DNA from: Mangrovibacterium sp.
GTDB taxonomy: Bacteria > Bacteroidota > Bacteroidia > Bacteroidales > Prolixibacteraceae
Assembly (NCBI GenBank): GCA_050173895.1
Contig: JBFXKJ010000001.1
Location: forward strand, 12,732 to 76,731
Reading direction: 5' to 3'
DNA: 64,000 nt
In this document: in pieces, positions 1 to 64,000 of the stretch
Position numbering within the stretch: the first letter of the stretch is position 1
Layout: each line of letters starts with the position of its first letter
Notes under the pieces: model-generated
The model's database searches: none
The model's input: the letters and a program-made list of their open reading frames with translations, nothing else
What the model was told of the DNA's origin: nothing
Position numbers and translations under genes: made by a program

Positions 1-2
1 GG

Positions 3-614
3 GAAAATGTGGAAAAAACAAGGCGCATTGTTGCTGAAGCCAGACCCGGAGGCATTTTTGTTGAGGCCGAGTTAGGAGTATTGAGCGGGGTAGAGGATGA
101 CCGGAGTGTGGATGAAAACAAAAAGCGCTATACCCAACCGTCAGAAGTTGAGGAATTCGTCAGCGAGACCGCATGCAACAGCCTGGCCATTGCGGTTGGG
201 ACCAGCCACGGCGCCTATAAATTTTCAGGCCGGCAGGGTCTTCAGTTTGACATTTTGGAGGAAATCCAGCAACGCCTGCCGGGTTTTCCCCTTGTCCTTC
301 ACGGTGCTTCTTCCGTGAAAACGGATGAGATCATTCGGATCAATGCTGCCGGTGGCAGGCTGGGTACCAATGCCCAGGGCGTTGATCCTTCAGAGCTCCG
401 GAAAGCCATTGGTTATGGCGTCTGTAAGGTAAATATAGCTACCGATCTGCGGTTAATCTGGACCCGTGTACACCGGGAATTTTTCCGTGATCATGCCGAC
501 TTGTTCGACCCGGTGATCCCGGGTAAAGACTACATCCGGGAAATTGAGGCAGGCATGCTTGAAAAATTTGAGCTGCTGGGTTCAGTTGGCCGGTCAGCAT
601 CTTTAAAAAGTTAA
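3..614 (+). CDS. iolJ: Class II metal-dependent aldolase, 5'-truncated by the window edge. By context, 6-phospho-5-dehydro-2-deoxy-D-gluconate aldolase.
   Basis: The frame is open from base 3, and the track 'M' at 9 is a GTG. Motifs GTSHGAYKF and LVLHGASS are typical of the class II FBP/tagatose-BP aldolase family. The gene directly precedes iolB-C-D-A-E-G. Confidence 0.8.
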   Translation, partial: ENVEKTRRIVAEARPGGIFVEAELGVLSGVEDDRSVDENKKRYTQPSEVEEFVSETACNSLAIAVGTSHGAYKFSGRQGLQFDILEEIQQRLPGFPLVLHGASSVKTDEIIRINAAGGRLGTNAQGVDPSELRKAIGYGVCKVNIATDLRLIWTRVHREFFRDHADLFDPVIPGKDYIREIEAGMLEKFELLGSVGRSASLKS

Positions 615-617
615 ATT

Positions 618-1487
618 ATGAAGATCAGTTCAAAGTACCCGCTCCTGGCGAAGCCAATCGGGACAACGGGAATTTATCAAAGCGTTTTAAGGGAAGAAGC
701 GGGTTGGCAGTACCTGAATTTTCAGGCAAGGCTGATGAAAAAAGCTGAGGTCTGGGAAGGGGATACAGGTGAAAATGAATACGGGATCATCCTTCTGGGA
801 GGGGATTATTCGGTTACAACCGACAAGGGAAGCTGGAGAACCGTGAACGGAAGGAAAGACGTGTTCAGCGGCATTGCCCATACGCTTTATCTGCCACGGC
901 ATACCGGCTTTAGGCTGACAGCGGAAAGTGAGTTGCTGGATATCGCTTATGGCTGGTGTGAAACGGATGAGGATCATCCGGCCTGCTTCAAACTGCCGGG
1001 GGAGGCTGCTGTTGAAATCAGGGGAGGCGATAATGCCACCCGGCAGATCAACAGCCTGATCCAGCCCGGATTCGATTGTCACCGCCTGATCAGCGTTGAG
1101 GTATACACCCCTTCCGGGAACTGGAGTTCTTTCCCGGCGCATAAGCATGACCAGCGAAAAGTTGATGAAAACGGACAGGTAAGGGAAGCCCGTCTGGAAG
1201 AGATCTATTTTTACAAAACAGACAAGCCGCAGGGGTTTGCCATTCAGCGGGTATATACGGACGACCGCAGCCTGGACGAAATTGCAGTTGCTCAGAACAA
1301 TGATCTTGTACTTATTCCCAAAGGGTATCATCCGGTTGTTGCGGGGCATGGTTACAATGTCTACTACCTGAATTTCCTGACCGGCAGTGATCAGTCGTTG
1401 GCAAACAGCGATGATCCTGATCATCAATGGATTTACGGCTCATGGAAGGGGAGGGACCCCAGGGTTCCTGTCGTGAAAGCTAACTAA
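618..1487 (+). CDS. iolB: 5-deoxy-glucuronate isomerase
   Basis: 289 aa with an ATG at 618, 3 nt after the aldolase stop. The cupin-like IolB pattern (GWQYLNF..., FPAHKHD) and the operon context support the call. Confidence 0.85.
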   Translation: MKISSKYPLLAKPIGTTGIYQSVLREEAGWQYLNFQARLMKKAEVWEGDTGENEYGIILLGGDYSVTTDKGSWRTVNGRKDVFSGIAHTLYLPRHTGFRLTAESELLDIAYGWCETDEDHPACFKLPGEAAVEIRGGDNATRQINSLIQPGFDCHRLISVEVYTPSGNWSSFPAHKHDQRKVDENGQVREARLEEIYFYKTDKPQGFAIQRVYTDDRSLDEIAVAQNNDLVLIPKGYHPVVAGHGYNVYYLNFLTGSDQSLANSDDPDHQWIYGSWKGRDPRVPVVKAN

Positions 1488-1494
1488 ACAAAAT

Positions 1495-2508
1495 ATGACA
1501 CAAAAAGCATTTGACGTTATTTGCATGGGCCGATCGTCAATCGACCTCTATTCGCAGGATACCGGAGCTCCTTTCGAAGATATATCCGGGTTCCATGCAT
1601 TTGTCGGCGGCTCACCGCTGAATATTGCCGTTGGTTGCCGCCGGCTTGGATTAAAATCGACGCTCCTGACAGGTGTCGGTAGGGATAAGGTGGGTGATTT
1701 TATTTTGAATTTTCTGAAGAAAGAGGACGTTGATACGTCCAAAATCCCGGTTATTGCCGGCGCCCGCAGTTCCGCGGTTTTACTGGGAATTGAACCGCCC
1801 GACCGCTTTCCGCTGGTCTATTACCGTGCCAACTGCGCCGATTCTCAGATCACCATTGACCATGTCCTGCAGGCGGATGTGAAGGAATGCAAAATGCTGG
1901 AGGTATCGGGTACGGCACTGAACATCGAACCTACCCGGAGTGCAGCCTTCCTGGCCGTGGAAATTGCCCGTGAGAATGATATCCCCGTCCTGCTTGATCT
2001 GGATTTCCGGGCCGATCAATGGTACGATATCCGCGCATTCGGTATTACAAGCCGTGCTTTTTTGAGGAATGTCAACATTGTACTGGGCACCGAGGAGGAA
2101 ATTCTTGCTGCCTGTCTGAAAGATGAGTCACAACTCAGCATTCAGCACCAGCAGATCTCTGCGCCTAAAATCACGGGAAACATCGATGATGCGATCGAAA
2201 AAATTCTGGCACTGGGGGTCGATGTGCTGATCATGAAGTCAGGATCCAGAGGTGCCCGGGTTTACTTACCTGATCACACCGTAACGGAAGTCCCGGGATT
2301 TCCTGTTGAAGTTTTAAATGTTCTGGGTGCGGGCGATGCCTTTGCCGCAGGTTTCATTTATGGCTACCTGAAAGGATGGGACTGGTACCGGTCGTGCAGG
2401 ATGGGGAATGCCTGCGGCGCTCATATTGTGACCCAGCTTGGTTGCGCCAATTTTTCGCCTTATGAAGATGAGATCCTGGCGTTCATTGAGTCGAAAGGGG
2501 GATTTTAA
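1495..2508 (+). CDS. iolC: 5-dehydro-2-deoxygluconokinase (PfkB family sugar kinase)
   Basis: 337 aa. The PfkB signature GAGDAF lies near the C-terminus and there is an N-terminal GxSxxD region. The position between iolB and iolD fits. Confidence 0.85.
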   Translation: MTQKAFDVICMGRSSIDLYSQDTGAPFEDISGFHAFVGGSPLNIAVGCRRLGLKSTLLTGVGRDKVGDFILNFLKKEDVDTSKIPVIAGARSSAVLLGIEPPDRFPLVYYRANCADSQITIDHVLQADVKECKMLEVSGTALNIEPTRSAAFLAVEIARENDIPVLLDLDFRADQWYDIRAFGITSRAFLRNVNIVLGTEEEILAACLKDESQLSIQHQQISAPKITGNIDDAIEKILALGVDVLIMKSGSRGARVYLPDHTVTEVPGFPVEVLNVLGAGDAFAAGFIYGYLKGWDWYRSCRMGNACGAHIVTQLGCANFSPYEDEILAFIESKGGF

Positions 2509-2541
2509 CCGTTTCTGTTAATTAATGTAATCAAACCCACT

Positions 2542-4407
2542 ATGTCTGCCATACGATTGACCGTAGCCCAGGCTACAATTGCGTTTCTTAAAAATCAGTA
2601 TTCGGAGCGGGATGGAGTTGAACAGAAATTCTTTGGAGGTTGTTTTGGCATTTTTGGCCATGGCAATGTAGCCGGCTATGGGCAGGCGCTTCAGCAATCT
2701 CCTGATTTCAGGTACTACCAGGTTCGCAACGAACAGGCCAGCGTGCATGCTGCAGCGGCCTATGCAAAAATGAAGAACCGGCTCTCCACACTGGTGTGCA
2801 CCTCTTCAATCGGTCCGGGTGCGACCAACATGATCACGGCGGCAGCCGGAGCTACCATCAACCATTTGCCGGTTTTGATCCTTCCTGGTGATATCTTCGC
2901 CCGGCGCATGGTGGCACCGGTACTTCAGCAGCTCGAGTCGGCCTGGTCACAGGATTTCTCCGTGAATGACTGTTTTAAGCCCATCTCAAAATACTGGGAC
3001 CGGATTAACCGGCCCGAACAGCTCATTACTTCACTGCCCGAGGTGATGCGTGTGCTGACTTCCCCCGTCGATACGGGGGCTGTTACCCTTTGCATTCCGC
3101 AGGATGTACAGGCTGAAGCCTACGATTTTCCAGAAGCGCTTTTCCAAAAGAGAGTCTGGCATATTGCCAGGCCGAGAGCTGATGCCGGCGCATTAAAACG
3201 AGCTGCCGCATTGATCAGGTCGGCCCAGAAGCCGTTGATCATTGCCGGAGGGGGCGTCATCTACAGCGAAGCGGAAAAAGAATTGCTGGCTTTTGTGAGC
3301 CGGACCGGAATTCCTGTTGCCGAAACGTTTGCAGGGAAAGGATCGCTTTGCTACGACGATCCGCATAACCTGGGAGCAGTCGGCGCCACCGGTACGGAAG
3401 GGGCAAATGCGATCAGCACGGAAGCGGATGTGGTGATTGGCATCGGGACCCGCTACAGCGATTTTACCACTGCCTCCAAAACGGCATTTCAGAACCCGAA
3501 TGTCCGTTTTGTCAATATCAATATTACCGAATTCGATGCCTGCAAACACAGCGGGCTTGCCTTGACAGGCGATGCCAAAGTGATTATTCAGGAGCTCGGC
3601 GGACTGCTTGCCGGATATCAGGTTGACGAAGCCTACCGGGAGAAAGTGGCGGCGTTCAACAGAAGCTGGGATGAGAAAGTTGCTGCGGCATACCTTCCCA
3701 ATACAGACGGCCTGCCGAGTCAGGCGGAGGTTGTCGGCGCCGTGAACAATTTCTCAGCTCCCGATGATGTCCTTCTTTGTGCTGCCGGCAGCCTTCCGGG
3801 CGATCTGCACAAATTGTGGCGGACCCGCAGCAGCAAGGGATTCCATCTCGAGTACGGCTATTCATGCATGGGCTATGAAATTCCCGGCGGCATTGGAGCT
3901 AAAATTGCCGCCCCTGAGAAGGAAATTTTTGTCATGATAGGCGATGGAACCTACCTGATGATGCCCTCCGAAATCGTCACATCCATTCAGGAAGGGATTA
4001 AATTGACGATCATTCTGATCGACAATCACGGTTTTGCGAGTATAGGCGGGCTCTCCGGATCAATCGGAAGCCAGGGCTTCGGCACGCGGTATGTGTATCG
4101 TGATCCGGAAAGCGGCCAGTTGTCGGGAGAGGTATTACCCGTCGATCTGGCTGCCAATGCAGCAAGCCTGGGCGCATTTGTCATCAGGACGTCCAGTATA
4201 GCCGACCTGAATCAGGCATTGGGAAAGGCCAGATCGATGCCCGTGACAACGGTGATCTGTATTGAAACCGTTCCTGAACGGAAAATGAAAGGATACGGAT
4301 ATGCGTGGTGGGATGTTCCCGTTGCAGAAGTTTCAGACATGGATTCGGTGAACGAAGCGCACGCGCAGTACGAGGAAAATAAAAAGAAACAGAGGTACTT
4401 CTTATAA
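2542..4407 (+). CDS. iolD: 3D-(3,5/4)-trihydroxycyclohexane-1,2-dione acylhydrolase (ThDP-dependent)
   Basis: 621 aa with the thiamine-diphosphate enzyme architecture (GDGTYLM ThDP-binding motif). Length and context are typical of IolD. Confidence 0.88.
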
Positions 4408-4417
4408 CTGTTCGGAT

Positions 4418-5893
4418 ATGGAAATCTTAAAGAATTATATCGGGGGTGGCTGGATTGAAAGCAGGGAAACCCAAACCATCGATGTCATCAATCCCGCGAG
4501 CCAGGAGGTTCTTGGGAAAGTTCCCTATGGCCCGAAAAATGCACTGGATGTTGATCTTGCTGTCAGATCTGCCGGGGACGCCTTTGAAGAGTGGAGAACG
4601 GTTCCGGTCATCAAAAGGGTTCAGCCGCTTTATCAGTTGAAAAAACTGCTTGAGGAAAACATGGACGAACTGAGCCGGACCATCACGCTGGAATGCGGGA
4701 AAACTTTTGCGGAATCGAAAGCCGAGATCCAGCGTGCCGTCGAGAACGTGGAAGTGGCCTGCGGTACACCGATGCTGATGCAAAGTGAGTTTTCCGAAAA
4801 TATTGCTCCGGGGATTGATGAGTTTATGATCAGGCAGCCGCTTGGCGTGTGCGCCTGCATTGCGCCGTTTAATTTCCCGGGGATGATCCCTTTTTGGTTT
4901 CTTCCCTATGCCATTGCCTGTGGAAATACCTTCATTATGAAGCCGTCCGAGAAAGTCCCGCTGACCATGCAAAAGGTAATGGATCTGATCGACCGGCTCG
5001 ACATTCCTAAAGGCATCATCAATTTGGTACACGGAGGTAAGGAAGCAGTCGATGGCATTCTTTCGCATCCGCTGGTGAAGGCGGTTAGTTTTGTAGGCTC
5101 TACGGCTGTTGCCCGCTATATTTATGCTACGGGAACAGCGAACGGGAAGCGGGTTCAGGCCCAGGGAGGTGCCAAAAACCCGGTGATCCTCCTGCCTGAC
5201 GCCGATCTGGCCATGTCGGCCCGCATCGTTGCCGACAGTGTGTATGGTTGTGCCGGGCAGCGTTGTCTGGCAGCCTCCAATATTATTACCGTTGCCGACG
5301 ACAACGGCTCGCTGAAGGAGGCTCTTTACGAAGCTGCAAAATCGAAACTGACCGGATTTGGACTTGATGATGGGGTAGAGATGGGGCCGGTGATCACCCG
5401 CGACAGCAAAAAGCGGGTTGAAGGGTTGATCGGGAAGGCAATCGGCGAAGGAGCCGGTCTGTTACTGGACGGAAGAAACGCCCGGATTGAAGGTTACGAA
5501 TCAGGTAATTTCATCAAACCGACTATTCTGGAGAATGTTGCCCTGGAGGGAGAGGTGGTCAATACGGAGATCTTCGGCCCTGTGATGAGCCTGCTTTCGA
5601 TGAATACACTCGATGAAGCCATTGCCTTTATCAACAAGAACCACTACGGCAACATGGCCTGCATTTTCACCCAAAGCGGATTGTCAGCGCGAACCTTCCG
5701 GAGCCTGGCTAATGCGGGGAACATCGGTATTAACATTGGTGTCGCTGCTCCGATGGCTCAGTTCCCCTTTAGCGGATGGAACGACAGCTTCTTTGGTGAC
5801 CTCCACGGACAAAGCCGGCATGCGATCGAATTTTTTACGCAAACCAAGATCGTTATTGAAAGATGGCCCAGAGAATGGTCCCGTAAATTTTAA
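4418..5893 (+). CDS. iolA: CoA-acylating methylmalonate/malonate-semialdehyde dehydrogenase
   Basis: 491 aa aldehyde dehydrogenase family protein, with the catalytic Cys region GQRCLA and the FVGST motif. It sits within the iol operon. Confidence 0.88.
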
Positions 5894-5904
5894 AAAAAAT
5901 TGCC

Positions 5905-6804
5905 ATGATAAAAGTTGCGAATGCTCCCTGCTCATGGGGAGCCCTCGAATTTGGACTTGAAGGCGAGGTAAAAGGATACGATATAGTTCTCAATGAAATG
6001 GTTGAAACCGGCTATGCGGGAACCGAGCTCGGTGACTGGGGATTCATGCCCACCGAGCCTAAGGCGCTTAAAGAGGTGCTGAAGAAGAAGAATCTCTCCC
6101 TTCTGGGAGCTTTTGTCCCCGTGGCCTTAGCGAACCAGGCGGCACACGCAGACGGGATTGAAAGGGCCCTTAAAACCGCCGGATTAATGTACCATGCCGG
6201 ATTCAAAGATGCTTTTATTGTTCTGGCCGATGAAAACGGCACCATCGCGCAACGAGTGAATAACGCAGGTCGTATTCAACCTGGCATGGGGCTGAATGAG
6301 CATCAGTGGCAGACGTTTGCCGGTGGAGCCGAAAGAGTTGCCCGGGCTGTTAAGGAGAAATTCGGAATGCGTACCGTCTTTCATCATCACTGCGGCGGTT
6401 ATGTCGAAACGCCCGAAGAAACCGAACAGCTGATGAAACGGACTGATCCGGAATTGCTGGGGCTTTGCCTCGATATGGGACATTATGCATTTGGCGGGGG
6501 GGATCCCGTGGAAGCTCTACGAAAATACGAAAAGCGGATCTGGCATGTTCATTTCAAAGATTTTGATCCTGCCGTAGGGAAAAAGGCTGCTGAATCGGGG
6601 TGGGATTATTTCAAAGCGGTTGAAATGGGTGTTTTTTGCGAGTTGGGAAATGGAAATGTAGATTTTAAAACAATTGCTTCCATTTTGCAGCAGCGGTCTT
6701 ATGATGGCTGGATTGTTGTGGAACAGGACATTATCCCCGGAATGGGAAAGCCAAAGGAAAGCGCTGCCTCCAACCGGGCCTACATCAACAGCCTCGGCAT
6801 ATAA
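5905..6804 (+). CDS. iolE: Inosose (2-keto-myo-inositol) dehydratase, xylose-isomerase-like TIM barrel
   Basis: 299 aa. The N-terminus MIKVANAPCSWG is typical of IolE and the protein has a sugar-phosphate isomerase/epimerase fold pattern. Operon context agrees. Confidence 0.85.
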   Translation: MIKVANAPCSWGALEFGLEGEVKGYDIVLNEMVETGYAGTELGDWGFMPTEPKALKEVLKKKNLSLLGAFVPVALANQAAHADGIERALKTAGLMYHAGFKDAFIVLADENGTIAQRVNNAGRIQPGMGLNEHQWQTFAGGAERVARAVKEKFGMRTVFHHHCGGYVETPEETEQLMKRTDPELLGLCLDMGHYAFGGGDPVEALRKYEKRIWHVHFKDFDPAVGKKAAESGWDYFKAVEMGVFCELGNGNVDFKTIASILQQRSYDGWIVVEQDIIPGMGKPKESAASNRAYINSLGI

Positions 6805-6840
6805 GTATTCCTTGTTTAAAAACCAATTATGTACTGAAAA

Positions 6841-7851
6841 ATGGAAAAAATCAACATCGGTATTGCCGGATTGGGCCGGATTGGGAAAATACACCTGAAA
6901 AACTTATCCCGGAACTTTCCTGAAGTGAATGTTATAGGGGTTATGGATGTCCTTGAAGAATCGGAGAAAATTGCCCGGGAATTCAATGTTCCTCATTTTG
7001 TCAACACTTTCGATGAACTTTTAGCCATTGAAGGATTGAATGCGGTTGCCATCTGTTCTCCGACCAATACACATGCAGCGTATGTTGAAAAGGCCGCCAG
7101 GGCAGGCATGAACATCTTTTGCGAAAAACCGCTTGACCTGTCGCTTGTCCGTCTGCTGGAGGTGTTAAAAGTGGTTGAGGAAACCGGAGTCCGTTTGATG
7201 CTGGGTTTTAACCGGCGTTTTGACCCTGAGTTTAAGCGAATCAGGGAACTGGTCACTGCAGGGGCCGTCGGCGATCCGCAAATTGTCAAAATCACCAGCC
7301 GTGACCCGGGACCGCCGCCTGTATCGTATATCAAGGTTTCCGGCGGATTGTTCCTGGACATGACCATTCATGATTTTGATATGGCCCGTTATATCTCGGG
7401 CAAAAAGGTAAAGGAGGTATTTGCCAAAGGGGCCGTACTTGTTGACAAGGCTATCGGCGAAGCCGGCGACATTGATACCGCACTCATTACCCTCGTTTTT
7501 GAAGACGATACGATGGCCGTGATAGACAACAGCCGCAAAGCTGTTTATGGGTACGACCAGCGTCTCGAAGTATTCGGCAACAAGGGGATGGCCCGTGCCG
7601 ACAATAATTTTCCCAATACCCACGAGTTGTACACTGAAAAAGGTGTTTCAGGCGACCTGCCGCTTTATTTTTTCCTGGAACGTTACGACGTGTCCTATAA
7701 TCAGGAAATGAAGGAATTTGTGGACGCGCTTACATCCGGAAAGGAAATGCCTTGCGGGGGTGTTGACGGATTAATGTCACTGGCCATCGGGCTTGCGGCT
7801 AAGAAGTCGCTTGAAGCCAACAGACCGGTAAAACTCGACGAGATCCTGTAA
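6841..7851 (+). CDS. iolG: myo-inositol 2-dehydrogenase (Gfo/Idh/MocA family)
   Basis: 336 aa with an N-terminal Rossmann motif GIAGLGRIG and the EKP motif (CEKPL). It is the last canonical iol gene. Confidence 0.85.
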   Translation: MEKINIGIAGLGRIGKIHLKNLSRNFPEVNVIGVMDVLEESEKIAREFNVPHFVNTFDELLAIEGLNAVAICSPTNTHAAYVEKAARAGMNIFCEKPLDLSLVRLLEVLKVVEETGVRLMLGFNRRFDPEFKRIRELVTAGAVGDPQIVKITSRDPGPPPVSYIKVSGGLFLDMTIHDFDMARYISGKKVKEVFAKGAVLVDKAIGEAGDIDTALITLVFEDDTMAVIDNSRKAVYGYDQRLEVFGNKGMARADNNFPNTHELYTEKGVSGDLPLYFFLERYDVSYNQEMKEFVDALTSGKEMPCGGVDGLMSLAIGLAAKKSLEANRPVKLDEIL

Positions 7852-7876
7852 AATGAAAGCCGCAGAACGGCTGTAA

Positions 7877-9805
7877 ATGAATGTAGGAGAGATTGTTTTG
7901 CAAGTGAAAACACGATTTGCCATATTGGGCTGTCTGTGCGTTTTCCTGTGGGTTTCCTGTCTCGGGGAATCAGCTCAGAAGCCTGACGGCCTCAGAATTG
8001 CCGTTATGGCAGACGTCCATTTTCAGAACGTTTACGGAGAATTTTCCGGAGGAAATTTTAAAGGCATTGAAAACCCGGGGAATGGGAAATATGCTACCAT
8101 TCGGACAATGGAGGCGCAACTCCATTCCACCCGGCTTTTCAATGAAAATTACTTTGCTTTTCTGGCAGCACTGGATGACGCCGTGAATCGTCAGGTCAGA
8201 CTGATCATTTTGCCGGGCGACTTAACTGACGATGGTCAGCCATTTAATGGATATGCACTGAAAACGGTGCTTGAAAATTATTCGGAAAAATTTGGTGTCA
8301 CTTTTCTTGCCATCAACGGGAATCATGACGCTGTGCGACCTTTTGAAATGGATGCGGGAAAAGCAGATTACCTTGGAGCAGAGGGACGGCCTCAGCCTGT
8401 CATGAGCCGCGACGGGATCTATGGACGGAAGAATCCGGAGGGGCTTCCTGTTTCCGTCTCTCCGGATATGAAGAGTATGGGATACCCGGAAATGGCAGAA
8501 ACACTCGGCCCTTTCGGCCTGATGCCTCAGCAGAAGTACCTGTACTGGGAGACACCTTTTTCTGATTGTGATGTTTCCGGATACAGCTTTTCGAAGGCAT
8601 CCGATGCGTCATCCCTGGAAAGCCGCCAATGTCTCATCGGCCCTGACAGCCTCTCACTTTCTGACATCAGCTACCTGGTGGAGCCGGTCGACGGATTATG
8701 GTTATTGGCGATCGATGCCAATGTATATGTGCCGAATGGGAATGCGAAATCAGATCCCGCTGATCCCGCAAATTACAGCGGTCCCGGCGACGGCTATAAT
8801 CTGGTGCTGAAGCACAAAAAATATCTGATCGGCTGGGTAAGAAGCGTAAGTCAACGGGCAGCAAAGCTGAATAAAACACTTCTTGTTTTCAGCCATTACC
8901 CGATGGTGGATTTTTATGACGGGGCAGCGGGAAAACTGAAAAGTGTTTTTGGCGGCAAAGCTCCTTCAGGTCGCCTGCCTGAGGAGGAGGTCGCCCGGGC
9001 TTTCGCTGATGCAGGAGTTAAAGTCCACTTCGGAGGCCATATGCACATGAACGATACCGGAATCAAAACGACAGCAAAGGGAAATACGCTGGTCAATATT
9101 CAGGTTCCTTCCTTATCGGCTTATATTCCGGCTTACAAGTTGCTAACCATTTATGGCGGAAAACTGGATGTGGAGACAGTAGTCATGGACTCTGTTCCCC
9201 GGTTTAATGAGCTCTTTCCTCTCTATGAAATGGAATATGCGTATCTGAAAAAGACCGGACAAAAAGACATTTGGGACAGAAATATTCTATCGGCAGGGAA
9301 TTATCGCGATTATGCCGGCTGGCATTTGAGAGAGCTTGTCCGGCTCCGGTTTTTGCCAAATGAATGGCCCGATAGCCTTGCCAGTTTCCTGACCGGCATG
9401 TCCGGAAAGGAACTGCTGCTGATGGCATGTAAAAATTCTTCTGCGGAAGCAGATGAAACATTTCGGGAAGCAGCGAAACTGGCCCGGCAAAAGGGGATTG
9501 ATTTAAACGGATTTGAAAGCTGGAACGGTCTGGATCTGATTGTTGATTTTTACCGCATCAGTCTTGCGGACAGGCTGGCTGTTGAGGATATCGGTGACAG
9601 AAGGCTTGGCCAATACGAGCTGATTTTTGAACAGTTTGCGCGGCAGAACGACAACGGAGATCCTATATGCAAACAAGTTAAGGCATTCGCTGAAAGTTTT
9701 CGGCTTCTTTTGAACGGCGATCCGGCAGGTTCGTTTACGGTCGATATCAAAAACGGAGGAATTGTCAATGATTCACCGGCCCCCGCTTTTCCTAAATCTC
9801 AATAA
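7877..9805 (+). CDS. Exported calcineurin-like metallophosphoesterase with a C-terminal extension of about 200 aa of unknown function
   Basis: Metallophosphoesterase motifs appear in order: MADVHF, LPGDLTDDG, INGNHD, FSHYP, GGHMH. There is a hydrophobic signal-like N-terminus (FAILGCLCVFLWVSCLG). The gene starts 26 nt after the iolG stop on the same strand. Confidence 0.75.
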   Translation: MNVGEIVLQVKTRFAILGCLCVFLWVSCLGESAQKPDGLRIAVMADVHFQNVYGEFSGGNFKGIENPGNGKYATIRTMEAQLHSTRLFNENYFAFLAALDDAVNRQVRLIILPGDLTDDGQPFNGYALKTVLENYSEKFGVTFLAINGNHDAVRPFEMDAGKADYLGAEGRPQPVMSRDGIYGRKNPEGLPVSVSPDMKSMGYPEMAETLGPFGLMPQQKYLYWETPFSDCDVSGYSFSKASDASSLESRQCLIGPDSLSLSDISYLVEPVDGLWLLAIDANVYVPNGNAKSDPADPANYSGPGDGYNLVLKHKKYLIGWVRSVSQRAAKLNKTLLVFSHYPMVDFYDGAAGKLKSVFGGKAPSGRLPEEEVARAFADAGVKVHFGGHMHMNDTGIKTTAKGNTLVNIQVPSLSAYIPAYKLLTIYGGKLDVETVVMDSVPRFNELFPLYEMEYAYLKKTGQKDIWDRNILSAGNYRDYAGWHLRELVRLRFLPNEWPDSLASFLTGMSGKELLLMACKNSSAEADETFREAAKLARQKGIDLNGFESWNGLDLIVDFYRISLADRLAVEDIGDRRLGQYELIFEQFARQNDNGDPICKQVKAFAESFRLLLNGDPAGSFTVDIKNGGIVNDSPAPAFPKSQ

Positions 9806-10451
9806 GATAGATCACACCTAAAATATATTGACTGAGGTTGGACATTTTCGACAGTAATCCGTACAATTCAATTTGACTGGACGGCGTTAACGGATAAGCG
9901 GCCGATAAGTTATAACGGACTTCGTCCAGTCTTTTTGATAGCGTATTTCGATTGAGCAGGAGAAAAGTCTCAACGCCAAGCCGGGGGGTAATTTTACAGG
10001 AAAGGATCTGGTAACTTACTTTTACCCTGTTTCTCCAGTACAAGAGTGACTTTTGAGCTTCCGTTTCATTTCGGGGATAGCTTGTAAGTTGTAACCGTTC
10101 CCTGAAGGAGAAATTAAGATTGGAGATTTTTCCGTTGGCCGTTGCAGTCGTATAAAAACGATGTCTTATTTCATAACGATCGGTCCTGTTTTTGTTCATC
10201 ATCAGGTAACCCGCGCCAAAATTGAGGAACGGCATCAACTCCCGGGTTCCGTCGGCGCCAATACTGAACCGGTCGATCGACTGATTATTATTGTATGTAT
10301 AAAATTCACTACATACAGCAAGCCGGTAGGGGCCGATTTGTTTATAGGACTCAGCATCCAGCCAGATTCCGAAATCCTCATTTTGAGCGAAGGCATACTT
10401 CCCGATGATTAATATAAAACAAAGCAATGCAGTGCCAAACGCGATCCTCAT
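9792..10451 (-). CDS. Putative outer-membrane beta-barrel protein (DUF2490-like)
   Basis: 219 aa with a signal peptide MRIAFGTALLCFILIIGKYAFAQ. It shows alternating amphipathic beta-strand-like segments rich in Y/F/R/N. The family name is from my recollection of DUF2490 sequences and has not been searched. Confidence 0.5.
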   Translation of the reverse strand: MRIAFGTALLCFILIIGKYAFAQNEDFGIWLDAESYKQIGPYRLAVCSEFYTYNNNQSIDRFSIGADGTRELMPFLNFGAGYLMMNKNRTDRYEIRHRFYTTATANGKISNLNFSFRERLQLTSYPRNETEAQKSLLYWRNRVKVSYQILSCKITPRLGVETFLLLNRNTLSKRLDEVRYNLSAAYPLTPSSQIELYGLLSKMSNLSQYILGVIYLIEI

Positions 10452-10639
10452 TTCAGCTTTTTATAACATTTAAATTGCAGAGAGGCTCAGCCTTCCTGCA
10501 ATTTGCACAAAAGTAGAAAAAATTCTGTACTGAACGAGTGTGAGGTTCGGCTGTGCTTTTTTTTTGGCTAATTATAAGCTCCCATTACGTTTTCTGCATA
10601 TTGGGCAGTCAGTCGTCGAAATCCGGGTCGAGCTGGAAT

Positions 10640-11473
10640 TCAGCTACCCCGCTGGCCTTTATGTCCTTTAAAAATCCCGTTGTTTTTAACCATATCGGCA
10701 AAAACGTCAGGGTTGTCGAGATTAATCATATCAATGTTATACGACAGTGCCTTGCGGTAGGCTTCCCAGTCATTCCCGGAGACATAAGGCATCACTTTCA
10801 TGTTTTTGCTGTGGCACGCCCGGATAAATTCGTCTGATAAATCGTCAACCGAACACTCGATGATCTGCGGATTGTAGATGGTTTTTAATGAGTCGAGCGC
10901 CGCTGCGGAGGAAGCATTTACTTTTAAACCCAGTTCCGGGTACAATTCCCGGAATTTTTTTGTCCGCTCCCAATCAGAGAACCAGAAGAAGCATTCTTTT
11001 TCCATTCCCAGTTCAATAACTTCAGGAACAAAGTCCTCCGGGTCGGTATTTTTCATGTCGAAATAAATCTTTGCCTTTCCCTTGATCCATTTCAGGTACT
11101 CAAGAAGCCGCGGCACCTTTTCTCCGGCAAATTCATGCCCGAACCAGCTGCCGGCATCGAGTGTGTCGATCGCGGCCGATGCTGTTTCTGAAAGCAGCCC
11201 CGAACCGTTGGTGGTCCGGTCGAGCATCTGATCATGGAGACTGTAAAAAACACCGTCCTTACTGCGGCGCACATCTACTTCAACATAAGCTGCGCCCGAT
11301 TTAATGGCTTTTGTTGCTGAAGCGTAGGTGTTTTCCGGAGCCAGCCGGTTTGCACCCCGGTGGCAGACCATCTGAATGCCTGTGGCATTTCTTTCCGGAT
11401 GTTCTGCAGAGCAGGAAAAGAACACGAGAAGAATACATATTGAGAACAGCGAAATCTTGTTAAAGGTGTTCAT
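10640..11473 (-). CDS. Glycerophosphodiester phosphodiesterase family lipoprotein
   Basis: GDPD catalytic motifs HRGA...PENT and EVDV are present. The N-terminus looks like a lipoprotein signal (LLVFFSCSAEH). Confidence 0.8.
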   Translation of the reverse strand: MNTFNKISLFSICILLVFFSCSAEHPERNATGIQMVCHRGANRLAPENTYASATKAIKSGAAYVEVDVRRSKDGVFYSLHDQMLDRTTNGSGLLSETASAAIDTLDAGSWFGHEFAGEKVPRLLEYLKWIKGKAKIYFDMKNTDPEDFVPEVIELGMEKECFFWFSDWERTKKFRELYPELGLKVNASSAAALDSLKTIYNPQIIECSVDDLSDEFIRACHSKNMKVMPYVSGNDWEAYRKALSYNIDMINLDNPDVFADMVKNNGIFKGHKGQRGS

Positions 11474-11537
11474 ACTTATATCCGTTTAGTTTTATTCAGA
11501 AACTGATTCTACGATAAATGGTTGATGAACTACGTAG

Positions 11538-11564
11538 GAAGGTTTGTCTTCGCGACAAACCTTC
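11538..11564 (-). terminator. 11-bp stem / 5-nt loop hairpin (GAAGGTTTGTC-TTCGC-GACAAACCTTC), a possible bidirectional terminator
   Basis: A perfect inverted repeat read directly from the sequence. A T-rich tract follows on the plus strand only, so function and orientation are uncertain. Confidence 0.3.
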
Positions 11565-11583
11565 TTAATTTTTAGCCTGGGTA

Positions 11584-11745
11584 CTATCCGGGAATATTTC
11601 CATTCACGGAATAAATAACCTGCAACTCATCCCAGAACTGCTGGTTCTCCTTTTTCCGGATCCATTCATCAACGAGAGGATCCGGTGCGGTTTCCTTGTC
11701 CATTAAGTGGTGCAAGAGTAGATTCCATGGGATCTGATCTTTCAT
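11584..11745 (-). pseudogene. FecR-family anti-sigma factor, N-terminal fragment only (53 codons)
   Basis: The ATG at 11745 gives MKDQIPWNLLLHHLMDKETAPDPLVDEWIRKKENQQFWDELQVIY..., which is colinear with the cytoplasmic N-termini of Bacteroidota FecR proteins. The frame stops long before the transmembrane and periplasmic domains. Confidence 0.6.
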
Positions 11746-11818
11746 AGGAGTTCCGGTTTCAGTAACAAGTAACCTGTGACACAGAAATCCCCCAATGATT
11801 TTAAAAAAAAGCCGGCAA

Positions 11819-11944
11819 CTATTTAAGGTGGTGTACATAAAGATTGACGAAATTACATAAATCAGTATAGTATTTTTCAAAAAAACACCGAAAGGCATTT
11901 CTGTCTCCTTCGATCATTTTCTGAGCGATAAATAGCTCGTCCAT
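11819..11944 (-). pseudogene. ECF sigma-70 factor, N-terminal fragment only (41 codons)
   Basis: Hand translation gives MDELFIAQKMIEGDRNAFRCFFEKYYTDLCNFVNLYVHHLK-stop. It matches the region 2.1 pattern (GD..AF..FF.KYY..L..F) of ECF sigmas. It lies 73 nt upstream of the FecR fragment. Confidence 0.6.
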
Positions 11945-12126
11945 GTTTATCTGAGGATCCAAAGTTTAGGTTTTCAACAAATTTAATAATTTTATGAAAC
12001 GTGTGGCAAGTGGTTCAGCGATTCGAATGACTGATGCGCATCCGCGCGTTTAAGGTAGCCAATATCAATGTTCAGCCACATCCGATCCGACGAACAACGG
12101 ATACTGATAAATGATAACTTTGTTTT

Positions 12127-12168
12127 GGTCATTCCCTGCCGGCTTGAAAAAGCCGGCAGGGAATGACC
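12127..12168. repeat. Perfect 19-bp inverted repeat with a GAAA loop
   Basis: The sequence is GGTCATTCCCTGCCGGCTT-GAAA-AAGCCGGCAGGGAATGACC, 31 nt upstream of the sulfatase ATG. There is no flanking T-run. Confidence 0.7.
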
Positions 12169-12199
12169 AGGGGCAATGTGAAACGCAAAACGATCTGAC

Positions 12200-13648
12200 A
12201 TGAACCGGAAAAAAGACGCAATCCTGGTGTTTAACGGAAGCCTGCTGGCACTGCTGGCTGTCGCTTCCTGCACATCATACGGAAAAACTGCCGGCTCTGA
12301 AGGGAGGCCGAATATTATTCTGATCAATATTGACGATATGGGCTGGAGGGATGTCGGGTTCATGGGATCGGAATATTACGAAACGCCCAACCTCGACAGG
12401 CTGGCCAGGCAGGGAATCATTTTCACCCAGGCTTATGCGGCAGCGGCAAACTGTGCACCCAGCAGGGCATGCCTGATGAGCGGGCAATGGACGCCCCGGC
12501 ACGGCATTTATACAGTCGATTCCTCAGCACGTGGCAAAAGCCGCGACCGCAAACTTATTCCCACGCCGAATAATACGACCCTTCCGGAAGAACAGGTAAC
12601 CCTCGCTGAAGCGCTTCAGGCTGCCGGTTATACAACATGCATTGCAGGGAAATGGCACCTGAGCGACAATCCGCTTAGCCAGGGATTTGATGTCAACATT
12701 GGCGGTTGCCATGCCGGAAGTCCCGGGAGCTACTATCCTCCTTACACCAAGGTACCGTTGGAAGCACCCTCCTCCGATTATTGCCTGACCGATCTGATCA
12801 TGGACAAGACGCTGGAATTTGTGGATTCAGTGAAGAGCCGGCCTTTTTTTCTATACTATTCGCCTTATGCTGTACACACGCCGATTCATCCGGTGAAGAA
12901 ATTGCTGACGAAATATGAGAAAAAACCGGTCTGGAACGGACAGGAAAATGCCGGCTATGCCACGATGGTCGAAAACCTGGATACGCAGGTCGGGAGGTTA
13001 ATTCGCTTGTTGGAAAAGTCGGGGAAACTGGAAAATACCTTTATTCTGTTCACATCGGACAATGGCGGCCATTATGGTATTACCAGGCAGCTGCCCCTGC
13101 GTTCGGGCAAAGGTGCCTATTATGAAGGTGGCATCCGGGAGCCGATGTTTGTTTTCTGGAAAGGAAAAATTAAACCAGGTACCAGGACAGAGGTTCCGGC
13201 GACGAACCTCGATTTTTATCCAACCTTGCTTGATGTGGCGGGAGTGGAAAAGCCTGCCGGCAAATTGCTGGACGGACAAAGCCTGATGCCCGTTTTAACC
13301 GGAACAGGATCATTGGAAGGGCGCCCGCTATTCTGGCATTTCCCGATCTATCTGCAGGCTTATATGAAGAAGGGCGATCCGACGCAGGATCCCTTGTTCC
13401 GGACCCGCCCCGGATCGGCCGTGCGTTTGGGTGACTGGAAGTTAATTCAGTATTTCGAGAACAATGATCTTGAACTATACAATTTGAAGGAAGACATTGG
13501 CGAAAAAAATAACCTGGCAAAATCGAATGCCGAAAAGACCAAAGAGCTTCTGTCGCTGTTGAATGAATGGCGGTCAAAAACCAATGCGCCGGTTCCGGAC
13601 GAACTGAATCCCGGATTCGACCCGCGGCCGGAATCTTCCAGTTGGTAA
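12200..13648 (+). CDS. Cys-type sulfatase (arylsulfatase A family), lipoprotein-like signal
   Basis: The formylglycine motif CAPSRACLMSG is present along with the N-terminal metal-binding motif NIDDMG. The signal is LLAVASCTS. Confidence 0.85.
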   Translation: MNRKKDAILVFNGSLLALLAVASCTSYGKTAGSEGRPNIILINIDDMGWRDVGFMGSEYYETPNLDRLARQGIIFTQAYAAAANCAPSRACLMSGQWTPRHGIYTVDSSARGKSRDRKLIPTPNNTTLPEEQVTLAEALQAAGYTTCIAGKWHLSDNPLSQGFDVNIGGCHAGSPGSYYPPYTKVPLEAPSSDYCLTDLIMDKTLEFVDSVKSRPFFLYYSPYAVHTPIHPVKKLLTKYEKKPVWNGQENAGYATMVENLDTQVGRLIRLLEKSGKLENTFILFTSDNGGHYGITRQLPLRSGKGAYYEGGIREPMFVFWKGKIKPGTRTEVPATNLDFYPTLLDVAGVEKPAGKLLDGQSLMPVLTGTGSLEGRPLFWHFPIYLQAYMKKGDPTQDPLFRTRPGSAVRLGDWKLIQYFENNDLELYNLKEDIGEKNNLAKSNAEKTKELLSLLNEWRSKTNAPVPDELNPGFDPRPESSSW

Positions 13649-13845
13649 GCGTCTAAAGGCGATGACATATAATACGTAGATTGCAGTTGGTTAAATTAAA
13701 AATACAAACATATGAAACGAGCATGGAAGCCGCGGTATCCGCCCGAGCCAATGTTTATAGGCGAGTTCCATACGTCGATGTCCTATAGAAAAGTGATGTA
13801 GTTTAGTACGCAAATTATACACAGCTAATTTGAAATGAAAAACAT

Positions 13846-15963
13846 ATGAAACCCAGTCAAGTGATCATTTCGTCGCTGGCGCTCGGAACGATCTTTAGTT
13901 CCGGTGCTGCAGGAGAGAGCAAACAAACGCAGGTTGCAAAACCGCAACAGCCAAACATCCTTTTTATTTTAGTTGATGATATGGGATATGGCGATCTGGG
14001 TGCTCTGTTTCAAAATCAGCGTGCAAAGGCCAACGATCGAAGCGAACCATGGGAGTTGTCACCTAACCTGGATAAAATGGCTTCCGAAGGTGTTTTGTTG
14101 TCTCAACAATATTGTGCGGCTCCGGTTTGCGCACCCTCACGCGCGTCCCTGTTGCTTGGAGTAAGCCAGGGGCATGCTAACGTCAGAGACAATCAGTTCG
14201 ATAAAGCCCTGGAAAACAACCATACCATTGCTTCTGCCTTGCACGAAATTGGTTATTCAACCGCTGCTTTTGGCAAATGGGGATTGCAGGGCAGTGACCG
14301 CTGGGACGAAAACGGTTCTGAATGGCCGGCGCATCCGCTAAACCGGGGATTTGACTATTTTCTGGGATACATGCGCCATTCGGATGGGCATGAACATTAT
14401 CCCCGGGAAGGCGTGTACCGGGGGAAGAAAGAAGTATGGGAAAACCGGACAAACATTGCGGCCGGCCTGGATAAGTGCTATACGGCCGACTTATGGACGG
14501 CCGCTGCGAAACGTTGGATCGTTCAACATGAGAAGGGACCGGATTCTGAGAAGCCATTCTTCATTTATCTTGCCTTTGACACGCCCCATGCTGTTTTGGA
14601 ATTGCCCACGCAGGCCTATCCCCGGGGTGCAGGCCTTAGGGGAGGAATGCAATGGACCGGGAAAAAAGGAGAGATGATCAGCACGGCATCCGGAACAGTC
14701 GATAGTTGGGTTCATCCTGATTACGCCGGGGCCACCTGGGATGATGACAAGGATCCTTCAACGCCGGAAGTTGCATGGCCGGAAGTATATAAGCGCTATG
14801 CCACCGCAACAAGACGCGTCGACAGTGCTGTGGGCGACATCATGCAATTGTTGAAAGACCTGAATATTGACGACAATACGATCATCGTGTTTACTTCAGA
14901 TAACGGACCTTCCAGAGAATCGTATCTTCCGGAGCAATACCGGCCCAATACGCCCGATTTCTTCAATAGTTTCGGACCCTTTGACGGAATTAAACGCGAC
15001 TGCTGGGAGGGAGGCGTACGAATGCCAGTAATTGCCCGCTGGCCCGGACATATCCGCGCGGGAGAAGAAATCAGATCTGCCAGTGCTTCGTACGACTGGG
15101 CACCTACTTTTCTGGATGCAGCCGGTGTTCCGGCTCCCGCCCGGCTGGACGGTGTCTCCTTGTTGCCATCGCTCACGGGCAAGGGAGATCAGCAGGATCC
15201 TGTCGTTTACGTGGAATATCATGTAGGCGGGAGAACTCCGGCATACGCTGAGTTTGATCCGTCACATCAGGGAAGAAAGCAAAATCAAATGCAAAAGATC
15301 CGAATGGGAAATTTTGTAGGGGTGAGGTACGATATTCAGTCGGCCAATGATGACTTCGAAATTTACGACGTCAGCAAAGATCCGCAGGAAATTAACAACC
15401 TGGCGCGGAACCCCGGAATGGACACCTTGCAGCAATGGATGAAAGCCAAAGTGCTGCAGGTACGCCGGCCCAATTCAACAGCCCCGAGGCCTTATGACCA
15501 TGAAAACATCCCTGCCGTCAGCGCCAGGAAAACGACCGCGGGCATTCACTGGTCAGCCTATGAAGGCGATTTTCCCTGGGTTCCGCAAGTAATCACCCTG
15601 AAACCATCGGCTTCCGGAACAACAGGAAAACCAGATGTTGGTGTCAGCAGGTCAAACGGTAATTTTGCCATGCTTTTCGAGGGGTACCTGAACATTCCTG
15701 AGGACGGGGAATATACTTTTTACCTTACTGCTGGTCATGGCGCACTGATGCGGATTCACGAAGCGACCCTGATCTGTGCCGATTTCGGCTACACTCCAGG
15801 GGAAGAAAAGCAGGCACCGATTAATCTGAAGGCTGGTCTCCATCCTTTCCGGATTTATTATCTGGGGAAAGCCAGCGAAAAACAATCGCTGGAGTTGAAG
15901 TGGAGCGGTCCGGGTATTGAAAAAGAAACTGTTCCGGAAGATGCATTCTGTTATGCGGAATGA
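13846..15963 (+). CDS. Cys-type sulfatase with a C-terminal PA14-like carbohydrate-binding domain
   Basis: Contains VDDMGYGD and CAPSRASLLLG. The C-terminal ~140 aa (YEGDF...GEYTFYL...GLHPFRIYY...LELKWSGPG) resemble a PA14 domain. Confidence 0.8.
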   Translation: MKPSQVIISSLALGTIFSSGAAGESKQTQVAKPQQPNILFILVDDMGYGDLGALFQNQRAKANDRSEPWELSPNLDKMASEGVLLSQQYCAAPVCAPSRASLLLGVSQGHANVRDNQFDKALENNHTIASALHEIGYSTAAFGKWGLQGSDRWDENGSEWPAHPLNRGFDYFLGYMRHSDGHEHYPREGVYRGKKEVWENRTNIAAGLDKCYTADLWTAAAKRWIVQHEKGPDSEKPFFIYLAFDTPHAVLELPTQAYPRGAGLRGGMQWTGKKGEMISTASGTVDSWVHPDYAGATWDDDKDPSTPEVAWPEVYKRYATATRRVDSAVGDIMQLLKDLNIDDNTIIVFTSDNGPSRESYLPEQYRPNTPDFFNSFGPFDGIKRDCWEGGVRMPVIARWPGHIRAGEEIRSASASYDWAPTFLDAAGVPAPARLDGVSLLPSLTGKGDQQDPVVYVEYHVGGRTPAYAEFDPSHQGRKQNQMQKIRMGNFVGVRYDIQSANDDFEIYDVSKDPQEINNLARNPGMDTLQQWMKAKVLQVRRPNSTAPRPYDHENIPAVSARKTTAGIHWSAYEGDFPWVPQVITLKPSASGTTGKPDVGVSRSNGNFAMLFEGYLNIPEDGEYTFYLTAGHGALMRIHEATLICADFGYTPGEEKQAPINLKAGLHPFRIYYLGKASEKQSLELKWSGPGIEKETVPEDAFCYAE

Positions 15964-15983
15964 CAAAATCGGAGTTGTACAGG

Positions 15984-16736
15984 TCATTTAGCTTTTCGTA
16001 ACAAGGCCAGTACCCCGTTTATAAAGGTGAGCGGATGCACCGGGTTGCCGGGTATATACAGGTCGACCGGATATCTGGAGAGAAAGCTGCGGTCGAGCGC
16101 CTCGCTGTCGGCAAAAATACCGCCGCTGATGGCATCGGTACCGGCCAGGATTACCAGCTTCGGATCAGGGACTGCCTGATAGCAGATCTCGAGTGCCCTG
16201 GCCATGTTTACGGTGATAGGACCGGTGATGACGATGCCGTCGGCGTGCCGCGGCGATGCCACAAAATCGATCCCGAACCGGCTCATATCGAACTGGACAT
16301 TGTTTGCGGCATTCAGCTCCCATTCGCAACTGTTGTCGCCGCCCGCCGATACCTGCCGGAGCTTCAGCGAGTGGCCGAACAACCGGTGAATTTCTTTGCG
16401 CACCCGTGCAGCGTCAAGCTTAACCGGTTGCCCGTCGCCTTCAGCAATAATTAATCGGCTTCGGTGGTTCGTCGAAAGTTTATAGTCGGTGGTAAAACGG
16501 ACCTTGTCCGGAAACTGAACAGCACATTCGCCGCAGAAGGTACATTTTCCCAGGTCGATCCGTACGGGACTCACCGCAATAGCCTGAGTCGGGCAAATTT
16601 CAGCCAGTGCTGCTTCATCCACGCTTTCTCTTGAAATGACCGGCCGTCCGCGGAAAATACCCGGCACTTTGGCTGTTGTCACATCAGGAATGAACTGCTT
16701 GCCCTGATGCCATAAGATTTTGATATTGTCGATCAT
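15984..16736 (-). CDS. Ferredoxin-domain / NuoB-HycG-like 'small subunit' fusion with degenerate cluster ligands
   Basis: The N-terminus has ICPTQAI...CTFCGECAVQFP. The C-terminal part is colinear with NuoB/HycG (RFGIDFVASPRHADGIVITGPIT, PDPKLVILAG, PVDLYIPG). Confidence 0.75.
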   Translation of the reverse strand: MIDNIKILWHQGKQFIPDVTTAKVPGIFRGRPVISRESVDEAALAEICPTQAIAVSPVRIDLGKCTFCGECAVQFPDKVRFTTDYKLSTNHRSRLIIAEGDGQPVKLDAARVRKEIHRLFGHSLKLRQVSAGGDNSCEWELNAANNVQFDMSRFGIDFVASPRHADGIVITGPITVNMARALEICYQAVPDPKLVILAGTDAISGGIFADSEALDRSFLSRYPVDLYIPGNPVHPLTFINGVLALLRKAK

Positions 16737-16749
16737 GATGCTTTCAGTT

Positions 16750-18252
16750 TTAGAGGTCGTGCCCGCAGTACGATAAATTAAAGCTTTTGTTGCAGATAGG
16801 GAAGTCGGATATTTCGTTGTTCCTGACTGCCTGGGCCAGCGCCATCCAGTTGTGATGCGAAGGATCCTTGATCTTATAAACGATCAGATCGCCTTGCTGA
16901 CCGGTGACCGCACAATGGCAGATTTCGCCCCGCCAGCCTTCCACCAGCGAAAGCGTAAAAGTCTCCTTGCCGGGCGAAAGACTGAAATTTTCAGGTTTTT
17001 TAAATTCCGGTATGTCGCTGATCAGCTTGCGGGCATAACCAATCGACTGCAGGATTTCTTCTTTTCTGATCTGCGCCCGGGAATACACGTCGCCGTGATG
17101 CTTGATCACCGGCGAATGATTAATTGCAATGCCATACAGGTCGTGCGGATGCGACAAGCGGATGTCGCGGTTCAGGCCGCTCATCCGGGCGGCCATCCCC
17201 ACCGTGCCGATCCCGCAAACCTGCTCATAGCTGACCACTCCGGTCTTCTCCATTCGTGACAGCGCGCTGGGCAGCTTAAAGAGTTTCCTGCTCATCTCGG
17301 TAAAGTCAGCTTCGTAGGTCTCCAGCACGGTATTCAGCCTTGCCGCGAGTTCGGCAGAAAAAGGATAATTGATCTTTCCGGCCCTGATCAATCCTTTCGA
17401 CAACCGGTTGCCACCCCATTCCTGCATGAAATTGATGATCGGCGTACGCAGCCGCCCAAAGACGGCATTGCCTAACTGATAGGCAATATCGGCGCAAATA
17501 GCCGAAAGGTCGCCTGTATGGATGGCAATACGTTCCAGTTCGAGGGCCAGGGTGCGGGCAAATTTCAGTGACCGGTCAGGTTCGTACCCGCAGAGGCTTT
17601 CCCACAGGTTTACAAAGGCTGTGGTATGTCCAACAGTGGTGTCGCCGGCAATGTTTTCAGCCAGGGTAGTGCGTTCCAAAAGCTTTTTCTTTTGCAGGAA
17701 CAGCTGTTCGATGCCCCGGTGCTGATAACCTAACTGGATCTCCAGATGCATGATCTGCTCCCCGTTGCAGATGAAGCGGAAATGTCCCGGCTCGATCACT
17801 CCCGCGTGGATCGGACCCACGCCGACTTCATGGAGTTCTTCGCTTTCGGCCCGGCAGAACGGATAATTTTCCGCCTTTTCGGCCGTGTCAGCCCTGTTTT
17901 GCGCATACCGCACCGGTTTTAACCAGGGATGGTCGCTGTACAGAATCCCGAAGTTTTCATGAATCTCCCGTTCGAATTTTTCAAAATTCGTGTTTTGGGC
18001 CGTCAGGGAGGCCAGGGTAGTCCTGGCATCAACAACAGTGGAAGAGATCAGGATTTCATGCCGGAGATCATCGGCGATACAACAAATGAGCCTGATCCGG
18101 CCGGCGTCGCTGTAACCGAAATAGTTCACGCAATGTCTCTCCGGACCGCTTTTCATCAGGTCAAGATTGGCTTCCATGAACAGCCGGTAGGGATGTTCGG
18201 GAATATCCTTTAAGGCAATCGGCTGATTATTATGAATGGGAATATACAACAT
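16750..18252 (-). CDS. Fused NuoC-NuoD / HycE-like 'large subunit' lacking the N-terminal [NiFe] CxxC
   Basis: FEREIHENFGI marks the NuoC-like part. GPIHAGVIEPGHFRF...LGYQHRGIEQL is the group 4 hydrogenase/NuoD signature. The L1 position reads ENIAGDTTVGH and the C-terminus reads NLSYCGHDL. Confidence 0.8.
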   Translation of the reverse strand: MLYIPIHNNQPIALKDIPEHPYRLFMEANLDLMKSGPERHCVNYFGYSDAGRIRLICCIADDLRHEILISSTVVDARTTLASLTAQNTNFEKFEREIHENFGILYSDHPWLKPVRYAQNRADTAEKAENYPFCRAESEELHEVGVGPIHAGVIEPGHFRFICNGEQIMHLEIQLGYQHRGIEQLFLQKKKLLERTTLAENIAGDTTVGHTTAFVNLWESLCGYEPDRSLKFARTLALELERIAIHTGDLSAICADIAYQLGNAVFGRLRTPIINFMQEWGGNRLSKGLIRAGKINYPFSAELAARLNTVLETYEADFTEMSRKLFKLPSALSRMEKTGVVSYEQVCGIGTVGMAARMSGLNRDIRLSHPHDLYGIAINHSPVIKHHGDVYSRAQIRKEEILQSIGYARKLISDIPEFKKPENFSLSPGKETFTLSLVEGWRGEICHCAVTGQQGDLIVYKIKDPSHHNWMALAQAVRNNEISDFPICNKSFNLSYCGHDL

Positions 18253-18256
18253 GGCA

Positions 18257-19684
18257 TCAGGATATAAGTTTTACGGCATCCTGCAGCAGGGTCACCAGCA
18301 GGGCAGGAGGGGCATAAGCCAGATAAACGGCAACGATCAACAGCAGGTACTGGGGCAGCGATTCCCATGCTTTTATTGCCGGCAGTTGTTTCTCGTCGAT
18401 ATGAATGGGGGGAATAAACAGCAACCTGAAAATATTGGAGCCAAATCCCCAGATGATCATCGTGAGCAGGATCAGCACCAGAGCGAGAATGAGGATATTA
18501 TGTGCTTCGAACAAAGACTGGAAGATCATGAATTCACTGACAAACAAGCCTGAAGGCGGCATGGCAGTCGCAGAGAAAAATCCCAGCAGCAAAACGAGGG
18601 CCCCGGCTTTGTTGTATTTAAAATAACTACCCATATCATAGATGCTTTTACTCTGGTACACCCGGTAAACCTGGTTAAACTGGAAGAAAAGGCTGGGTTT
18701 CACAAACGAGTGGAGCACCACATGAAGAATGGCCGCATAAACGCCCACACCCCCGCAGGCAAGTCCCAGAACAACAAGTCCCATATGCTCGATCCCCGAA
18801 TAGGCAAGCATGCGCTTGATATTTTTAATGCGGGTCATGTATACCGTGGCTACAAAGACCGACAGCACCGCAGCGAATAGCATGACCGTACCGGCCCATT
18901 TCAATAAAGGCGTATGGGAGAAGACAGCGTAAAAACGAAATACCCCGATAAATCCCATGTTCATCAGCACACTGGCCAAAAGCGCGCCTGCGGGTGCCGG
19001 CGCTTTGTCTTTGGCATCAATTCCTGCTGTATACATCGGAACAAGTCCCAGTTTTGCAGTGAAACCGGTAAAGATGAACAGAAAAGCGAGCTTCAGCCAA
19101 AAAGGATTTAACTGTGAGGCATGAGCATATAAGGTATCGAACGACAAATCATTAATTCCGGCCTGTTTCACGGCGAGACTCAGGAAAAGAATGCCGATGT
19201 AAATGAAAGTAATGCTGATGGCGCAGATGAAAACATATTTCCAGGCACCTTCGAGCGCACGGATGTTCCGGTGGTGGTAAATCAATGCGGAGGCGCTCAG
19301 GGTGGTGATCTCGGCAAAGATCCAGATCACCGCAATGTGATTGGAAATATAAGCCATCGAACAAGCCGAAATCAGCATCACCATGGCCGCAAAAAACAAA
19401 CCTCTCGATTTGGGAGTTTCATCGTGCAGCGCGATATACCGGTACCCGTGCCAGAAGGCAGGAATACTGACCGCGCTGATGGTCAGGAGCATGAGCACGC
19501 CCAGGGAATCGGGTTTGAAAAATCCGAACTGCGTATGATTCAGATCATTCAGCTCATTGATGCTGAAAAACCATAATAAAGCGAGGTAGATGACCAGAAG
19601 TAAATAGTTGACAGCCGTATTCCGGTTGAAGAACAATCCTCCGCCAATGATCAGGGTCCCTATCAAAAATATACTGACAATCAT
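18257..19684 (-). CDS. NuoM/N- or HyfF-like antiporter-type membrane subunit (divergent)
   Basis: 475 aa polytopic membrane protein colinear with the proton-conducting transporter family (PF00361-like). It starts 4 nt after the upstream gene. Confidence 0.7.
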   Translation of the reverse strand: MIVSIFLIGTLIIGGGLFFNRNTAVNYLLLVIYLALLWFFSINELNDLNHTQFGFFKPDSLGVLMLLTISAVSIPAFWHGYRYIALHDETPKSRGLFFAAMVMLISACSMAYISNHIAVIWIFAEITTLSASALIYHHRNIRALEGAWKYVFICAISITFIYIGILFLSLAVKQAGINDLSFDTLYAHASQLNPFWLKLAFLFIFTGFTAKLGLVPMYTAGIDAKDKAPAPAGALLASVLMNMGFIGVFRFYAVFSHTPLLKWAGTVMLFAAVLSVFVATVYMTRIKNIKRMLAYSGIEHMGLVVLGLACGGVGVYAAILHVVLHSFVKPSLFFQFNQVYRVYQSKSIYDMGSYFKYNKAGALVLLLGFFSATAMPPSGLFVSEFMIFQSLFEAHNILILALVLILLTMIIWGFGSNIFRLLFIPPIHIDEKQLPAIKAWESLPQYLLLIVAVYLAYAPPALLVTLLQDAVKLIS

Positions 19685-19688
19685 TTTT

Positions 19689-20318
19689 TTAGTCTTTCAG
19701 GTTGCGTAACAGGTTAACGTCCGGGTTTTTCAGCACATCGCCGATCTTGTTGAAGAACACGCCAAGGATGAGCACGCTGGCAAAAATATCGAGCATGATG
19801 CCCAGGTTTACCAGCATCGGCATTTCATTCCCCACCGCGAGCGATAAAATAAATACGCCGTTTTCGATGAACAGGTAGCCGATTACGTGGGTAATGATTT
19901 TCTTGCGCGATATGATCAGGTATAAGCCGGTGAAAAGCGTCGACAGGGCCACCACAAAGTACGTTTTATCCAGGTTTTCTTCTCCGATTGCATGCGAAAG
20001 GATGATGGTAGCCACGAAAATCAGCGATACGATGATCAGCGACAGGAAGTTGGGCAGGTAGGGCTCCGCTTCGCGGGTGATTTCATTTCGCCGGATTACA
20101 TAATTGATGAACCAGGGAACAGCAATGGCTTTAAAACCAATTGTTTCAAGCAAAATGAGTGTCAGGTTGACATGATTCACTTCAGTAAGGGTCAGATACG
20201 TCACGCCGAAAAGGATAAATCCCTGAAACACCAGGATCCGCAGATAGGTCAGCAGCCGGTTGGCGATGCTGACATAGAGCAGCGACATGGAAAGTGCGAT
20301 GAGGAGTATATCGGTCAT
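19689..20318 (-). CDS. HyfE-like small membrane subunit
   Basis: About 209 aa and roughly 7 TM segments. I prefer the ATG at 20318 (MTDILLIAL...) because it lies 1 nt after the upstream TGA (20320-20322), whereas the track start at 20354 overlaps the upstream gene. Confidence 0.6.
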   Translation of the reverse strand: MTDILLIALSMSLLYVSIANRLLTYLRILVFQGFILFGVTYLTLTEVNHVNLTLILLETIGFKAIAVPWFINYVIRRNEITREAEPYLPNFLSLIIVSLIFVATIILSHAIGEENLDKTYFVVALSTLFTGLYLIISRKKIITHVIGYLFIENGVFILSLAVGNEMPMLVNLGIMLDIFASVLILGVFFNKIGDVLKNPDVNLLRNLKD

Positions 20319-20319
20319 A

Positions 20320-21225
20320 TCAAATAAATTTTCCCATAACAAGCAATACGCCAAAGAATATCAGCGAGGCTACCGAGGTCAGGATAAAAATGAACTGCGG
20401 GTTATGTCCGAGCCTGAAACGAGCCATAAACGATTCGATCACTCCGACAGCAACTGCAAAGCCTGCCTGAACGCCAAAGAACACGGGGATTGAAAAAAGA
20501 TAAGGCATCGACCCGATAAAAAAGTTGGAAATGATGGCACCGTACAAGGCAAATTTCAGGTACGAAGTGTAGGTGATCAGTCCCAGATCGAATCCGCTGT
20601 TGTCCAAAACCATCACTTCATGGATCATCGTCAGTTCCAGGTGGGTTTTGGGGTCATCGACCGGCATTCGGCTGTTCTCGATCATTGCGATAAAAATGAA
20701 AACGAAGGCTGCAAGTGCTCCCAACATGTACGAAACCGACGAACCATAGTGAAGCGCGCTGAAGATGCCATGGAAGGACGTTTGTCCGGTGAAAAGGGCG
20801 AACGATCCCATCAGGACGAAGAAGGCAGGCTCGGCCAGCATCGAATACAGGGCTTCCCGGGCCGCGCCCATTCCTTCAAAACTGCTTCCGGTATCGAGGG
20901 CGGAAACGATCATCAGAAATTTGCCCATGGCCAGTGTATAGGCAAACAGGACAAAGTCACCATCGAATGAAATCAGCCCGGGATGATTCCCGTGGGGAAC
21001 CATCAACACAGCCATCAGTACCGACGACAGGTACACGCTGGGGGCGATTTGAAAGATCAGGCTGGTTGTATGGCTGTACACGGAATCTTTTTTCCACAGT
21101 CGCACCACATCTTTCATCGGCTGAAAGATCCCGGGCCCTTTGCGCCCGGAAGTGAAGCTTTTGGTCCGGATTACGATCCCGGTAAAAAACAAGCTTGTTA
21201 TAAGAATAAGGATGAAACTGACCAT
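20320..21225 (-). CDS. NuoH/HycD-like membrane subunit
   Basis: 301 aa polytopic protein. The N-terminal pattern GPGIFQPMKDVVRLWKK is colinear with the QP.AD..KL motif of the NuoH/HycD family. Confidence 0.7.
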   Translation of the reverse strand: MVSFILILITSLFFTGIVIRTKSFTSGRKGPGIFQPMKDVVRLWKKDSVYSHTTSLIFQIAPSVYLSSVLMAVLMVPHGNHPGLISFDGDFVLFAYTLAMGKFLMIVSALDTGSSFEGMGAAREALYSMLAEPAFFVLMGSFALFTGQTSFHGIFSALHYGSSVSYMLGALAAFVFIFIAMIENSRMPVDDPKTHLELTMIHEVMVLDNSGFDLGLITYTSYLKFALYGAIISNFFIGSMPYLFSIPVFFGVQAGFAVAVGVIESFMARFRLGHNPQFIFILTSVASLIFFGVLLVMGKFI

Positions 21226-21227
21226 AG

Positions 21228-23285
21228 CTACAGGTGGTTTAAGAATTCGATCAGGATCCTGATTTTGCTGGCGACAAGCGGCAGCAAGACCGCGGCACTG
21301 ATAAAAATGAAGCCGTATAAAATGTAAGCCTGGATGTTGCCGTTCTGAAGAAATCCAAACCGCCGCAGGAATTTCCTCGATAATTGCACAGGCTTATCAA
21401 TGAGCAGGATTTCGATCCAGTCGCCCGGATGTGTTTCCTGCTCGATCCGGTCCGGGTAAAGGCCGGCGGCGTCTTTCTTGTGTTTTTTGATGAACAGCAC
21501 CGGTTCGGCCAGTTTGCGGTAGGTCCGGATGAAGGAGGAGGCCGTATATTGCATTTTTGCGGTGTCTCCGGTATAGCCACAGCCCCAGGTTGGGCTGGCG
21601 TTCTGCCGGCGTTGGCTGACAAGCCGGGTCCGCAGCAGGTAGATCACGGAACTGAGCGCCACGAACCCCAGGGAATACCAGCCTACCTGCATCAGGGTTC
21701 CAAGCAGTTCATGTATTTGGAGATATGATTCGGTCGTGGCCGCCGGCAGGTATAAAGCAACTGTTTTTGCCAGTGGTATCGCCAGGATGAAGGGGAATAA
21801 TCCGATTGCAACAATGGCCGCTGCAATCAGGTATAAGGGCAGCACATTCCCCCCTCTTCCGGCCTCAGGTCTCCGGTCTCCCTCTTCCGGTTTTCTGTCT
21901 CCGGTTTCCTGTCTCTGCCCCCCGAGAAATACGATTCCGAATGCTTTTGTGAAGCAGATCAGCGCCAGTCCTCCGATAAGCACCAGGGCAAGGATTGAAA
22001 ACAACATGGCCAGGATAAACAGGAACCGTTCGGACGAAAGGCCTTTGAACAGCCCGCTGTAAATAAAGAATTCGGAAACGAAGCCGTTGAAAGGAGGCAG
22101 TCCGCAGATGGCGAGCGAGCCAATCAGAAAGAGAGCTGCCGTATGGGGGATCCGTTTGATCAGTCCGCCCAGCGCTTCAATGTTGAGGGTATGCCGGATC
22201 AGGTAGACATTTCCGGCACCGAAAAACAGGAGCGACTTGAAAAGCGAATGGTTTAGCGTGTGGAGCAGGGCCCCGCCAAATCCGGCCACGGCCAGTGTAT
22301 TCGATTCATATCCCAGGCCGAGGCAACCCAGGCCGATGCCGATGCCAATAATGCCAATATTTTCGATGCTGTGATAAGCCAGCAGCTTTTTGAGGTTGTG
22401 CTGGACGATGGCCAACATCACACCATAGACCCCTGTCACGACCGAAAATGCCAGCACCAGATAGCCGATGGTGACCATGTCGGTTTTGATCAGCATCAGC
22501 ATTCTCAGAATCCCGTAAATGCCGATTTTAATGATCACGCCCGACATGATCCCGGAAATATGGGCCGGGGCAGCAGGGTGGGCCAGGGGCAGCCAGGTAT
22601 GGAAGGGTACAAATCCGGCTTTGATCCCGAAGCCAAAAAAGAACAGGGCGAATAAACCTATTCCCGCCAGAGTGGGCTGGATAGCGCTGAATTTCGTGAT
22701 TGCAGTGAAGTCGAACGAGCCGGTTTTGATCTTCACCCACAGAAAGGCGATGGTGAGAAGAAGGATGCCAATATGTGACTGGATCAGGTAGTTCAAGCCC
22801 GCTTTCATCGTTTCCTTTTTATAGTGCTCAAAAATGACCACAATGAAAGATGATAAGGCCATGATTTCCCACAGAACCAGCAGCATCAGGCTGTTCTGAA
22901 TCGTGCACAGATCGACGAGAGAAGTGAAAAGCAACAGGAATGCAATCAGGTGCATGGTGATGTTGTCGGCCTGGTCGCGGTATGCCTGCATATACCTGAA
23001 GCCATACCAGCCGCCGGTGAAGAAGGTAAAGCTGATCATCAGGATGAACCACGCGGAGAGGGAATCAATCCGTACGGGAATTTCTCCGGTGACCATTGAG
23101 CCAGGATAAACGATTTCCAGCGGACCGCTTGTAAAAACGGATAACGACAACATAATGCCGATAAAGGCGAGCATACCGGTGACACCCAGTGTCAGGATGC
23201 CCCTTCCTTTGGTCGTTAAAAAAGGAATACAGAGAATGGTAAGAATTGCAAGCAGGTTGAACAGTTCAAGCAGCAACTTATTCAT
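21228..23285 (-). CDS. NuoL/HyfB-like antiporter-type membrane subunit
   Basis: Has the canonical motif FVPFHTWLPLAHPAAPAHISG and a HyfB-like C-terminal segment (TWGCGY...QYTASSF). The ATG at 23285 (MNKLLLELF) is preferred because the track start at 23369 is a TTG inside the putative promoter. Confidence 0.75.
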   Translation of the reverse strand: MNKLLLELFNLLAILTILCIPFLTTKGRGILTLGVTGMLAFIGIMLSLSVFTSGPLEIVYPGSMVTGEIPVRIDSLSAWFILMISFTFFTGGWYGFRYMQAYRDQADNITMHLIAFLLLFTSLVDLCTIQNSLMLLVLWEIMALSSFIVVIFEHYKKETMKAGLNYLIQSHIGILLLTIAFLWVKIKTGSFDFTAITKFSAIQPTLAGIGLFALFFFGFGIKAGFVPFHTWLPLAHPAAPAHISGIMSGVIIKIGIYGILRMLMLIKTDMVTIGYLVLAFSVVTGVYGVMLAIVQHNLKKLLAYHSIENIGIIGIGIGLGCLGLGYESNTLAVAGFGGALLHTLNHSLFKSLLFFGAGNVYLIRHTLNIEALGGLIKRIPHTAALFLIGSLAICGLPPFNGFVSEFFIYSGLFKGLSSERFLFILAMLFSILALVLIGGLALICFTKAFGIVFLGGQRQETGDRKPEEGDRRPEAGRGGNVLPLYLIAAAIVAIGLFPFILAIPLAKTVALYLPAATTESYLQIHELLGTLMQVGWYSLGFVALSSVIYLLRTRLVSQRRQNASPTWGCGYTGDTAKMQYTASSFIRTYRKLAEPVLFIKKHKKDAAGLYPDRIEQETHPGDWIEILLIDKPVQLSRKFLRRFGFLQNGNIQAYILYGFIFISAAVLLPLVASKIRILIEFLNHL

Positions 23286-23358
23286 GATCAATTTGTTAGT
23301 TTGTCCGGTGAAATGGAAATAACTTTCAACCCGGTACGGATGACAGTTATTTCGCGAG

Positions 23359-23366
23359 CAAAAGTA
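23359..23366 (-). promoter_or_regulatory. Candidate Bacteroidota -7 promoter element (TACTTTTG matches TAnnTTTG) for the six-gene operon
   Basis: Motif read on the minus strand about 75 nt upstream of the ATG at 23285. This is a single motif match only. Confidence 0.3.
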
Positions 23367-23478
23367 CAAAAAATGCAGGATGCGATTTCTAATTTGCGTC
23401 CTGAATTGTTGTGATCATAAAAATTAAGGAGTTGTCAATTCCCGGCTGATCCCCTGCAGACCCACATTTATCGGGATG

Positions 23479-24255
23479 CTATTCCCTGGCCAGTTCAATC
23501 CAGACGGGAGCATGGTCGCTCGATTTTTCCCATCCTCTCACTTCGCGGTCAACTCCGGCCGCCTGGAGGCGGTTGCTGATTGACGGACTGAGCAAAAAGT
23601 GGTCAATACGCAGGCCGGCATCGCGGCCGTAGGAATTGCGGAAATAATCCCAGAAAGTGTAGATACGCTGATCCGGATATATTTTTCGGATGGCATCGGT
23701 CCAGCCCTGACCGACCAGGTTTTTGTAGGCCAGGCGCACTTCGGGCAGAAAGAGTGCATCTTTTACCCAGCTTTCCGGCTTGTACACGTCCATTTCGGTC
23801 GGGATCACGTTAAAATCGCCGGTCATCACAGCCGGAATTCCTGAAGCGATGAGGCCTGCCGCATGTTCAGTCAGCCGCTGGAACCACCGCAGCTTGTATT
23901 CGAATTTGGGGCCGGGGGCAGGATTACCGTTGGGCAGGTACAGGCAGCAAATGAGGATCCCGTTGATGGTGGCTTCGATATACCGGCTGTTCACGTCGTC
24001 CGGATCGCCTGGGAGGAGGCGTCTGACTTCGGCCGGTTCCTGTCCCTTCGATAAAATGGCAACCCCGTTCCAGCTTTTCTGTCCGTGCCACAGGGCATGG
24101 TATCCCGCTTCGCGAATGGCTTCAAGCGGAAATTTTTCCTGTGGCGCCTTCAGTTCCTGTAAACACACCACCTCGGGCGATGTTTCACTGAGCCATCGCA
24201 ACAACACGGGCAGCCGCCCGTTTACCCCGTTCACGTTATAGGTTGCGATCTTCAT
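23479..24255 (-). CDS. xth: Exodeoxyribonuclease III (AP endonuclease)
   Basis: The MKIATYNVNG...VCLQELK N-terminus and the C-terminal SDHAPV motif support the call. The ATG at 24255 is preferred over the track start at 24402, which would overlap ftcD. Confidence 0.85.
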   Translation of the reverse strand: MKIATYNVNGVNGRLPVLLRWLSETSPEVVCLQELKAPQEKFPLEAIREAGYHALWHGQKSWNGVAILSKGQEPAEVRRLLPGDPDDVNSRYIEATINGILICCLYLPNGNPAPGPKFEYKLRWFQRLTEHAAGLIASGIPAVMTGDFNVIPTEMDVYKPESWVKDALFLPEVRLAYKNLVGQGWTDAIRKIYPDQRIYTFWDYFRNSYGRDAGLRIDHFLLSPSISNRLQAAGVDREVRGWEKSSDHAPVWIELARE

Positions 24256-24301
24256 AGACAAAATTTTCCTGTTAAGGTACGATAATTCTGCAGGCCGGGG
24301 G

Positions 24302-26008
24302 TCATATCCCGATTTTTTTGCCGACGATTTGCAGGATTTCCGTTTCAAGGGCAATGGCTTTTTTCTCCAGGTCATGGGCTTCTTTAAGAACCGCTGAAAC
24401 AAATACCTTGTCTTTCAGTCCCCCGGCGTTAATCTTAACGTTCAGGGCAGCCCCGAGAACGGCCGAGCGGGCGGCAAGCGCGCCGACGCCGGCATCGGAA
24501 ACCGAGTTCGGATTACCCTGTTCGGCCATGGCTTTGATCAGCTCCATCGATTGAAAGCTGAACTGCATCACCTTCAGGGGAACGCCGATGGCCTGGCGGG
24601 TTGCCGACTGGATCGCTTCTTCCCGCTGCGCCTTTTCTTCTTCGCTTGCTTTCGGCATTTTGAAGGCTGCCATCAGCGTGTTGAAGGCCTCCGTATCCTG
24701 ACTGGTGAGCAGCAGAAGCCGATCGTGAATGGCTTTCCCTTTTTCGGCCCAGGCGGCAAATTCCTCCCAACGGCTGTCCCATCCTTTTTTATGGGACGAC
24801 AAGTTAGCGACCATGGTTCCCAGGGCCGCACCCAGCGCTCCCATGCAGGCAGAAACGGAGCCGCCGCCGGGGGCCGGCGATTCGGAAGCAGTTTCTTCAA
24901 CGAATTTTTTAACACTCAGTTCTGTCAGTTTCTTCTGACCGGCTTCTTCGATCAGGTATTCAATGATCCTTTTTTGCGGGTCGAAGGGAGCCAGATCATC
25001 CAGTCCCATTGATTTTATGGCAATTTTCAGGAGCTCCTCGTCGGCAACCCCGGCCGAGCGTTTTTGCTTGTGCAGGAAGTATCTTCCGGCTTCGAGTATG
25101 GGTTGCAGCGGGATCAGACCGATCAGTTCGGAACCGGTTACCCGGATCCCCCGTACGGCGGCCCGTTCACAGGCTGCCTCAAATACCTGGTGAACAGAGG
25201 TGACGGTGATGTCGGTGATGTTGAACGACAACTGGGCGATGCCGTATTCCTCGATATACCAGCCGATGCCTTTTACCCCTTTCAGCATGCCGGGTTCATA
25301 AACCGGATTGCCGGCTTCATCGGTTAATAGCTTTCCGGTAAGCGGATCACCCTCCCGTTTCAGTCGTCCTTTTTCGCGGATGTCGAAGGCAACGGCGTTG
25401 GCCAGCCGGGTTGAAGTGGTGTTCAGGTTCACGTTGTAAGCTACCAGGAAGTTCCGTGCGCTGAGCGCTGTCGCACCGGTGCGGGCTACGGCGGCATTGA
25501 ATTCGGCCGGGCCGAAGTCGGGTTTCCAGAGCGGGTCGGGCAACTTCCGGCACAGCCCTTCGTATTCTCCGGCGCGGCAGTTCGCCAGGTTCTTCCGGAT
25601 TTCAGAAGTGGCCGTATTCTCATATAAGTATATCGGGATCCCCAGTTCTTCGCCAATCCGCTTCCCCAGCAGATTGGCATATCCGATCGTTTCTTCCATG
25701 GTAATTCCGGTCACCGGGATCAGGGGCAGCACGTCGGTGGCTCCGAAACGGGGGTGCTTTCCCCTGTGCCGGCGCATATCGATCAGTTCGGCGGCTTTTT
25801 TCACTGCCCGGAAGGCTGCTTCACAAACCTCTTCCGGCTCGCCGACAAAGGTCATGACCGTTCGGTTGGTCGCTTTGCCGGGGTCGACGTTCAGCAGTTT
25901 GACACCGTCGACCGAGCGGATCGCTTCGGCGATCTGGCTGATGGTATTCAGATTATTCCCCTCGCTGAAGTTAGGGACGCATTCGATGATCCTTTGCATG
26001 CTGTTCAT
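24302..26008 (-). CDS. ftcD: Bifunctional glutamate formimidoyltransferase / formimidoyltetrahydrofolate cyclodeaminase
   Basis: 568 aa. The N-terminus IECVPNFSEG is typical of formiminotransferase and the C-terminal ~200 aa form a helical cyclodeaminase-like domain. It sits downstream of hutHUI. Confidence 0.85.
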   Translation of the reverse strand: MNSMQRIIECVPNFSEGNNLNTISQIAEAIRSVDGVKLLNVDPGKATNRTVMTFVGEPEEVCEAAFRAVKKAAELIDMRRHRGKHPRFGATDVLPLIPVTGITMEETIGYANLLGKRIGEELGIPIYLYENTATSEIRKNLANCRAGEYEGLCRKLPDPLWKPDFGPAEFNAAVARTGATALSARNFLVAYNVNLNTTSTRLANAVAFDIREKGRLKREGDPLTGKLLTDEAGNPVYEPGMLKGVKGIGWYIEEYGIAQLSFNITDITVTSVHQVFEAACERAAVRGIRVTGSELIGLIPLQPILEAGRYFLHKQKRSAGVADEELLKIAIKSMGLDDLAPFDPQKRIIEYLIEEAGQKKLTELSVKKFVEETASESPAPGGGSVSACMGALGAALGTMVANLSSHKKGWDSRWEEFAAWAEKGKAIHDRLLLLTSQDTEAFNTLMAAFKMPKASEEEKAQREEAIQSATRQAIGVPLKVMQFSFQSMELIKAMAEQGNPNSVSDAGVGALAARSAVLGAALNVKINAGGLKDKVFVSAVLKEAHDLEKKAIALETEILQIVGKKIGI

Positions 26009-26044
26009 TTTTTTCCCTGCCGCGGACAGTTTTCATTCCTGCCC

Positions 26045-27328
26045 TCAGTCATTCTCCTGTATTTCAAAAAAACGATCGCAGTTTGATTCCTTGATTACTC
26101 TCTTATACGCACATCTCCCGTTTTTCCATACCCGTTCTACCGGCAGATAGCCCTGATGATAAAGGATATCCTGGTAATTGTCCGTTTTGAACACCATGAT
26201 ATCGGCCAGCTTACCTGTTTCCAGGCTTCCCCGGTCGTTCAGGTTTAAAGCCAGTGCGGCTCTGCAGGTCAGTGCTGCCCAGGTTTCGGCCATGGTCAGC
26301 TTTTGTGCTGCCCCCAGAATAGCGGCCTGGATCAGCAGGTTTCCCATGGGTGCGGAACCCGGATTCCAGTCGGACGCGATGACCAGCGAAGTTCCGGCGT
26401 CAAGCAGCCGGCGCGCCGGAGCAAAAGGCAATCCCAGTCCCATCGAAGCACCCGGCAGTACCACAGGAATGGTATTGCCGCCTGCTAAAACGGCAATTTC
26501 CCGATCGTCGGCGGCTTCCAGGTGATCGATGCTGAGGGCGCCGGTTTCGGTGGCCAGTTGTGCGGCACCGGCCGTGAACTGGTCGCCGTGCACGATCCGG
26601 TCGAAGCCCATATCGCGAACCTTGAACAGAAACTCCCTCGCCGCCGGCAGGGAGAATGCTCCGCTGTCGACAAAAATATCGACCCGCCGTGAAAGTCCTT
26701 TTTTTAAAACGACAGGCAGCAGTTCATTCAGGATGTGGTCCAGGTATTTGACTTCGTCTCCTTCGAAATCTTTTGGCAGCATGTGAGCGGCCAGACAGGT
26801 CGGGATCAGATCGGCCTTCGACTTTTTCGCGGCTTCGGCAATGGCTTGCAGGATCTTTAGTTCCTGATCAACCGCCAGGCCATAGCCACTCTTTACTTCG
26901 ATGGTGGTGATTCCCTGTTCGAGCAACTGGCGGGCGTGCACAGCCGTAACAGCGGCAAGTTCCTGCATGGGTTTCTGACGGGTCTGTCCAACCGTGTTCC
27001 AGATTCCGCCGCCGGCTGCATTGATCGCCCTGTAATTTGCGCCCGACAAGCGCAGGGCGTATTCCTCAGCCCTTGTACCTGCCCAGCAAATATGCGTGTG
27101 TACGTCGATCATTCCCGGCAGGGCCACATAGTCTTCATTCAGGAATTCGATGGTTTTTGGATTGCTTTCGGCTTCCAGCTTGTGGAAATCATCGACAGCC
27201 TCGATTTTTCCGTCGAGCACAAGAATACCCTGGTTTGACCGGATCTCCAGCCGGTCGTCTGACAGAGGTCCGCGGGCGGGCAGTTCGGCCATCGTCAGGA
27301 GTTGTTTGAATGGGCCTATTAGTTTCAT
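26045..27328 (-). CDS. hutI: Imidazolonepropionase
   Basis: An amidohydrolase with the DVHTH metal motif. The position between hutU and ftcD fits. Confidence 0.85.
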   Translation of the reverse strand: MKLIGPFKQLLTMAELPARGPLSDDRLEIRSNQGILVLDGKIEAVDDFHKLEAESNPKTIEFLNEDYVALPGMIDVHTHICWAGTRAEEYALRLSGANYRAINAAGGGIWNTVGQTRQKPMQELAAVTAVHARQLLEQGITTIEVKSGYGLAVDQELKILQAIAEAAKKSKADLIPTCLAAHMLPKDFEGDEVKYLDHILNELLPVVLKKGLSRRVDIFVDSGAFSLPAAREFLFKVRDMGFDRIVHGDQFTAGAAQLATETGALSIDHLEAADDREIAVLAGGNTIPVVLPGASMGLGLPFAPARRLLDAGTSLVIASDWNPGSAPMGNLLIQAAILGAAQKLTMAETWAALTCRAALALNLNDRGSLETGKLADIMVFKTDNYQDILYHQGYLPVERVWKNGRCAYKRVIKESNCDRFFEIQEND

Positions 27329-27341
27329 AATTAACAGTTAA

Positions 27342-27392
27342 GAATCAAGAATCAAGAGCCAAGAATCAAGACATAAAAACCAGGAATCAAGA
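27342..27392. repeat. Four copies of GAATCAAGA within 51 nt (UCUUGAUUC on the hut mRNA strand)
   Basis: Copies lie at 27342-27350, 27349-27357, 27363-27371 and 27384-27392. They are in the hutU-hutI intergenic spacer, ending 13 nt before the hutI ATG. Confidence 0.8.
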
Positions 27393-27443
27393 CGCATCGC
27401 GTCCCGGCGACTTCGCGTTTAAATCTATTTCCCTTGAATTGTC

Positions 27444-29129
27444 TCATCCATCAAAGTTAAGATTAAAATGCGTACGGTTGTCGATAGCGGCAGGATAGCC
27501 TGCATCGGCATGGCGAAAAATTCCAAGGGCGGGGTCATTGTGCAGGACCCTCCGCAAACAGCGTTCCGCACGTTCGGTTCCGTCGGCGACCACAACCATC
27601 CCTGCATGTTGGGAGTAGCCGATGCCCACGCCGCCGCCATGATGGAAGGACACCCAGGTGGCCCCGCCGGAGGTATTGGCCATCAGGTTTAACAGGGGCC
27701 AGTCTGAAACGGCATCCGAGCCGTCGGCCATTCCTTCCGTTTCACGGTTGGGGGAGGCTACCGACCCGCAGTCGAGGTGGTCGCGGCCGATGACAACCGG
27801 GGCTTTGAGGCGGCCGTTTTTGACCAGTTCGTTGAAGAGCAGGCCCGCTTTTTCGCGTTCACCCATTCCCAGCCAGCAGATCCGGCTGGGCAGTCCCTGA
27901 AAAGCCACCTTCGCCTGTGCCTGTGAAAGCCATTCTTTCAGGTGTTCATTCTCCGGAAAAGTCCTGATCAGCTCGCGGTCGGTGGTATAAATATCTTCCG
28001 GGTCGCCCGACAGTGCTACCCAGCGGAAAGGGCCTTTGCCTTCGCAGAAAAGCGGACGGATAAATTCGGGGATGAAACCTTTGTAATGAAAGGCATTTTC
28101 TTCACCGCCCCGGCGGGCAAATTCGCGCAGGTTGTTGCCGTAATCGAAGGTAACGCTTCCCCTTTTTTGCATTTCCAGCATAAAGCCGACGTGCCGGGCC
28201 ATACTTTTCAGCGCCAGACCGCGGTAAGCAAGCGGGTTGCTCTTTCTCAGGCTGCGTGCAGCTTCGGGTGACAGGCCATGCGGAACATAACCGTTCAGCG
28301 GATCGTGGGCTGAGGTCTGGTCGGTGAGAATGTCAGGGATCAGCTTGTCAGCCAATAATTTTTCCAATACATCACCGATGTTTCCGACCAGTCCGACCGA
28401 GAGCGCCTTTCCCTTCTCCTTCGCTTCCAGTATCCACCTGCATGCCTGCTCATAGCTGGCGGTCATCCGGTCAACATAGCGGGTTTTCAGCCGCTTTTCG
28501 ATCCGCTGCGGGTCTACATCCACACCCAGGAAGCAGGCTCCGGCCATGGTCGCTGCCAATGGCTGTGCTCCACCCATTCCTCCGAGGCCGCCCGAGACGA
28601 TCAGCTTTCGGTGAAGATTTCCGTTGAAATATTTTCGGCCGCATGCGGCGAAGGTTTCATACGTTCCCTGAAGGATCCCTTGTGTTCCGATGTAAATCCA
28701 GCTTCCCGCGGTCATCTGCCCGTACATGATCAGTCCCCGCGACCGGAGCTCATTGAAATGCTCCCAGGTAGCCCATGCGGGGACCAGGTTGCTGTTTGCG
28801 ATCAGTACCCGCGGCGCTTCCGGGTGACTGCGCACCAGGCCTACCGGTTTGCCTGACTGCACCAGCAGGGAATGGTTTTCATCCAGTTCAAGGAGCAGCC
28901 GGATTATCTCTTTTACGGCTTCGGGATTCCGTGCCGCCTGTCCCGTTCCGCCGTACACGATCAGGTTTTCCGGATCTTCCGCCACTTCTGCATTCAGGTT
29001 ATTCAGCAGCATCCGCAGGGGTGCTTCCGTTTGCCACGAACGGGCATGAAGCCGGTTGCCGGAGGGTGCACAATAATGCGGATGCGATGCGTACTTTTCA
29101 ATAAATTCCGAACTGTTCATGCTGCTCAT
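27444..29129 (-). CDS. hutU: Urocanate hydratase
   Basis: Shows the RMLLNNL...[13 protein letters not shown] pattern and the NAD-binding GLGGMGGAQ motif. Confidence 0.88.
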
Positions 29130-30687
29130 TTTGAAAGTTCAACTGATGTTTCCCGGCCGTCCGGTTCAGGTGACTGATAATCTCCTTCGACTGGATCAGG
29201 CTGACGGCCCTTTCAATGTCTTCGTACAGGATGCGGTCGTTCTCATGAAAGGAGATGAAGCGGCGGATAAACTCATGCGCTGCGTCCACAAGAATTCCCG
29301 ATTTCAGCGGTTTTCGGAAATCGAATCCCTGAGCGGAAGTGATCAGTTCGATGGCCAGTATTTTTTCAAGATTTTTCACGATGTGCAGGGTTTTCCGGGC
29401 GCTTATGGAACCCATGCTCACATGGTCTTCCTGCCCGAGTGCGGTTGGGATGCTGTCGGCGCTGGCCGGGAAGCACAGCGTTTTGTTCTCGCTGACCAGG
29501 GCTGCAGAGGTATATTGCAGGATCATCAGCCCGGAGTTCAGTCCGGTGTGTTCCATCAGCATCTTGGGCAGCCCCGGGACGGTTTCGGTCATGGAGAGGT
29601 AAATACGCCGGTCGGCAATGTTTCCCAGTTCGGCGGCGGCCAGTCCGGCATAATCGAGCGGCAGGGCGATGGGCTGCCTGTGAAAGAGTCCGCCGCTGAT
29701 GGTTTTCTCTTCCGAAAATACGATCGGGTTGTCGGTGACGGAGTTGATTTCGGTAGTGACGATCTCCTTCAGGTGGAGCCACGCATTCCGGGAGGCGCCA
29801 TGCACCTGCGGAATGCAGCGCAGCGAATAGGGATCCTGCACCCGCGTGCAGTTCCGGTGCGATTCGACGATCTCCGAGTTCTGCAACAGTATGCGCATCC
29901 GTTCGGCAACATACACACAGCCGGCGTAGGGACGCAGGGTATGGAGTTCTTCATCGAAGCTTTTCACCGAGCCCATCATCGCCTCGAGGTTGATCGCGGC
30001 AATGATATCGGCATGATCCAGGCAGTTCTGCATTTTTTCGACGATCATTACCGCATGGGCGCTCATAAACTGGGTGCCGTTGATCAGGGCCAGCCCCTCT
30101 TTTGGCCCCAGCTCAATGGGTTGCATGCCCAGTTGCTGCAGGACTTCTGCGGCCGGCTTCATACCGTCGCCGCTGCAGACAGTGCCCATTCCGATGAGTG
30201 GAAGAAAAAGGTGCGACAGCGGCGCCAGATCGCCCGAAGCACCGACCGATCCCTGTTCCGGGACACAGGGGATGACGCCCTGATCGATATGCCAAATGAT
30301 CCTCCCGAGGGTGTCGGGCGAAACCCCGGAGTAGCCTTTTGCCAGCGAATGCGCTTTCAGGATCAGCATCAGTTTGGCGATCTCTCTGTCGACCGGCTTT
30401 CCGACGCCAACGCTGTGGCTCATCAGAAGGTTGTACTGCAGCGTTTTCGTGTCCTGCTCGTCGATCCGGGTGGTACACAAAGGGCCAAACCCAGTGTTAA
30501 TGCCGTAAACGATCCGGTGATTGCGGACAATATCGGCGATGATCCGGTGGCTCTGACTCACTTTTTTGCGTGCAGCATCTGTCAATACGCCTTTTTCAAG
30601 GCCGCGGACCAGCCGGATTGCCCTCCCAACAGTGAGCAGGTCTTCACCGTACCTAAATTCCTGAAGCAGACATTCTTTTTGCATCAT
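29098..30687 (-). CDS. hutH: Histidine ammonia-lyase
   Basis: The MIO-forming motif [15 protein letters not shown] is present. The ATG-ATG at 30687/30684 is preferred over the track start at 30798. The 3' end overlaps the hutU start by about 23-32 nt. Confidence 0.88.
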
Positions 30688-30834
30688 TCGCGTTTTTTTC
30701 AAAAGAATTAAGGTCACTCTGTCCCGTGCAAGGTAAACTAATTTCCCGGGACAAAAAATGACAAAAAGAATGGTTTCAATTGCCTGCATAGGCGTCATGC
30801 GATGCAGAAGCGCAGGGGAAAGAGTTAACCGGAT

Positions 30835-33225
30835 CTATTTATTTTGATTATCCAGGGTGTAGCTGATGGTAAACGACATATAGGGCATTTCCTTTCTCCA
30901 TCTTTGTATGCTGAAGTCCCTACCGGTTGTGATTTCATGGTATCGCTCACCCGAAAACAGATCGTTGAAAACCAGTGTGGTATTCCATCTGCCTTTTTCA
31001 AATAACTTTTTGATGGCCAGATTGGATACAAAATAGCCGTCCCGTTTTGTTTGCATGTTCTTCATAGGACTGGTATAAGCCACGTCCCATTTCAGCGTCC
31101 ATGAACCCGAAAGCAGGAAGGTGTTGTTTAGCCGCGCATGGCCTTTTAACTGCTCAATTTTCTTCTGGATATCTTCAAAGCGGATGTCCTGCCGGTAGTG
31201 GTATAAGGCGGAAGACAGGTTCATATTCCACCATTTTGCCAGATCCACGCCGGTCATTAATTCTACGCCAAGGCTCTGTGATTTTCCGACATTTTCGGGT
31301 GAGCGGACCAGCCTGTTTTCGGTTCTTGTTTGTGAATAATGCTGAATCAGATTGGCGGTTTCCCGGTAGAAAACTTCACCCGATATAAAATCTTTTTCCC
31401 ACGATTTTTTATATCCGGCTTCCCAGGCACCGGTGAACGAAGGATTCAAGTCTCCATTTCCTTTGTAAACAGAATAGGGCGTTTCGTACTGTTCCAGAGG
31501 GATCAGACTCCAGTAATTCGGACGGTTTATCCGGCGGGAATATCCCATGTAAAGCTGATGTGTCTTGGAAATGCTGTACGTGAGGTGTCCCGACGGAAAG
31601 AAATCGTTATAATTCTTCTGTGCGGGAATAATTTTTTTCTGATTCCCTGCAGGATCGTAGCTGTAATCCGATCGTCTTTTCATGTATTCCGTGCGTATCC
31701 CAATCTGGAGCGCGAGTTTTTTCCAGTCTCTTTTCAGCGAGAGGTAAGCCGCGTAAATATCCTGCTTAAAATTGACCGACTGGTTTGCCGGTTCATCTGC
31801 AAACCTGGTGATGTTGCCTTTTTCGTCAAAGGTACCGCTCACCGAAGTCAGTTGAGGAATATGGTCGGTATTGACCTGAGCCCCTGTTTCCAGCGTGGTT
31901 TTTTCATTGAGGGGCAGGCTGTAGTTCAGTTTTCCTTCCACAACGATCTCGTTTTGCTCCGTACCCTTGTAACCCACCCGGTCGGTATGGGAATCATAGA
32001 CTTTCGTATCGGTTTGCCGGTCGTGAAGGTCCCGCAAATATCCTGAATAATTGATGTAAGCCGATAGCAAATGCGTCCGTTTTCTGTTGAATGCGTGATC
32101 CCATGTAAAGGTAGTGCCGATGTATCGAAAATCCATATCGACCCGGCTGTCCAGTTCGTAGTCCAGGGAAGTGCCCGCCCCGCTTTCATCTGTAATCCGC
32201 TCTGAAGTAAGCCCGTTTTCGCGGTACACTTGCCTGGCTGTTTCGGGATAGATGTAGCCCGAAAAGTTGATGTAATCTTTGTCTGTCAGATCATAATTGA
32301 ATCCTGTCTCGAAATAGGAATAATCTTTATACCGCTTGCCCGACTTGCCTGTTTCTGTTTTATAAGTCAGGCCGTTGTTGTCCGTCAGTTGGTTTTCGGT
32401 ACTTTGATAGTCGGTCCAGACAAACCTGGACCATTGACCTTGTACGTACCATCCGCTCTTTTTGCCCTTGTTGTCAACCGAAAAGTGCCAGTCATAGCCA
32501 TTCCGGCTGTTCACTTTCATACTTGAATTGATAGCATAACCTTCCATCCGGTTCTTCTTTAAGATAATCCGGATGATTCCGGCAGTTCCTTCAGCAAGAT
32601 ATTTGGCAGAAGGGTTGGTGATGATCTCTATTTTATCAATCTGGCCGGCGGGTAACTGCCTGAGTTTTTCCTCGCCGTTGGCAACGGGGTGCCCGTTGAT
32701 ATAGACTTTGAATGTCCCTTCACCGCGATAGCTCAGCTTTCCTTCAAAATCCAGCTGAACAGAGGGAACATTTTCCAGCAGGTCCATGGCCACCTCCGCA
32801 CCGGGAAAGCTTCCCGCGTCGATCACTTTGCGGTCGACCTGGTAACTTATCGAGGGTCTGGCTCCGGTGACCCTGATCTCATTCAGATTTTCGGTCAGCA
32901 CCTGCAATTGGATTTCTCCCAGATCGCGGGTGCCCGGTTGCAGCAGAAGATTTCGGATCATCACCGGCTGGTAGCCGATGAAGCTGATGTTGAGACGGTA
33001 CCTGCCGGTCGCGAGATTATTTATCCGGAAATCTCCCCGGGTGCCGGTAACCGCTCCGTCAACGATGGCCGAATCGCCTTCGTTATGCAAGGCTATGTTC
33101 GAATAGGCGATAGGTTCGCTGGTATGGCTGTCAACGACCGTACCCCTGACCTGGCAAGGCTGAGCGAAAAGGTGATTCAGGCAACAATTAAGCGTAAGAA
33201 AAAAAGCAATAGTTACGTATTTCAT
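30835..33225 (-). CDS. TonB-dependent receptor / outer-membrane beta-barrel protein with an N-terminal carboxypeptidase-regulatory-like domain (no SusD partner)
   Basis: Has the signal peptide MKYVTIAFFLTLN...LFAQP, a CarbopepD_reg-like segment (VRGTVVDSHTSEPIAYSNIAL), a long beta-barrel and a C-terminal aromatic-rich end. The start at 33225 is preferred. Confidence 0.75.
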   Translation of the reverse strand: MKYVTIAFFLTLNCCLNHLFAQPCQVRGTVVDSHTSEPIAYSNIALHNEGDSAIVDGAVTGTRGDFRINNLATGRYRLNISFIGYQPVMIRNLLLQPGTRDLGEIQLQVLTENLNEIRVTGARPSISYQVDRKVIDAGSFPGAEVAMDLLENVPSVQLDFEGKLSYRGEGTFKVYINGHPVANGEEKLRQLPAGQIDKIEIITNPSAKYLAEGTAGIIRIILKKNRMEGYAINSSMKVNSRNGYDWHFSVDNKGKKSGWYVQGQWSRFVWTDYQSTENQLTDNNGLTYKTETGKSGKRYKDYSYFETGFNYDLTDKDYINFSGYIYPETARQVYRENGLTSERITDESGAGTSLDYELDSRVDMDFRYIGTTFTWDHAFNRKRTHLLSAYINYSGYLRDLHDRQTDTKVYDSHTDRVGYKGTEQNEIVVEGKLNYSLPLNEKTTLETGAQVNTDHIPQLTSVSGTFDEKGNITRFADEPANQSVNFKQDIYAAYLSLKRDWKKLALQIGIRTEYMKRRSDYSYDPAGNQKKIIPAQKNYNDFFPSGHLTYSISKTHQLYMGYSRRINRPNYWSLIPLEQYETPYSVYKGNGDLNPSFTGAWEAGYKKSWEKDFISGEVFYRETANLIQHYSQTRTENRLVRSPENVGKSQSLGVELMTGVDLAKWWNMNLSSALYHYRQDIRFEDIQKKIEQLKGHARLNNTFLLSGSWTLKWDVAYTSPMKNMQTKRDGYFVSNLAIKKLFEKGRWNTTLVFNDLFSGERYHEITTGRDFSIQRWRKEMPYMSFTISYTLDNQNK

Positions 33226-33619
33226 CCGAACAAAATTGATTTTTAACGGTCGGATGGAACTCGCATGAATTTGTTCATACGTGTTTGTGTTGATTGGCAA
33301 ACATGCTCGTTTCATAGTCAGATTCCCGGATCATGATCGTTAGGGTCATAAATCATTTTCAGGCGAAAAAAGACAGCTGTCTTTATCGGCTTTTCCGGTT
33401 AGTTACTTCCCCAAATCGAATGGATTGCTTTTATTTATCAAAAGTCGGTTATATGTCGCCTGTTGCTAATTAAAAGCGCAACGAAAATGATATTTTTATT
33501 TCATGTAATAAAGTGCAAATGTCATTTATTATGATTTATTTTTCTTTTTAGCGGATTTGATATATTTACACCAGTCCGGAGACAAGCGTGTTATAATAAT
33601 GTAGTAATAATGATAACCC

Positions 33620-35437
33620 ATGAAATACCGTCCAATTTTCAGGAAGATCACTGTTGTTTGTATGATAGCGTTGGCTAATCTTTCAGTTTCGGCTCAAAAA
33701 GAGGTGAACGGGCGTGCCCGCTGGTTTGTCGATTCGCGTTTCGGCATGTTTATCCACTGGGGCGTATACAGTGGGGCCGAAGGCTTTTGGAAAGGCGAGA
33801 AGCTCCGTTACGACAATGATTATGCGGAATGGATCTATTACCGCAACCGCATCGCGAAAGACGAATACCTGACTTTACTCGATCGTTTCGATTGGGAGAA
33901 TATCGATCCTGAAGAATGGGTGCTCCTGGCAAAACAGGCCGGAATGAAATATATAACCCTTACGGCCAAGCATCACGATGGCTTCGCTTTGTGGGACAGC
34001 AAAGTAAGCGATTATAACATTGCCCGTTACACCAGCCCAAAGCGGGATATTGTCAAAGAATTGGCAGCCGCCTGTAAAAAGCACGGATTGAAGATGGGCC
34101 TGTACTATTCGCACTGGATCGATTGGGAGCATCCCGATGGTTGGGATCACTCCAAAGAAATTACAGGATTGAGTCCGGAACAGTACGATCGTTACTGGCA
34201 GGGAAAGGTGATTCCTCAAATGCGCGAATTGCTTACCAATTACGGCGAAATCAGCATGATCTGGTTCGATATGTGGATTCATCATTCTTCTACTGTGGTC
34301 AGTAAAAACCAGTTGATGCAGTTGAAGTCGCTGATCCGGAAATTGCAGCCGAATTGTCTGATCAATTCACGTCTGGGACTTTCGATTGAAGAAGACCCCG
34401 ATATCGATTTTAAAACACTTGGCGACAATGAGCTGGGAAGCAAAAAAGAAGAATTTCCGTGGCAATCGCCCGGTACGGTAGCGCATTCGTGGGGATTCAG
34501 TTCGTACGAAGGCCAGTGGAGGTCGACCACCACCTTGTTGCAGTCGCTGATCAGTAATGTCAGCCTGAATGGGAATTTTATGCTGAATATCGGTCCCCGG
34601 GCAAATGGGGATGTGCCTTATGAAATTACTCAGCGCCTGCAGCAAATGGGCGGGTGGCTGGCTGTAAACGGAGAGTCGGTTTATGGCAGCGGCGCTTTCA
34701 GCCTGAATAAGGATCAGCACGAGTGGGGAAGGATAACCTGCAAAACAGAAAAGGATGGCCGGACCACGCTTTACCTGCATGTTTACACCTGGCCGCTGAA
34801 CAAGTCTCTGTGTGTAACCGGAATTGCCGAAAAAGCAAAAAAGGTTTATTTGCTGGCCGACAAGCAAAAATCTTCCCTTGCTTTTTCGTTTAACCAGGCT
34901 GTCACCAGGATTACGCTGCCCAACCGGCAGCCCGATCCTTTTGTATCGGTGGTGGTGATGGAATTTGATCATTATCCTGCTGTTTACGACAGTCTGGTAG
35001 CCGAAAGCACAGGTGGAGGATTTTCGCTAAGTCTGAAAAACCGGCTGAAAGCGTCAGGCGATTCGCTGATCCGGCCGGCCGAACGTTTTGGTTCGGTTCC
35101 GGCTCACGCAACTATTACGCAAAAAAGCACGTACCGCTGGCGCATTTCTGTTGACCAGCCCGGCCCCATGCATGCGGATGTTTCCTGCAATTTCCAGGGT
35201 AAATCGCCCGCGGGGACGATTATCGTCCGTAGTGCGGGAAAAGCCGTTCAATCGGTCATTCAGCCAACCGGGAAAACCGTAGGGGAGCCGCGCTCCGACT
35301 GGCAGATTGACGGCTTCAATTCGCAGCGGGTAGGAGCAATTTCGTTCCCATCGGCCGGTTTTTATGATGTTGAACTGGAAATCGTTCCCGGCAAAAAAGA
35401 GGAAGTTGGTTTCCAGTGGTTATGGCTGGGGAGATAA
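33620..35437 (+). CDS. Alpha-L-fucosidase (GH29) with a C-terminal accessory domain
   Basis: FGMFIHWGVYS and YITLTAKHHDGFALWDS are GH29 hallmark segments. A signal peptide is present. Confidence 0.85.
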   Translation: MKYRPIFRKITVVCMIALANLSVSAQKEVNGRARWFVDSRFGMFIHWGVYSGAEGFWKGEKLRYDNDYAEWIYYRNRIAKDEYLTLLDRFDWENIDPEEWVLLAKQAGMKYITLTAKHHDGFALWDSKVSDYNIARYTSPKRDIVKELAAACKKHGLKMGLYYSHWIDWEHPDGWDHSKEITGLSPEQYDRYWQGKVIPQMRELLTNYGEISMIWFDMWIHHSSTVVSKNQLMQLKSLIRKLQPNCLINSRLGLSIEEDPDIDFKTLGDNELGSKKEEFPWQSPGTVAHSWGFSSYEGQWRSTTTLLQSLISNVSLNGNFMLNIGPRANGDVPYEITQRLQQMGGWLAVNGESVYGSGAFSLNKDQHEWGRITCKTEKDGRTTLYLHVYTWPLNKSLCVTGIAEKAKKVYLLADKQKSSLAFSFNQAVTRITLPNRQPDPFVSVVVMEFDHYPAVYDSLVAESTGGGFSLSLKNRLKASGDSLIRPAERFGSVPAHATITQKSTYRWRISVDQPGPMHADVSCNFQGKSPAGTIIVRSAGKAVQSVIQPTGKTVGEPRSDWQIDGFNSQRVGAISFPSAGFYDVELEIVPGKKEEVGFQWLWLGR

Positions 35438-35585
35438 TCTTGCATACTTGTTGTTTTAGAGCCGTTGAGTCTCAATATCTTCATTTCCGAGTATGGGATC
35501 AAATCGGTAAACTACTTTTTTTACCAACCTCATTTGGTTAAAGCATTGTAAACCAATTAGCCCTTTCATGACTTACTCCTGAATA

Positions 35586-37877
35586 TTAAGGTAGTTCATT
35601 TTCCAAATTCAGATTCTTATTAGGCCTGGAGCCCATTTCAAAAATTAGCGTTCCTCCGTTTTTGAATGCATCATGGTTAAACCAAAATTTGTTCAATGAG
35701 TTTCCATTCAGGATAACCGAATGGAAATATTTATTCTCCTTTGAATTATTTCTTGCTTCAATTGTAAATTTGTCAGGCCGGTCCGGAAAAATAATGACCT
35801 TGTTAAACCTGGGAGTACCAATGACCCAGGTGTTTTGTCCCGGTGCTACCGGGTAGAACCCCATGGCACTTAAAACATACCATGCTGACATTTGCCCCAT
35901 ATCTTCATTGCCACATAACCCGGAGGGACTGGCTGTATATAATTCGTCCATGATTTTTCGAACAAGCTCTTGCGTCTTCCAGGGAGCCCCTGCATAATTG
36001 AATAAATAACTGGTATGGTGGCTGGGCTCATTGCCATGAGCATACAGACCTATTAGTCCGGTCACGTCAAGTTGGGTTTCAGGTATTTCAGAGCTCATGA
36101 TAAATAAAGAGTCCAGCTTGCTGATAAATTTTTCATTTCCCCCAACCAATTTGATGAGGCCCGGAACATCATGCGGAACAAACCAGGTATATTGCCAGGC
36201 ATTTCCTTCGGTATAATGCCGGTTATTTCCCTTTCCAACCAAACGAGGGTCAAATGGACTAAGCCATTCACCATTGGAATCTTTCGGGCGGGCAAAGCCT
36301 ATTGTTGTATCTATCAGGTTCTTATAGTTTCCGGCTCTTTCCATAAATAATTCGTAATCGGCAACTTTACCCAGATCATTTGCAAGTTGGGCAACACACC
36401 AGTCATTGTATGCATATTCAAGTGTCTTTGAAACCGACTCTTTGATTTTGTCATAGGGCAGATAACCAAATTGTAAGTAATCTTTTAAGTCCACCCTTCC
36501 CCTGGACGGATGATCGGCAGGCGGAGTTTCCAAGGCATTCTTTCTCACCGCCTCGTATGCGCTCTCTATATCAAAGCTCCTGATCCCTTTCCTGTAGGCA
36601 TCCAAAATAATGCTGACCGGATGATCGCCAATCATGTCGTTGGTGTAACTGTTCCCAAATTGCTGCGGAGTCGGCAGCCATCCTCCCTCTCGATACTGGG
36701 TAATCATCGTATTGATGACATCATGGGTTCTTTTTGGTTCGATTAGTGCCAGAAGTGGCATCTGAGCCCGGAAAGTATCCCACATGGAGAAATCACTGCG
36801 ATAGGTGAACCCTTTTGCAGTGTGTATCTTGTTATCCAGTCCCCGGTATTTGCCGTCAGCGTCACTAAATGTGCCCGGAAATAAAAGCGAATGATATAAT
36901 GCAGTATAGAAAATTGTTAATTTTTCACTGTTTTCCTGATCAGTTTCCACTTTTATCTTATCCAAGGCTTTTCCCCATCTTGCTTCGGCATTTCCTTTAA
37001 CACGTTCGAAATTCCAACTAGGGATTTCCTTTTCAAGGTTCAATCGTGCCTGTTCAACACTTGTGTATGAAATTCCAACTTTCACCTGGATGATTTCATT
37101 CTCAGAAGTGGCATAATTGATAAACGCGCCGACACGTATGCCTGAATCCTCTTTAGAACCATTTTTAATTTCATTTTGATTCCATGTTCCTGAAGAACGA
37201 AAGGCTTTGCTAAATTTTGCATAGAAATAAACCACCTGGTTTTTTACAAAGCCGGTTGAGATCCGGTATCCTTGTACTTCAGAATCACTGACCACTTGAA
37301 TATGAGCGTTTGCACAAACCTCACGGTCACCAATCCCATGCCCCAGGTCAATTATGATATGGGATGTATCAGATTCGGGGAAGGTGTACTGATGAAATCC
37401 GGCACGTTCGGAAACAGTAAGTTGAACTTTAATTCCGTAGTCGGTTAGGGTTACGGAATAAAAGCCAGGAGTCGCCTTTTCTTCCAGGTGTGAAAAACGG
37501 GAGCGGTATCCTTCATCCGGATTTTCTTTACTGCCCGCAGAAATTTTTAATTTGCGGGTTGTTGGCATTAGGAGGATATCACCCCAGTCGGCTGCGCCCA
37601 TTCCACTGCGATGCAAGTGGCTGAAACCCATGATTGAGCTGTCGCTATAATGGTACCCGGAACACCAGTCCCAACCTTTAGTGCCTGTATCGGGTCCAAG
37701 TTGAACCATGCCTCCCGGAAGTGCCGCACCTGGGAAGGTATGCCCATGGTAATCAGTTCCAATGAAAGGATTGACATGCTGAATGGATTGGGCTGCCGCC
37801 TGATTGATTCCGGACAACATCGATATTGCGAAAATGGTTAACATCCAATCGGAGAAAAACCGGTATGTCTTATTCAT
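35586..37877 (-). CDS. GH92 alpha-mannosidase
   Basis: GFSHLHRSGMG and HGNEPSHHTSYLFNYAG are GH92 hallmark segments. The protein is 763 aa with a signal peptide. Confidence 0.85.
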   Translation of the reverse strand: MNKTYRFFSDWMLTIFAISMLSGINQAAAQSIQHVNPFIGTDYHGHTFPGAALPGGMVQLGPDTGTKGWDWCSGYHYSDSSIMGFSHLHRSGMGAADWGDILLMPTTRKLKISAGSKENPDEGYRSRFSHLEEKATPGFYSVTLTDYGIKVQLTVSERAGFHQYTFPESDTSHIIIDLGHGIGDREVCANAHIQVVSDSEVQGYRISTGFVKNQVVYFYAKFSKAFRSSGTWNQNEIKNGSKEDSGIRVGAFINYATSENEIIQVKVGISYTSVEQARLNLEKEIPSWNFERVKGNAEARWGKALDKIKVETDQENSEKLTIFYTALYHSLLFPGTFSDADGKYRGLDNKIHTAKGFTYRSDFSMWDTFRAQMPLLALIEPKRTHDVINTMITQYREGGWLPTPQQFGNSYTNDMIGDHPVSIILDAYRKGIRSFDIESAYEAVRKNALETPPADHPSRGRVDLKDYLQFGYLPYDKIKESVSKTLEYAYNDWCVAQLANDLGKVADYELFMERAGNYKNLIDTTIGFARPKDSNGEWLSPFDPRLVGKGNNRHYTEGNAWQYTWFVPHDVPGLIKLVGGNEKFISKLDSLFIMSSEIPETQLDVTGLIGLYAHGNEPSHHTSYLFNYAGAPWKTQELVRKIMDELYTASPSGLCGNEDMGQMSAWYVLSAMGFYPVAPGQNTWVIGTPRFNKVIIFPDRPDKFTIEARNNSKENKYFHSVILNGNSLNKFWFNHDAFKNGGTLIFEMGSRPNKNLNLENELP

Positions 37878-37882
37878 AGCTT

Positions 37883-39265
37883 TTATTGGTTAAGAAAATT
37901 CTTCAATCCGTAAATTTCAATCGCGTTCGTCCTAAGTAACTTTTCAATGATTACCATCGCTTCCTTTTCACTGATGTATCCGCTCCGTACCATTACTATT
38001 AAAGTATTTTCAACTGTTTCCCGGGCCATCACCGATGCAGCATAAACCCCTTCGGGCGTATGGCAATCGCCTCCAAAAGCAACGATCTTATTGTTAGGGA
38101 CTGTTTCAAGGAATTCTTGAATATACCGTTGGGTGTAGGATGGAGAGATAGATGCCGACCAGGCAAGATCAATGAAAACATTCGGGAAATTTTTCGCCAG
38201 TGCTGCCAGCTCGCCACCGTAAGGGTAAGCTGCATGGAGTAAAGCAAAGCGGACTTCCGGAAATTTAAAAAATGCTTCAGTCAGACCAGTTGGATTTGAA
38301 TTGGTAATATAATTTCCGTTAAACGTTTGCAGGCCCGTATGTATCTGAACGGGAAGTTTGTATTGGTTGCATTTGGAAAAAACGTAAAACAGAAGATAAT
38401 CCTGCAGTGGCTTAACTTCGTCAAAGGCCAATTCGTCCCGTTTGTTGCCTTGCAGCTTTTCAAAGATTTCCATCGCTTTTTCTCGCGGAACAGCATCACA
38501 TTGCAGGGTTCGTTTGTAAGCCATCATTACTTTTAAACCGATTGCTCCCTTCACGAATAACTGGCGATGAATGATTGTATCAATAATCTGCTCATATCCG
38601 GAGAGCGTTTCGACAGGGAGTTGTCCTGCATTTTTACATAACGAGGCAATTTGACGGTAACTATTCAGAAGATAAATTTCATCAGACCAATAAAGGCTTT
38701 TAAAATACAGGGCATCCTGTTTGGCCGGATCATCGTTGTATCCGACCAGGATGCTTAAATCTATTTTTGCTTTTGTTTTTAGAACATATTCATAATAGTC
38801 TTTCCTTTCCCGAAGCTTTGCAATTCGCATGGAGAGCTCTTTGTAGGTATTTTCATTCAATTCAGTAATGCCAAAAAGATCTCTTGCTGCAATACTGACC
38901 ATCCGCCCATAACCCGTTACTTTCACGTGATCCCAATGGTCTTTGATCATATCCCACTTTACATCCGGACTTAAGGCCGGATTTCTCATGCAATCTTCCA
39001 GCTCTTTTCCGGTACTCTCCGATCCAGAAGAGATCAGGTCAGAACACTGGTAATTATTAAAGAGGCAACCAATATCTCCGCTTAATGTTGCCGATTGCTT
39101 TTCGCTCATTAAATGCTCATGCGAATCGATGATCCGGAGATCGTAAACCGCCTGATGAATGCGTCCTTCGAATCCTGCTTCGGGAGAAGGGTATATTTTT
39201 ACCTGACCCGATGCCGCTAACCCATAACAACAGTATCCGGCGAGTAGGATGATAATTTTTTTCAT
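37883..39265 (-). CDS. Secreted amidohydrolase-superfamily (amidohydrolase_2-like) protein
   Basis: Contains the IIDSHEHL metal motif and downstream HTG/HAAYP segments. The signal peptide is MKKIIILLAGYCCYGLAASGQ. The ATG at 39265 is preferred because the track start at 39286 is a TTG. Confidence 0.6.
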   Translation of the reverse strand: MKKIIILLAGYCCYGLAASGQVKIYPSPEAGFEGRIHQAVYDLRIIDSHEHLMSEKQSATLSGDIGCLFNNYQCSDLISSGSESTGKELEDCMRNPALSPDVKWDMIKDHWDHVKVTGYGRMVSIAARDLFGITELNENTYKELSMRIAKLRERKDYYEYVLKTKAKIDLSILVGYNDDPAKQDALYFKSLYWSDEIYLLNSYRQIASLCKNAGQLPVETLSGYEQIIDTIIHRQLFVKGAIGLKVMMAYKRTLQCDAVPREKAMEIFEKLQGNKRDELAFDEVKPLQDYLLFYVFSKCNQYKLPVQIHTGLQTFNGNYITNSNPTGLTEAFFKFPEVRFALLHAAYPYGGELAALAKNFPNVFIDLAWSASISPSYTQRYIQEFLETVPNNKIVAFGGDCHTPEGVYAASVMARETVENTLIVMVRSGYISEKEAMVIIEKLLRTNAIEIYGLKNFLNQ

Positions 39266-39306
39266 ATAAAAGATATTGGTTGCCAAAGTTGCTGTTTGTC
39301 GATGTT

Positions 39307-40758
39307 TTAATATCCCGGATTTTGTTGGCCTATGGATGGATTATTATCCATTTCCTGCTGCGGGATAGGGAAAAGCAGAAAATTATCCGAAATCACAACC
39401 CCTTTTGCTTCCAGGGTAACTTGCTTCACTGTTTTCGTGCGGATCAGGTCAAACCAACGTTTATGTTCGCAAAGGAATTCATAGGCTCTTTCCCTCAGAA
39501 CAAGATCTCTAAAAGCCTGAGCAGTTGGTGCTGTCTGTAAGGTAAAATCTACAGGAGAAACAGCCGCAGGAGGATATCCATAGGCCCTTCTGTGTACCAT
39601 GTTCAGTCTTTCTAAGGCCAGTTGAGTAGGGCCATTATTAATTTGATTGTCGGCTTCAGCAAAAATTAACAAGACCTCCGGGTACCGATAAATAGGAAAA
39701 TCATTTCCATGTCCCGGAGCAAAGCCCGGATCTTTGAATTTACCAAACAGGAGCGGACGGTCAGATGGATTCTGTACAATCGTCCCGTCTTTTTTGGGAT
39801 AAGAAGTATAGATATTAAACTGCCATCTCAGGTCATTATGATCCCAGTCCCTTAAAAGAGGGAAAGTCGGTAATCCATAGAATGATCCCCATCCGTCGGA
39901 CGAAAATGCACTGTTTGCTAATGCATACTGTTGCGGAATAGAGGAACTTCCGTTTGACCTGGAGTATTTCAATGAAAAAGCATCTTCGGAAGAAGTATTC
40001 GCGGTTGGTCCGAAAATTAGCTCAAAATCACTTGCTTTGGTTACGGGCACCAACGAATAAACCCCTGAAGTAATTATTTCGTTGGCCTTGGTGAGGGCTT
40101 CCTGCCATTTCTCTGTATACAAAAAGACATCAGCGAGCATGGTTTTGGCTGACCATTTCGTAGGTCTGCCGACGAGCTGCTGAGCATTCGGTAAATTTGT
40201 CTCCGCATACTTCAAATCTTCTACAACCAATGTATAAACTTCTTCCGGCGTAGCTCTTTTGATCGATGTTTGGGAAACGCTCTCAACTGGTTCTGTTCTT
40301 AAAGGAACTCCGCCCCAACTCCTGACAAGAAGGTAATAAGACAAAGCCCTCAAAAAACGCGCCTCACCCAACAGTGCTTTTTTTACAGTCTCGTCCATCT
40401 CAATAGGGGGAACGTATTTTAAAACAAGATTTGCATTTCGGATGGCTTCATAGAAGGCTTTATAAGCATTGTCGGTTCTCCCAATACTGGATGAATTCAT
40501 CACACCCTCAGTTAAAGAGGCGTAAATTCCCGTACCAATTGCATAATCTTCGACGCCGGTAAACTGTCCACCCCAGTCGATGAAACTGTAGGTTGACCGG
40601 ATCGGATTATAAATTGCATAAACAGCCGATTCGGCGTCTTCTTTTGTTTTATAGAAATTGACCGAGGACAGGCTGCTTTTGGGATCTTCAGTAAGCAACT
40701 CATCACATGAAACAAAACAAAGGAAGGTGAGAGGTAAGATGCACTTCAATATTTTCAT
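39307..40758 (-). CDS. susD: SusD/RagB-family nutrient-binding outer-membrane lipoprotein
   Basis: Has a lipoprotein signal (LTFLCFVSC) and a TPR-like SusD pattern (RALSYYLLVRSWGGVPL). It lies immediately downstream of the SusC-like gene. Confidence 0.88.
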   Translation of the reverse strand: MKILKCILPLTFLCFVSCDELLTEDPKSSLSSVNFYKTKEDAESAVYAIYNPIRSTYSFIDWGGQFTGVEDYAIGTGIYASLTEGVMNSSSIGRTDNAYKAFYEAIRNANLVLKYVPPIEMDETVKKALLGEARFLRALSYYLLVRSWGGVPLRTEPVESVSQTSIKRATPEEVYTLVVEDLKYAETNLPNAQQLVGRPTKWSAKTMLADVFLYTEKWQEALTKANEIITSGVYSLVPVTKASDFELIFGPTANTSSEDAFSLKYSRSNGSSSIPQQYALANSAFSSDGWGSFYGLPTFPLLRDWDHNDLRWQFNIYTSYPKKDGTIVQNPSDRPLLFGKFKDPGFAPGHGNDFPIYRYPEVLLIFAEADNQINNGPTQLALERLNMVHRRAYGYPPAAVSPVDFTLQTAPTAQAFRDLVLRERAYEFLCEHKRWFDLIRTKTVKQVTLEAKGVVISDNFLLFPIPQQEMDNNPSIGQQNPGY

Positions 40759-40776
40759 AACAGTGGTTTTATATTA

Positions 40777-43700
40777 TTAGAACTGAAGGCTTGCGCCAAA
40801 GGTGTATATTTTTGGTATCGGATAACCTAAGTTATCAATGCCATTGGAAAAAGAGGTGCTGCCACCCCTGGTATTGACTTCAGGATCATACCAGGAATAG
40901 TTGGTCAGTGTCAGAAGATTCTGTCCGCTTACATATATTTCCCCTTTTATTCCAATCTTCGGAAAGGAAAAATTATATCCCAGTTGGATGTTTTTCAACC
41001 TTAGGTACGAACCGTCTTCAACAAAACGGTCGGATGCTGAGAAAACAGTTTTGGTACTGATTTTGGGATATTTCGCGTTTGGATCAGGATTAGCTGTAGA
41101 CCAGTGGTTGGAATACACCTCTTTCAACTGGTTTTCGCCAAAATAGAAACTGTTCCCAACCGAAGTAATGTTCACATTGAAAATATCACCTCCTGAAACC
41201 CCTTGAAACATAAAATCGAGGTCAAACTTTTTGTAACTTAACGTTGACCGCAGGTTATAGGTAAAATCCGGATTCGGATCTCCTATGATAGTTCTGTCAC
41301 CAGTCGTAATACCGGGTTTTCCATCTGTATCCTTGTATTTTATGGCCCCCGTGTTGTCCAGTCCATCTTCCAGGTACCCATAAAATACTCCAACTGGCTC
41401 TCCTTCTCGGAGCATGTTTACTGAAACAGCTAATGGCTGAGGAATTGCATCTCCCATAATATCGCTTCCACCAGGCAATGAAACCACTTCACTTTTATTT
41501 TTCGTAAAATTGGCATTGACCGACCATTTAAATTTCCTGTCTGAAATCACAGCAAACAAGCCTGCTTCGATACCTTTATTCTGAATCTTTCCCACATTGC
41601 TGATTGTGTTTTTATAACCGGATGAAGTGGGAAGCTGAGTATAAGCCAGCAGATCCCTGGTATCTTTCTGATAATAATCGATGGTAACCGAAATCCTGTC
41701 ATTCAAAATCCCAAGGTCAATTCCGGCATTTGCCTGGCTGGTCTTCTCCCATTCCAGATCAGGATTTGCCAGGTTCCTGTTGTTCGGCGCGAAACCAATA
41801 TACCGGCTGTCGTTAAAAACAGTTGAATATGTTTGTAAGGTATTTAAGGTTTGATATGGACTTATACCGGTATTACCAGTGATCCCCCACGAAAGCCTAA
41901 ATTTTAAATTGGAAATTGTTTCCGTATTCATCCCTTTCATGAAGTCTTCATTCATGATCCGCCAGGCAATAGCTGCAGAAGGAAAGTATCCCCATCTGTT
42001 TCCCTTCGCAAATCTCGATGAACCATCGCTTCTGACACTCGCCGTAAGCAAATAGGTGTCCTTATAGGAATAATTGATTCTACCGAGAAAAGATAATAAA
42101 ACCCAATTCGACAAGTTACTGGCAGGCATTGACACCTGGCTTCCTGCACCGAGATTATATTCTCCCATCTCATCGGTTAGAAAACCGGTGACTGACCCTG
42201 TGTTATAAGTCAAAATTTCATTTTCCTGATAAGTAACACCAGCCAATGCATTTATATTGTGGATGTTATTGAAATTTTTCGTGTATGTCAGTATATTTTC
42301 ATTCAAGATGTTCATCATATCCATAGAAGAAATACGACCACTGCCTGTTGGAGTTCGATCGAGTGATTTTGAAGAGTAATAATTTTCGCGTGAAACATCC
42401 GATTCAATCCCAATGGAAGTCTTAAATATAAGATCTTTAACAGGTTCATATGCCAGGGTCGAATTCACCATCACATTTTTTGAGTCCGTGAGCTGTTTGC
42501 GTTCCTTTGCCATGGCTAAAGGATTATCAAGCTCATTAGGGCTGAAACTATATGCTCTTACTTCGCTATATTGACCGTTCTCGGTATAAGGAGCGATGGT
42601 TGGAGGTGCAACGAGTGCCGCCGACAAAGTTGTACCTCCTTTCTGACCATTAATATCGATCGTATATAAATCGCTATGCATCAGATTCGTATTTAGGCTA
42701 AGTGTGAATTTCTTACTAACCTTTCTCGAAATATTTACCCGGATGGAAATCTTATTCAGAGAGGAATTAGGAATGATGCCATTCTGATCGAAGATATTTC
42801 CCGAAATGAAATACTGGGTATCGTCGCTTCCACCGGAAAAACTGAGAAAGTGGTTTTGCATTGGAGCTGCCCGGAACAGTTCATCCTGCCAATTTGTGCC
42901 TTCAGAAAAAGAGTTGACATCGTCTTGAGTAAAGTAGGGGGTTCCGCCATCATTTGCTGCGCGTTCATTGGCAATTTCCGCAAACTCGCGCGCGTTCATC
43001 ATGTCTATTGTTTCCGATACTTCCTGTACCGCATAGTAACTGTCGAGAACAACATTCGTCTTCCCTATTTTACCACTTTTTGTTGTAATCAGGATCACGC
43101 CGTTAGCTCCCCTCGAACCGTAGATTGCAGTCGATGAAGCATCCTTCAGGATTTCTATGGACTGAATATCATTTGGATTTATAGAGCCAGGAGTACCTGC
43201 CAGGGCAAAACCATCCACTACATACAATGGCTCATTGTTTCCCATAATCGAATTACTCCCGCGTATACGAACGTTTATTGGAGCGCCCGGAGCGCCTGAA
43301 TTCGGTACTACTGAGACGCCAGGGGTCTTGCCCTGAAGTCCCATTTGCGGGCCTGAAACCGGATACTGGACAATGTCATCAGATGAGATTGATGATACAG
43401 AGCCTGTTACATCTGACTTTTTTAACGATTGATATCCGATGGCAACGACCTCTTCAATTCCAATTGCTTCTTCTTTCATGGTTACATTAATGTCCTTTTT
43501 GCCACCGGCAGCAATTTCCTGCGTTTTCATTCCTACAAACGAAAATACGAGTATACCGTTACCAGGCACATCGACAAGTGAATAATTTCCTTGAGCATCA
43601 GTAATGGTTCCTTGGGTTGTGTTTTTTACAGATACTGTGACTCCGGGTAGGGGAGCGCCTGAAGAGTCGGTGACCTTGCCGGACACTGAGTGTTGTTGTT

Positions 43701-44088
43701 GTATCGTGAGATCTTTCCCTGGTGACAATACGATTTGCCGGTTTTTTACGACATAGGTAATGTCTGTTCCTTCAAAAAGCAGGTCCAACACTTTTTCTAC
43801 CGAGCTATTCAGTACGTTGATACTCAGCTTCCTGTTCACATCAATCATTTCAGCCGAATACAGAAAATAAAAATCGCTTTTTTCTTCAATGGTTTCCAGT
43901 ACTTGTTCTACTGTTTCGTTTTTTAGTTCCAGCGATAACCTGGTTGTTTGTGAATAGCTTTCGGAAGCGATTGTTCCCAAAAACGAAAGCAGGATCATTA
44001 TGAATGTCAGTTTCATTTTCAATAAGATTTTAGTTGTACCCGGGAATATCCTTTCACGGGTATAGTAATCCCATGCTTTTTTTTTCAT
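40777..44088 (-). CDS. susC: SusC/RagA-family TonB-linked outer-membrane transporter with an N-terminal STN signalling domain
   Basis: An STN-like segment (VEQVLETIEEKSDFYFLY...) is followed by a carboxypeptidase-regulatory-like domain (VSGKVTDSSGAPLPGVTVSVK), a plug and a barrel ending ...TFGASLQF. An alternative start is M25 (44016). Confidence 0.9.
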   Translation of the reverse strand: MKKKAWDYYTRERIFPGTTKILLKMKLTFIMILLSFLGTIASESYSQTTRLSLELKNETVEQVLETIEEKSDFYFLYSAEMIDVNRKLSINVLNSSVEKVLDLLFEGTDITYVVKNRQIVLSPGKDLTIQQQHSVSGKVTDSSGAPLPGVTVSVKNTTQGTITDAQGNYSLVDVPGNGILVFSFVGMKTQEIAAGGKKDINVTMKEEAIGIEEVVAIGYQSLKKSDVTGSVSSISSDDIVQYPVSGPQMGLQGKTPGVSVVPNSGAPGAPINVRIRGSNSIMGNNEPLYVVDGFALAGTPGSINPNDIQSIEILKDASSTAIYGSRGANGVILITTKSGKIGKTNVVLDSYYAVQEVSETIDMMNAREFAEIANERAANDGGTPYFTQDDVNSFSEGTNWQDELFRAAPMQNHFLSFSGGSDDTQYFISGNIFDQNGIIPNSSLNKISIRVNISRKVSKKFTLSLNTNLMHSDLYTIDINGQKGGTTLSAALVAPPTIAPYTENGQYSEVRAYSFSPNELDNPLAMAKERKQLTDSKNVMVNSTLAYEPVKDLIFKTSIGIESDVSRENYYSSKSLDRTPTGSGRISSMDMMNILNENILTYTKNFNNIHNINALAGVTYQENEILTYNTGSVTGFLTDEMGEYNLGAGSQVSMPASNLSNWVLLSFLGRINYSYKDTYLLTASVRSDGSSRFAKGNRWGYFPSAAIAWRIMNEDFMKGMNTETISNLKFRLSWGITGNTGISPYQTLNTLQTYSTVFNDSRYIGFAPNNRNLANPDLEWEKTSQANAGIDLGILNDRISVTIDYYQKDTRDLLAYTQLPTSSGYKNTISNVGKIQNKGIEAGLFAVISDRKFKWSVNANFTKNKSEVVSLPGGSDIMGDAIPQPLAVSVNMLREGEPVGVFYGYLEDGLDNTGAIKYKDTDGKPGITTGDRTIIGDPNPDFTYNLRSTLSYKKFDLDFMFQGVSGGDIFNVNITSVGNSFYFGENQLKEVYSNHWSTANPDPNAKYPKISTKTVFSASDRFVEDGSYLRLKNIQLGYNFSFPKIGIKGEIYVSGQNLLTLTNYSWYDPEVNTRGGSTSFSNGIDNLGYPIPKIYTFGASLQF

Positions 44089-44256
44089 ATTTTTGTTTTG
44101 ATATGGTTTGAAAAATGGTCAAAAATGTTTTTTTGACGTTTTTTGAATCGCGGGCAGGGAAATGCGCGACCATTTTCCTGCTTTTTTGGTTTGGTTTGTC
44201 TCTTTTTTATATCATAGGCAATTTATTTAGATTCAGATTCGCTTTATTGGTGACAT

Positions 44257-45297
44257 TTACTTCTTTTTTAGTCCAATCACTAATTTTTGTTTAGAGAAAC
44301 TTCCATCAGGTAATTTTTTCTCTGGAATAAGCGTATAACTGACCGGTGTGGCTAAGGCCATCAGTTCGAGTGTCTGTGACAATGTTTCAGTGGAAAAAGT
44401 CGCAGTGTATGTTAATCGCTTTATTTCTTCGCTGGTAAATTCCACATCGATATTGTACCACCGTTCCAGCTTTTTCGCAACCTCTGCAATCGGGTCCCGT
44501 TTAAACACCAGCAAACCATCTTTCCACGCGATGTTTTTTTCTGTGTCTGATTTTTCAACAATGTATTCGTTGCTTTTTGTATCAAAAGTCACACATTCGT
44601 CGGGTAACATGGTCTTTATTTCGCGCCCTGTGCTTTCGAAAAGAATAACCGTTCCCTCTATAAGAGTTGTTTCAACTATGTCGTCATCCGGATAGAAACT
44701 GACATTAAAAGTTGTACCCGTAGCTTTAACAGCTACATGATCGGTCTCCACAATAAAAGGAATTTTGCTGTTATGCGCGACCTCAAAATAGGCTTCCCCC
44801 GATAGAAATACTTTCCGGGTGTCACTGATAAAACGGGAAGGATATTTTAATACCGTACTGCTGTTTAACCAGACTTTGGTACCATCTCCCAATTCAATAT
44901 GTAATCGCGAACCGGAGGGCGCTGTAATTTCCAAATCATTTAAATTACTGCCGTATTGAGTCTCAGGCAGATTTGTATAAATCAACAGCGCCAATACAGG
45001 TGGAAGCAATGCGGCAGCGACACGTGTCATGATTGTCCATATCTTTTTCTTTTGTTGCCCTTCTCTGAACTTGTCTGCACCCTGATCATCATTAATTTGG
45101 CGATGAACTTTGTCCAGTACCCTGTAATATTTTATTTTTTCCTGAGGTCCGACTTTCGGTTCGAATTCATCCCATGCTTCTTTTATTACAGCTTTGCCGG
45201 CGGTAGTTCGGAATTTTTCCCTTATCCAGAAGAAGAGTTGGTCAGATTCCTCTTCTGTACAGTTTCCCTCCAGGTATTTAATTAGTAGATTTTTCAC
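44257..45297 (-). CDS. FecR-family anti-sigma factor
   Basis: 346 aa with an N-terminal cytoplasmic segment (IKYLEGNCTEEE...W), a single TM and a periplasmic FecR domain. It lies between the ECF sigma and the STN-SusC gene. Confidence 0.85.
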   Translation of the reverse strand: MKNLLIKYLEGNCTEEESDQLFFWIREKFRTTAGKAVIKEAWDEFEPKVGPQEKIKYYRVLDKVHRQINDDQGADKFREGQQKKKIWTIMTRVAAALLPPVLALLIYTNLPETQYGSNLNDLEITAPSGSRLHIELGDGTKVWLNSSTVLKYPSRFISDTRKVFLSGEAYFEVAHNSKIPFIVETDHVAVKATGTTFNVSFYPDDDIVETTLIEGTVILFESTGREIKTMLPDECVTFDTKSNEYIVEKSDTEKNIAWKDGLLVFKRDPIAEVAKKLERWYNIDVEFTSEEIKRLTYTATFSTETLSQTLELMALATPVSYTLIPEKKLPDGSFSKQKLVIGLKKK

Positions 45298-45433
45298 TAT
45301 TTGTTTGCCGTTACGTTATTTTCGTATGCATTTTTAGCTTCCTTTCATTCTTGCTTGTATCCGTAGAACGCTTAACCAGAGAAACGCCATTACTTTGGAT
45401 GTGAAAAAAAATGCAGCAGTAGAAAATCCTGTT

Positions 45434-46024
45434 TTACAGGAAAAGGCATATAAAGAGGAAATTTACAAACAACGACTGATCGATATTTTGACGGAGATAC
45501 CGTAATGCTTTTACCATATGAACTTCGACCGTATTTTTCGATATCCCCAATTGCTTTGCTATTTCAGGATAGCTTAACCCTTTTTCCCGGTGCATTTGGA
45601 AAACCTGTTTTTGCCGTTCCGGCAAACGATCGATCAATTTTTGAACTTGACTGTTCAGCTCGTAAAACTCTAACTCACTGATACTGTCAGGAGCAGAATG
45701 GATATCTGAAAAATTCTTCAGGTATTCCTGGTACTTTTTATCAACGGAACGTTTCCTGATAACGCTTATGGAACTATGGTAGGCGACAGTGAAAACATAT
45801 GAGTTCAGTGATTTGAAATCTTCAAATTTGTTCCGCGATTCCCATATTTTAATGAAGATTCCCTGTACGATATCCTCTGCTTCCAGGTCATCTTTGAGAA
45901 TCCTGCTGATAAATGCGAAAAGCTTATGGAAATACCATTCATAAATCTGATCAAAAGCCTGCACATCATTTTTTTTTAAACGCACCAGCAATTCTTGTGT
46001 AATATTTTCTTTACCGGAAGACAA
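45434..46024 (-). CDS. ECF RNA polymerase sigma-70 factor
   Basis: Region 2 (DVQAFDQIYEWYFHKLFAF...AEDIVQGIFIKIW) and the region 4 HTH (QKQVFQMHREKGLSYPEIAKQLGISKNTVEVHM) are both present. The only in-frame start after the upstream stop is the TTG at 46024. Confidence 0.85.
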   Translation of the reverse strand: MSSGKENITQELLVRLKKNDVQAFDQIYEWYFHKLFAFISRILKDDLEAEDIVQGIFIKIWESRNKFEDFKSLNSYVFTVAYHSSISVIRKRSVDKKYQEYLKNFSDIHSAPDSISELEFYELNSQVQKLIDRLPERQKQVFQMHREKGLSYPEIAKQLGISKNTVEVHMVKALRYLRQNIDQSLFVNFLFICLFL

Positions 46025-46206
46025 TGCTTGATCAGATTAGAGAGTTTAAACTGCTAAAGTAAAAAATATTTGAAAGAAACGAATTGAGAGAGCCAAAGCT
46101 CTCTTACAAGAGCATGAATTTTGCGAATAAGAGAGAATAGTGGAAAACTTATTTGGATACTGTCGATGCTTGAGTAAAAATCTACCGAGTGACTATTATC
46201 TCTTAG

Positions 46207-46359
46207 TCACCTGATAGACACCAGATCTTCACACATGTCGCGATCGGGAATATAACGGTAGGCAAAGGAAGAAAAGATCGCGGAGTTTTCTTTGAAGAAG
46301 TCTTCAAAGCTGACCGACTCTCCGTTTTGAACCCGTATGGTGTTGCGAATACCCGGCAT
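46207..46359 (-). pseudogene. ECF sigma factor N-terminal fragment (50 codons)
   Basis: Hand translation gives MPGIRNTIRVQNGESVSFEDFFKENSAIFSSFAYRYIPDRDMCEDLVSIR-stop. It is colinear with residues ~13-55 of the intact sigma at 45434-46024 (VRLKKNDVQAFDQIYEWYFHKLFAFISRILKDDLEAEDIV). Confidence 0.55.
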
Positions 46360-46541
46360 TAAATAAGGTTAGCAAGTCAATACAAATTTAACTAATATTT
46401 TTAGAATTTTGATTGACAGGGCATTCAAAAGAGGGGAGGGGCTGGAAATTTTTGTCTGACGGTTGGTTGATGGTTCGCTGATCGTTCAGTGCTCCTTCGC
46501 TGATGGTTGGGTGATGGATATCCCGTTGGCGCCTGACAGAA

Positions 46542-48257
46542 CTACTGAGCACTCTTTATTTCGAATGTTCCGGTCAGCTCTTCACTTTCCTTGTACCCAT
46601 ACCGTACCGCTTTAGCCCTGATCGTGTATGTTCCCGCATCAAGCCGGATCGCACCGGTGTAAAGTTTCCACCGGGGATTCTCACCCTCTTCAAACGTATA
46701 GACTAACGAAGCGCCGTGAGTCGGACAAAAAAGTGACAATGTCATCGGAGCTGTGAATGTTCCTCCTTCCCGGTGGTTTTTTGAAAACCTTTCTTCAGGC
46801 GAATTAAAGATAAACCAGGGTTTATCCGTTACCGGCTGTTTCTTGCCCGGCCACATCATTTCAATCATCTCCGGTTCATTCATTCTTCCCATGTCGTTTG
46901 TTTCGATCATCCACTGGTCGAGCAGTTGGCGCATGTTTTTCAGAATGTCCCTGTACTCCGGCGAGCTTGCCATGTTGATTAGCTGGTACGGATCTTTTTT
47001 TACGTCGTAGAGTTCTTCAGGAGGACGGGTGCCGGTCATCCACTTTTGCTGATCGGTTGTAAGTTTCCCTTCCGCATCAAGGCGCAACATTTCCTGCATG
47101 ATCGGCATCTTCGACAGATAAGGGATCCAGATGTTATAGCTGGTATTGGTGTAGAAATTGCGGATATAAAGGTGATCCCGGTTACGCACGGCCCGGATCA
47201 TATCGTATGACTCATCTACCCGGTCGCGAGCTGCAAAGATGTATTGCCGTCCATTCGCCGGGTCGTCATATTTCCCAAGGAACGGCCTGCCCTGCATGTG
47301 CGCCGGCGGACAAATACCGGCAAGAGAGAGTGCAGTGGGACCAAGGTCGATCGAACTGATTAACCGGTTGTCGACCGTCCCTTTTTTATACCCGTCGGGA
47401 AATTTCACAATCAGGGGAATGTGCAGGCCTGAATCATAGAGCCACCGTTTGGCACGGGGAAGCCCGTCGCCGTGATCACCCCAGAAAAAGATGATCGTGT
47501 TATCGAGTTCGCCTTCCGATTCCAGTTCATCGAGCAGCTTACCGGCCCATTCATCAAGGTTTGCGATATTATCATATTGTTTGGCGATATTTTTCCGCAC
47601 GGTTTCGTTATCCGGATAATAAGGGGGGACAACCACTTTGGAGGGGTCCGTTTTCACGTCGCTGATATCCCATGCCTGACTTTCGTGTGTTCCGGTATAG
47701 TTGAAAACGGCAAAAAAAGGTTGCTTTTTATCCTGCCGGTTTTTATAATGGGCTTTTTTGCCGCATTCGTCCCATATGCTGGCCGGGACCGGGTCGCGGG
47801 CGAATTGATAATCTGTTTTGCTGTTATTGGTACAATAATAGCCGGCAGCACGCATGTATTCGGTGAACGCCTTGACATAATGGGGCGGAACGGCTGTGAA
47901 AGTCAACGGATCTTCAACACTGCGACGATACGAAGTGGTCCGCATATGCATACACCCGATCGAAGTCTGGTACATACCGGTGATGATCCCGGCCCGTACG
48001 GGCGCACAAATGGCAGCAGTCGTATAGACATTGCCAAATACGATACCCTGCTTTGCTAAACGATCAAGCTGAGGTGTCCGGGCCACCGGATCGCCATAGC
48101 ATCCCAGCCGGGGACTGATATCTTCGGTCGAAATCCAGATTATATTCGGTGATTTCACGAGTGTTTGTTCCTGAGCCTGGACCGGATACGCAAAACCGGC
48201 AATGACTGCAGGAATGATTCCGGACAAAACGGGCTTCCTGATTGTTCTGATCTTCAT
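46542..48257 (-). CDS. Cys-type sulfatase with a C-terminal beta-sandwich domain
   Basis: Contains the STEDISP and CAPVRAGIITG (C-x-P-x-R) motifs. The ATG at 48257 (MKIRTIRK) is preferred because the track start at 48290 is a TTG. Confidence 0.82.
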   Translation of the reverse strand: MKIRTIRKPVLSGIIPAVIAGFAYPVQAQEQTLVKSPNIIWISTEDISPRLGCYGDPVARTPQLDRLAKQGIVFGNVYTTAAICAPVRAGIITGMYQTSIGCMHMRTTSYRRSVEDPLTFTAVPPHYVKAFTEYMRAAGYYCTNNSKTDYQFARDPVPASIWDECGKKAHYKNRQDKKQPFFAVFNYTGTHESQAWDISDVKTDPSKVVVPPYYPDNETVRKNIAKQYDNIANLDEWAGKLLDELESEGELDNTIIFFWGDHGDGLPRAKRWLYDSGLHIPLIVKFPDGYKKGTVDNRLISSIDLGPTALSLAGICPPAHMQGRPFLGKYDDPANGRQYIFAARDRVDESYDMIRAVRNRDHLYIRNFYTNTSYNIWIPYLSKMPIMQEMLRLDAEGKLTTDQQKWMTGTRPPEELYDVKKDPYQLINMASSPEYRDILKNMRQLLDQWMIETNDMGRMNEPEMIEMMWPGKKQPVTDKPWFIFNSPEERFSKNHREGGTFTAPMTLSLFCPTHGASLVYTFEEGENPRWKLYTGAIRLDAGTYTIRAKAVRYGYKESEELTGTFEIKSAQ

Positions 48258-48517
48258 AAGAAAAGGTTTGGTATTCAAAAATAAAAACAAATCTAAACAA
48301 AATCAAAATGAGTGGCAGAATAAGACCTGCATGCTCCTGAAAAAAGGTTGTTAGTTTGTTAGTCAACACAGATCAGAATGTGTGGCGGTACGCATAATTT
48401 TTCATGTTTTATTTTTTTCATTGATTCTTATTATGTATGTTGCCGTCCTGTATTCATTTACTACAGAATTGATGATCTGTAAATAAAAAACAAAACTGCC
48501 TGTCATTCAAAAAGGCG

Positions 48518-48895
48518 ATGAAAATAAGGGAAGTTATGCAAAAAGTATTAATCATTTTTAACCGGGAGCCATACGACAGTACGGACGTTACCTGGAATGG
48601 ACTGCGGCTCGCTGATACATTAAAGAAAAAGGGGCACGAGGTAAGAATTTTTCTGATGAATGACGCGGTGGATCTCGCACGCGACGCGTGCAAACCGCCT
48701 CAGGGATATGACCAGGACCTGTCGCAAATGCTTAGGGACTTGATTGGGAAAGGCGTACCGGTTGAGGTTTGCGGGACCTGCATGGCCCGTTGTGGCCTTT
48801 ATAAAAACCACCCGTATTTCGAAGGAGCAAATAAATCGACCATGGCATTCCTGGCTGATTGGGTAGCTGACAGTGACAAGGTGGTCACATTCTAA
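48518..48895 (+). CDS. DsrE/DsrF-like family protein
   Basis: A ~120 aa protein with the pattern KVLIIFNREPYD...RIFLMNDAV...CGTCMARCG, which I recognise from DsrE-family proteins. The second ATG at 48536 may be the true start. Confidence 0.6.
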   Translation: MKIREVMQKVLIIFNREPYDSTDVTWNGLRLADTLKKKGHEVRIFLMNDAVDLARDACKPPQGYDQDLSQMLRDLIGKGVPVEVCGTCMARCGLYKNHPYFEGANKSTMAFLADWVADSDKVVTF

Positions 48896-48958
48896 ATCAG
48901 TCCGGATAGATATTTTTGACGTCCACGTTTCGTGGACAAACAATGTTTATGGACAAAC

Positions 48959-49600
48959 TTAGTGCTCGCAGTGGCAACTGAGGCTTTCGCTCCTGGCCTT
49001 TTCAAACGATTCCCTGCCCTCTGAGAATGCAAACCAGGCAATACCCAGTGAGCCGGCAATATCGAACCAGCCGATCGCAAAAAGCTCGTACAGGATGCTT
49101 GAAGCAAGCAAAATAAAGGACAGGTAGAAGCAGGTTTTGGTGCAGTTTGCATCCATGATGATGGCATCGGAATGCAACTTTTTGCCCACCCGCAGTTTCC
49201 AGGTCATTAAAATATACATTGTGAGAATGGATAATGCGGATATAACGATACCTGCAATGGTGGTTTCGGGTTTGGTCCCTGCAATCCCGTTCAGCACGGA
49301 TCCGGCGATCAGTCCGGCAGCCAGGATATAGAAGGCAGTCCCGGTTATTTTAAGCGCCTGCCGTTCGAATTTGTCGTTTGAGCTGACATCGTGAATGCCT
49401 GCTCTTCTCATCCGGACAATCATGTGAAGAATGCCGACGCCCGAGAGAACTTCCACAAAGCTGTCGACCCCGAATCCTAAAAGTGCAAGCGTGTCATCGT
49501 TGATACCGAAAAATACGGAAACCACTCCTTCGGCGATATTGTAGACAATGGTTACAACTGCAAGGATGAAGGCTGTTTGGATTAATTTTTCTTTATGCAT
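48959..49600 (-). CDS. CDF-like cation transporter, membrane domain only, Cys/His-rich C-terminus
   Basis: 213 aa with about 6 TM segments. TM1-2 resemble the cation diffusion facilitator pattern (NIAEG...LALLGFGVDSFVEV). It ends in SLSCHCEH and has no cytoplasmic CDF domain. Confidence 0.45.
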   Translation of the reverse strand: MHKEKLIQTAFILAVVTIVYNIAEGVVSVFFGINDDTLALLGFGVDSFVEVLSGVGILHMIVRMRRAGIHDVSSNDKFERQALKITGTAFYILAAGLIAGSVLNGIAGTKPETTIAGIVISALSILTMYILMTWKLRVGKKLHSDAIIMDANCTKTCFYLSFILLASSILYELFAIGWFDIAGSLGIAWFAFSEGRESFEKARSESLSCHCEH

Positions 49601-49682
49601 AATTTGTCCTCTCCGGGCTTAAAGATAGCGAATTAAAATTGCAGGGGTTTGGGCCTGCATGACTTTTTGCCGATATCCCGGC

Positions 49683-50726
49683 TTAATATCTCCACCTGTT
49701 GGCCAGGGCCACCAGCGACAGCATGACGGGAACTTCAACCAGCACCCCAACCACCGTTACCAGGGCCGCCGGCGATTGTAATCCGAACAAGGCAATAGCC
49801 ACGGCAACGGCCAGTTCGAAAAAGTTGCTGGCGCCGATCATGGCTGCCGGCGAGCAGATGGCATGGGGAAGCTTTAATTTCCGGCCCCCGATCCAGGTGA
49901 TGAAGAAAATAAAGTAGGTCTGAATGACCAGCGGAATGGCAACCAGAACGATAATCAGCGGATTTTGGGTGATGGTGTTTCCCTGGAAAGCGAAAAGTAA
50001 AACCAGAGTAAGCAGCAGTGCCACAATCGACACGGGCTTGAACTTCGGCAGGAAATTTTCTTTAAACCACTGTTCGCCCTTTCGCCCGATAAGTGTTTTG
50101 TGGGTGATATACCCCGCGACCAGAGGAACGACCACAAATACGACCACGCTTGCAACCAGAGTATGATACGGAATCCGGACATTGGTTATTCCCAGCAAAA
50201 AACCGACAATCGGCACGAAGGCCACGAGGATGATCAGGTCATTGACGGAAACCTGTACCAGCGTATAGTTGGGATCGCCATCGGTGAGGTAACTCCACAC
50301 AAAAACCATGGCCGTACACGGGGCTGCACCCAGCAAGATGGCGCCGGCTATGTATTCTCCGGCAAGTTCGGGCTGAATAACAGCGGCATAGATCTTCGAA
50401 AAGAAGATCCATGCAAAAAAGGCCATGGTGAATGGCTTGATCAGCCAGTTGACGACCACCGTCAGGATCAGTCCTTTGGGGCGCTTCCCGACGGTTTTAA
50501 TACTCGAAAAATCAACCTGCAGCATCATCGGATAGATCATCATCCAGATCAGGACAGCTACCGGGAGGTTGACCCCGTAAATTTCCAGTTTGCTCAGAAA
50601 TTGTACACTTTCGCCCGAAAGACTGCCAATGATAATTCCGGCGCCTATGCAAAGAGCGACCCATAAAGTGAGGTATTTTTCAAAAAAGCCGATCCGCTTT
50701 TTACCCGTGGCCATAGCGTTATTCAT
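49683..50726 (-). CDS. acr3: Arsenite efflux transporter, ACR3 family
   Basis: [14 protein letters not shown] and the conserved GAAPCTAMV segment are present. Its start codon overlaps the arsM stop (ATGA). Confidence 0.88.
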
Positions 50727-51526
50727 TTAATGCCATTTACGGTGATGCTGAAAATTCCCATATTGCTTTTCTTCAGCAACTGCAACTCATCCTGGCTGAT
50801 GTAATTCAGCATGATGGAGTCGGGGATTTCGATCGCCTTTTCTTTTTTGATTTCGACAGCATGAAAGCCTTTGGCCCGGATCAGGTCGAGGTACGCGTTT
50901 TTTTGAACGGCGCCTGAAACACAACCGGCATACATTTCGGCGGCTTGACTGAGTTTTTCAGGGAGTTGCCCAATCAACACCACATCGGAGATGCAGAAGT
51001 GCCCTCCCGGTTTCAATACCCGGTATATTTCGCTGAAAGCTTTTTCTTTGTCCGGGACCAGGTTTAAAACGCAATTGCTGATGACCACATCAAATGTGTT
51101 ATCGGGCAAAGGCATTTCCTCAATGTCGCCCTTTATAAACTGAATATTGCTGAATCCTGTTTTTTGAAGGTTTGCATTTGCTTTTTCGACCATGGCATCG
51201 GTAAAATCAATGCCTGTAACACGACCTTCATCGCCCGTAAGCGTTCGCGCCACGAAGCAGTCGTTCCCGGCACCTGAGCCGAGGTCCAGGACATGGTCGC
51301 CTTTCCTGATCCCGGCGTATTGGGTCGGTAATCCGCAACCCAGGCCAAGGTCGGCGTCCGGATTATATCCTTCCAAAGCCGAATAATCGTCGCTGAAAAC
51401 GGAATAGTCCATCTCATTGCAACAGCTTGTCCCGCCGCAGCAGGAGCTTTGGTTTAATAACTTGCTCTGACCGGCAATCGCTCCGTATTTATCTTTTACA
51501 ATCAGTTTTAAATCTTCTGCTTTCAT
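50723..51526 (-). CDS. arsM: Arsenite S-adenosylmethionine methyltransferase
   Basis: Has the SAM motif [11 protein letters not shown]. Conserved cysteines lie in GLGCGLP, ISNCVLN and YAGCVSGA, and there is an N-terminal Cys-rich [10 protein letters not shown] segment. Confidence 0.85.
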
Positions 51527-51951
51527 CTTAATTGTGGTTTAATTTTATTTTGATACAGATTTGAAAAAGCTTCCCTGATCTCATCACGCACGCGGCGGAA
51601 TTCACCCCAAATGTAATCGTCGGTACCCGTTGCATGTGAGGGGTCTTCAAAACCCATGTGCAGGCGGTTTTTCACCTTTCCGAAAAAAGCCGGGCAGGTT
51701 TCGTTGGCATGATCGCAAACCGTGATGACGTAGTCCCACTCCTCATTCAGATATTCATTGACCATTGTGGGTTGATGATGACTGATGTCGATGCCTTCTT
51801 CTTTCATCACCGCCACTGCTTTCGGATTTACCTGCGGGGCAGCCTCCGTTCCGGCCGAACGGACGATGATGTTTTTGTTGAACGACTGTAAAAAGCCATG
51901 AGCCATCTGGCTGCGGCAACTGTTGCCGGTGCATAAAATTAAAATCTTCAT
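51523..51951 (-). CDS. arsC: Arsenate reductase, LMW-PTP (thioredoxin-coupled) type
   Basis: The P-loop CTGNSCRSQMA is present. The ATG at 51951 (MKILILCTGN) lies 2 nt after the arsR TAA, and the stop overlaps the arsM start (ATGA). Confidence 0.85.
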   Translation of the reverse strand: MKILILCTGNSCRSQMAHGFLQSFNKNIIVRSAGTEAAPQVNPKAVAVMKEEGIDISHHQPTMVNEYLNEEWDYVITVCDHANETCPAFFGKVKNRLHMGFEDPSHATGTDDYIWGEFRRVRDEIREAFSNLYQNKIKPQLR

Positions 51952-51953
51952 CC

Positions 51954-52286
51954 TTACTTGCATTTAAAGTTTTCTGCCTTCAGCTTTTCCATGAAGAACA
52001 GGAGCATTTCTCTTAATTCCTCGATTTTTTCTGGATTCAGGCAGTAGTTGGTTCTCACTCCCTCAACATGGCCTTGTATGAGGCCGTTCTTTTTTAATTC
52101 CCCAAGATGCTGGTTTACCGTCGTCCTGCTCAAAGGGAGTTCCTCTGAAATGTCACCTGTGATGCAGGATTTGGTCTCGGCAAGATACTTCAGGATTTGT
52201 AACCTGGCAGGATGCGCCATCGCTTTGAAATACTCAGCACATACCTGCAATTCCGGATCGAAGAGATCTGTCTTAGATTGTACCAT
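51954..52286 (-). CDS. arsR: ArsR/SmtB-family metalloregulator
   Basis: 110 aa winged-HTH protein (AHPARLQILKYL...ISEELPLSRTTVNQHLGELK). It is the first gene of the ars operon. Confidence 0.85.
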   Translation of the reverse strand: MVQSKTDLFDPELQVCAEYFKAMAHPARLQILKYLAETKSCITGDISEELPLSRTTVNQHLGELKKNGLIQGHVEGVRTNYCLNPEKIEELREMLLFFMEKLKAENFKCK

Positions 52287-52296
52287 TCTTCAACTA

Positions 52297-52347
52297 TTTG
52301 ACGCAAATATACGTCAAATAATTTTATGGACGTATATATACGTCAAA
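52297..52347. promoter_or_regulatory. Two palindromes sharing an 11-nt direct repeat TATACGTCAAA, a candidate ArsR operator/promoter
   Basis: TTTGACG-N8-CGTCAAA lies at 52297-52318, and the perfect 16-bp palindrome GACGTATATATACGTC at 52329-52344. They are 11-61 nt upstream of the arsR ATG (52286). Confidence 0.55.
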
Positions 52348-52363
52348 AAAATCAGCAATTTTT

Positions 52364-53446
52364 TTACAGGTTCTGAACGCTTATGGTTACGCTTGCCCCG
52401 GGTTTGATCTCGTCGGTTGCCCGGAACAGCAGGGTATCGCCTTCGCTTAGTTCGCCGAAAATCTCAATGCCGTTTTCCTGGGAGATCCCCTCCCTGACGT
52501 CCACCCATTGTGTCTTTCCCTGGGTTACCCGGATCACGAACTTCTTTTCGAGTGTGGTGGTCACTGCCGGGAAAGGTATCAGAAAAGAACCTTCGGGCCG
52601 GTTTAGCTGAAGGCTGGCCATGGCATACATGCCGGCTTTTAGGTCGTTCCCTTGATTGTCGTATTCGTATTCCCACAGTTCGGTGCGCGTATCCGGATCA
52701 ATGCGGCCTGATTTTCTCGTCAGTTTGGCTGAGAATGTTTTATTCTTGACGGCCTCGGTTGTAAATGCCAGTGTTTTTTCGGCGGGAATGCTGTTTACGT
52801 ACGATTCGGGAACATTTACCCGGACCCTGAACTTGTCGTGCCGCTCGATTGTAAGCAGCGGATTTTTTGAGGCATTTGCATTTCCAACAAAATCGCCTGT
52901 ATAGATCGATCGCTGCGTGATCATTCCGTCAAATGGCGCACGGATGGTCAGATAATCGCCCATCTGTTTCCAGGCCTGCGTGGCCGATCGGGCAGATGCG
53001 AGCGCTGCGCTGTCGGCCAGCATCTGGTTTTGGGCGCTGATTAATTCGGCCTCGGCAACAACTCCCTCCTGCCTTGCCGCATTCTGAACGCGTGAATACT
53101 TGTCCCGGCTGTTCTGAAACCGGACCTGGGCCTGGTTGTGCAGAGCGCTGGCTTCGGCATATTGTGCAATTACTTCCGGAGCATCGAGTGCCACCAGCAC
53201 CTGTCCCTTTTTGACCCGTTCACCAATATCCACCTTCACATCCCGGACATAACCGTCAACTTTGGCGTGGATCTCAGCGCGTTCGTAGGGGAGCACTTCT
53301 GCCGGAATATCCAGGGTCTTGCTGATATCCTGCTTTTTTAGGATAAAGGCATTTTTCACATCGGCCACTTCTTTTTCTGCTTTTTTATCGGGTGAACAGG
53401 AAAGAAGGACGCTAAAAACGGCAGCGGTCAGTATGGATCTCTTCAT
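52364..53446 (-). CDS. RND efflux periplasmic adaptor (membrane fusion protein)
   Basis: 360 aa with a lipoprotein-like signal (VLLSCS) and HlyD/MFP coiled-coil and barrel-sandwich patterns. It lies downstream of the RND pump. Confidence 0.85.
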   Translation of the reverse strand: MKRSILTAAVFSVLLSCSPDKKAEKEVADVKNAFILKKQDISKTLDIPAEVLPYERAEIHAKVDGYVRDVKVDIGERVKKGQVLVALDAPEVIAQYAEASALHNQAQVRFQNSRDKYSRVQNAARQEGVVAEAELISAQNQMLADSAALASARSATQAWKQMGDYLTIRAPFDGMITQRSIYTGDFVGNANASKNPLLTIERHDKFRVRVNVPESYVNSIPAEKTLAFTTEAVKNKTFSAKLTRKSGRIDPDTRTELWEYEYDNQGNDLKAGMYAMASLQLNRPEGSFLIPFPAVTTTLEKKFVIRVTQGKTQWVDVREGISQENGIEIFGELSEGDTLLFRATDEIKPGASVTISVQNL

Positions 53447-53449
53447 TTT

Positions 53450-56400
53450 TCAGGATTTTATTTCTTCAAAATAGTTACTTTGGCGATCGTCGGGATCAAG
53501 TGAAACACTTTTAAAGGCATGTTTCCCGATCACGGTTCTGTACAGAAGCGGCAAAAGAAGCAGGGTGCTGACCATCGAAAATAAAAGGCCGCCGATGACT
53601 GCTACGCCCAACGGGGCTACCTGGTCGCCTCCTTCACCCAGCCCGACAGCCATAGGCATCATACCTGCGATCATGGCAAAGCTGGTCATCAGGATCGGTC
53701 GCAGACGATTGGAAGCCGCCGTGTACCAGGCGTTTTGATCGCCCTGCTTTCGTAATTCCTCGGCGTTAGTCATATAAAGAATGGCATTGGCAACCACGAC
53801 ACCCACAGCCATGATCGCTCCCATATACGACTGAATATTCAGGCTATGGCCGGTCGCCAGCAGAAGCAGGACCGCTCCTCCGATCACTGCGGGAAGGATC
53901 GAAACGGTGACCAGAGAAATTTTAAATGACTGAAAACTCGCGGCCAGCATCAGCAGGATGACCATGAGCGCAATGAGCAATCCCAGCCTGAGTTCGCTGA
54001 GTGTTTGGTTTAGCAGATCAACCTGACCTCGTTTCAGGATCTTCACTCCGGCAGGAAGCTCCCCCAGGTTTGCGATGGCCCGGTCGAGCGCTTTAATGCC
54101 CGCACCCAGATCTTCTCCACGGATATTGGCCGTCAGGGTGATAAAACGTTCCATGTTGAAGCGGTCATATTCGGCCGGGGTGCTCACCCGCTGCCAGCCG
54201 GCCACATCCCTGAGGTACACCTTACGGTTCTGATCGTTCACAACGGGGACCATCCCGATATCTTCCGGTTTGTCGACCTCGTACTGCGGGAATTCGACCT
54301 GGACCTGGTAGGCAACACCCGAAGCCGGATCGCGCCAATAATTGGGTTGTGTAAAGCGGCTGGACGAGGTGGCCGTAACCATCGATCTGGCGATATTGTT
54401 TACAGTCAGACCGAGTTGTCCTGCCTTGACCCGGTCGATGTCTATTTTCAGGCCAGGGTAGTCGAGCGGAGTGGTGATCTGCACATCCCGGAAAAAATCC
54501 GCTTCATTCAGCTTGCTTTGTAATCGCCGGGCGACCTGAAGCGATGCTTGCAGATTTCGTCCTAAAACGGCTACTTCGATGGGATTGGTTGAGCCGAGGT
54601 TCATGACCTGGTCTACCAGATCGCCCGGTTCGAATGAAAGCTGCGCACCGGGCATGCGGTCTTTAAACTGTGCCCGCAGTTCCTCTTTAAATTCCTCGAC
54701 GGGATAATCCGCATCTTTTGACAGGTTGATCCGGATAACAGCCTCGTGCGGACCGCTTGTCCACAGGTGAATGAGGTTGACCGGGAAACTGGACGGCTGG
54801 GTGCCGACAAAAGCGGAACTGATCGCGATATTTCCTTCACCCACGATTTCTTCGGCGGTTTTCAGAAGTTCCTTTGTGGCATCTTCGGTCCGTTCGATTC
54901 GGGTGCCGGTGGGCATCCGCAGGCGGACCTGCGTTTGGCCGGCGTCTACTTTCGGGAAAATATCCAGTCCAATAAAATAAAATCCGGCTCCCGTGAAAAC
55001 AGCAACCAAAATGAAATAAGCAGTCAGTGTCACGGCGCTTCTTGCTGTGAGGCGTTGGATTACGCCGAGGTACCAGGATTTAAACCGGTCGAAGCGGCCG
55101 TCCTTTTGCGTTTCCTGTTTCATGGGTTTCATGATCCAAACGGCCATGACCGGAACAAAGGTCATCGAAAGCAGGAAGGAGGCGATCATGGCAAACCCTA
55201 CCGCCAGCGACATGGGCATGAACATTCCCCGTGGTACGCCCGACATAAACAGCGCCGGTGCAAAAACAGAGAGGATACTGAACAGGATAAGCAGCTTGGG
55301 CGTGACGATCTCCTTACAACCATCGAGGATAGCCCGCACCCGGGGTTTACCCAGTTCGAGATGACGGTGAATATTTTCGATGGTAACGGTGGCCTCATCC
55401 ACCAGGATCCCCACTGCCAGTGCCAGCCCGCCCAGCGTCATAATGTTAATGGTCTGACCGGTCATATTCAACAGAATGACACTTGAAAGCAATGCCACGG
55501 GGATGGTAAGCACCACGATCAGTGCACCGCGGCGATCACCCAAAAAAAGCAGGACCATCAGGCCGGTAAGGATCGCACCAAGACCTCCTTCGAAAAGTAC
55601 ATTTTTCAGGGAGTTGATCACATAGCCTGACTGGTCGAATTCGTACGAAACGTGAATGTCGCCGGGGACGGCAGCCTGCATGTCGGGAAGCGCTCTTTTC
55701 ACATTCCTGACTACCTCCCAGGTCGACGCATCGGCCCGTTTGGTAACCGGGATATAGATCGACCGGGAACCGTTTACCAGGGCATAGCTGGTGAGGATAT
55801 CCGTTCCGATGGAGACATTGGCCAGGTCGCCCAGGTAAACTGAGGCTCCTTTGCCAAGTTTAAGCGGTATTTTTTCAAGGTCGCGGATATCTTCGACCAC
55901 CGCATTTTGAGGTGTGATCAGGGATTGGTCGCCCATTCGGATATTTCCGGCGGGAGACAGGGCATTTCCTTCGGCCAGGGCCCTGACAATCTCGTCGGGC
56001 GTATAATTGTAACGTTGTACTTTTTCCGGATCGAGCTTAACGATGACTGTTTTTGCCGCGCCCCCAAACGGAGGAGGGGCGGAAACTCCCGGCAGGGTTG
56101 AAAACATCGGGCGCACCTTGAACAGGGCCAGGTCGGCAATTTCGCCCAGTGTTCGCGTTTTTGATGAAAAAACAAGCTGCCCCACCGGCACACTTCCGGC
56201 GTCAAAACGGGTGATGAAAGGAGGAACGGTCCCCGGGGGCATAAAGGCCCGCGACCGGTTCACATAACCGACCACTTCGGCTGCAGCCTGGCTCATGTCG
56301 GTTCCTTCGTGAAAAATGATCTTGATCAGCGCGTTTCCTTGTACCGACTTCGATTCGACTGCCTTTACGCCCGTTACATAGAGAAAGTGGTATTCGTAAT

Positions 56401-56596
56401 AATTGGTTACAAACGATTCCATTTGCTCGGGCGAAAGCCCCCCGTAGGGCTGTGCAACATAGATCGTCGGTAACCCGAAGGTGGGAAAGATGTCCACTTT
56501 CATTTTTTTGACTGCCAAAAATGAAAAGAACGCGATCGCCAGCACGGCCACCATCACTGTAACGGGTTTCCTCAGTGCTCCTTCTATTAACTTCAT
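53450..56596 (-). CDS. RND efflux permease (AcrB/CzcA superfamily)
   Basis: 1048 aa with 12-TM RND architecture and two large periplasmic loops. Confidence 0.88.
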   Translation of the reverse strand: MKLIEGALRKPVTVMVAVLAIAFFSFLAVKKMKVDIFPTFGLPTIYVAQPYGGLSPEQMESFVTNYYEYHFLYVTGVKAVESKSVQGNALIKIIFHEGTDMSQAAAEVVGYVNRSRAFMPPGTVPPFITRFDAGSVPVGQLVFSSKTRTLGEIADLALFKVRPMFSTLPGVSAPPPFGGAAKTVIVKLDPEKVQRYNYTPDEIVRALAEGNALSPAGNIRMGDQSLITPQNAVVEDIRDLEKIPLKLGKGASVYLGDLANVSIGTDILTSYALVNGSRSIYIPVTKRADASTWEVVRNVKRALPDMQAAVPGDIHVSYEFDQSGYVINSLKNVLFEGGLGAILTGLMVLLFLGDRRGALIVVLTIPVALLSSVILLNMTGQTINIMTLGGLALAVGILVDEATVTIENIHRHLELGKPRVRAILDGCKEIVTPKLLILFSILSVFAPALFMSGVPRGMFMPMSLAVGFAMIASFLLSMTFVPVMAVWIMKPMKQETQKDGRFDRFKSWYLGVIQRLTARSAVTLTAYFILVAVFTGAGFYFIGLDIFPKVDAGQTQVRLRMPTGTRIERTEDATKELLKTAEEIVGEGNIAISSAFVGTQPSSFPVNLIHLWTSGPHEAVIRINLSKDADYPVEEFKEELRAQFKDRMPGAQLSFEPGDLVDQVMNLGSTNPIEVAVLGRNLQASLQVARRLQSKLNEADFFRDVQITTPLDYPGLKIDIDRVKAGQLGLTVNNIARSMVTATSSSRFTQPNYWRDPASGVAYQVQVEFPQYEVDKPEDIGMVPVVNDQNRKVYLRDVAGWQRVSTPAEYDRFNMERFITLTANIRGEDLGAGIKALDRAIANLGELPAGVKILKRGQVDLLNQTLSELRLGLLIALMVILLMLAASFQSFKISLVTVSILPAVIGGAVLLLLATGHSLNIQSYMGAIMAVGVVVANAILYMTNAEELRKQGDQNAWYTAASNRLRPILMTSFAMIAGMMPMAVGLGEGGDQVAPLGVAVIGGLLFSMVSTLLLLPLLYRTVIGKHAFKSVSLDPDDRQSNYFEEIKS

Positions 56597-56597
56597 G

Positions 56598-57986
56598 TCA
56601 GTTCTCGATTTGGTTCAGGAAAATTGAGACATCGCCGCGGACGATCGCCAGTTTCAGTAAGGATTGCCATGCCCTGACCGAAGCATTTTTCAGCCGGGCC
56701 TCGGCATTGAGCAAATCGTACTGCGCCCGGATCAGTTCCGTATAATCGACCAGACCCGAATTATACCGCGCCTGAAGCGCGCGGTAGGCCGATTCGCTGG
56801 CCTTGTATTCAACCGGAACTTCTGCCGCGATATGCAGCGAAGTGGATAACTCGTTCAGTGCGGTGGTTTCCTGCCGGCCGACACTGATTTTTGTCTGCCG
56901 AAGGTACTGTTCGGCCGAACGGATGAGGGCTTCCTGCCTGTTGCCCTGCAACCTGACCTGGGGCAGGTCGAGTAGGGGGAAGGTCATCTGCAGGCCAAGG
57001 CCGTAATTATAGCGGCTGAACGACCAGCCTTCCGCTTTATCTACCGTGCCGTTAAAGCTGATGCCCGAGCCACGGGCGTAAGTCGTACCCCAGAATTCCA
57101 GCTTCGGTGTCCACGAACGTTTAATTTGTTTCAGCCGGGCCTGGTTCGCTTCCAGGTCAAGCTCTGCCATTTTCAATAAGGGATTCATCGTGGAATCCAC
57201 GTCCGGACGATCATCCGGAGAATGGGGCAGGGCTGAAAAGAAAAATGAGCTAATTTCTATATCCTGCAGATTTTCCGATACCAGCAGTTCCTGCATTTGT
57301 TGCTTCTGGCTTTCAAGCAGGTTCTGCAGTTCAAAAAGCTGCGTTTTGGCTTTGGAGAGCTCCCCCTTGAATTTCAGGCTGTCCACCGCCGGACGGAGGC
57401 CGGCCGATACCAGAGAAGAAACCTGCTTCAGGTTGAAGGCGTTCCGTTCGATGTTTTTTTGCCAGGCGTTGATCAATTGTTCGGTCGCAGCCATTTCGAG
57501 GTATAAATAGGCTACTTTAAATTTTACTTTCAACACTTCGTCTTCTACGCTGGCCAACTGCTTTTCATACTGCATCTCGTTGTAAGCGATGGCCGCTGAC
57601 CTTTGCCCGAATGTGACGGGCGACCATTTAAAAAGAAGACTGGCGGCGGAACCGGGCACCGCACCGTAATTGTCGTCGGAAGGAGGACCGCTGATTGGCA
57701 TCACTTGTCCGGGGTAGCTCATCCCAGTGATGTTGTTGTAGGTGGCATAATTGGCCTGGTAAGAAGCATCGAGCGACGGAAGCAACGAATTTTTTTCCAG
57801 TGACACATTTGCCTTTGCGGCTTCGGCTTCTTCCTGCTTTGCCGCAATGGATGGATAGTTGCGCCCGGACAGATCGAGCAGTGACTTTAAGTCTGTTTGT
57901 CCGTAGGAAAGATGGAACAGAAAGTAAAATGACACCGATATGATCAGTCTTTTACTTTCCTGAATATGAAGAAACCTCCCGTTCAT
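56598..57986 (-). CDS. TolC-family outer-membrane efflux protein
   Basis: 462 aa with a tandem OEP repeat pattern. Its stop lies 1 nt before the RND start. Confidence 0.82.
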   Translation of the reverse strand: MNGRFLHIQESKRLIISVSFYFLFHLSYGQTDLKSLLDLSGRNYPSIAAKQEEAEAAKANVSLEKNSLLPSLDASYQANYATYNNITGMSYPGQVMPISGPPSDDNYGAVPGSAASLLFKWSPVTFGQRSAAIAYNEMQYEKQLASVEDEVLKVKFKVAYLYLEMAATEQLINAWQKNIERNAFNLKQVSSLVSAGLRPAVDSLKFKGELSKAKTQLFELQNLLESQKQQMQELLVSENLQDIEISSFFFSALPHSPDDRPDVDSTMNPLLKMAELDLEANQARLKQIKRSWTPKLEFWGTTYARGSGISFNGTVDKAEGWSFSRYNYGLGLQMTFPLLDLPQVRLQGNRQEALIRSAEQYLRQTKISVGRQETTALNELSTSLHIAAEVPVEYKASESAYRALQARYNSGLVDYTELIRAQYDLLNAEARLKNASVRAWQSLLKLAIVRGDVSIFLNQIEN

Positions 57987-58107
57987 TGAATGGCGAATTT
58001 ATTTTCGGTACAGAAGAGGTGAAGTCGTGCCTGCCTCTTTGTTAATTCAGATAAAAATATCTCTTTCTGCTTTCGGGCCTGTGGTAATATTAGCAGGAAG
58101 TTTGGTA

Positions 58108-58938
58108 TTATTGAAAATATTTTTTCCGGAATTGGATGGGCGTTAAGGTTTCGTGCCTTTTGAAAAACTTCACAAAATTAGACGGGTCATCGAAAGAAAG
58201 AATATAGGCGATTTCGCTAATGGTATTTTCGGTGTGTAAAATATAACGCCTGGCCTCCAGTAAAAGTTGTTCCGTAATATGGGTGCCGGCAGTTTTTCCG
58301 GAACGTTTACGGCAAACGGCGTTTAAATTCTGAGGTGTGGTATGCAGCAGCCGGGCGAATTCGTGTACTTTATGCAGGCACGGCGTTTCTTTTTCCAGCA
58401 GATCCTGGAAATTGTCGAACAGCGAAGGGAGTCTGTCATTTATGGGCGATTGTGTTTCTGCCCATTGCAGGATCCGCGCGAACAGCGCTCTTAATAAGCC
58501 ATGGATTACATGTTGCGAATGAGCTGAATTTCCGGAATATTCATCCATAATCTCGTTGAGGATGATTTCCGGGAATCGCTGATCGGGAACCTGAATACGG
58601 AAGTGAGTGCTTAGCTTGCGGTACAGGCCGATGATCGCTGTTTCTTTGAGATCGTCAAAAAAACCGGCTTTAAAAAGGACAACAAAACCTTTGGGGATGG
58701 AGGTAAACTGCCAGTAGTGCAATTGCCCTGGTTTAAGGAAGTAAAACTCCGGGGGAGAAACCTTGAAATTCCGGGATTCGATCCGGTGAAAGCCTTCTCC
58801 TTCGCTTAAATAGATCAGCTCGAAATAATCGTCGTGCTTGTGCGGTTTGGTTTTCTTGATCTGCTCCTTAAACCGGGAGATCTTAAACGCCAAACCTTCA
58901 TCCAGTTTATTTTTTATGCCGATCAGCTTGTCTTCCAT
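58108..58938 (-). CDS. AraC-family transcriptional regulator
   Basis: An N-terminal cupin-like domain is followed by a C-terminal double HTH (...FDDPSNFVKFFKRHETLTPIQFRK). It is upstream of the efflux operon. Confidence 0.85.
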   Translation of the reverse strand: MEDKLIGIKNKLDEGLAFKISRFKEQIKKTKPHKHDDYFELIYLSEGEGFHRIESRNFKVSPPEFYFLKPGQLHYWQFTSIPKGFVVLFKAGFFDDLKETAIIGLYRKLSTHFRIQVPDQRFPEIILNEIMDEYSGNSAHSQHVIHGLLRALFARILQWAETQSPINDRLPSLFDNFQDLLEKETPCLHKVHEFARLLHTTPQNLNAVCRKRSGKTAGTHITEQLLLEARRYILHTENTISEIAYILSFDDPSNFVKFFKRHETLTPIQFRKKYFQ

Positions 58939-58967
58939 GCCGATAAAGATAAGGAATATTTTGTACC

Positions 58968-60611
58968 TTAACGAGAGTTATCAGGTTTGGGAAATTCCCG
59001 CAAGGGACTATACCTCAGGTAAGAATCGAAAACTTCCGGGTCCGGTCCAGTCACCCTGGGATCGTTTGTCTTTGTCAGCTCATTCAACAGGGCCTGTTTT
59101 AATTCGCTTTCAATCGTTTTATATTTGTTCTTTCCTGCAAGATTGTTCAGGCAGAAGGGATCTTCCGTGATCCGGTATAATTCATACTCAGGTCGTTGCC
59201 CGGTGGCCCATCTGAAGTAGGGTTCTATTGCCTTATCGCGGTAATTTTCAACGATAAATGATTTTGAAGGACTGCCGTCAATGTCTGTAAAGGCCCAGTC
59301 TGAATGATGGATTCCATTTTCATCAATCCCGTACATAGGCAAGAGTTCGTCGGTGGTTTCCGGCTTGATCCGCTGCGGCGCCCCTGCAGGCCAGCGTTCA
59401 GGACGCTGATTCCAGATCAGCAGGTACTCCTCACTTCGGATCGCCCGTTGCGGATATCCCCAATTTTTATATCTCGAAGAAGAGTGCCGCTCCCGTCCGG
59501 CATAGATATATTTCCGCTCCCGGTCTACTGTACCCTGCCGGTTTGATTGAAGGATTTGTGTCATGCTTTTACCACTGATGGGCAGCATTCCTTTCTCCGA
59601 AGTTTCGGCGAGTTCGAGGATCGTTGGGGCCAGATCGACAAAGCTGACCGGATCGTCAACAATTCTCCCTCCGGGGAACTTTGCAGGATACCTGACCGCA
59701 AGCGGGACATGAACACCATATTCAAAGCAGTTAGCCTTTGCCCGTGGAAAAGGCATGCCGTTGTCGGCTGTGACGATCACGATCGTATTTTCCAACTCTC
59801 CGATACTTTTCAGATAGTCCAGCATGCGTTGCAAATGCAGGTCGAACCACTCGATCTCAACAGCGTAGTCGAGCAAATCGCCCCGAATAATTCCATCTTT
59901 CGGCAAAAATCCGGGAACATGGGCGTCTTCCTGTCTTTTTCCATTCCGTTTCCAGGAATCTTTTTCATAATCCCGGTGAGGTTCTGTAGCCCCATACCAG
60001 AAGAAGAAAGGTTTCCCTTCCGGCCTGTGGTTAATGAAATATTTAAAATTTTCAAAATAATTTACTGCTCCGATCCCTTTAGCAAAGCGCTCATCCTCTT
60101 TGCTGCCCTTGCGGTAAAGAATATGACTGCGGTCGATTCCGGCAGCATCGGTTTTACGCCATAATGAGTCGACTTCGGATCGAGCATATTGAAAAGGAGC
60201 AACTCCCTTTCCTGTTTTTCCCGTGTAATACCCGTTTGCTTCAAGCAAATCAACAAAAGGAACATATTTTTTCATCCAACTTGAGGCATGCTGCCCGGAT
60301 TGTTCATTTTGCCAGGGGTAGCGCCCGGTAACGATCGAGCTCCTGGAAGGAGCACAACCAGGCGATCCTGCATAGCAGTTGGTAAAGTATACTCCTTCTT
60401 TTGCCACCTGGTCAAATGCCGGAGTTTTGACAAAAGAGCAACCGCCAAAGCCGGTGTGGGCAAACGACTGATCATCGCTAATGGCAAATAAAATGTTGGT
60501 TCTTAAGCTCTTTGCCTGTGTCTGCACAGACATCGTTGCAGCTAAAATTAAAGCTGAAGAAAATATGGTTTCAGTGTTCATATGTAAATTTTCAGACATT
60601 CTGAATCTCAT
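58968..60611 (-). CDS. Cys-type sulfatase
   Basis: Contains SDDQS and CAPSRSSIVTG motifs and a signal peptide. The true start may be M11 (60581). Confidence 0.85.
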   Translation of the reverse strand: MRFRMSENLHMNTETIFSSALILAATMSVQTQAKSLRTNILFAISDDQSFAHTGFGGCSFVKTPAFDQVAKEGVYFTNCYAGSPGCAPSRSSIVTGRYPWQNEQSGQHASSWMKKYVPFVDLLEANGYYTGKTGKGVAPFQYARSEVDSLWRKTDAAGIDRSHILYRKGSKEDERFAKGIGAVNYFENFKYFINHRPEGKPFFFWYGATEPHRDYEKDSWKRNGKRQEDAHVPGFLPKDGIIRGDLLDYAVEIEWFDLHLQRMLDYLKSIGELENTIVIVTADNGMPFPRAKANCFEYGVHVPLAVRYPAKFPGGRIVDDPVSFVDLAPTILELAETSEKGMLPISGKSMTQILQSNRQGTVDRERKYIYAGRERHSSSRYKNWGYPQRAIRSEEYLLIWNQRPERWPAGAPQRIKPETTDELLPMYGIDENGIHHSDWAFTDIDGSPSKSFIVENYRDKAIEPYFRWATGQRPEYELYRITEDPFCLNNLAGKNKYKTIESELKQALLNELTKTNDPRVTGPDPEVFDSYLRYSPLREFPKPDNSR

Positions 60612-60764
60612 CGTTGTGTTTGGGGAACGTTTGGATGGTGAAATATAATAAAATCAACGTACAAATAAATCAACAGCAGCAACTTTTGAATCAAACAACA
60701 GTCGGGTTTAAGACTTGGCGAAATGAACTCAACAAAAAAGCATTCCAAAGTGATGGAATAATAT

Positions 60765-60799
60765 TTAAAAAACAAAAGCCCTTCATTTCTGAAAGGCTT
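60765..60799 (-). terminator. Rho-independent terminator after tRNA-Lys
   Basis: On the minus strand a 10-bp stem (AAGCCTTTCA / TGAAGGGCTT, one G-U pair) with a GAAA loop is followed by TTTGTTTTTT. Confidence 0.75.
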
Positions 60800-60810
60800 A
60801 ATTTTGAGGG

Positions 60811-60883
<73 letters not shown>

Positions 60884-60898
60884 CTTTTTTTTGTGCGA

Positions 60899-60906
60899 CA
60901 AAAATA
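60899..60906 (-). promoter_or_regulatory. Candidate -7 promoter element TATTTTTG (TAnnTTTG) for tRNA-Lys
   Basis: The motif ends 15 nt upstream of the tRNA 5' end on the minus strand. Confidence 0.4.
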
Positions 60907-61027
60907 GTTTTTTGAATTTTACCTGCCAAGGAAAACAGGAGGAATTTTCCAAATACCCGAAGATTTAACAGGGAAAGATCTTCCGGGAGGTGAGCTGTCC
61001 AAAGTGATCCGGAGCCTTCGGGAGCAA

Positions 61028-61062
61028 ATAAAAAAAGCCGTTTGGGAATGACCAAGCGGCTT
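61028..61062 (-). terminator. Rho-independent terminator after the zinc-ribbon gene
   Basis: On the minus strand, AAGCCG-C-TTGG-TCATTC-CCAA-A-CGGCTT is followed by TTTTTATTT, 25 nt after the TAA at 61087-61089. Confidence 0.65.
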
Positions 61063-61086
61063 GTATAATGGATGAGAATTGTATGA

Positions 61087-61869
61087 TTAATCTTCGGTGG
61101 GTACCGATTCCAGAATGTCTTTGTCGACCAGGATGCGTCCGCAGTATTCGCAAACGATGATCTTTTTGCGGTTGGCAATATCCATCTGGCGCTGGGGCGG
61201 GATCTTGTTAAAACACCCACCGCAGGCATCACGCTGAACCGTTACGACGGCCAGTCCGTTACGGGCATTTTTGCGGATCCGCTTGAACGCGGTCAACAGG
61301 CGCGGTTCGATCACCGATTCGATCTTTTCTCCTTTGCTCTTGAGTTTCTCTTCCTCAATGCGGGTTTCAGCAGTGATATCGTCCAGCTCTTTCTTTTTCC
61401 TTTCCAGGTCTTCTTCACGCTCTTTTAACTGAGCCCTGGCCGTTTCAATCGCTTCTTTTTTCGAAGCCAGTTCGGCCGTGAACTCCCTGATCTTTTTCTC
61501 TGAAAGTTCGATTTCGAGTCTCTGGAATTCAATTTCCTTGTTCAGTGAGTCATATTCCCGGTTGTTCCGTACATTGGTCTGCTGTTCGGAATACTTGGCG
61601 ATCAACGCTTCCGATTCCTTGATGGCGGTCTTCCGGTTGCCTACCAGGGTTTCCAATGTCTTGATATCTTCTTCGTAATTGCTGATCCTGGTCTTTAACC
61701 CGGTGATATCATCTTCCAGGTCCTGGACTTCCAGAGGAAGCTCACCACGCAGGGTCTTGATCTTATCGATTTCGGATGCAACGACCTGCAGTTCGTACAG
61801 CGCTTTGAGTTTCTCGCTGATGGGCACTGTCTTGTCTTCTTCGCGGTACTGTTGTGTATTGTTATTCAT
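61087..61869 (-). CDS. Coiled-coil protein with a C-terminal C4 zinc ribbon (COG1579/DUF164-like)
   Basis: A long heptad-rich region is followed by CGGCFNKIPPQ...CEYCGRIL. It sits in the conserved pairing downstream of nif3. Confidence 0.75.
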   Translation of the reverse strand: MNNNTQQYREEDKTVPISEKLKALYELQVVASEIDKIKTLRGELPLEVQDLEDDITGLKTRISNYEEDIKTLETLVGNRKTAIKESEALIAKYSEQQTNVRNNREYDSLNKEIEFQRLEIELSEKKIREFTAELASKKEAIETARAQLKEREEDLERKKKELDDITAETRIEEEKLKSKGEKIESVIEPRLLTAFKRIRKNARNGLAVVTVQRDACGGCFNKIPPQRQMDIANRKKIIVCEYCGRILVDKDILESVPTED

Positions 61870-61888
61870 AAACTGCTGTTATTGTTTC

Positions 61889-62986
61889 TTATATGAAATA
61901 ATTTACCGGATTCGTATTGACTTTCGACAAACGGACTGCAAATTTAGAGAATTTTTTTGTAAGTAATTCATAAAAAAGTTCTTTAGTGAATTGCTCGCTT
62001 TCAAAATGTCCAATGTCGGCCAGAACGATTTTTCCTTCAGCTTCAAAGTATTGATGGTATTTCAGGTCACCTGTCAAAAACACATCAGCTCCCGAGCTGA
62101 TGGCCTGCCTGATCAGAAAGCTGCCTGCTCCGCCGCAAACCGCCACTTTCCGGATCATTTTGTTTCGCAGCGGACTATGCTTAACCACAGGAATGCCAAA
62201 AATGTTCCTGATTTTCTGAAAAAAATCTCTTTCGTCCGTTTCTTCCGCAAGTTCGCCGGTCATCCCTGAGCCGGTTAGCTGAAACTCATTTTCGAGCGGG
62301 TAAATGTCATAAGCCACTTCTTCGTATGGATGGGAAGTCACCAGCGCCCGGATCACCTTTTTCTGTAACACCGCCGGAAAGATCGTCTCAAAGCGAACTT
62401 CTTTTTCGTAGTGGATCGTTCCTTTTTCTCCGACATAGGGATTGCTCGCCTCGTTTCCACGGAAACTTCCGGTGCCTTCAACCGTATAGGCGCACGAGTC
62501 GTAGTTCCCGATGTTTCCGCCGCCTGCCTCAAAAATAGCTTCCTGAACCTGCCGGAGGTGTTCCGTGGGGATGAAGGTGACCAGCTTTTGCAACTGCCCC
62601 TTTACCGGTGAAAGAATACTGCGTTTCACCAGTCCCAGCTTATCGCAAATCCTGCTGTTCACCCCGCCGGTGACGTTGTCCAGATTGGTATGTGCCGCGT
62701 AAACAGCGATCTTGTTCCTGATAGCTTTGATGATGCATCGCCCCGTGTCGGTCTGATCGTTCAGCCTTTTGATCCCGCTGAAAATTAAAGGATGGTGGGC
62801 GATGATAAGGTCCGATTTAACGGCAATGGCTTCGTCGATCACCTCCGGCGTCACATCAAGGGTGATAAGCGCGCTGTTCACTTCGTCGCCGGGATTCCCG
62901 ATCAACAGTCCGGAGTTATCGTACGATTCCTGATAAGCCAGAGGAGCGAGCGATTCGATGTACGATGTAATTTCAATGATACGCAT
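61889..62986 (-). CDS. Nif3-family dinuclear metal centre protein (GTP cyclohydrolase 1 type 2 homologue)
   Basis: 365 aa. The N-terminal segment YQESYDNSGL, the IIAHHPLIF motif and the C-terminal GHFESE match the NIF3 family pattern. Confidence 0.82.
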   Translation of the reverse strand: MRIIEITSYIESLAPLAYQESYDNSGLLIGNPGDEVNSALITLDVTPEVIDEAIAVKSDLIIAHHPLIFSGIKRLNDQTDTGRCIIKAIRNKIAVYAAHTNLDNVTGGVNSRICDKLGLVKRSILSPVKGQLQKLVTFIPTEHLRQVQEAIFEAGGGNIGNYDSCAYTVEGTGSFRGNEASNPYVGEKGTIHYEKEVRFETIFPAVLQKKVIRALVTSHPYEEVAYDIYPLENEFQLTGSGMTGELAEETDERDFFQKIRNIFGIPVVKHSPLRNKMIRKVAVCGGAGSFLIRQAISSGADVFLTGDLKYHQYFEAEGKIVLADIGHFESEQFTKELFYELLTKKFSKFAVRLSKVNTNPVNYFI

Positions 62987-62998
62987 GGAGAATGTTCT

Positions 62999-63337
62999 TT
63001 AGTCTATTTCAGCCTTCAGGTCTGTGAGCATTTGGCGGATCGACAAAAGACGTTCAACGAGCTCGTGGTTTTTAACCGTTTCTTCCCTGTTTGTTTTCAG
63101 TTTCTGCCTTGCTCCGCTAATGGTCATTCCCCTTTCTTTCACCAGATGATAGATCAGTTTCACCTGGTCGATATCTTCTGTGGTGAAAAGCCGGTTCCCT
63201 TTGTTGTTTTTCCGGGGACTGAGCGTCTCGAATTCCTTTTCCCAAAAACGGATCAGCGAAGCGTTCACTCCGAACATCTCCGCTACTTCTCCGATCGGGT
63301 AAAAGACTTTCTCTATTTTCGGTTTTTTATAGGGCAC
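62999..63337 (-). CDS. MerR-family transcriptional regulator
   Basis: The HTH segment is YPIGEVAEMFGVNASLIRFWEKEF...R.NNKGNRLFT. The start appears to be the GTG at 63337. Confidence 0.8.
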   Translation of the reverse strand: MPYKKPKIEKVFYPIGEVAEMFGVNASLIRFWEKEFETLSPRKNNKGNRLFTTEDIDQVKLIYHLVKERGMTISGARQKLKTNREETVKNHELVERLLSIRQMLTDLKAEID

Positions 63338-63356
63338 AACAACAGCGGTGAATTTC

Positions 63357-64000
63357 TTAGTCGTACGATTGTCCCATATTGGTCGAAATGGCGATCATGC
63401 GGTCATATTCTTCGGGTGTCAGGTCTTTGAAATAGAAGTATTGCGGATTGACCGGTTTCCCGTTTTTATGCACTTCGTAATGGACATGGGGGCCGGTAGA
63501 GGTTCCCGAGTTCCCGACATAGCCGATCACGCTTCCGCGCTTCACCATCTGGCCCTGTTTTACCTGAAACTCGTTCATGTGTCCATATAAAGTTTGATAT
63601 CCAAAGCCGTGGTCAATCACCAGTGAACGGCCATACCCGGAATGTGAATTGTCCACTTCCTTAACAACACCGTCGCCGGTGGCGTAGATTTCGGTTCCCA
63701 CCGGAGCTGTGAAATCCATTCCATAATGAAACCGGCGAATTTTATATACCGGATGAATACGAAAGCCCCATCCTGAGGCCGTTCTTTTCAGGTCCTTGTT
63801 GGAGATGGGCATGATGGCCGGAATACTGGCCAGCATTTTTTCCTTATTCTGGGCAAGTGCCAGGATTTCGTCGTATGACTTCGACTGCACGTAGGCTTCC
63901 TTGGCAATAATGTCCAGCTTGCGCGCGGTGTTAATGACAAGCTCCGAATTGTCCAGGCTTTGAAGTTGAGCGTATTTGTTAACCCCTCCAAAGCCGGCTT
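63357..64000 (-). CDS. M23-family metallopeptidase, 5'-truncated by the window edge
   Basis: HYGMDFTAPVGTEIYATGDG and GNSGTSTGPHVHYEV are M23 LytM motifs. I checked the frame codon by codon from 63891 to 63998 and found no stop. The track start at 63890 is a GTG. Confidence 0.85.
   Translation of the reverse strand, partial: AGFGGVNKYAQLQSLDNSELVINTARKLDIIAKEAYVQSKSYDEILALAQNKEKMLASIPAIMPISNKDLKRTASGWGFRIHPVYKIRRFHYGMDFTAPVGTEIYATGDGVVKEVDNSHSGYGRSLVIDHGFGYQTLYGHMNEFQVKQGQMVKRGSVIGYVGNSGTSTGPHVHYEVHKNGKPVNPQYFYFKDLTPEEYDRMIAISTNMGQSYD

Follow-up and report, generated by a model that had tools for sequence, protein, structure and literature searches.

The window, a 64-kb stretch of DNA from Mangrovibacterium sp. 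that was analysed as a whole, contains an operon of six ehr genes. The genes are co-directional on the minus strand, where all the features described below also lie, and occupy positions 15984-23285. With corrected start codons, the gaps between them are only 2, 1, 4, 4 and 13 nt. Family calls come from Pfam and NCBIfam profile searches. Together with the ORF positions, they confirm the original prediction of six tightly packed genes related to complex I and group 4 hydrogenases. The NCBIfam equivalog and subfamily matches are all under the curated cutoffs.

The first gene, ehrA, had been proposed to reach position 23369. A longer ORF of 713 residues indeed begins with a TTG there, but it is probably over-extended. 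The true start is most likely the ATG at 23285, because orthologues have ca 675 residues and because the TTG lies within a terminator/promoter-like stretch. In the sequence of this region, TACTTTTG (23359-23366), 74 nt upstream of ATG 23285, can be read as a putative -7 promoter element. It matches the Bacteroidetes -7 promoter consensus TAnnTTTG. Between ehrA and the phosphatase gene upstream lies a hairpin (stem of 10 bp) with a T-run after it (23376-23403). It looks like a putative terminator shielding the ehr operon from the hut/EEP genes, on the basis of a consensus-type match of a kind that is no commoner in the region than expected from shuffled sequence.

Four genes encode membrane subunits. 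EhrA (685 residues, 21228-23285) is an antiporter-like subunit of the HyfB/HycC/NuoL type (Pfam Proton_antipo_M, 4e-50). Its top PDB match is HycC (7Z0S_C, 2e-57), and it scores 495 bits against NCBIfam HyfB, for a cutoff of 667. The TM5 Glu, the TM7 and TM8 Lys, the TM11 His-His-Lys and the TM12 Glu are invariant in 100/100 EhrA/A' sequences. EhrB (301 residues, 20320-21225) is NuoH/HycD-like (Pfam NADHdh, 4e-32), with HycD (7Z0S_D, 3e-19) as the top PDB match. Among the 15 conserved charged or polar residues tested, which include the TM5-6 loop PVDDPKTHLELTMIHE, 13 are the same in all 59 orthologues, and the remaining two are so in 58 of the 59. EhrC (209 residues, 19689-20318, start ATG 20318) is a small HyfE-like membrane subunit. 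It matches NCBIfam HyfE (PRK11492) over its full length (2e-16) and Pfam Oxidored_q2 (NuoK) weakly, and its orthologues have 209-210 residues. EhrD (475 residues, 18257-19684) is an antiporter-like subunit of the HyfF/NuoN/MbhH type (Pfam Proton_antipo_M, 7e-41) with MbsH and MbhH as PDB matches. In all 72 sequences, residues E125, K211, H321, H325, K329 and E384 are unchanged, and the TM8 Lys position is an asparagine (Asn242) in 66 of them.

The four subunits of the membrane arm are therefore all present, as first described, but this arm is a short form rather than the full one. Most close relatives have a seventh gene, which encodes a second HyfB-like protein. This fifth membrane subunit, an EhrA paralogue with 46% identity, occurs in 49 of 54 informative related loci. 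No second HyfB-like gene is found in the window, whose operon is limited to six genes.

EhrL (500 residues, 16750-18252) is a fusion of NuoC and NuoD/HycE-like domains (Pfam Complex1_30kDa and Complex1_49kDa). Its relatives form more than 120 clusters with 71-96% identity. The top PDB match is E. coli HycE (7Z0S_E, 4e-34). In the alignment with HycE, all four [NiFe] cysteine positions are substituted. 'vCgiCgfaH' of HycE aligns with 'iAgdTtvgH' of EhrL, and 'dpCysC' aligns with 'nlSyCg'. The loss thus goes beyond the N-terminal pair and at least one C-terminal cysteine reported at first. The L1 motif remnant AGDTTVGH (residues 202-209, 17626-17649), defined by alignment to HycE, MbhL and Nqo4, has Ala202 and Thr205 in place of Cys1 and Cys2, and a new Asp204. 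This aspartate is 93% conserved among 105 diverse Ehr large subunits and is V or A in the three nearest true hydrogenases. In the L2 motif remnant NLSYCGHDL (residues 492-500, 16753-16779), Cys3 and Cys4 are replaced by Ser494 and Gly497, and across the family these positions are 95% Ser and 98% Gly. Cys496 is one position off register and is C, S or A across the family. At L2, true hydrogenases of this radiation have LCY[SA]CTD[RL].

A common signature, which EhrL carries, emerges for the 105 Ehr-type large subunits, with [A/S/C]-G-D-[T/S] for C-G-x-C and L-S-Y-x-G-x-D for L-C-Y-x-C-x-D. The remaining hydrogenase active-site shell is retained in EhrL, as is the proton-shuttle Glu154. The segment GPxHAGxIEPGHFRF and most of the shell are identical to those of the nearest true hydrogenases. 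As for quinone ligands, Tyr87 of Nqo4 pairs with Gly203 of EhrL. In our reading of the alignment, the position of Nqo4 His38 corresponds to the hydrogenase-type loop 'HAGVIEPGH', with no histidine aligned.

EhrS (250 residues, 15984-16736) is composed of a HycF/NuoI remnant fused to a NuoB/HycG-like domain (Pfam Oxidored_q6, 9e-21, and a weak Fer4 match). NCBIfam matches are NuoI (1e-5) and HycF (6e-5), and PDB matches are MbhJ (2e-24) and HycG (3e-20). Search with the AlphaFold2 model (pTM 0.78) using Foldseek gave HycG, PSST and MbhJ as top matches. The N-terminal ferredoxin-like domain (16437-16679) was aligned to HycF (7Z0S_F), NdhI and MbsN. It contains a single predicted [4Fe-4S] site, with Cys48 (CP, motif 1) and Cys65, Cys68 and Cys71 (CxxCxxC, motif 2) as ligands. 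Missing are the first three cysteines of motif 1 and the fourth of motif 2, now Phe75. The four retained cysteines are kept in 72-73 of 73 orthologues and also in distant clades, and model residues 30-110 have pLDDT values of 83-95. A separate HycF/NuoI gene, whose absence had been noted, is indeed missing, but a one-cluster remnant of it survives at the N-terminus of EhrS.

The NuoB/HycG-like domain (15987-16394) was aligned to MbhJ, HycG and PSST. The ligand positions of the proximal (N2-type) cluster are occupied by Asp134, Cys137, Asp201 and Asn231. Three of the four cysteines are replaced, in agreement with the loss of most proximal ligands described earlier. Conservation is high at these positions (D134 and N231 in 73/73 orthologues, D201 in 72/73, C137 in 69/73). 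The loop that once held the cluster (residues 133-162) is modelled with pLDDT values below 50. For the whole complex, the metal balance is the loss of the [NiFe] site and of two out of three Fe-S clusters, with one [4Fe-4S] site left. With the NiFe ligands and the proximal cluster lost, the view that this is not a working hydrogenase stands.

The Ehr class has reportedly been known since 2005 (Coppi) and 2013 (Marreiros). Examples include Geobacter sulfurreducens EhrA-1/A-2/B/C/D/L/S (GSU0739-45) and complexes of Margulisbacteria, Nitrospira and CPR (PMC7894505, PMC6349859, PMC10284858, PMC7304191). The same arrangement of six subunits, including the NuoC-NuoD and NuoI-NuoB fusions, has already been published for Ehr (PMC6349859, Supplementary Note 4). 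The function of Ehr is still described as unknown (PMC10284858; PMC7894505), as the original prediction also held. Its assignment of the operon to this class is borne out by the signature of the 105 large subunits and by the match to the published layout. EhrL is a group-4-type large subunit that keeps the hydrogenase fold without the NiFe cysteines. Placement within Ehr uses shared motifs and a neighbour-joining tree of unlabelled sequences. True hydrogenases with all four cysteines are interspersed in the same radiation. We are confident that the operon encodes a functional Ehr-type complex that is not a hydrogenase. It is a descendant of Hyf/group-4f-like energy-converting [NiFe] hydrogenases. 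Relatives were found in at least 592 species genomes, mostly of Bacteroidota.

The operon shares with Ehr of Geobacter and others the gene set and order (HyfB-like, NuoH-like, HyfE-like, HyfF-like, NuoC-NuoD, NuoI-NuoB) and the large subunit devoid of NiFe cysteines. It differs in having one EhrA, where Geobacter, like most close relatives, has two, and in having a single Fe-S site in total. It also differs in its proximal ligands, Asp, Cys, Asp and Asn, whereas 45 of the 50 other Ehr small subunits in the sample have all four cysteines. Most other Ehr complexes keep a two- or three-cluster chain (the same 45/50, plus L083 and L167). Proximal-cluster loss is thus a trait of the window subclade and not of Ehr as a whole. 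Another clade without N2 (L161, L163, L165) branches among clades that keep it and reads S/D-C-D/E-N/D. Judging from these sequences, the two clades apparently lost the cluster independently. More distant members of the window lineage have DADN, DTDN or DVEA. In both N2-less clades, cysteines gave way to conserved Asp, Asp (or Glu) and Asn. The replacement residues at the lost ligand positions are specific, conserved and non-random. Arg216 is invariant in N2-less clades and is a glycine in N2-keeping clades.

E. coli Hyf/Hyc (7Z0S, group 4a/4f) gives the best PDB sequence matches for EhrA (HycC), EhrB (HycD) and EhrL (HycE), and HycG is second for EhrS, behind MbhJ. The gene order is Hyf-like. 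In contrast to Hyf/Hyc, the window complex has neither NiFe ligands nor proximal cluster, and HycF is shrunk to a one-cluster domain fused onto the small subunit. HycB/HyfA, FdhF and HycI/Hyp genes are lacking from the window. As announced, its non-overlapped ORFs of at least 100 residues include no member of the hyp, hycI, Ni-transport or formate dehydrogenase families. Identity as a group 4 [NiFe] hydrogenase was rejected, as both cysteines of the L1 pair, both of the L2 pair and three of the four proximal cysteines are replaced.

Pyrococcus furiosus MBS/MBX (6U8Y) is likewise derived from group 4 hydrogenases, has abandoned H2 chemistry and has detectably homologous subunits. MBS has three [4Fe-4S] clusters, the proximal one being catalytic. 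The window complex has only one complete cluster motif and not such a chain, and no MrpE/F/G-like genes, unlike MBS with its Mrp-type Na+ module. Compared to complex I (Nuo/Nqo), homologues of NuoB, C, D, H, (I), K-like and L/M/N are present and the antiporter charged residues are kept. However, the N2 cluster, the NuoD quinone Tyr/His and NuoA, J, E, F and G are missing, and the Nuo scores in NCBIfam are all under cutoffs. Complex I identity was rejected because the N2 ligands are lost and Tyr87 corresponds to Gly203. EhrA and EhrD also match MrpA and MrpD of Mrp antiporters (7QRU, 6Z16). Of the MrpA-G set, which has no peripheral arm, only MrpA/D-like and NuoK-like homologues are found. MrpB/E/F/G are absent from Ehr, and the NuoH-like subunit and the peripheral arm are absent from Mrp. 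The principle that may be shared, redox-independent ion translocation, is a functional analogy and not a claim of membership.

The best explanation overall, to which we give slightly less than an even chance, is that the Ehr complex is an ion-translocating device no longer on the canonical electron wire. Its parts are the antiporter-like EhrA and EhrD, a NuoH-like/HyfE-like connecting module made of EhrB and EhrC, and a peripheral cap made of EhrL and EhrS. We infer that the complex can neither produce nor consume H2 and that the canonical cluster chain cannot carry electrons to the L/S/B junction. Homologous structures would place the one cluster left at more than about 20 Å from the former active site. 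On these grounds, the complex would most likely be a H+ and/or Na+ translocator independent of through-arm electron transfer. Its function would be nearer to that of a Mrp-type secondary antiporter or gated ion path than to that of a respiratory pump. The hydrogenase-derived arm probably persists as a cap or gate of the NuoH/E-channel entrance. Asp204 of EhrL, together with Asp134, Asp201, Asn231 and Arg216 of EhrS and with Glu154, may build a site that binds protons or cations, or else a salt-bridge plug. The one cluster left would be structural or a redox sensor.

As a mechanism read from sequence, the non-redox ion translocator is tentative. The invariant single [4Fe-4S] site is most simply understood as a retained redox role, and this counts against it, as does the higher level of Ehr subunits on formate in Geobacter (PMC7894505). 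Moreover, since most Ehr keep the cluster chain, the family as a whole probably does redox chemistry. The window clade might still do so via a partner encoded elsewhere. A more elaborate proposal, which we consider unlikely, is that of a redox-gated, not redox-driven, ion translocator. Asp134, Asp201 and Asn231 of EhrS, Asp204 of EhrL and the proton-shuttle Glu would then constitute a new proton/cation control site at the pump-triggering junction, with the lone [4Fe-4S] cluster as gating sensor. In the complex I/group 4 hydrogenase superfamily, such a complex would be the first to combine a complete peripheral arm with the absence of through-arm electron transfer.

A redox pump with a short wire is a possible alternative, though a somewhat doubtful one. 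Ferredoxin or flavodoxin would give electrons to the EhrS [4Fe-4S] cluster, which would pass them to a soluble or membrane acceptor nearby, and the change in redox or protonation state would be relayed to the membrane arm. The complex would then resemble Pyrococcus MBS, with an Fe-S cluster as catalytic site instead of NiFe. The invariant cluster ligands, the origin of this domain from the electron-input subunit HycF/NuoI, the two to three clusters of sister Ehr clades and the retained Glu154 and active-site shell are all consistent with such a pump. However, none of the 73 orthologues retains the proximal cluster at the L/S/B junction, and homologous structures suggest that the coupling site is too far from the remaining cluster for electron transfer. 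Further, no candidate acceptor-binding motif was found and the neighbourhood has no conserved gene for a donor or acceptor.

Alternatively, Ehr could serve as the docking platform of a redox partner whose genes lie elsewhere, such as a formate dehydrogenase or a NuoEF-like module, which would supply the missing clusters and catalytic site. FDH-Ehr complexes were proposed from gene proximity in Margulisbacteria and Saganbacteria (PMC6349859), and in Geobacter the Ehr subunits reach their highest abundance on formate (PMC7894505). Nevertheless, no conserved redox partner is found near the operon in 80 Bacteroidota neighbourhoods. Neither FDH, NuoE/F nor another oxidoreductase recurs beside it in these loci or in L081, L166, L167 and L168. 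The sole recurrent neighbour among the 80 loci is a divergent Crp-family regulator (15 loci). Besides, the proximal cluster is internal to the NuoB fold and cannot be provided by an external partner. We regard this docking role as improbable.

The loss of catalytic ligands and the absence of maturation genes from the window would also suit a relic, that is a decaying or unexpressed hydrogenase operon, as the original prediction had considered. This is effectively refuted by dN/dS values of 0.05-0.12 for all six genes (0.06 for ehrL), calculated from the comparison with a 90%-identical relative. Nearly all of the 80 loci have intact frames and near-constant gene lengths, identity is 65-96% across many Bacteroidota families and the replacement residues are invariant. 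A working hydrogenase with non-canonical metal ligation has a negligible probability in spite of the conserved fold and shell and of the nearby off-register Cys496, since Ala, Thr, Ser and Gly stand for the four cysteines, Cys496 itself varies, the proximal cluster is missing, hyp/endopeptidase genes are not found in the window and we know of no NiFe hydrogenase lacking the four cysteines.

Ehr complexes occur widely, and they are invoked as a possible bridge from membrane-bound hydrogenases to complex I. In databases, the ehr genes are currently labelled 'Ni,Fe-hydrogenase III' or 'NADH dehydrogenase', and should the function prove ordinary, for instance that of a pH or salt antiporter, the present results would mainly serve to correct this annotation. 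A subclade that has a strictly selected, complete membrane arm, one Fe-S cluster and conserved acidic residues at the old metal sites leaves fewer hypotheses, since it excludes a conventional cluster chain to the coupling site. Genera of the clade with cultured species are Mangrovibacterium, Draconibacterium, Paludibacter, Labilibaculum and Mariniphaga, so genetics and biochemistry are feasible. The complex would be a natural, 'redox-dead' counterpart of the coupling junction of complex I and could reveal the mechanical share of the peripheral arm in ion translocation.

The ehr operon consists of six head-to-tail ORFs on the minus strand (15984-23369). Pfam and NCBIfam profile searches identify a HyfB/NuoL-like antiporter subunit (EhrA; Proton_antipo_M, 4e-50; HyfB model, 495 bits for a cutoff of 667), a NuoH/HycD-like subunit (EhrB; NADHdh, 4e-32), a HyfE-like subunit (EhrC; PRK11492, 2e-16, full length), a HyfF/NuoN-like subunit (EhrD; 18257-19684; Proton_antipo_M, 7e-41), a fusion of NuoC with NuoD/HycE (EhrL; Complex1_30kDa and Complex1_49kDa) and a small subunit in which a weak Fer4/NuoI signal precedes NuoB/HycG (EhrS; Oxidored_q6, 9e-21). 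None of the six reaches the curated cutoff of a named NCBIfam equivalog or subfamily model. These identities agree with the original prediction of six co-directional, tightly packed genes. Orthologue lengths place the start of EhrC at ATG 20318 (209 aa) and, together with the upstream sequence, that of EhrA at ATG 23285 (685 aa). The genes are then separated by 2, 1, 4, 4 and 13 nt. Ahead of the EhrA start codon, pattern matching reveals a hairpin of 10 bp with a T-run (23376-23403) and, after it, TACTTTTG, which we take, again as a pattern match, to fit the Bacteroidetes -7 consensus. Because of these features, the operon is probably a transcription unit of its own.

EhrL aligns with E. coli HycE (7Z0S_E) with an E value of 4e-34. 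The N-terminal [NiFe] motif (L1) of HycE, vCgiCgfaH, pairs with iAgdTtvgH of EhrL, and the C-terminal motif (L2), dpCysC, pairs with nlSyCg. The predicted lack of NiFe cysteines thus extends to all four canonical positions, which are occupied by Ala202, Thr205, Ser494 and Gly497; Cys496 is off register by one residue. In EhrS, alignments to MbhJ, HycG and mitochondrial PSST place Asp134, Cys137, Asp201 and Asn231 at the cysteine positions of the proximal [4Fe-4S] cluster (N2). As anticipated, most of the ligands are missing, Cys137 being the only one left of four. With these substitutions, the view that the complex is not a working hydrogenase holds, and true hydrogenase activity is effectively excluded. 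No gene of the Hyp, HycI, Ni-transport or formate dehydrogenase families was found among the non-overlapped ORFs of at least 100 aa in the 64-kb window, also as first reported.

The original prediction listed no separate 2x[4Fe-4S] gene of the HycF/NuoI type. Since the N-terminal domain of EhrS can be aligned to HycF, NdhI and MbsN, this subunit survives within EhrS, as a fused remnant with one cluster. HycF motif 1 has lost its first three cysteines and retains CP as Cys48. Motif 2 retains CxxCxxC (Cys65, Cys68 and Cys71), and its fourth cysteine is replaced by Phe75. Under the usual ligation pattern of 2x[4Fe-4S] ferredoxins, Cys48 and Cys65/68/71 would form exactly one complete cluster. This predicted remaining site is perhaps what we take, from Thermus Nqo9, to be N6b, the cluster adjoining N2. 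An AlphaFold2 model of EhrS (pTM 0.78) is confident in the ferredoxin-like domain (pLDDT 83-95), and a Foldseek search with the model matched only the expected HycG, NuoB and MbhJ. Residues 133-162, the former proximal-cluster loop (domain at 15984-16394, minus strand), have pLDDT values below 50, which may be due to the absence of partner subunits or cofactor.

Exhaustive searching with HMMER yielded 4291 relatives of EhrL. We aligned 105 full-length, mutually diverse Ehr-type large subunits with the three nearest true hydrogenases, which have all four cysteines and include one cluster named from Planctomycetota. Nearly all residues conserved in the hydrogenases are also conserved among the 105 sequences, including the proton-shuttle glutamate of GPxHAGxIEPGHFRF. 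The four cysteines depart from this pattern, being replaced by A/S/C, T/S, Ser (95%) and Gly (98%). In addition, a new Asp204 is found in 93% of the Ehr-type subunits, whereas hydrogenases have V/A. By this shared signature, the operon is assigned to the energy-converting hydrogenase-related (Ehr) class, as originally proposed, and it shares the published Ehr architecture with its NuoC-NuoD and NuoI-NuoB fusions (PMC6349859 Supplementary Note 4). The class and its architecture are therefore already known and do not represent a new kind of system. The function of Ehr is still called unknown (PMC6349859, PMC7894505, PMC10284858), and our literature searches found no functional or structural study of it.

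A second HyfB-like gene, A' (ca 668 aa, 46% identical to EhrA; for instance L001:2956-4956 in a Bacteroidota locus), precedes that of EhrA in 49 of 54 informative Bacteroidota loci, giving a seven-gene operon. Geobacter similarly carries EhrA-1 and EhrA-2 (PMC7894505). In contrast, the window has a single EhrA, as do L081, a close relative from the same genus, and three more distant clades (L166, L167 and L168). Three metagenome loci (L092, L101 and L129) contain two different Ehr operons in tandem, one with a large subunit of the window type (AGDT...LSYCGFDL) and the other of the ISGDS...LSYSGTDR type; the small subunits of both retain the proximal-cluster cysteines.

More than 120 database clusters of EhrL are found at 71-96% identity, and relatives are encoded in at least 592 species-level genomes, nearly all from Bacteroidota (Prolixibacteraceae, Lentimicrobiaceae, Paludibacter, Rikenellaceae, Muribaculaceae, Salinivirgaceae, Chitinophagaceae and Cyclobacteriaceae). 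The closest named relative is a Mangrovibacterium MAG. Across 80 loci, synteny is kept and gene lengths are near-constant (EhrB 301, EhrC 209-210, EhrD ca 475, EhrL 499-502 and EhrS 249-253 aa). Comparison with the 90%-identical L081 gives dN/dS values of 0.12, 0.05, 0.06, 0.05, 0.06 and 0.08 for EhrA, B, C, D, L and S, respectively. Such values and lengths rule out the decaying operon raised as an alternative in the original prediction. The operon is, judging from these constraints, functional, and a relic of a hydrogenase operon is effectively excluded. In EhrA and its paralogue A', the TM5 Glu, TM7 Lys, TM8 Lys, TM11 His-His-Lys and TM12 Glu are invariant (100/100). In EhrB, 13 of 15 conserved charged or polar residues tested are invariant in 59/59 sequences and the remaining two are found in 58/59. 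EhrD keeps the canonical ion-translocation residues in 72/72 orthologues, the TM8 position excepted. This central-axis lysine position (residue 242) is Asn in 66/72 orthologues, and Lys is found in only 7/44 distant Ehr.

In 80 metagenome loci from distant clades of Ehr, the type of EhrL at each locus was paired with the EhrS ligands; among the contigs of distant representatives, many are too short to include the small subunit. All four cysteines are kept in the partners of 45 of the 50 Ehr-type large subunits. The same holds for the closest outgroups to the clade of the window, namely L083, L167 and the first operon in each of L092, L101 and L129; in L083 and L167, both ferredoxin motifs are retained as well. 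The loss is therefore derived. At the four ligand positions, the window clade has D-C-D-N (73, 69, 72 and 73 of 73 orthologues), the distant loci L082 and L168 have DADN and DTDN, and the Rikenellaceae-type L166 has DVEA; the leftover Cys137 is thus dispensable. Three further loci, L161, L163 and L165, show SCDD, DCEN and DCDN, in an unfused EhrS placed upstream of EhrA. In a neighbour-joining tree, this group sits within clades that keep N2. Because the tree is crude (BLOSUM distances, midpoint root), two independent losses are only probable.

The groups lacking N2 repeatedly have Asp at the first ligand position and Asp/Glu at the third. Outside these positions, the EhrS of these groups are distinguished from those keeping N2 by an invariant Arg216, gained in the lineage of the window, and a few polar swaps. 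The same comparison of EhrL gave no obviously functional change, and Glu117 and Asp191 of EhrB are specific to the Bacteroidota clade, not common to the second clade lacking N2. Since two apparently independent losses converge on carboxylate or amide residues and Arg216 is invariant, the substitutions argue for a selected replacement state, possibly a plug formed by salt bridges or a site for a cation or proton. We did not find a description of this single-cluster, single-EhrA form lacking N2 in the literature covered, outside of which lie Marreiros 2013 and Coppi 2005.

At 24302-30798 and 23479-24402, directly upstream of ehrA, a minus-strand hut set (HutH, HutU, an imidazolonepropionase-like amidohydrolase and a formiminotransferase-cyclodeaminase) is found with an Exo_endo_phos phosphatase gene. 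Neither these genes nor the sulfatase genes downstream are conserved partners of the operon, and a functional link to them is rejected. The arrangement is common only to L081; L065, another Bacteroidota locus, also has HutH/HutU no more than ca 6 kb from the operon. Because the hut/ehr adjacency is absent from other loci, it is probably a coincidence. The sole recurrent non-housekeeping neighbour is a divergent Crp-family regulator (cNMP_binding and HTH_Crp_2), found in 15 of 80 loci. It is ca 238 aa long and located upstream of the operon (L001:1983-2699 and 14 other loci), with no evident Fnr-type N-terminal Cys cluster. The regulator is absent from the window, where tblastn detected no remnant of it or of a second EhrA. 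Other recurrent neighbours, read from translations, are housekeeping genes (ribosomal proteins L13/S9/S2, EF-Ts and an RNase Y-like gene). In Rikenellaceae-type loci (L166:9436-10514 and L168:12396-13462), the operon is followed, in the same orientation, by a pair of ChrA-like (Chromate_transp) genes.

Elsewhere, the window contains an inositol-catabolism-like run (9-7851, plus strand; class II aldolase, KduI/IolB, PfkB kinase, TPP enzyme, aldehyde dehydrogenase, xylose-isomerase-like TIM barrel and GFO/IDH/MocA oxidoreductase) and an arsenic-resistance-like cluster (48518-51963; DsrE-like protein, weak CDF-family match, ACR3/SBF-family transporter, ArsM-like SAM-dependent methyltransferase and ArsC-like low-molecular-weight phosphatase). 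Several sulfatases, one of them carrying a PA14 domain, occur together with a PUL-like block (fucosidase, GH92, SusD, SusC-like TonB receptor with STN domain, FecR anti-sigma factor and ECF sigma factor) at 12200-15963 (plus strand), 33620-48290 and 58968-60611. They are typical Bacteroidota polysaccharide-utilisation content.

At the sequence level, the ion-translocating scaffold has remained complete and under constraint, both sites that once held metal now carry conserved acidic residues, and a single conserved [4Fe-4S] motif is left beside the lost NiFe ligands and proximal cluster. In homologous structures, the proximal cluster links the clusters of HycF with the active site, at the junction of the large subunit, small subunit and NuoH. 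With its loss, no known route for electrons to the coupling site would be left. For this reason, we tentatively favour a translocator of H+/Na+ that is independent of redox chemistry or, at most, gated by it, and in which the hydrogenase-derived arm may act as a cap or gate of the NuoH/HyfE channel. The main rival, which we regard as doubtful, is a shortened redox pump whose lone cluster itself reduces an acceptor. Less likely still, a partner encoded elsewhere could supply the chemistry; among the genes beside the operon in the 80 loci, no recurrent oxidoreductase, ferredoxin, FDH or NuoEF gene was found. Overall, the long-standing puzzle of Ehr is somewhat sharpened, and the operon is placed in genera with cultured members.

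Follow-up and report, generated by a model that had tools for sequence, protein, structure and literature searches.

What does a complex built like a group 4 hydrogenase or complex I do when most of its Fe–S ligands are gone? A locus in the window, the 64,000-nucleotide stretch of Mangrovibacterium sp. DNA analysed here, raises this question through its small-subunit gene, a 250-residue ORF on the minus strand (15984–16736) that contains all the peptides quoted in the initial annotation, which gave no strand. That annotation had described a fusion of ferredoxin and NuoB that gained a new, peripheral cluster and lost its proximal ligands, which would break the electron wire to the catalytic pocket.

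Six co-directional genes with intact ORFs encode the complex; all lie on the minus strand, as do the features mapped within them. Four encode membrane subunits: a HyfB/HycC/NuoL-like antiporter-type subunit (21228–23285; Pfam and NCBIfam), a NuoH/HyfC-like subunit of 301 residues (20320–21225; Pfam NADHdh, E = 3.7e-32), a HyfE-like subunit of 221 residues (19689–20354; NCBIfam PRK11492, E = 2e-16) and a HyfF/NuoN-like antiporter-type subunit of 475 residues (18257–19684; Pfam and NCBIfam). They are followed by a NuoC–NuoD-like large subunit and the NuoI–NuoB-like small subunit. The HyfB-like ORF as listed starts at a TTG codon (23369); its likely start is the ATG at 23285, and homolog alignments begin at residue 27–29 (loci L002, L003, L005, L010 and L011) or, in more distant loci, at residue 33–37. 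The membrane subunits score best against Hyf and Hyc models. E168, K250, K281, K378 and E433 of the HyfB-like subunit are invariant in 57 sequences, as are E125, K211, K329 and E384 in the HyfF/NuoN-like subunit, where the Lys position of TM8 is occupied by Asn (N242) in 68 of 69 sequences. By alignment, the Glu and Lys residues that are canonical for antiporter-like subunits engaged in ion translocation are preserved in the membrane arm.

Of 80 related loci, 57 share this gene order, which also occurs in Wallbacteria and other phyla. Across the flanks of the 80 loci, no redox partner is recurrently linked (FDH, CODH, NuoEFG, ferredoxin or hyp genes), nor did we find a linked donor or maturation gene; the only recurrent neighbors are a divergent Crp/Fnr regulator (17 loci) and ars genes (about 8–10 loci).

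This gene set matches that of the Ehr complexes ('energy-converting hydrogenase-related' or Ech-hydrogenase-related), which are defined by a large subunit devoid of Ni–Fe cysteines (PMC6349859, PMC7304191 and PMC10284858). Ehr has been described, in Margulisbacteria among others, with NuoI–NuoB and NuoC–NuoD fusions, HyfB, HyfF, NuoH and HyfE (PMC6349859 Supplementary Note 4), and its function 'remains unknown' (PMC10284858). The locus has HyfB/NuoL-, NuoH-, HyfE- and HyfF-like subunits and both fusions, and its group-4-hydrogenase-like large subunit lacks the Ni–Fe-binding cysteines. We assign the complex, by architecture only, to the Ehr type, and it is common in Bacteroidia.

The large subunit (16750–18252, 500 residues) is an EhrL-type fusion of NuoC- and NuoD/HycE-like domains, recognized by Pfam Complex1_49kDa and Complex1_30kDa and by alignment to HycE and MbhL. 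At the position of the HycE N-terminal Ni–Fe motif C-G-I-C it reads A202-G-D-T205 (17638–17649), and the two cysteines of the HycE DPCxxC motif align with S494 and G496, near the C-terminal 'CNKSFNLSYCGHDL' (16753–16794). Both CxxC motifs that characterize group 4 [NiFe]-hydrogenases are thus absent. 'GDT' is conserved in 71 Bacteroidia large subunits, and five of seven large subunits from other lineages (L081–L085), including those whose small subunits have a full cysteine complement, carry 'AGD[TS]'; L087 has 'SSDT', and L086 fell outside this comparison. The 'CNKSFNLSYCGHDL' motif is likewise common to five of the seven, with a near variant in L087 and a different C terminus in L086. As judged from these alignments, the pocket is not a hydrogenase site, and the 'catalytic pocket' of the initial annotation, read in that sense, has Ala and Thr (A202 and T205) where HycE has Ni–Fe cysteines. 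The pocket motifs are conserved despite the loss of the proximal cluster described below, and the pocket could still be catalytic. A Zn or carbonic-anhydrase-like site formed by the C-terminal Cys, His and Asp was considered and rejected, as the His varies across lineages (H, T or A) and the second Cys is less than 90% conserved within the clade.

The fusion reported for the small subunit is borne out by Pfam and by alignments to HycF, HycG and MbhJ. Residues 136–245 match Pfam Oxidored_q6 (PF01058; NuoB, 20 kDa) with E = 8.7e-21 and 74.4 bits (gathering score, 27), which places this part of the protein in the NuoB fold family. In a Foldseek search of the PDB, the top matches were HycG (7z0s_G), MbhJ (6cfw_J) and complex I PSST/Nqo6, with a probability of 1.00 for HycG, MbhJ and PSST; this search returned NuoB-type chains only and no match covering the N-terminal domain. 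The AlphaFold2 model has an overall pLDDT of 71, which rises to 86–93 at residues 31–120 and is poor at residues 131–165, the loop equivalent to CxxC. Together with PDB sequence matches to MbhJ and HycG and with NCBIfam hits, these data identify an EhrS-type protein with a NuoI/HycF-like domain fused to a NuoB/HycG/MbhJ-like domain (residues 122–248; 15993–16373). In the small subunit, the two Fe–S subunits of group 4 hydrogenases and complex I are joined in a fusion that was inherited.

The N-terminal domain (residues 23–98; 16443–16670) is colinear with HycF residues 27–100 and also aligns to NuoI and NdhI. Over the same residues, NCBIfam models for NuoI (TIGR01971, E = 1.4e-5, 24.7 versus 113 bits) and HycF (PRK12387, E = 6.2e-5, 22.8 versus 204 bits) score below their cut-offs, as does a Pfam Fer4 match at residues 59–72. 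Subunits of the NuoI/HycF/MbhN class carry two CxxCxxCxxxCP motifs, with eight cysteines for two clusters. In the alignment to HycF, 'CIGCAACVNACP' is replaced by 'SVDEAALAEICP' and 'CIFCGRCEEVCP' by 'CTFCGECAVQFP', which leaves one full four-Cys set. The first motif retains only its 'CP' (C48-P49; 16590–16595), its other three Cys positions being S38, E41 and L44. The second, C65-T-F-C68-G-E-C71-A-V-Q-F75-P76 (16509–16544), has Phe in place of its fourth Cys. C48 and P49 are invariant in 81 of 81 species sequences, and C48 also in 121 of 121 database sequences; C65, C68 and C71 are invariant in both sets, and position 75 is F or Y. These four cysteines are enough for one cluster, in keeping with the single [4Fe–4S] site first proposed, and form the only predicted site with a four-Cys set in this Bacteroidia lineage. 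The operon contains no separate NuoI/HycF gene. By homology, the domain is a reduced version of NuoI/HycF, the normal two-cluster subunit of such complexes.

Which of the two clusters was kept? The two-cluster relatives (P0127, P0128, P0133 and P0134) keep the set equivalent to C48/C65/C68/C71 together with the proximal set. Because such forms make a usable chain only if the sets that they keep are adjacent, the retained site is most likely that of the cluster in the middle of the ancestral chain, namely N6b of NuoI or the medial cluster of MbhN and HycF, the inner of the pair. Judged by the cluster ligands reported for Nqo9 (Sazanov and Hinchliffe 2006), this cysteine set would be that of the N2-adjacent cluster. 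In complex I, the order of the chain is N6a–N6b–N2 (PMC8577454). The site would accordingly be N6b-type rather than outer, at odds with a new cluster attached at the periphery.

HMMER alignments to MbhJ (6cfw_J, E = 2e-24) and HycG (7z0s_G, E = 3e-20), ungapped and of high posterior probability, map the proximal, N2-type ligands. The positions of Cys1, Cys2, Cys3 and Cys4 are occupied by D134, C137, D201 and N231. D134-N-S-C137 (16326–16337) replaces the CxxC pair, D201 (16134–16136) replaces the third cysteine, and N231-P-V-H234 (16035–16046) replaces 'C-P-P-x'; H234 lies three residues past N231 and is also common to full-Cys relatives. At most one proximal cysteine had been said to survive, and C137 is indeed the only one; with three of four gone, the canonical wire to the large-subunit pocket is interrupted, and the protein falls outside the class of four-Cys carriers of a proximal [4Fe–4S] cluster. 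NCBIfam NuoB models whose cut-offs are 116 and 143 bits score 90 and 84 here. Conservation was assessed in the 81 species and 121 database sequences, about 200 Bacteroidia sequences in all. D134, N231 and H234 are 100% conserved, D201 is Asp in 80 of 81 species sequences (Glu in one) and in all 121 database sequences, and C137 is kept in 77 of 81 and 120 of 121, respectively, being otherwise Thr or Asn. As the alignments present it, the site is remodeled and not merely vacated, with Asp, Asp, Asn and a nearby His at or beside the ligand positions. The initial annotation had named alternative ligands at this site as the observation that would count against it; candidate residues are present and invariant, but an Fe–S cluster remains improbable at this site, given that the corresponding positions in sister lineages are devoid of cysteine (DTDN).

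The history of the fusion argues against a gain. NuoI–NuoB fusions are common to relatives in other phyla, where three, two or one cluster sites are found; some of these proteins retain two ferredoxin-type clusters and all four NuoB cysteines, in the same operon type and with the same non-hydrogenase motifs in the large subunit. Because the ferredoxin domain is the resident NuoI/HycF homolog and the fusion, already described for Ehr, is shared with these full-cluster relatives, the net change in this lineage, as reconstructed from the sequences, is a stepwise loss from three clusters to one, and not the acquisition of a single-cluster domain. Other relatives have DTDN, DNDH, DVDS or DDDS at the four proximal positions, with no cysteine; in sister lineages, the C137 position is T, N, V or I, and the fourth varies among N, H, S, D and A. 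Replacement of Cys by Asp or Glu at the same two proximal positions recurs in lineages with another gene order or other motifs in the large subunit, and we argue, mainly from these differences and alongside a neighbor-joining tree that carries no support values, that the ligand losses were probably independent.

The gene is widespread. A survey, as had been suggested, yielded more than 7,900 homologs in the database and 472 relatives confirmed by tblastn, from which loci of at least 80 GTDB species were retrieved. Metagenome-assembled genomes that carry it are assigned to, for example, Draconibacterium, Mariniphaga, Labilibaculum, Paludibacter and Prolixibacteraceae, among which there are cultured species. 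Such genes are currently labeled 'Ni,Fe-hydrogenase III small subunit', 'NADH:ubiquinone oxidoreductase' or 'hypothetical protein'; annotation as subunits of hydrogenase-3/4 or NADH dehydrogenase should be avoided. None of the other five proteins of the operon is as conserved as the small subunit (75.7% mean identity), whose dN/dS against the closest relatives is 0.04–0.16.

Genomes have revealed Ehr complexes since 2005, and these are commonly depicted as ion pumps driven by ferredoxin or formate. With two of three Fe–S sites lost, the proximal one included, and with no Ni–Fe site, at least the Bacteroidia branch would not be a pump of that kind. The reading that we consider somewhat better than evenly probable is that of a conserved Ehr variant that lacks a through-wire; its lone cluster would have a structural or sensory role, and the complex would be redox-independent or differently driven. 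A lone cluster with both neighbors gone could not relay electrons from ferredoxin to the large-subunit pocket, as the gap would be well beyond the ~14 Å tunneling limit. Most likely, then, it would serve either to stabilize the ferredoxin fold or to sense redox state or O2; a stabilizing role has been proposed for N7, an off-pathway cluster of complex I that in NuoG is reportedly kept for stability rather than electron transfer (as attributed to Pohl et al. 2007). The Asp/Asp/Asn/His set may fill and charge-compensate the old cluster cavity or bind a cation. The complex as a whole would probably be a redox-independent or differently driven cation- or proton-translocating machine, with the large- and small-subunit cap retained for assembly, coupling or regulation.

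That the four cysteines and the Asp/Asp/Asn/His set are strictly conserved would also be expected if electrons still pass, for example through a non-Fe–S metal or cofactor that bridges the N2 gap. The wire may have been repaired in this way: D134, D201 and H234 or N231, with or without C137, would bind a mononuclear redox-active metal (such as Fe or Ni) or another cofactor at the old N2 position and pass electrons that arrive from the N6b-like cluster on to a pocket-bound substrate, so that ferredoxin would still drive ion pumping by the complex. All four replacement residues belong to the classic metal ligands and are invariant in about 200 sequences, Asp or Glu recurs at the same two positions in other lineages, and both the N6b-like cysteine set and the pocket motifs are still conserved. 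We nonetheless regard a repaired wire as unlikely: the lineages share no common ligand set (C137 gives way to T, N, V or I, and the fourth position is variable), the outer, N6a-like cluster that would accept electrons from a donor is absent as well, and no donor or maturation gene is linked. We know of no precedent in this superfamily for a relay through a non-Fe–S metal at the N2 position. Asp and His are known Fe–S ligands in other proteins, and a non-canonical [4Fe–4S] or [2Fe–2S] cluster held by Asp, Cys, Asp and His or Asn would gain further precedent from MBS, whose proximal cluster has only three Cys ligands (PMC7684303). Here there is one cysteine at most, and the DTDN, DNDH, DVDS and DDDS relatives have none, which makes such a cluster very improbable. 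Known Fe–S sites draw on at least two or three cysteines.

The features behind the initial annotation are real, but its reading, in which the small subunit of a [NiFe]-hydrogenase lost the proximal cluster and took on a new, peripheral ferredoxin domain with a single cluster, is highly doubtful, given a large subunit with no Ni–Fe cysteines, a ferredoxin domain that is ancestrally two-cluster and fused family-wide, and a retained cysteine set that belongs to the inner of the pair. A decaying, non-functional remnant of a hydrogenase operon might explain why all catalytic metal sites but one are lost and why a second HyfB-like gene, present in 45 of the 80 related Bacteroidia loci, is missing from the window and its closest relative. 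It is scarcely credible: the six ORFs are intact, the small subunit is under strong constraint, the replacement residues and membrane-arm charges are invariant and the protein occurs in hundreds of species; its dN/dS and residue invariance rule out a pseudogene. A bolder proposal, which we hold only tentatively and consider rather unlikely, is that Bacteroidia Ehr is a complex-I-type machine with no electron-transfer chain, in which the N2 site has repeatedly become a carboxylate/His site (a charge mimic or a cation site), NuoB–NuoD–NuoH coupling is driven by a non-redox event such as ion, proton or ligand binding, and the lone [4Fe–4S] cluster acts as a redox or O2 gate. If true, the coupling machinery of complex I would be separable from redox chemistry in nature. 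Natural variants for probing what the NuoB/NuoD cap does in ion translocation beyond electron delivery are at hand in the graded set of forms with three, two or one cluster and in the proteins where Cys has repeatedly given way to Asp.

Among known systems, the closest are the Ehr complexes of Geobacter and Margulisbacteria, which have the same subunit set and a large subunit likewise devoid of Ni–Fe cysteines. The Geobacter sulfurreducens locus (GSU0739–0745) encodes EhrA-1, EhrC, EhrL and EhrS and is said to have been described by Coppi 2005 and Marreiros et al. 2013; its span is matched by the seven-gene form with two HyfB-like genes, whereas the window has only one. Unlike described Ehr, the lineage studied here also lacks the proximal ligands and the outer NuoI-type cluster, with one site left. 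The literature that we searched, whose coverage did not extend to Marreiros 2013 and Coppi 2005, held no prior report of this double loss in Ehr, and a search for a cryo-EM study of Ehr found nothing. Ehr with a NuoI–NuoB fusion is known; the variant here is the single remaining cluster site in a very common and strongly conserved Bacteroidia form.

The other relatives delimit what was lost. In E. coli formate hydrogenlyase and hydrogenase-4 (PDB 7Z0S), to which the C-terminal domain aligns over HycG residues 24–156 and the N-terminal domain over the HycF stretch given above, HycG/HyfI and the 2×[4Fe–4S] subunits HycF/HyfH are separate and hold three clusters in total, whereas here they are fused with one predicted; HycE, in contrast to the large subunit here, has a Ni–Fe site. 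Pyrococcus furiosus MBH (MbhJ/MbhN/MbhL; 6CFW) provides the best PDB sequence match, MbhJ. MBS (MbsJ/N/L; 6U8Y), hydrogenase-derived and with no Ni–Fe site, is a precedent for such a complex with altered proximal ligation (PMC7684303); both MBH and MBS retain all three clusters, however, and the proximal cluster of MBS is the catalyst, at a site where at most one Cys is left here. Complex I has homologous domains in NuoB (N2) and NuoI (N6a and N6b) but a complete N6a–N6b–N2 chain to quinone, and the NCBIfam NuoB and NuoI scores here are far under their cut-offs. Mrp-type cation/proton antiporters, whose antiporter-like subunits have the same invariant Glu and Lys, show that this membrane machinery works with no redox module; Mrp has no NuoB-, NuoD- or NuoH-like cap, whereas the complex described here keeps its cap under strong selection.

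The 250-aa small subunit (15984-16736, minus strand) is encoded by the last of six co-directional, closely packed genes spanning about 23285 to 15984. Pfam and NCBIfam assign the products of these minus-strand genes to an antiporter-type HyfB/HycC/NuoL-like subunit (713-aa ORF, probably ~685 aa), a NuoH-like subunit (301 aa), a HyfE-like subunit (221 aa), a HyfF/NuoN-like subunit (475 aa), a NuoC+NuoD/HycE-like large subunit (500 aa) and the small subunit itself, whose residues 136–245 match Oxidored_q6 (NuoB family, E = 8.7e-21). The six-gene operon has no separate NuoI/HycF-type ferredoxin gene. The small subunit scores below the NCBIfam NuoB cut-offs, and public annotations of its family conflict ('hypothetical protein' in Mangrovibacterium sp., 'NADH:ubiquinone oxidoreductase' and 'Ni,Fe-hydrogenase III small subunit'). 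As listed, the HyfB-like ORF opens at a TTG at 23369; because homolog alignments begin at residue 27–37 (27–29 in closer relatives), translation probably starts instead at the ATG at 23285.

Among solved structures, the C-terminal domain is matched best by MbhJ (Pyrococcus membrane-bound hydrogenase, E = 2e-24) and HycG (E. coli formate hydrogenlyase, E = 3e-20). Around the ligand positions, the two alignments have no gaps and high posterior probability, and they place the four proximal [4Fe-4S] cysteines opposite D134, C137, D201 and N231, with H234 three residues on. C137 alone survives, in line with the initial annotation, which had allowed for at most one of the usual cysteines. Across 81 species-level and 121 database sequences, C48, C65, C68, C71, D134, N231 and H234 are invariant, D201 is replaced once, by Glu, and C137 gives way to Thr or Asn in a few sequences; P49 and P76, tabulated in the 81 species sequences only, are invariant there. 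The old N2 site of the Bacteroidia form thus reads as remodelled into an invariant or nearly invariant Asp/Asp/Asn/His set. Alternative residues are therefore present at the N2-equivalent position, as the initial annotation had considered, but this site is unlikely to hold an Fe–S cluster, since several lineages keep no cysteine there. In MBS, three cysteines suffice for the proximal cluster (PMC7684303), although this precedent does not extend to one cysteine or none.

In complex I, the chain order is N5-N6a-N6b-N2; NuoI carries N6a and N6b, and NuoB carries N2 (PMC8577454). The N-terminal 116 residues of the query alone match NdhI/NuoI, HycF and MbsN chains in the PDB (E from 0.0015) and, below threshold, the NCBIfam models for NuoI (E = 1.4e-5) and the formate hydrogenlyase Fe–S subunit (E = 6.2e-5). 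The domain is colinear with HycF residues 27–100, with CIGCAACVNACP opposite SVDEAALAEICP and CIFCGRCEEVCP opposite CTFCGECAVQFP. This colinearity and the two family matches identify it, at the level of sequence, as the superfamily's resident two-cluster subunit, here in a reduced form and joined to the small subunit. The translated ORF carries C48-P49 and C65-x2-C68-x2-C71-x3-F75-P76, which agrees with the motif first described (C-x2-C-x2-C plus a remote CP, the second CP reading FP). In clostridial-type 2x[4Fe-4S] folds, each cluster is held by three cysteines of one motif and the 'CP' cysteine of the other. The remaining four cysteines, the first three of motif 2 and the CP cysteine of motif 1, make up one complete set; the other ferredoxin set is wholly lost, with S38, E41, L44 and F75 in place. 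The N6b ligands in the 2006 Thermus structure of Sazanov and Hinchliffe are reportedly the same combination, and we take the retained set to be the N6b set. Residues 1–30 (16647-16736) hold a strongly conserved motif (H10-Q-G-K-Q, I16-P17 and P25-G-x-F-R-G-R-P32), have very low AlphaFold confidence (pLDDT 33–48) and may contact another subunit.

Thousands of small-subunit homologs are present in the database. The closest 120 are all ~250 aa, 74–99% identical and from Bacteroidia (Mangrovibacterium, Prolixibacteraceae, Mariniphaga, Salinivirgaceae and others), and 472 relatives were confirmed by scanning GTDB at one genome per species, which returned 80 loci (72–89% identity). Among representatives of 50%-identity clusters, the two-domain architecture also turned up in other phyla, including Wallbacteria, Cloacimonadota and Nitrospirota. 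By alignment, some representatives have three cluster sites, with both ferredoxin-type sets and the four NuoB cysteines (P0124, P0125, P0130, P0132, P0138 and P0148); others have two, the C48/C65/C68/C71 set and the four NuoB cysteines (P0127, P0128, P0133 and P0134); and the query clade, P0121/P0122, P0131, P0154 and P0179 have the C48/C65/C68/C71 set alone. The two-cluster forms would have a usable chain only if their two clusters are adjacent. They independently point, as does the presumed N6b ligand set, to the surviving cluster most likely being the middle one of the ancestral three; the initial annotation had placed a new cluster at the periphery. The graded series further indicates that the fusion is older than the losses, with no gain in the query lineage: what had been taken for a newly acquired single-cluster domain is a NuoI/HycF homolog, found in the same fusion with three cluster sites in other phyla. 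This architecture is already in the literature on the energy-converting hydrogenase-related complex, Ehr (PMC6349859 Supplementary Note 4). The fusion is inherited and known; the particular feature of the query is the predicted loss of two of three ancestral cluster sites, the proximal one included, with strict retention of the middle one and a remodelled N2 site.

Operon decay is ruled out by the invariant ligand and replacement residues, by dN/dS values of 0.04–0.16 against the nearest relatives and by the membrane-arm charges, which are kept without exception (E168, K250, K281, K378 and E433 in the HyfB-like subunit; E125, K211, K329 and E384 in the HyfF-like subunit). Of the six proteins, the small subunit varies least (mean identity 75.7%), and these patterns together argue that the operon is functional. 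At the central TM8 Lys position, the HyfF-like subunit has Asn (N242, about 18959-18961), as do 68 of 69 relatives, whereas the antiporter-like subunits MbhH and MbsH have Lys.

In a rough NJ tree that masks the ligand columns and carries no support values, small subunits without proximal ligands fall at several positions, so the count of independent losses is uncertain. At least two such lineages are clearly apart from the query clade: L086, by its gene order (B-C-D-L-S-A, that is, NuoH-HyfE-HyfF-L-S-HyfB; L086:3918-13906) and large-subunit C-terminus, and L087, by its large-subunit motifs. The L086 operon has DUF190 (PF02641) genes on both flanks; a flavodoxin gene lies upstream of it and a gene for a universal stress protein downstream. 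Nearly all ligand-less small subunits have Asp at the first ligand position and Asp or Glu at the third (four-position patterns DCDN, DTDN, DNDH, DVEH, DIDD, DVDS, DDDS, DSSD, DAAD and ECED). Because Cys-to-Asp takes two nucleotide changes, this recurrence suggests selection. Two carboxylates could stand in for the net 2− charge of the [4Fe-4S](Cys)4 centre and fill the cavity; alternatively, they could form a cation site.

Aligned to HycE, the large subunit reads ENIAGDTTVGH opposite DRVCGICGFAH and ends in ...CNKSFNLSYCGHDL, with S494 and G496 facing the two C-terminal Ni-Fe cysteines. Ni-Fe cysteines are thus missing at both motifs, contrary to the hydrogenase reading proposed initially. 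Among seven large subunits from other lineages (L081–L087), both query motifs are found in five, beside full-Cys small subunits in L081, L082, L083 and L085 and beside a DTDN form in L084; L087 has variant motifs (SASSD and LSYSGNDL), and the L086 C-terminus differs from the query type.

By homology, the surviving cluster would be two inter-cluster steps from the large-subunit pocket, well over the physiological tunnelling limit of ~14 Å. In complex I, N2 is ~12 Å from the quinone site (PMC8577454). The broken electron wire first proposed holds insofar as both neighbours of the surviving cluster, the proximal one included, are lost, but the pocket at its end is not a hydrogenase site. A ferredoxin-to-pocket electron chain probably does not operate in this complex. 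The main rival reading is that a non-Fe–S metal or cofactor at the remodelled site restores electron transfer; the residues of the conserved Asp/Asp/Asn/His set are classic metal ligands, but the outer neighbour would still be missing, and we consider this less likely. A structural or sensing role for the lone cluster is most likely, given the loss of both neighbour clusters and the absence of a Ni-Fe site from the large subunit.

In the window, the operon is flanked upstream by exonuclease III and formiminotransferase-cyclodeaminase genes and downstream by sulfatase genes. The exonuclease III gene directly precedes the upstream end (23286-23480); its ORF (TTG at 24402) shares ~100 nt with the end of the formiminotransferase-cyclodeaminase gene on the same strand (24302-24402), and its true start is probably further downstream, because the Pfam match begins at residue 53. 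Two sulfatase genes lie directly downstream on the opposite strand (12200-15963), the one at 13846-15963 with a C-terminal PA14 domain. No linked redox partner gene was found in the flanks of the 80 loci, where the only recurrent genes are a divergent Crp/Fnr-type regulator (17 loci) and arsenic-resistance genes (about 8–10 loci). The regulator (cNMP_binding + HTH_Crp_2), absent from the window, is the sole recurrent upstream neighbour, directly upstream and divergent at L009:2434-3204 (minus strand) and in 16 other loci. A three-gene block that follows the small-subunit gene (L012:10778-13334 and about eight other loci) reads by eye as an ACR3-type arsenite efflux pump, a low-molecular-weight-phosphatase-type arsenate reductase and a SAM methyltransferase, and is probably lineage-specific synteny.

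Ehr is defined by missing Ni-Fe cysteines and this subunit set (PMC6349859, PMC7304191, PMC10284858), and its function is stated as unknown (PMC10284858). On sequence grounds, we assign the query gene to a Bacteroidia Ehr complex, as its EhrS-type small subunit. Ehr of Geobacter sulfurreducens comprises seven loci, GSU0739-45. A second, tandem HyfB-like gene gives 45 of the 80 related Bacteroidia loci a seven-gene form of the same span as the Geobacter locus, whereas the operon in the window has one HyfB/NuoL-like gene, as does L002, its closest long-contig relative.

What the first reader, a model, noticed from the sequence alone, without database searches (positions are those of the whole stretch)
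16750..18252. The large subunit keeps the group-4 hydrogenase scaffold but replaces the [NiFe] L1 CxxC with A-G-D-T
The protein has the hallmark GPIHAGVIEPGHFRF...LGYQHRGIEQL segment.

- N-terminal site: about 15 residues after that segment, group 4 large subunits carry E-R-[IV]-C-G-[IV]-C-x-x-x-H. That pattern is from my memory of HycE, EchE and MbhL. This protein reads A-E-N-I-A-G-D-T-T-V-G-H instead (aa 198-209, nt 17626-17661, verified codon by codon). Both N-terminal nickel-ligand cysteines are therefore replaced, by Ala and Thr.
- C-terminal site: the protein ends ...FPICNKSFNLSYCGHDL rather than with the canonical D-P-C-x-x-C-x-x-[RH]. At most one cysteine lies at a comparable position.

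The sequence otherwise looks intact, as a 500-aa open frame with the NuoC-like domain retained. That argues for neofunctionalisation rather than simple decay.
Basis: partly seen in the sequence, partly recalled or inferred. Interest (0 to 1): 0.75.

Follow-up and report, generated by a model that had tools for sequence, protein, structure and literature searches.

The report
Hydrogenase-like Ehr complex without nickel site
This gene encodes the large subunit of an "Ehr" complex, a known but functionally unsolved membrane machine that descends from energy-converting hydrogenases and has lost its nickel-iron site; this Bacteroidota version has also lost most of its iron-sulfur clusters, so it probably moves ions without making or using hydrogen.

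Summary
The 500-aa ORF lies on the minus strand at 16750-18252. It aligns over its full length with HycE, HyfG and MbhL. All four [NiFe] cysteines are replaced in register (A202, T205, S494, G497).

This is not decay. dN/dS is about 0.06. The replacement motifs E-x-I-[AS]-G-D-[ST] and N-L-S-Y-x-G-x-D-L recur in nearly all of the 150 most similar 50%-identity clusters across many phyla.

The gene is the fifth of a six-gene operon: HyfB-, NuoH-, HyfE- and HyfF-like subunits, the large subunit, and a ferredoxin-NuoB fusion. The same gene order recurs in 80 genomes, including Geobacter. This is the Ehr ("energy-converting hydrogenase-related") complex, described in 2005 and 2013, whose function is still unknown. 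The headline finding is therefore already a defining trait of a known family.

Beyond the finding, in a Bacteroidota clade including this window the small subunit has also lost the proximal [4Fe-4S] ligands (C→D, C→D, C→N). It keeps only one ferredoxin-type cluster. The membrane proton-path residues are intact. The most likely role is ion translocation not driven by electron transfer to the old active site. This role is inferred, not shown.

The parts
21228..23285 (-). HyfB/NuoL-like antiporter-type membrane subunit (EhrA-like), 685 aa from ATG 23285. The listed TTG start at 23369 is probably spurious.
   Evidence: NCBIfam 'hydrogenase 4 subunit B', 495 bits, below the curated cut-off of 667. 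PF00361. Keeps the TM5 Glu, TM7 Lys, TM8 Lys, TM11 H..H...K, TM12 Glu and the HyfB/HycC-type C-terminal W-x-C-G-Y segment. The start was read from the sequence.
20320..21225 (-). NuoH/HyfC/HycD-like membrane subunit (EhrB-like), 301 aa
   Evidence: PF00146, E=3.7e-32. Aligned with HyfC, HycD and NuoH.
20602..20670 (-). Loop R186-D208 of the NuoH-like subunit: RMPVDDPKTHLELTMIHEVMVLD. This is an Ehr-wide signature that replaces the P-F-D-x-x-E-A-E-Q-E-L loop of hydrogenases and complex I.
   Evidence: Near-invariant in about 70 loci from many phyla. It differs from E. coli HyfC, HycD and NuoH.
19689..20318 (-). HyfE-like small membrane subunit (EhrC-like), 209 aa
   Evidence: NCBIfam 'hydrogenase 4 membrane subunit' HyfE, E=2e-16, 60.5 bits, below the cut-off of 136. 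Alignment with HyfE and NuoK. The 209-aa gene model matches those called in relatives.
18257..19684 (-). HyfF/NuoN-like antiporter-type membrane subunit (EhrD-like), 475 aa
   Evidence: PF00361. Best NCBIfam hits are 'hydrogenase membrane subunit' and 'hydrogenase 4 subunit F', below their curated cut-offs. Keeps the TM5 Glu, TM7 Lys and TM12 Glu.
16750..18252 (-). Large subunit (EhrL-like), a NuoC-NuoD/HycE-like fusion of 500 aa. This is the reported finding.
   Evidence: dN/dS 0.06.
17773..17817 (-). Beta1-beta2 loop GPIHAGVIEPGHFRF (aa 146-160), the most conserved segment of the family
   Evidence: It is a low-confidence, probably flexible, loop in the model (pLDDT<50 at 149-153).
17626..17661 (-). 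L1-equivalent AENIAGDTTVGH (aa 198-209). A202 and T205 replace the two N-terminal Ni ligands. G203 and D204 are near-invariant.
16753..16782 (-). L2-equivalent FNLSYCGHDL (aa 491-500), the protein's C-terminus. S494 and G497 replace the two C-terminal ligands. There is no C-terminal extension for protease processing.
15984..16736 (-). Small subunit (EhrS-like), 250 aa: an N-terminal half of a HycF/HyfH-type ferredoxin fused to a NuoB/HycG-like domain
   Evidence: PF01058, E=9e-21, plus a weak Fer4 hit. Alignments A2 and A3.
16506..16604 (-). Single retained [4Fe-4S] motif: C48(P) plus C65-x2-C68-x2-C71. The first CxxCxxC and the last CP of the ancestral 2x[4Fe-4S] domain are lost.
   Evidence: These four Cys are conserved in 68 of the 71 small subunits examined.
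16044..16337 (-). Former proximal-cluster (N2-type) site. HycG C-GG-C-NG-C, GAC and PGCP become A-GG-D134-NS-C137, GTD201 and PGN231P.
   Evidence: The D-x-D/E-N/A pattern is found in 29 Bacteroidota-clade loci, against CCCC in 41 other loci.
23359..23366 (-). TACTTTTG, a match to the Bacteroidetes -7 promoter consensus TAnnTTTG, 74 nt upstream of the HyfB-like ATG
   Evidence: Read from the sequence. The consensus is from general knowledge and the site was not tested.

Best explanation
The ORF encodes the large subunit of an Ehr (energy-converting-hydrogenase-related) complex in a Prolixibacteraceae-like Bacteroidota genome.

Operon. It is the fifth gene of a tightly packed six-gene operon (23285 to 15984, minus strand). 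The order is: HyfB-like, NuoH-like, HyfE-like and HyfF-like membrane subunits, then the large subunit, then a ferredoxin-NuoB fusion small subunit.

Shown:
- All four [NiFe] cysteine ligands are replaced by a family-wide conserved polar motif, so the protein cannot be a [NiFe] hydrogenase.
- All six genes are under strong purifying selection.
- In this Bacteroidota branch the small subunit has also lost three of the four ligands of the proximal [4Fe-4S] cluster.
- It has also lost one of the two ferredoxin clusters. Exactly one four-Cys cluster motif remains.
- Both antiporter-like subunits keep the charged residues of the proton path.

Inferred (about 0.4 probability). Without a proximal cluster, electrons cannot reach the former active site. 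The complex therefore most likely acts as an H+/cation-translocating machine that is not driven by redox chemistry at that site. The remodelled pocket consists of the E154/H157 loop, D204, and the NuoH-like DDPxTHLELTMIHE loop. It would serve as an ion- or ligand-binding gate. The single remaining cluster would be structural or a redox sensor.

Confidence split: about 0.9 that this is an Ehr-type non-hydrogenase; about 0.4 for the redox-independent ion-translocation mechanism.
For: Homology and register:
- HycE E=4e-34, MbhL E=7e-29, with L1 aligned residue by residue.
- MAFFT with HycE, HyfG and NuoCD agrees.
- AlphaFold model pLDDT 92.2; best PDB fold match is HycE 7z0s_E at TM 0.89, then NuoCD at 0.87.

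Family:
- 490 50%-identity clusters at E<1e-30.
- 147 of the top 150 lack the CxxC pairs and carry [AS]-G-D-[ST] and N-L-S-Y-x-G-x-D-L.
- The Cys-less clade is monophyletic in 88 of 100 bootstraps.

Operon:
- Pfam and NCBIfam assignments.
- Gene order B-C-E-F-L-S in nearly all of 80 loci from more than 10 phyla, including Geobacter. This matches the EhrA/C/L/S naming of GSU0739-0745.

Selection: dN/dS is 0.04-0.06 for five of the six genes and 0.08-0.16 for the small subunit.

Cofactor loss in the small subunit.

Proton-path residues kept.

No maturation or partner genes:
- No hypA-F, hycI or hycH in the window or in 1.31 Mb around 83 related cassettes.
- No conserved redox partner among the neighbours.

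Literature: Ehr complexes lack the CxxC motifs and their function is unknown.
Against: - Nothing here measures activity; the mechanism rests on absence of ligands.
- One [4Fe-4S] motif is strictly conserved, which hints that some redox or sensing role persists.
- Asp can ligate Fe-S clusters, so the conserved D134/D201 site might bind an unusual cofactor.
- Most Ehr relatives outside this clade keep a full three-cluster chain. This suggests that the ancestral Ehr function is redox-driven.
- The link to the named Geobacter Ehr is indirect. It rests on a Geobacter sp. MAG at 40% identity, with orthologues in cultured Geobacter. No source names these proteins 'Ehr'.
- The tree is neighbour-joining and has few reference hydrogenases.
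- Only the 64-kb window, not the whole genome, could be searched for hyp genes.
Confidence: 0.6

Rival explanations
1. Redox-driven Ehr. The complex still couples electron transfer to ion translocation, as Mbh, Mbs/Mbx and FHL do. Electrons would come from ferredoxin or an unlinked dehydrogenase, pass through the retained [4Fe-4S] cluster, and reach an unknown acceptor bound in the remodelled pocket.
For: - The four Cys of one ferredoxin-type cluster are invariant in the clade.
- 41 of 71 relatives keep the complete proximal cluster, and many keep both ferredoxin clusters.
- The literature proposes redox coupling for Ehr, for example FDH-Ehr.
- Ehr subunits are more abundant in formate-grown Geobacter.
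Against: - In this clade three of the four proximal-cluster ligands are D, D and N, and the fourth position varies (C/T/V/A/H/I).
- The remaining cluster would sit too far from the pocket for electron transfer. This distance argument comes from complex I geometry recalled from memory.
- No formate dehydrogenase, NuoEFG or other redox partner is conserved next to the cassette in 80 loci.
Confidence: 0.25
2. Energy-coupled non-redox catalysis. The remodelled pocket (D204, E154/H157, and the His/Asp/Glu-rich NuoH-like loop DDPxTHLELTMIHE) would bind a metal such as Zn. It would catalyse a proton-linked reaction such as vectorial CO2 hydration, by analogy with cyanobacterial NDH-1/CupA or DabAB.
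For: - The acidic/His-rich signatures are family-wide and near-invariant in two subunits that meet at the old active site.
- SulP/STAS anion (bicarbonate/sulfate-type) transporters lie next to the cassette in 5 loci from 3 phyla.
Against: - There is no carbonic-anhydrase-like domain.
- SulP adjacency occurs in only 5 of 80 loci and not in this window.
- The metal-binding idea is pure inference from residue types.
Confidence: 0.1
3. Complex-I-type quinone reductase, with a NuoD-like quinone site in place of the NiFe site.
For: - The best Pfam hit is Complex1_49kDa.
- The fold matches NuoCD at TM 0.87.
- Bacteroidota use menaquinone (general knowledge).
Against: - NCBIfam NuoD scores 130 bits against a cut-off of 360.
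- The NuoD Tyr position in the L1 region is G203.
- There are no N2 ligands and no NuoEFG-like genes in the operon.
- The protein groups with group-4 hydrogenases, not NuoCD.
Confidence: 0.03
4. A decaying hydrogenase remnant, or a functional [NiFe] hydrogenase with non-canonical ligands.
For: Databases annotate homologues as 'Ni,Fe-hydrogenase III large subunit' or 'CO-induced hydrogenase'.
Against: - dN/dS is 0.06 and all six frames are intact.
- The replacement motif is conserved across phyla.
- None of the four Cys ligands remains.
- There is no C-terminal processing extension.
- No hyp or hycI genes are nearby.
Confidence: 0.02

Closest known systems
[quoted passage not shown] Geobacter sulfurreducens GSU0739-0745 (EhrA-1/A-2/B/C/D/L/S), M. 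tuberculosis Rv0082-0087, and Nitrospira, Sulfobacillus and Melainabacteria Ehr
   Same: - The large subunit is homologous to group-4 [NiFe] large subunits but lacks both CxxC motifs.
- The gene set and order are the same: NuoL-like, NuoH-like, HyfE-like, NuoN-like, large, small.
- It shares the family signatures [AS]-G-D-[ST], N-L-S-Y-x-G-x-D-L and the NuoH-like DDPxTHLELTMIHE loop.
- Function is unknown in every case.
   Different: - The Geobacter-type and most other Ehr small subunits keep all four proximal [4Fe-4S] cysteines, and often two ferredoxin clusters.
- This window and 28 other Bacteroidota-clade loci have D/x/D/N at the proximal site and only one cluster motif.
- This window has a single NuoL-like gene, where Geobacter and several relatives have two.
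- It has no HTH-PTS_EIIA regulator upstream.
E. coli hydrogenase-4 (HyfBCDEFGHI) and hydrogenase-3/FHL (HycBCDEFG; PDB 7Z0S)
   Same: - Best sequence and fold match, to HycE.
- HyfB-, HyfC-, HyfE-, HyfF-, HyfG- and HyfI-like subunits in the Hyf order.
- NuoC-NuoD fused large subunit.
- The EPGHFR loop is conserved.
   Different: - No NiFe ligands, no proximal cluster, no HyfD, and no separate HyfA or HyfH.
- Half a HyfH is fused to the small subunit.
- No C-terminal extension or HycI site, and no formate dehydrogenase or hyp genes nearby.
Mbs/Mbx of Pyrococcus furiosus (PDB 6U8Y), the one hydrogenase-derived complex with a lost NiFe site and a known function (sulfane reduction)
   Same: A group-4 descendant that gave up H2 chemistry yet remains a membrane ion-translocating complex.
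   Different: - Only distant similarity: MbsL E=2.4e-7 against 4e-34 for HycE.
- From general knowledge, Mbs keeps its Fe-S chain, keeps some of the four Cys, and has 13 subunits with an Mrp module.
Respiratory complex I NuoCD/NuoB/NuoH/NuoL-N
   Same: Same modular architecture and fold. The antiporter-like proton-path residues are conserved.
   Different: No quinone-site Tyr, no N2 cluster, no NADH module, and scores below the NuoD and NuoB family cut-offs.
Mrp-type cation/proton antiporters
   Same: The proposed working mode is ion exchange by NuoL/M/N-like subunits without electron transfer. The same Proton_antipo_M family is present.
   Different: Mrp has no NuoB, NuoD or NuoH-like subunits. 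Here a complete, strongly conserved peripheral arm is kept.

Membership tests
Ehr complex | Large subunit homologous to the group-4 [NiFe]-hydrogenase large subunit | tested here: met
   HycE E=4e-34 and MbhL E=7e-29. Foldseek best hit 7z0s_E, TM 0.89.
Ehr complex | Absence of the L1 RxCGxCxxxH and L2 DPCxxCxx[HR] nickel-binding motifs | tested here: met
   A202, T205, S494 and G497 occupy the four Cys positions.
Ehr complex | Encoded together with NuoH-like, NuoL/M/N-like, HyfE-like and NuoB-like subunits | tested here: met
   Six-gene operon. The same order is found in 80 loci.
Ehr complex | Groups with recognised Ehr large subunits rather than with functional hydrogenases | tested here: met
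   - 40% identity over the full length to a Geobacter sp. cassette with the 7-gene Ehr layout.
- That protein has orthologues in G. grbiciae and G. pickeringii.
- The Cys-less clade is supported in 88 of 100 bootstraps.
- This is indirect: no sequence labelled 'Ehr' was available, and the tree is neighbour-joining only.
Ehr complex | No dependence on the Hyp maturation machinery | tested here: inconclusive
   No hypA-F or hycI in the 64-kb window or in 1.31 Mb of related loci. The whole genome could not be searched.
Functional group 4 [NiFe] hydrogenase | Four Cys ligands (L1 CxxC and L2 CxxC) | tested here: not met
   None of the four is present. This holds in 120 of 120 close homologues.
Functional group 4 [NiFe] hydrogenase | Small subunit with four Cys for the proximal [4Fe-4S] cluster | tested here: not met
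   The pattern is D134, C137, D201, N231.
Functional group 4 [NiFe] hydrogenase | C-terminal extension cleaved by a HycI-type protease (group 4a) | tested here: not met
   The protein ends at ...GHDL, level with the HycE cleavage region. No HycI homologue is nearby.
Complex I NuoD/NuoB | Scores above the NuoD and NuoB family thresholds | tested here: not met
   NuoD NF004739: 130 bits against a cut-off of 360. NuoB NF005012: 90 bits against 116.
Complex I NuoD/NuoB | Quinone-site Tyr in the L1-equivalent region and the N2 cluster Cys | tested here: not met
   E. coli NuoCD R-I-E-Y-L-G aligns with N-I-A-G-D-T, so Tyr aligns with G203. The N2 ligands are absent. The role of the Tyr is from general knowledge.
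Mbs/Mbx | Close homology to MbsL/MbxL and a 13-subunit Mrp-containing operon | tested here: not met
   MbsL 6u8y_L scores only E=2.4e-7. The operon has six genes.

The most novel reading that the evidence does not exclude
The Bacteroidota Ehr branch, which includes this window, would be a complex-I-like machine whose peripheral arm has been stripped of its catalytic metal site and of the cluster that feeds it.

It nevertheless stays under strong purifying selection. It keeps family-specific acidic/His-rich signatures at the interface of the large subunit and the NuoH-like subunit.

That would mean the conserved core function of Ehr is not electron delivery to the old active site. It would instead be a redox-independent process at a new site: ion or ligand gating, or an energy-coupled non-redox reaction. 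The single retained cluster would be a sensor or a structural element.

I found no description of this cofactor-stripped subtype in the papers I could read.
Probability: 0.3. Interest if true: 0.7.

Novelty: new variant of a known kind. Interest (0 to 1): 0.4.

Why it matters
Ehr complexes are widespread: at least 598 species genomes here, including Geobacter, Nitrospira, mycobacteria, and gut Alistipes and Rikenellaceae. They sit between hydrogenases and complex I in evolutionary schemes, yet they have had no assigned function for about 20 years.

Databases routinely mislabel them as 'Ni,Fe-hydrogenase III large subunit', 'NADH dehydrogenase subunit' or 'CO-induced hydrogenase'. This inflates inferred H2 metabolism in metagenomic surveys.

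A large Bacteroidota clade has dispensed with the proximal Fe-S cluster while keeping the membrane proton path and the Ehr-specific signatures. This is a natural experiment. It narrows the possible core function and points to cultivable hosts (Mangrovibacterium, Ancylomarina, Alistipes) in which that function can be tested.

The headline finding itself, loss of the L1 and L2 cysteines, is not new.

Tried and rejected
- The first literature query ('Ehr' at word start) returned only electronic-health-record papers. The later 'EhrL/EhrS' query was also mostly noise.
- Marreiros et al. 2013 (BBA) is not held. I therefore could not check whether loss of the small-subunit cluster in some Ehr complexes was already described.
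- A Biopython BLOSUM-distance bootstrap timed out. I replaced it with a numpy Kimura-distance neighbour-joining tree. No maximum-likelihood software was available.
- I searched with the Geobacter sp. large subunit hoping for a source name 'Ech-hydrogenase-related complex'. Only generic names came back.
- I looked for a conserved redox partner or maturation genes next to 83 cassettes. None was found.
- The recurrent neighbours were an HTH_17-PTS_EIIA_2 regulator (16 non-Bacteroidota loci), SulP transporters (5 loci), and sigma-54 two-component genes (the response regulator in 7 loci, the histidine kinase in 4). None of these is in this window.
- I considered and rejected a shifted CxxC, a pseudogene, NuoD and MbsL.
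- Residue-level 3D mapping of the substituted positions was not possible, because the structure tools return no coordinates.
- Searches for M. tuberculosis Rv0082-87 gave no functional resolution.
Full report
**Observation.**
The ORF at 16750-18252 is real. It lies on the minus strand, starts with ATG and encodes 500 aa. It contains GPIHAGVIEPGHFRF (aa 146-160), LGYQHRGIEQL (aa 174-184) and AENIAGDTTVGH (aa 198-209; nt 17626-17661), as reported.

phmmer against all PDB chains gives HycE of the E. coli formate hydrogenlyase (7z0s_E, E=4e-34) and MbhL (6cfw_L, E=7e-29) as the best hits. Both alignments put 'niagdttvgh' opposite 'rvcgicgfah' and 'rmcgicsfsh'. MAFFT with E. coli HycE, HyfG and NuoCD, fetched as loci L001-L003, gives the same register:
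- A202 and T205 replace the L1 cysteines.
- S494 and G497 replace the L2 cysteines.
- C496 lies between the two L2 positions. It is Ser in 37 of 120 close homologues.
- The protein ends where HycE is cleaved and has no C-terminal extension.

An AlphaFold2 model (pLDDT 92.2, pTM 0.93) matches HycE best (TM 0.89), then E. coli NuoCD (0.87). The NuoC-NuoD fused scaffold is therefore intact.

**Not decay.**
I computed Nei-Gojobori dN/dS against two orthologous loci, L087 (96% aa identity) and L086 (90%). The values are 0.061 and 0.062 for the large subunit and 0.04-0.055 for the three membrane genes tested (NuoH-like, HyfE-like and HyfF-like; the HyfB-like gene was not tested). The small subunit gives 0.158 against L087 and 0.076 against L086.

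**A large family with a conserved replacement motif.**
An exhaustive HMMER search of 1.84 billion representatives found 490 50%-identity clusters at E<1e-30. I aligned the best 150 (32-57% identity). All but three carry E-x-[IV]-[AS/C]-G-D-[ST] in place of R-x-C-G-x-C, and F-[ND]-L-S-Y-[CSA]-G-x-D-L in place of D-P-C-x-x-C-x-x-[RH]. Only P0216, P0219 and P0239 are true CxxC/CxxC proteins.

G203, D204, S494, Y495, G497, D499 and L500 are near-invariant or invariant in a 43-sequence family alignment. In a neighbour-joining tree rooted on NuoCD, the Cys-less proteins form one clade in 88 of 100 bootstraps. The three Cys-bearing proteins are the nearest sisters, and HycE/HyfG lie further out.

**Operon and identity.**
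The gene is fifth of six tightly spaced minus-strand genes:
- HyfB/NuoL-like, 21228-23285
- NuoH/HyfC-like, 20320-21225
- HyfE-like, 19689-20318
- HyfF/NuoN-like, 18257-19684
- large subunit, 16750-18252
- small subunit, 15984-16736

A scan of 185,579 species genomes found at least 598 loci. The best 80 span Bacteroidota, Spirochaetota, Melainabacteria, Victivallales, Ignavibacteria, Desulfobacterota (Geobacter, Electrothrix), Planctomycetota, Verrucomicrobiota, Omnitrophota, Myxococcota, Gemmatimonadota and Acidobacteriota. The order B(-B)-C-E-F-L-S is almost universal.

This is the composition of the Geobacter sulfurreducens Ehr cluster GSU0739-0745: EhrA-1 is NuoL-like, EhrC is HyfE-like, and EhrL and EhrS are the large and small subunits.

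[quoted passage not shown] It states repeatedly that their function is unknown (PMC6349859, PMC10284858, PMC4378227, PMC10432482, PMC6728331, PMC12542776).

The window protein is 40% identical over its full length to the large subunit of a Geobacter sp. cassette. That protein has orthologues in cultured Geobacter species.

**What goes beyond the finding: the small subunit.**
The 250-aa small subunit is a fusion of half a HycF/HyfH-type ferredoxin with a NuoB/HycG-like domain.

Against HycG, HyfI and NuoB, the proximal-cluster ligands are replaced as follows:
- C-G-G-C-N-G-C-E becomes A-G-G-D134-N-S-C137-E.
- G-A-C becomes G-T-D201.
- P-G-C-P becomes P-G-N231-P.

In the ferredoxin part the first CxxCxxC and the last CP are gone. 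C48(P) and C65-x2-C68-x2-C71 remain, which are the four ligands of exactly one cluster. From my memory of the Thermus complex I structure, this corresponds to N6b, the cluster next to N2.

Of the 71 small subunits recovered from the related loci and the window:
- 41 keep all four proximal cysteines. Many of these keep both ferredoxin clusters. They include Geobacter, Planctomycetota, Melainabacteria and Spirochaetota.
- 29 show D-x-[DE]-[NA], with a variable second position. All 29 fall in the Bacteroidota clade that contains the window.
- One Opitutae sequence shows an independent partial loss.
- One Bacteroidota sequence (L022) still has all the cysteines, so the loss is derived within the phylum.
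- The single ferredoxin-type cluster motif is conserved in 68 of 71.

**Membrane arm and coupling elements.**
Both antiporter-like subunits keep the TM5 Glu, TM7 Lys, the TM11 H-x3-H-x3-K and the TM12 Glu, as in HyfB, HyfF and NuoM. The HyfB-like subunit also keeps the TM8 Lys, and the HyfB-like C-terminal W-x-C-G-Y segment is present. The HyfE-like subunit matches E. coli HyfE at its acidic positions.

The NuoH-like subunit keeps the R-x-G-P...Q...D and other invariant positions. Its loop, which in hydrogenases and complex I reads P-F-D-x-x-E-A-E-Q-E-L, is here R-M-P-V-D-D-P-K-T-H-L-E-L-T-M-I-H-E-V-M-V-L-D. This version is almost invariant across all the Ehr loci, whatever the state of the small subunit.

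Together with the invariant EPGH loop and D204 of the large subunit, this points to a family-specific, acidic/His-rich remodelled site where the NiFe or quinone pocket used to be.

**Context.**
No hypA-F, hycI or hycH homologue occurs in the window or in 1.31 Mb around 83 related cassettes. Clustering of the flanking ORFs found no conserved dehydrogenase or other redox partner. The recurrent neighbours are:
- an HTH_17-PTS_EIIA_2 (PtsN-like) regulator directly upstream in 16 non-Bacteroidota loci;
- SulP/STAS transporters in 5 loci;
- sigma-54 two-component genes in a few loci.

None of these is present here. In the window the cassette sits between an exonuclease III gene plus hut genes on one side and two sulfatase genes on the other. 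Close relatives share only the upstream FTCD and exonuclease neighbourhood.

**Mechanism.**
Shown: the protein is not a [NiFe] hydrogenase; no proximal cluster can be ligated by cysteines; one cluster motif is kept; the proton-path residues are kept; and selection is strongly purifying.

Inferred: electrons cannot reach the former active site. The complex therefore most likely translocates H+ or cations without redox chemistry at that site. The remodelled pocket would act as an ion or ligand gate. The residual cluster would be structural or a sensor. I put this at about 0.4.

The main rival (about 0.25) is that redox coupling persists through the remaining cluster or through an unusual Asp-ligated cofactor. 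An energy-coupled non-redox reaction such as CO2 hydration is a speculative third option (about 0.1). A quinone reductase, a pseudogene and a cryptic hydrogenase are effectively excluded.

**Verdict.**
However, the finding as written re-describes the known Ehr family. The modest added value has three parts:
- the Bacteroidota subtype that has also lost its Fe-S chain;
- the Ehr-wide signature in the NuoH-like loop;
- the evidence that these proteins are widely mis-annotated as hydrogenases.

Noticed in passing
window 15984-16736 (-): The small subunit is a fusion of half a HycF/HyfH ferredoxin with a NuoB-like domain. Three of the four proximal [4Fe-4S] Cys are replaced by D134, D201 and N231. 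Only one ferredoxin-type cluster motif is left (C48, C65, C68, C71). The pattern is shared by 29 Bacteroidota-clade loci, while 41 other Ehr loci keep all the Cys.
   Followed up: yes
window 20602-20670 (-): The NuoH-like subunit carries RMPVDDPKTHLELTMIHEVMVLD where hydrogenases and complex I have PFDxxEAEQEL. This His/acid-rich version is almost invariant in Ehr cassettes from more than 10 phyla. It may be a diagnostic Ehr signature or a new binding site.
   Followed up: partly
window 23286-23369 (-): The 713-aa ORF of the HyfB-like gene starts at a TTG that lies inside the likely promoter. The real start is probably ATG 23285. A Bacteroidetes-type -7 element TAnnTTTG (TACTTTTG) sits at 23359-23366.
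   Followed up: partly
L031, L038, L046, L047, L051, L054, L059, L061, L063, L065, L067, L072, L078, L079, L081, L083 (about 700 nt directly upstream of the first Ehr gene): A protein of about 230 aa with HTH_17 and PTS_EIIA_2 (PtsN-like) domains precedes the Ehr cassette in 16 non-Bacteroidota genomes from several phyla. It is absent from this window and from the Bacteroidota clade. It suggests regulation by the nitrogen-PTS or ion status.
   Followed up: partly
L008, L021, L025, L063, L065: SulP-family anion transporters with a STAS domain lie next to the Ehr cassette in 5 loci from Bacteroidota, Verrucomicrobiota and Omnitrophota.
   Followed up: partly
L006, L008, L009, L011, L013, L014, L017, L018, L039, L054, L067, L072, L078, L083: Many relatives carry two tandem HyfB/NuoL-like genes, as in Geobacter EhrA-1/A-2. 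This window, L004 and L086 have one.
   Followed up: no
window 24302-30798 (-): A histidine-utilisation gene set lies just upstream on the same strand: FTCD-like 24302-26008, imidazolonepropionase-like 26045-27328, urocanase-like 27444-29129 and histidine ammonia-lyase-like 29098-30798. An exonuclease III-like gene (23479-24402) lies between it and the Ehr operon. FTCD adjacency is shared with close relatives L004 and L086 only. These identifications were made by eye from the translations, except FTCD and Exo_endo_phos, which rest on the Pfam assignments precomputed for the orthologous genes in relatives L004 and L086, not on a scan of the window proteins themselves.
   Followed up: no
window 12200-15963 (+): Two sulfatase-like genes (482 and 705 aa) converge on the end of the Ehr operon. 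They were judged from sequence motifs only.
   Followed up: no
P0001-P0120, P0271-P0390 (database names): Ehr large subunits are annotated in public sources as 'Ni,Fe-hydrogenase III large subunit', 'NADH-quinone oxidoreductase subunit C', 'NADH dehydrogenase subunit', 'carbon monoxide-induced hydrogenase' or 'hypothetical protein'. None is named Ehr.
   Followed up: partly
P0132, P0141-P0143, P0146, P0150, P0159, P0161; loci L037, L040, L042, L043, L045, L048, L050, L052, L053, L060 (Melainabacteria and relatives): A subset of Ehr large subunits keeps only the first L1 cysteine (I-C-G-D-S). This may be an intermediate state or a residue put to a new use.
   Followed up: no
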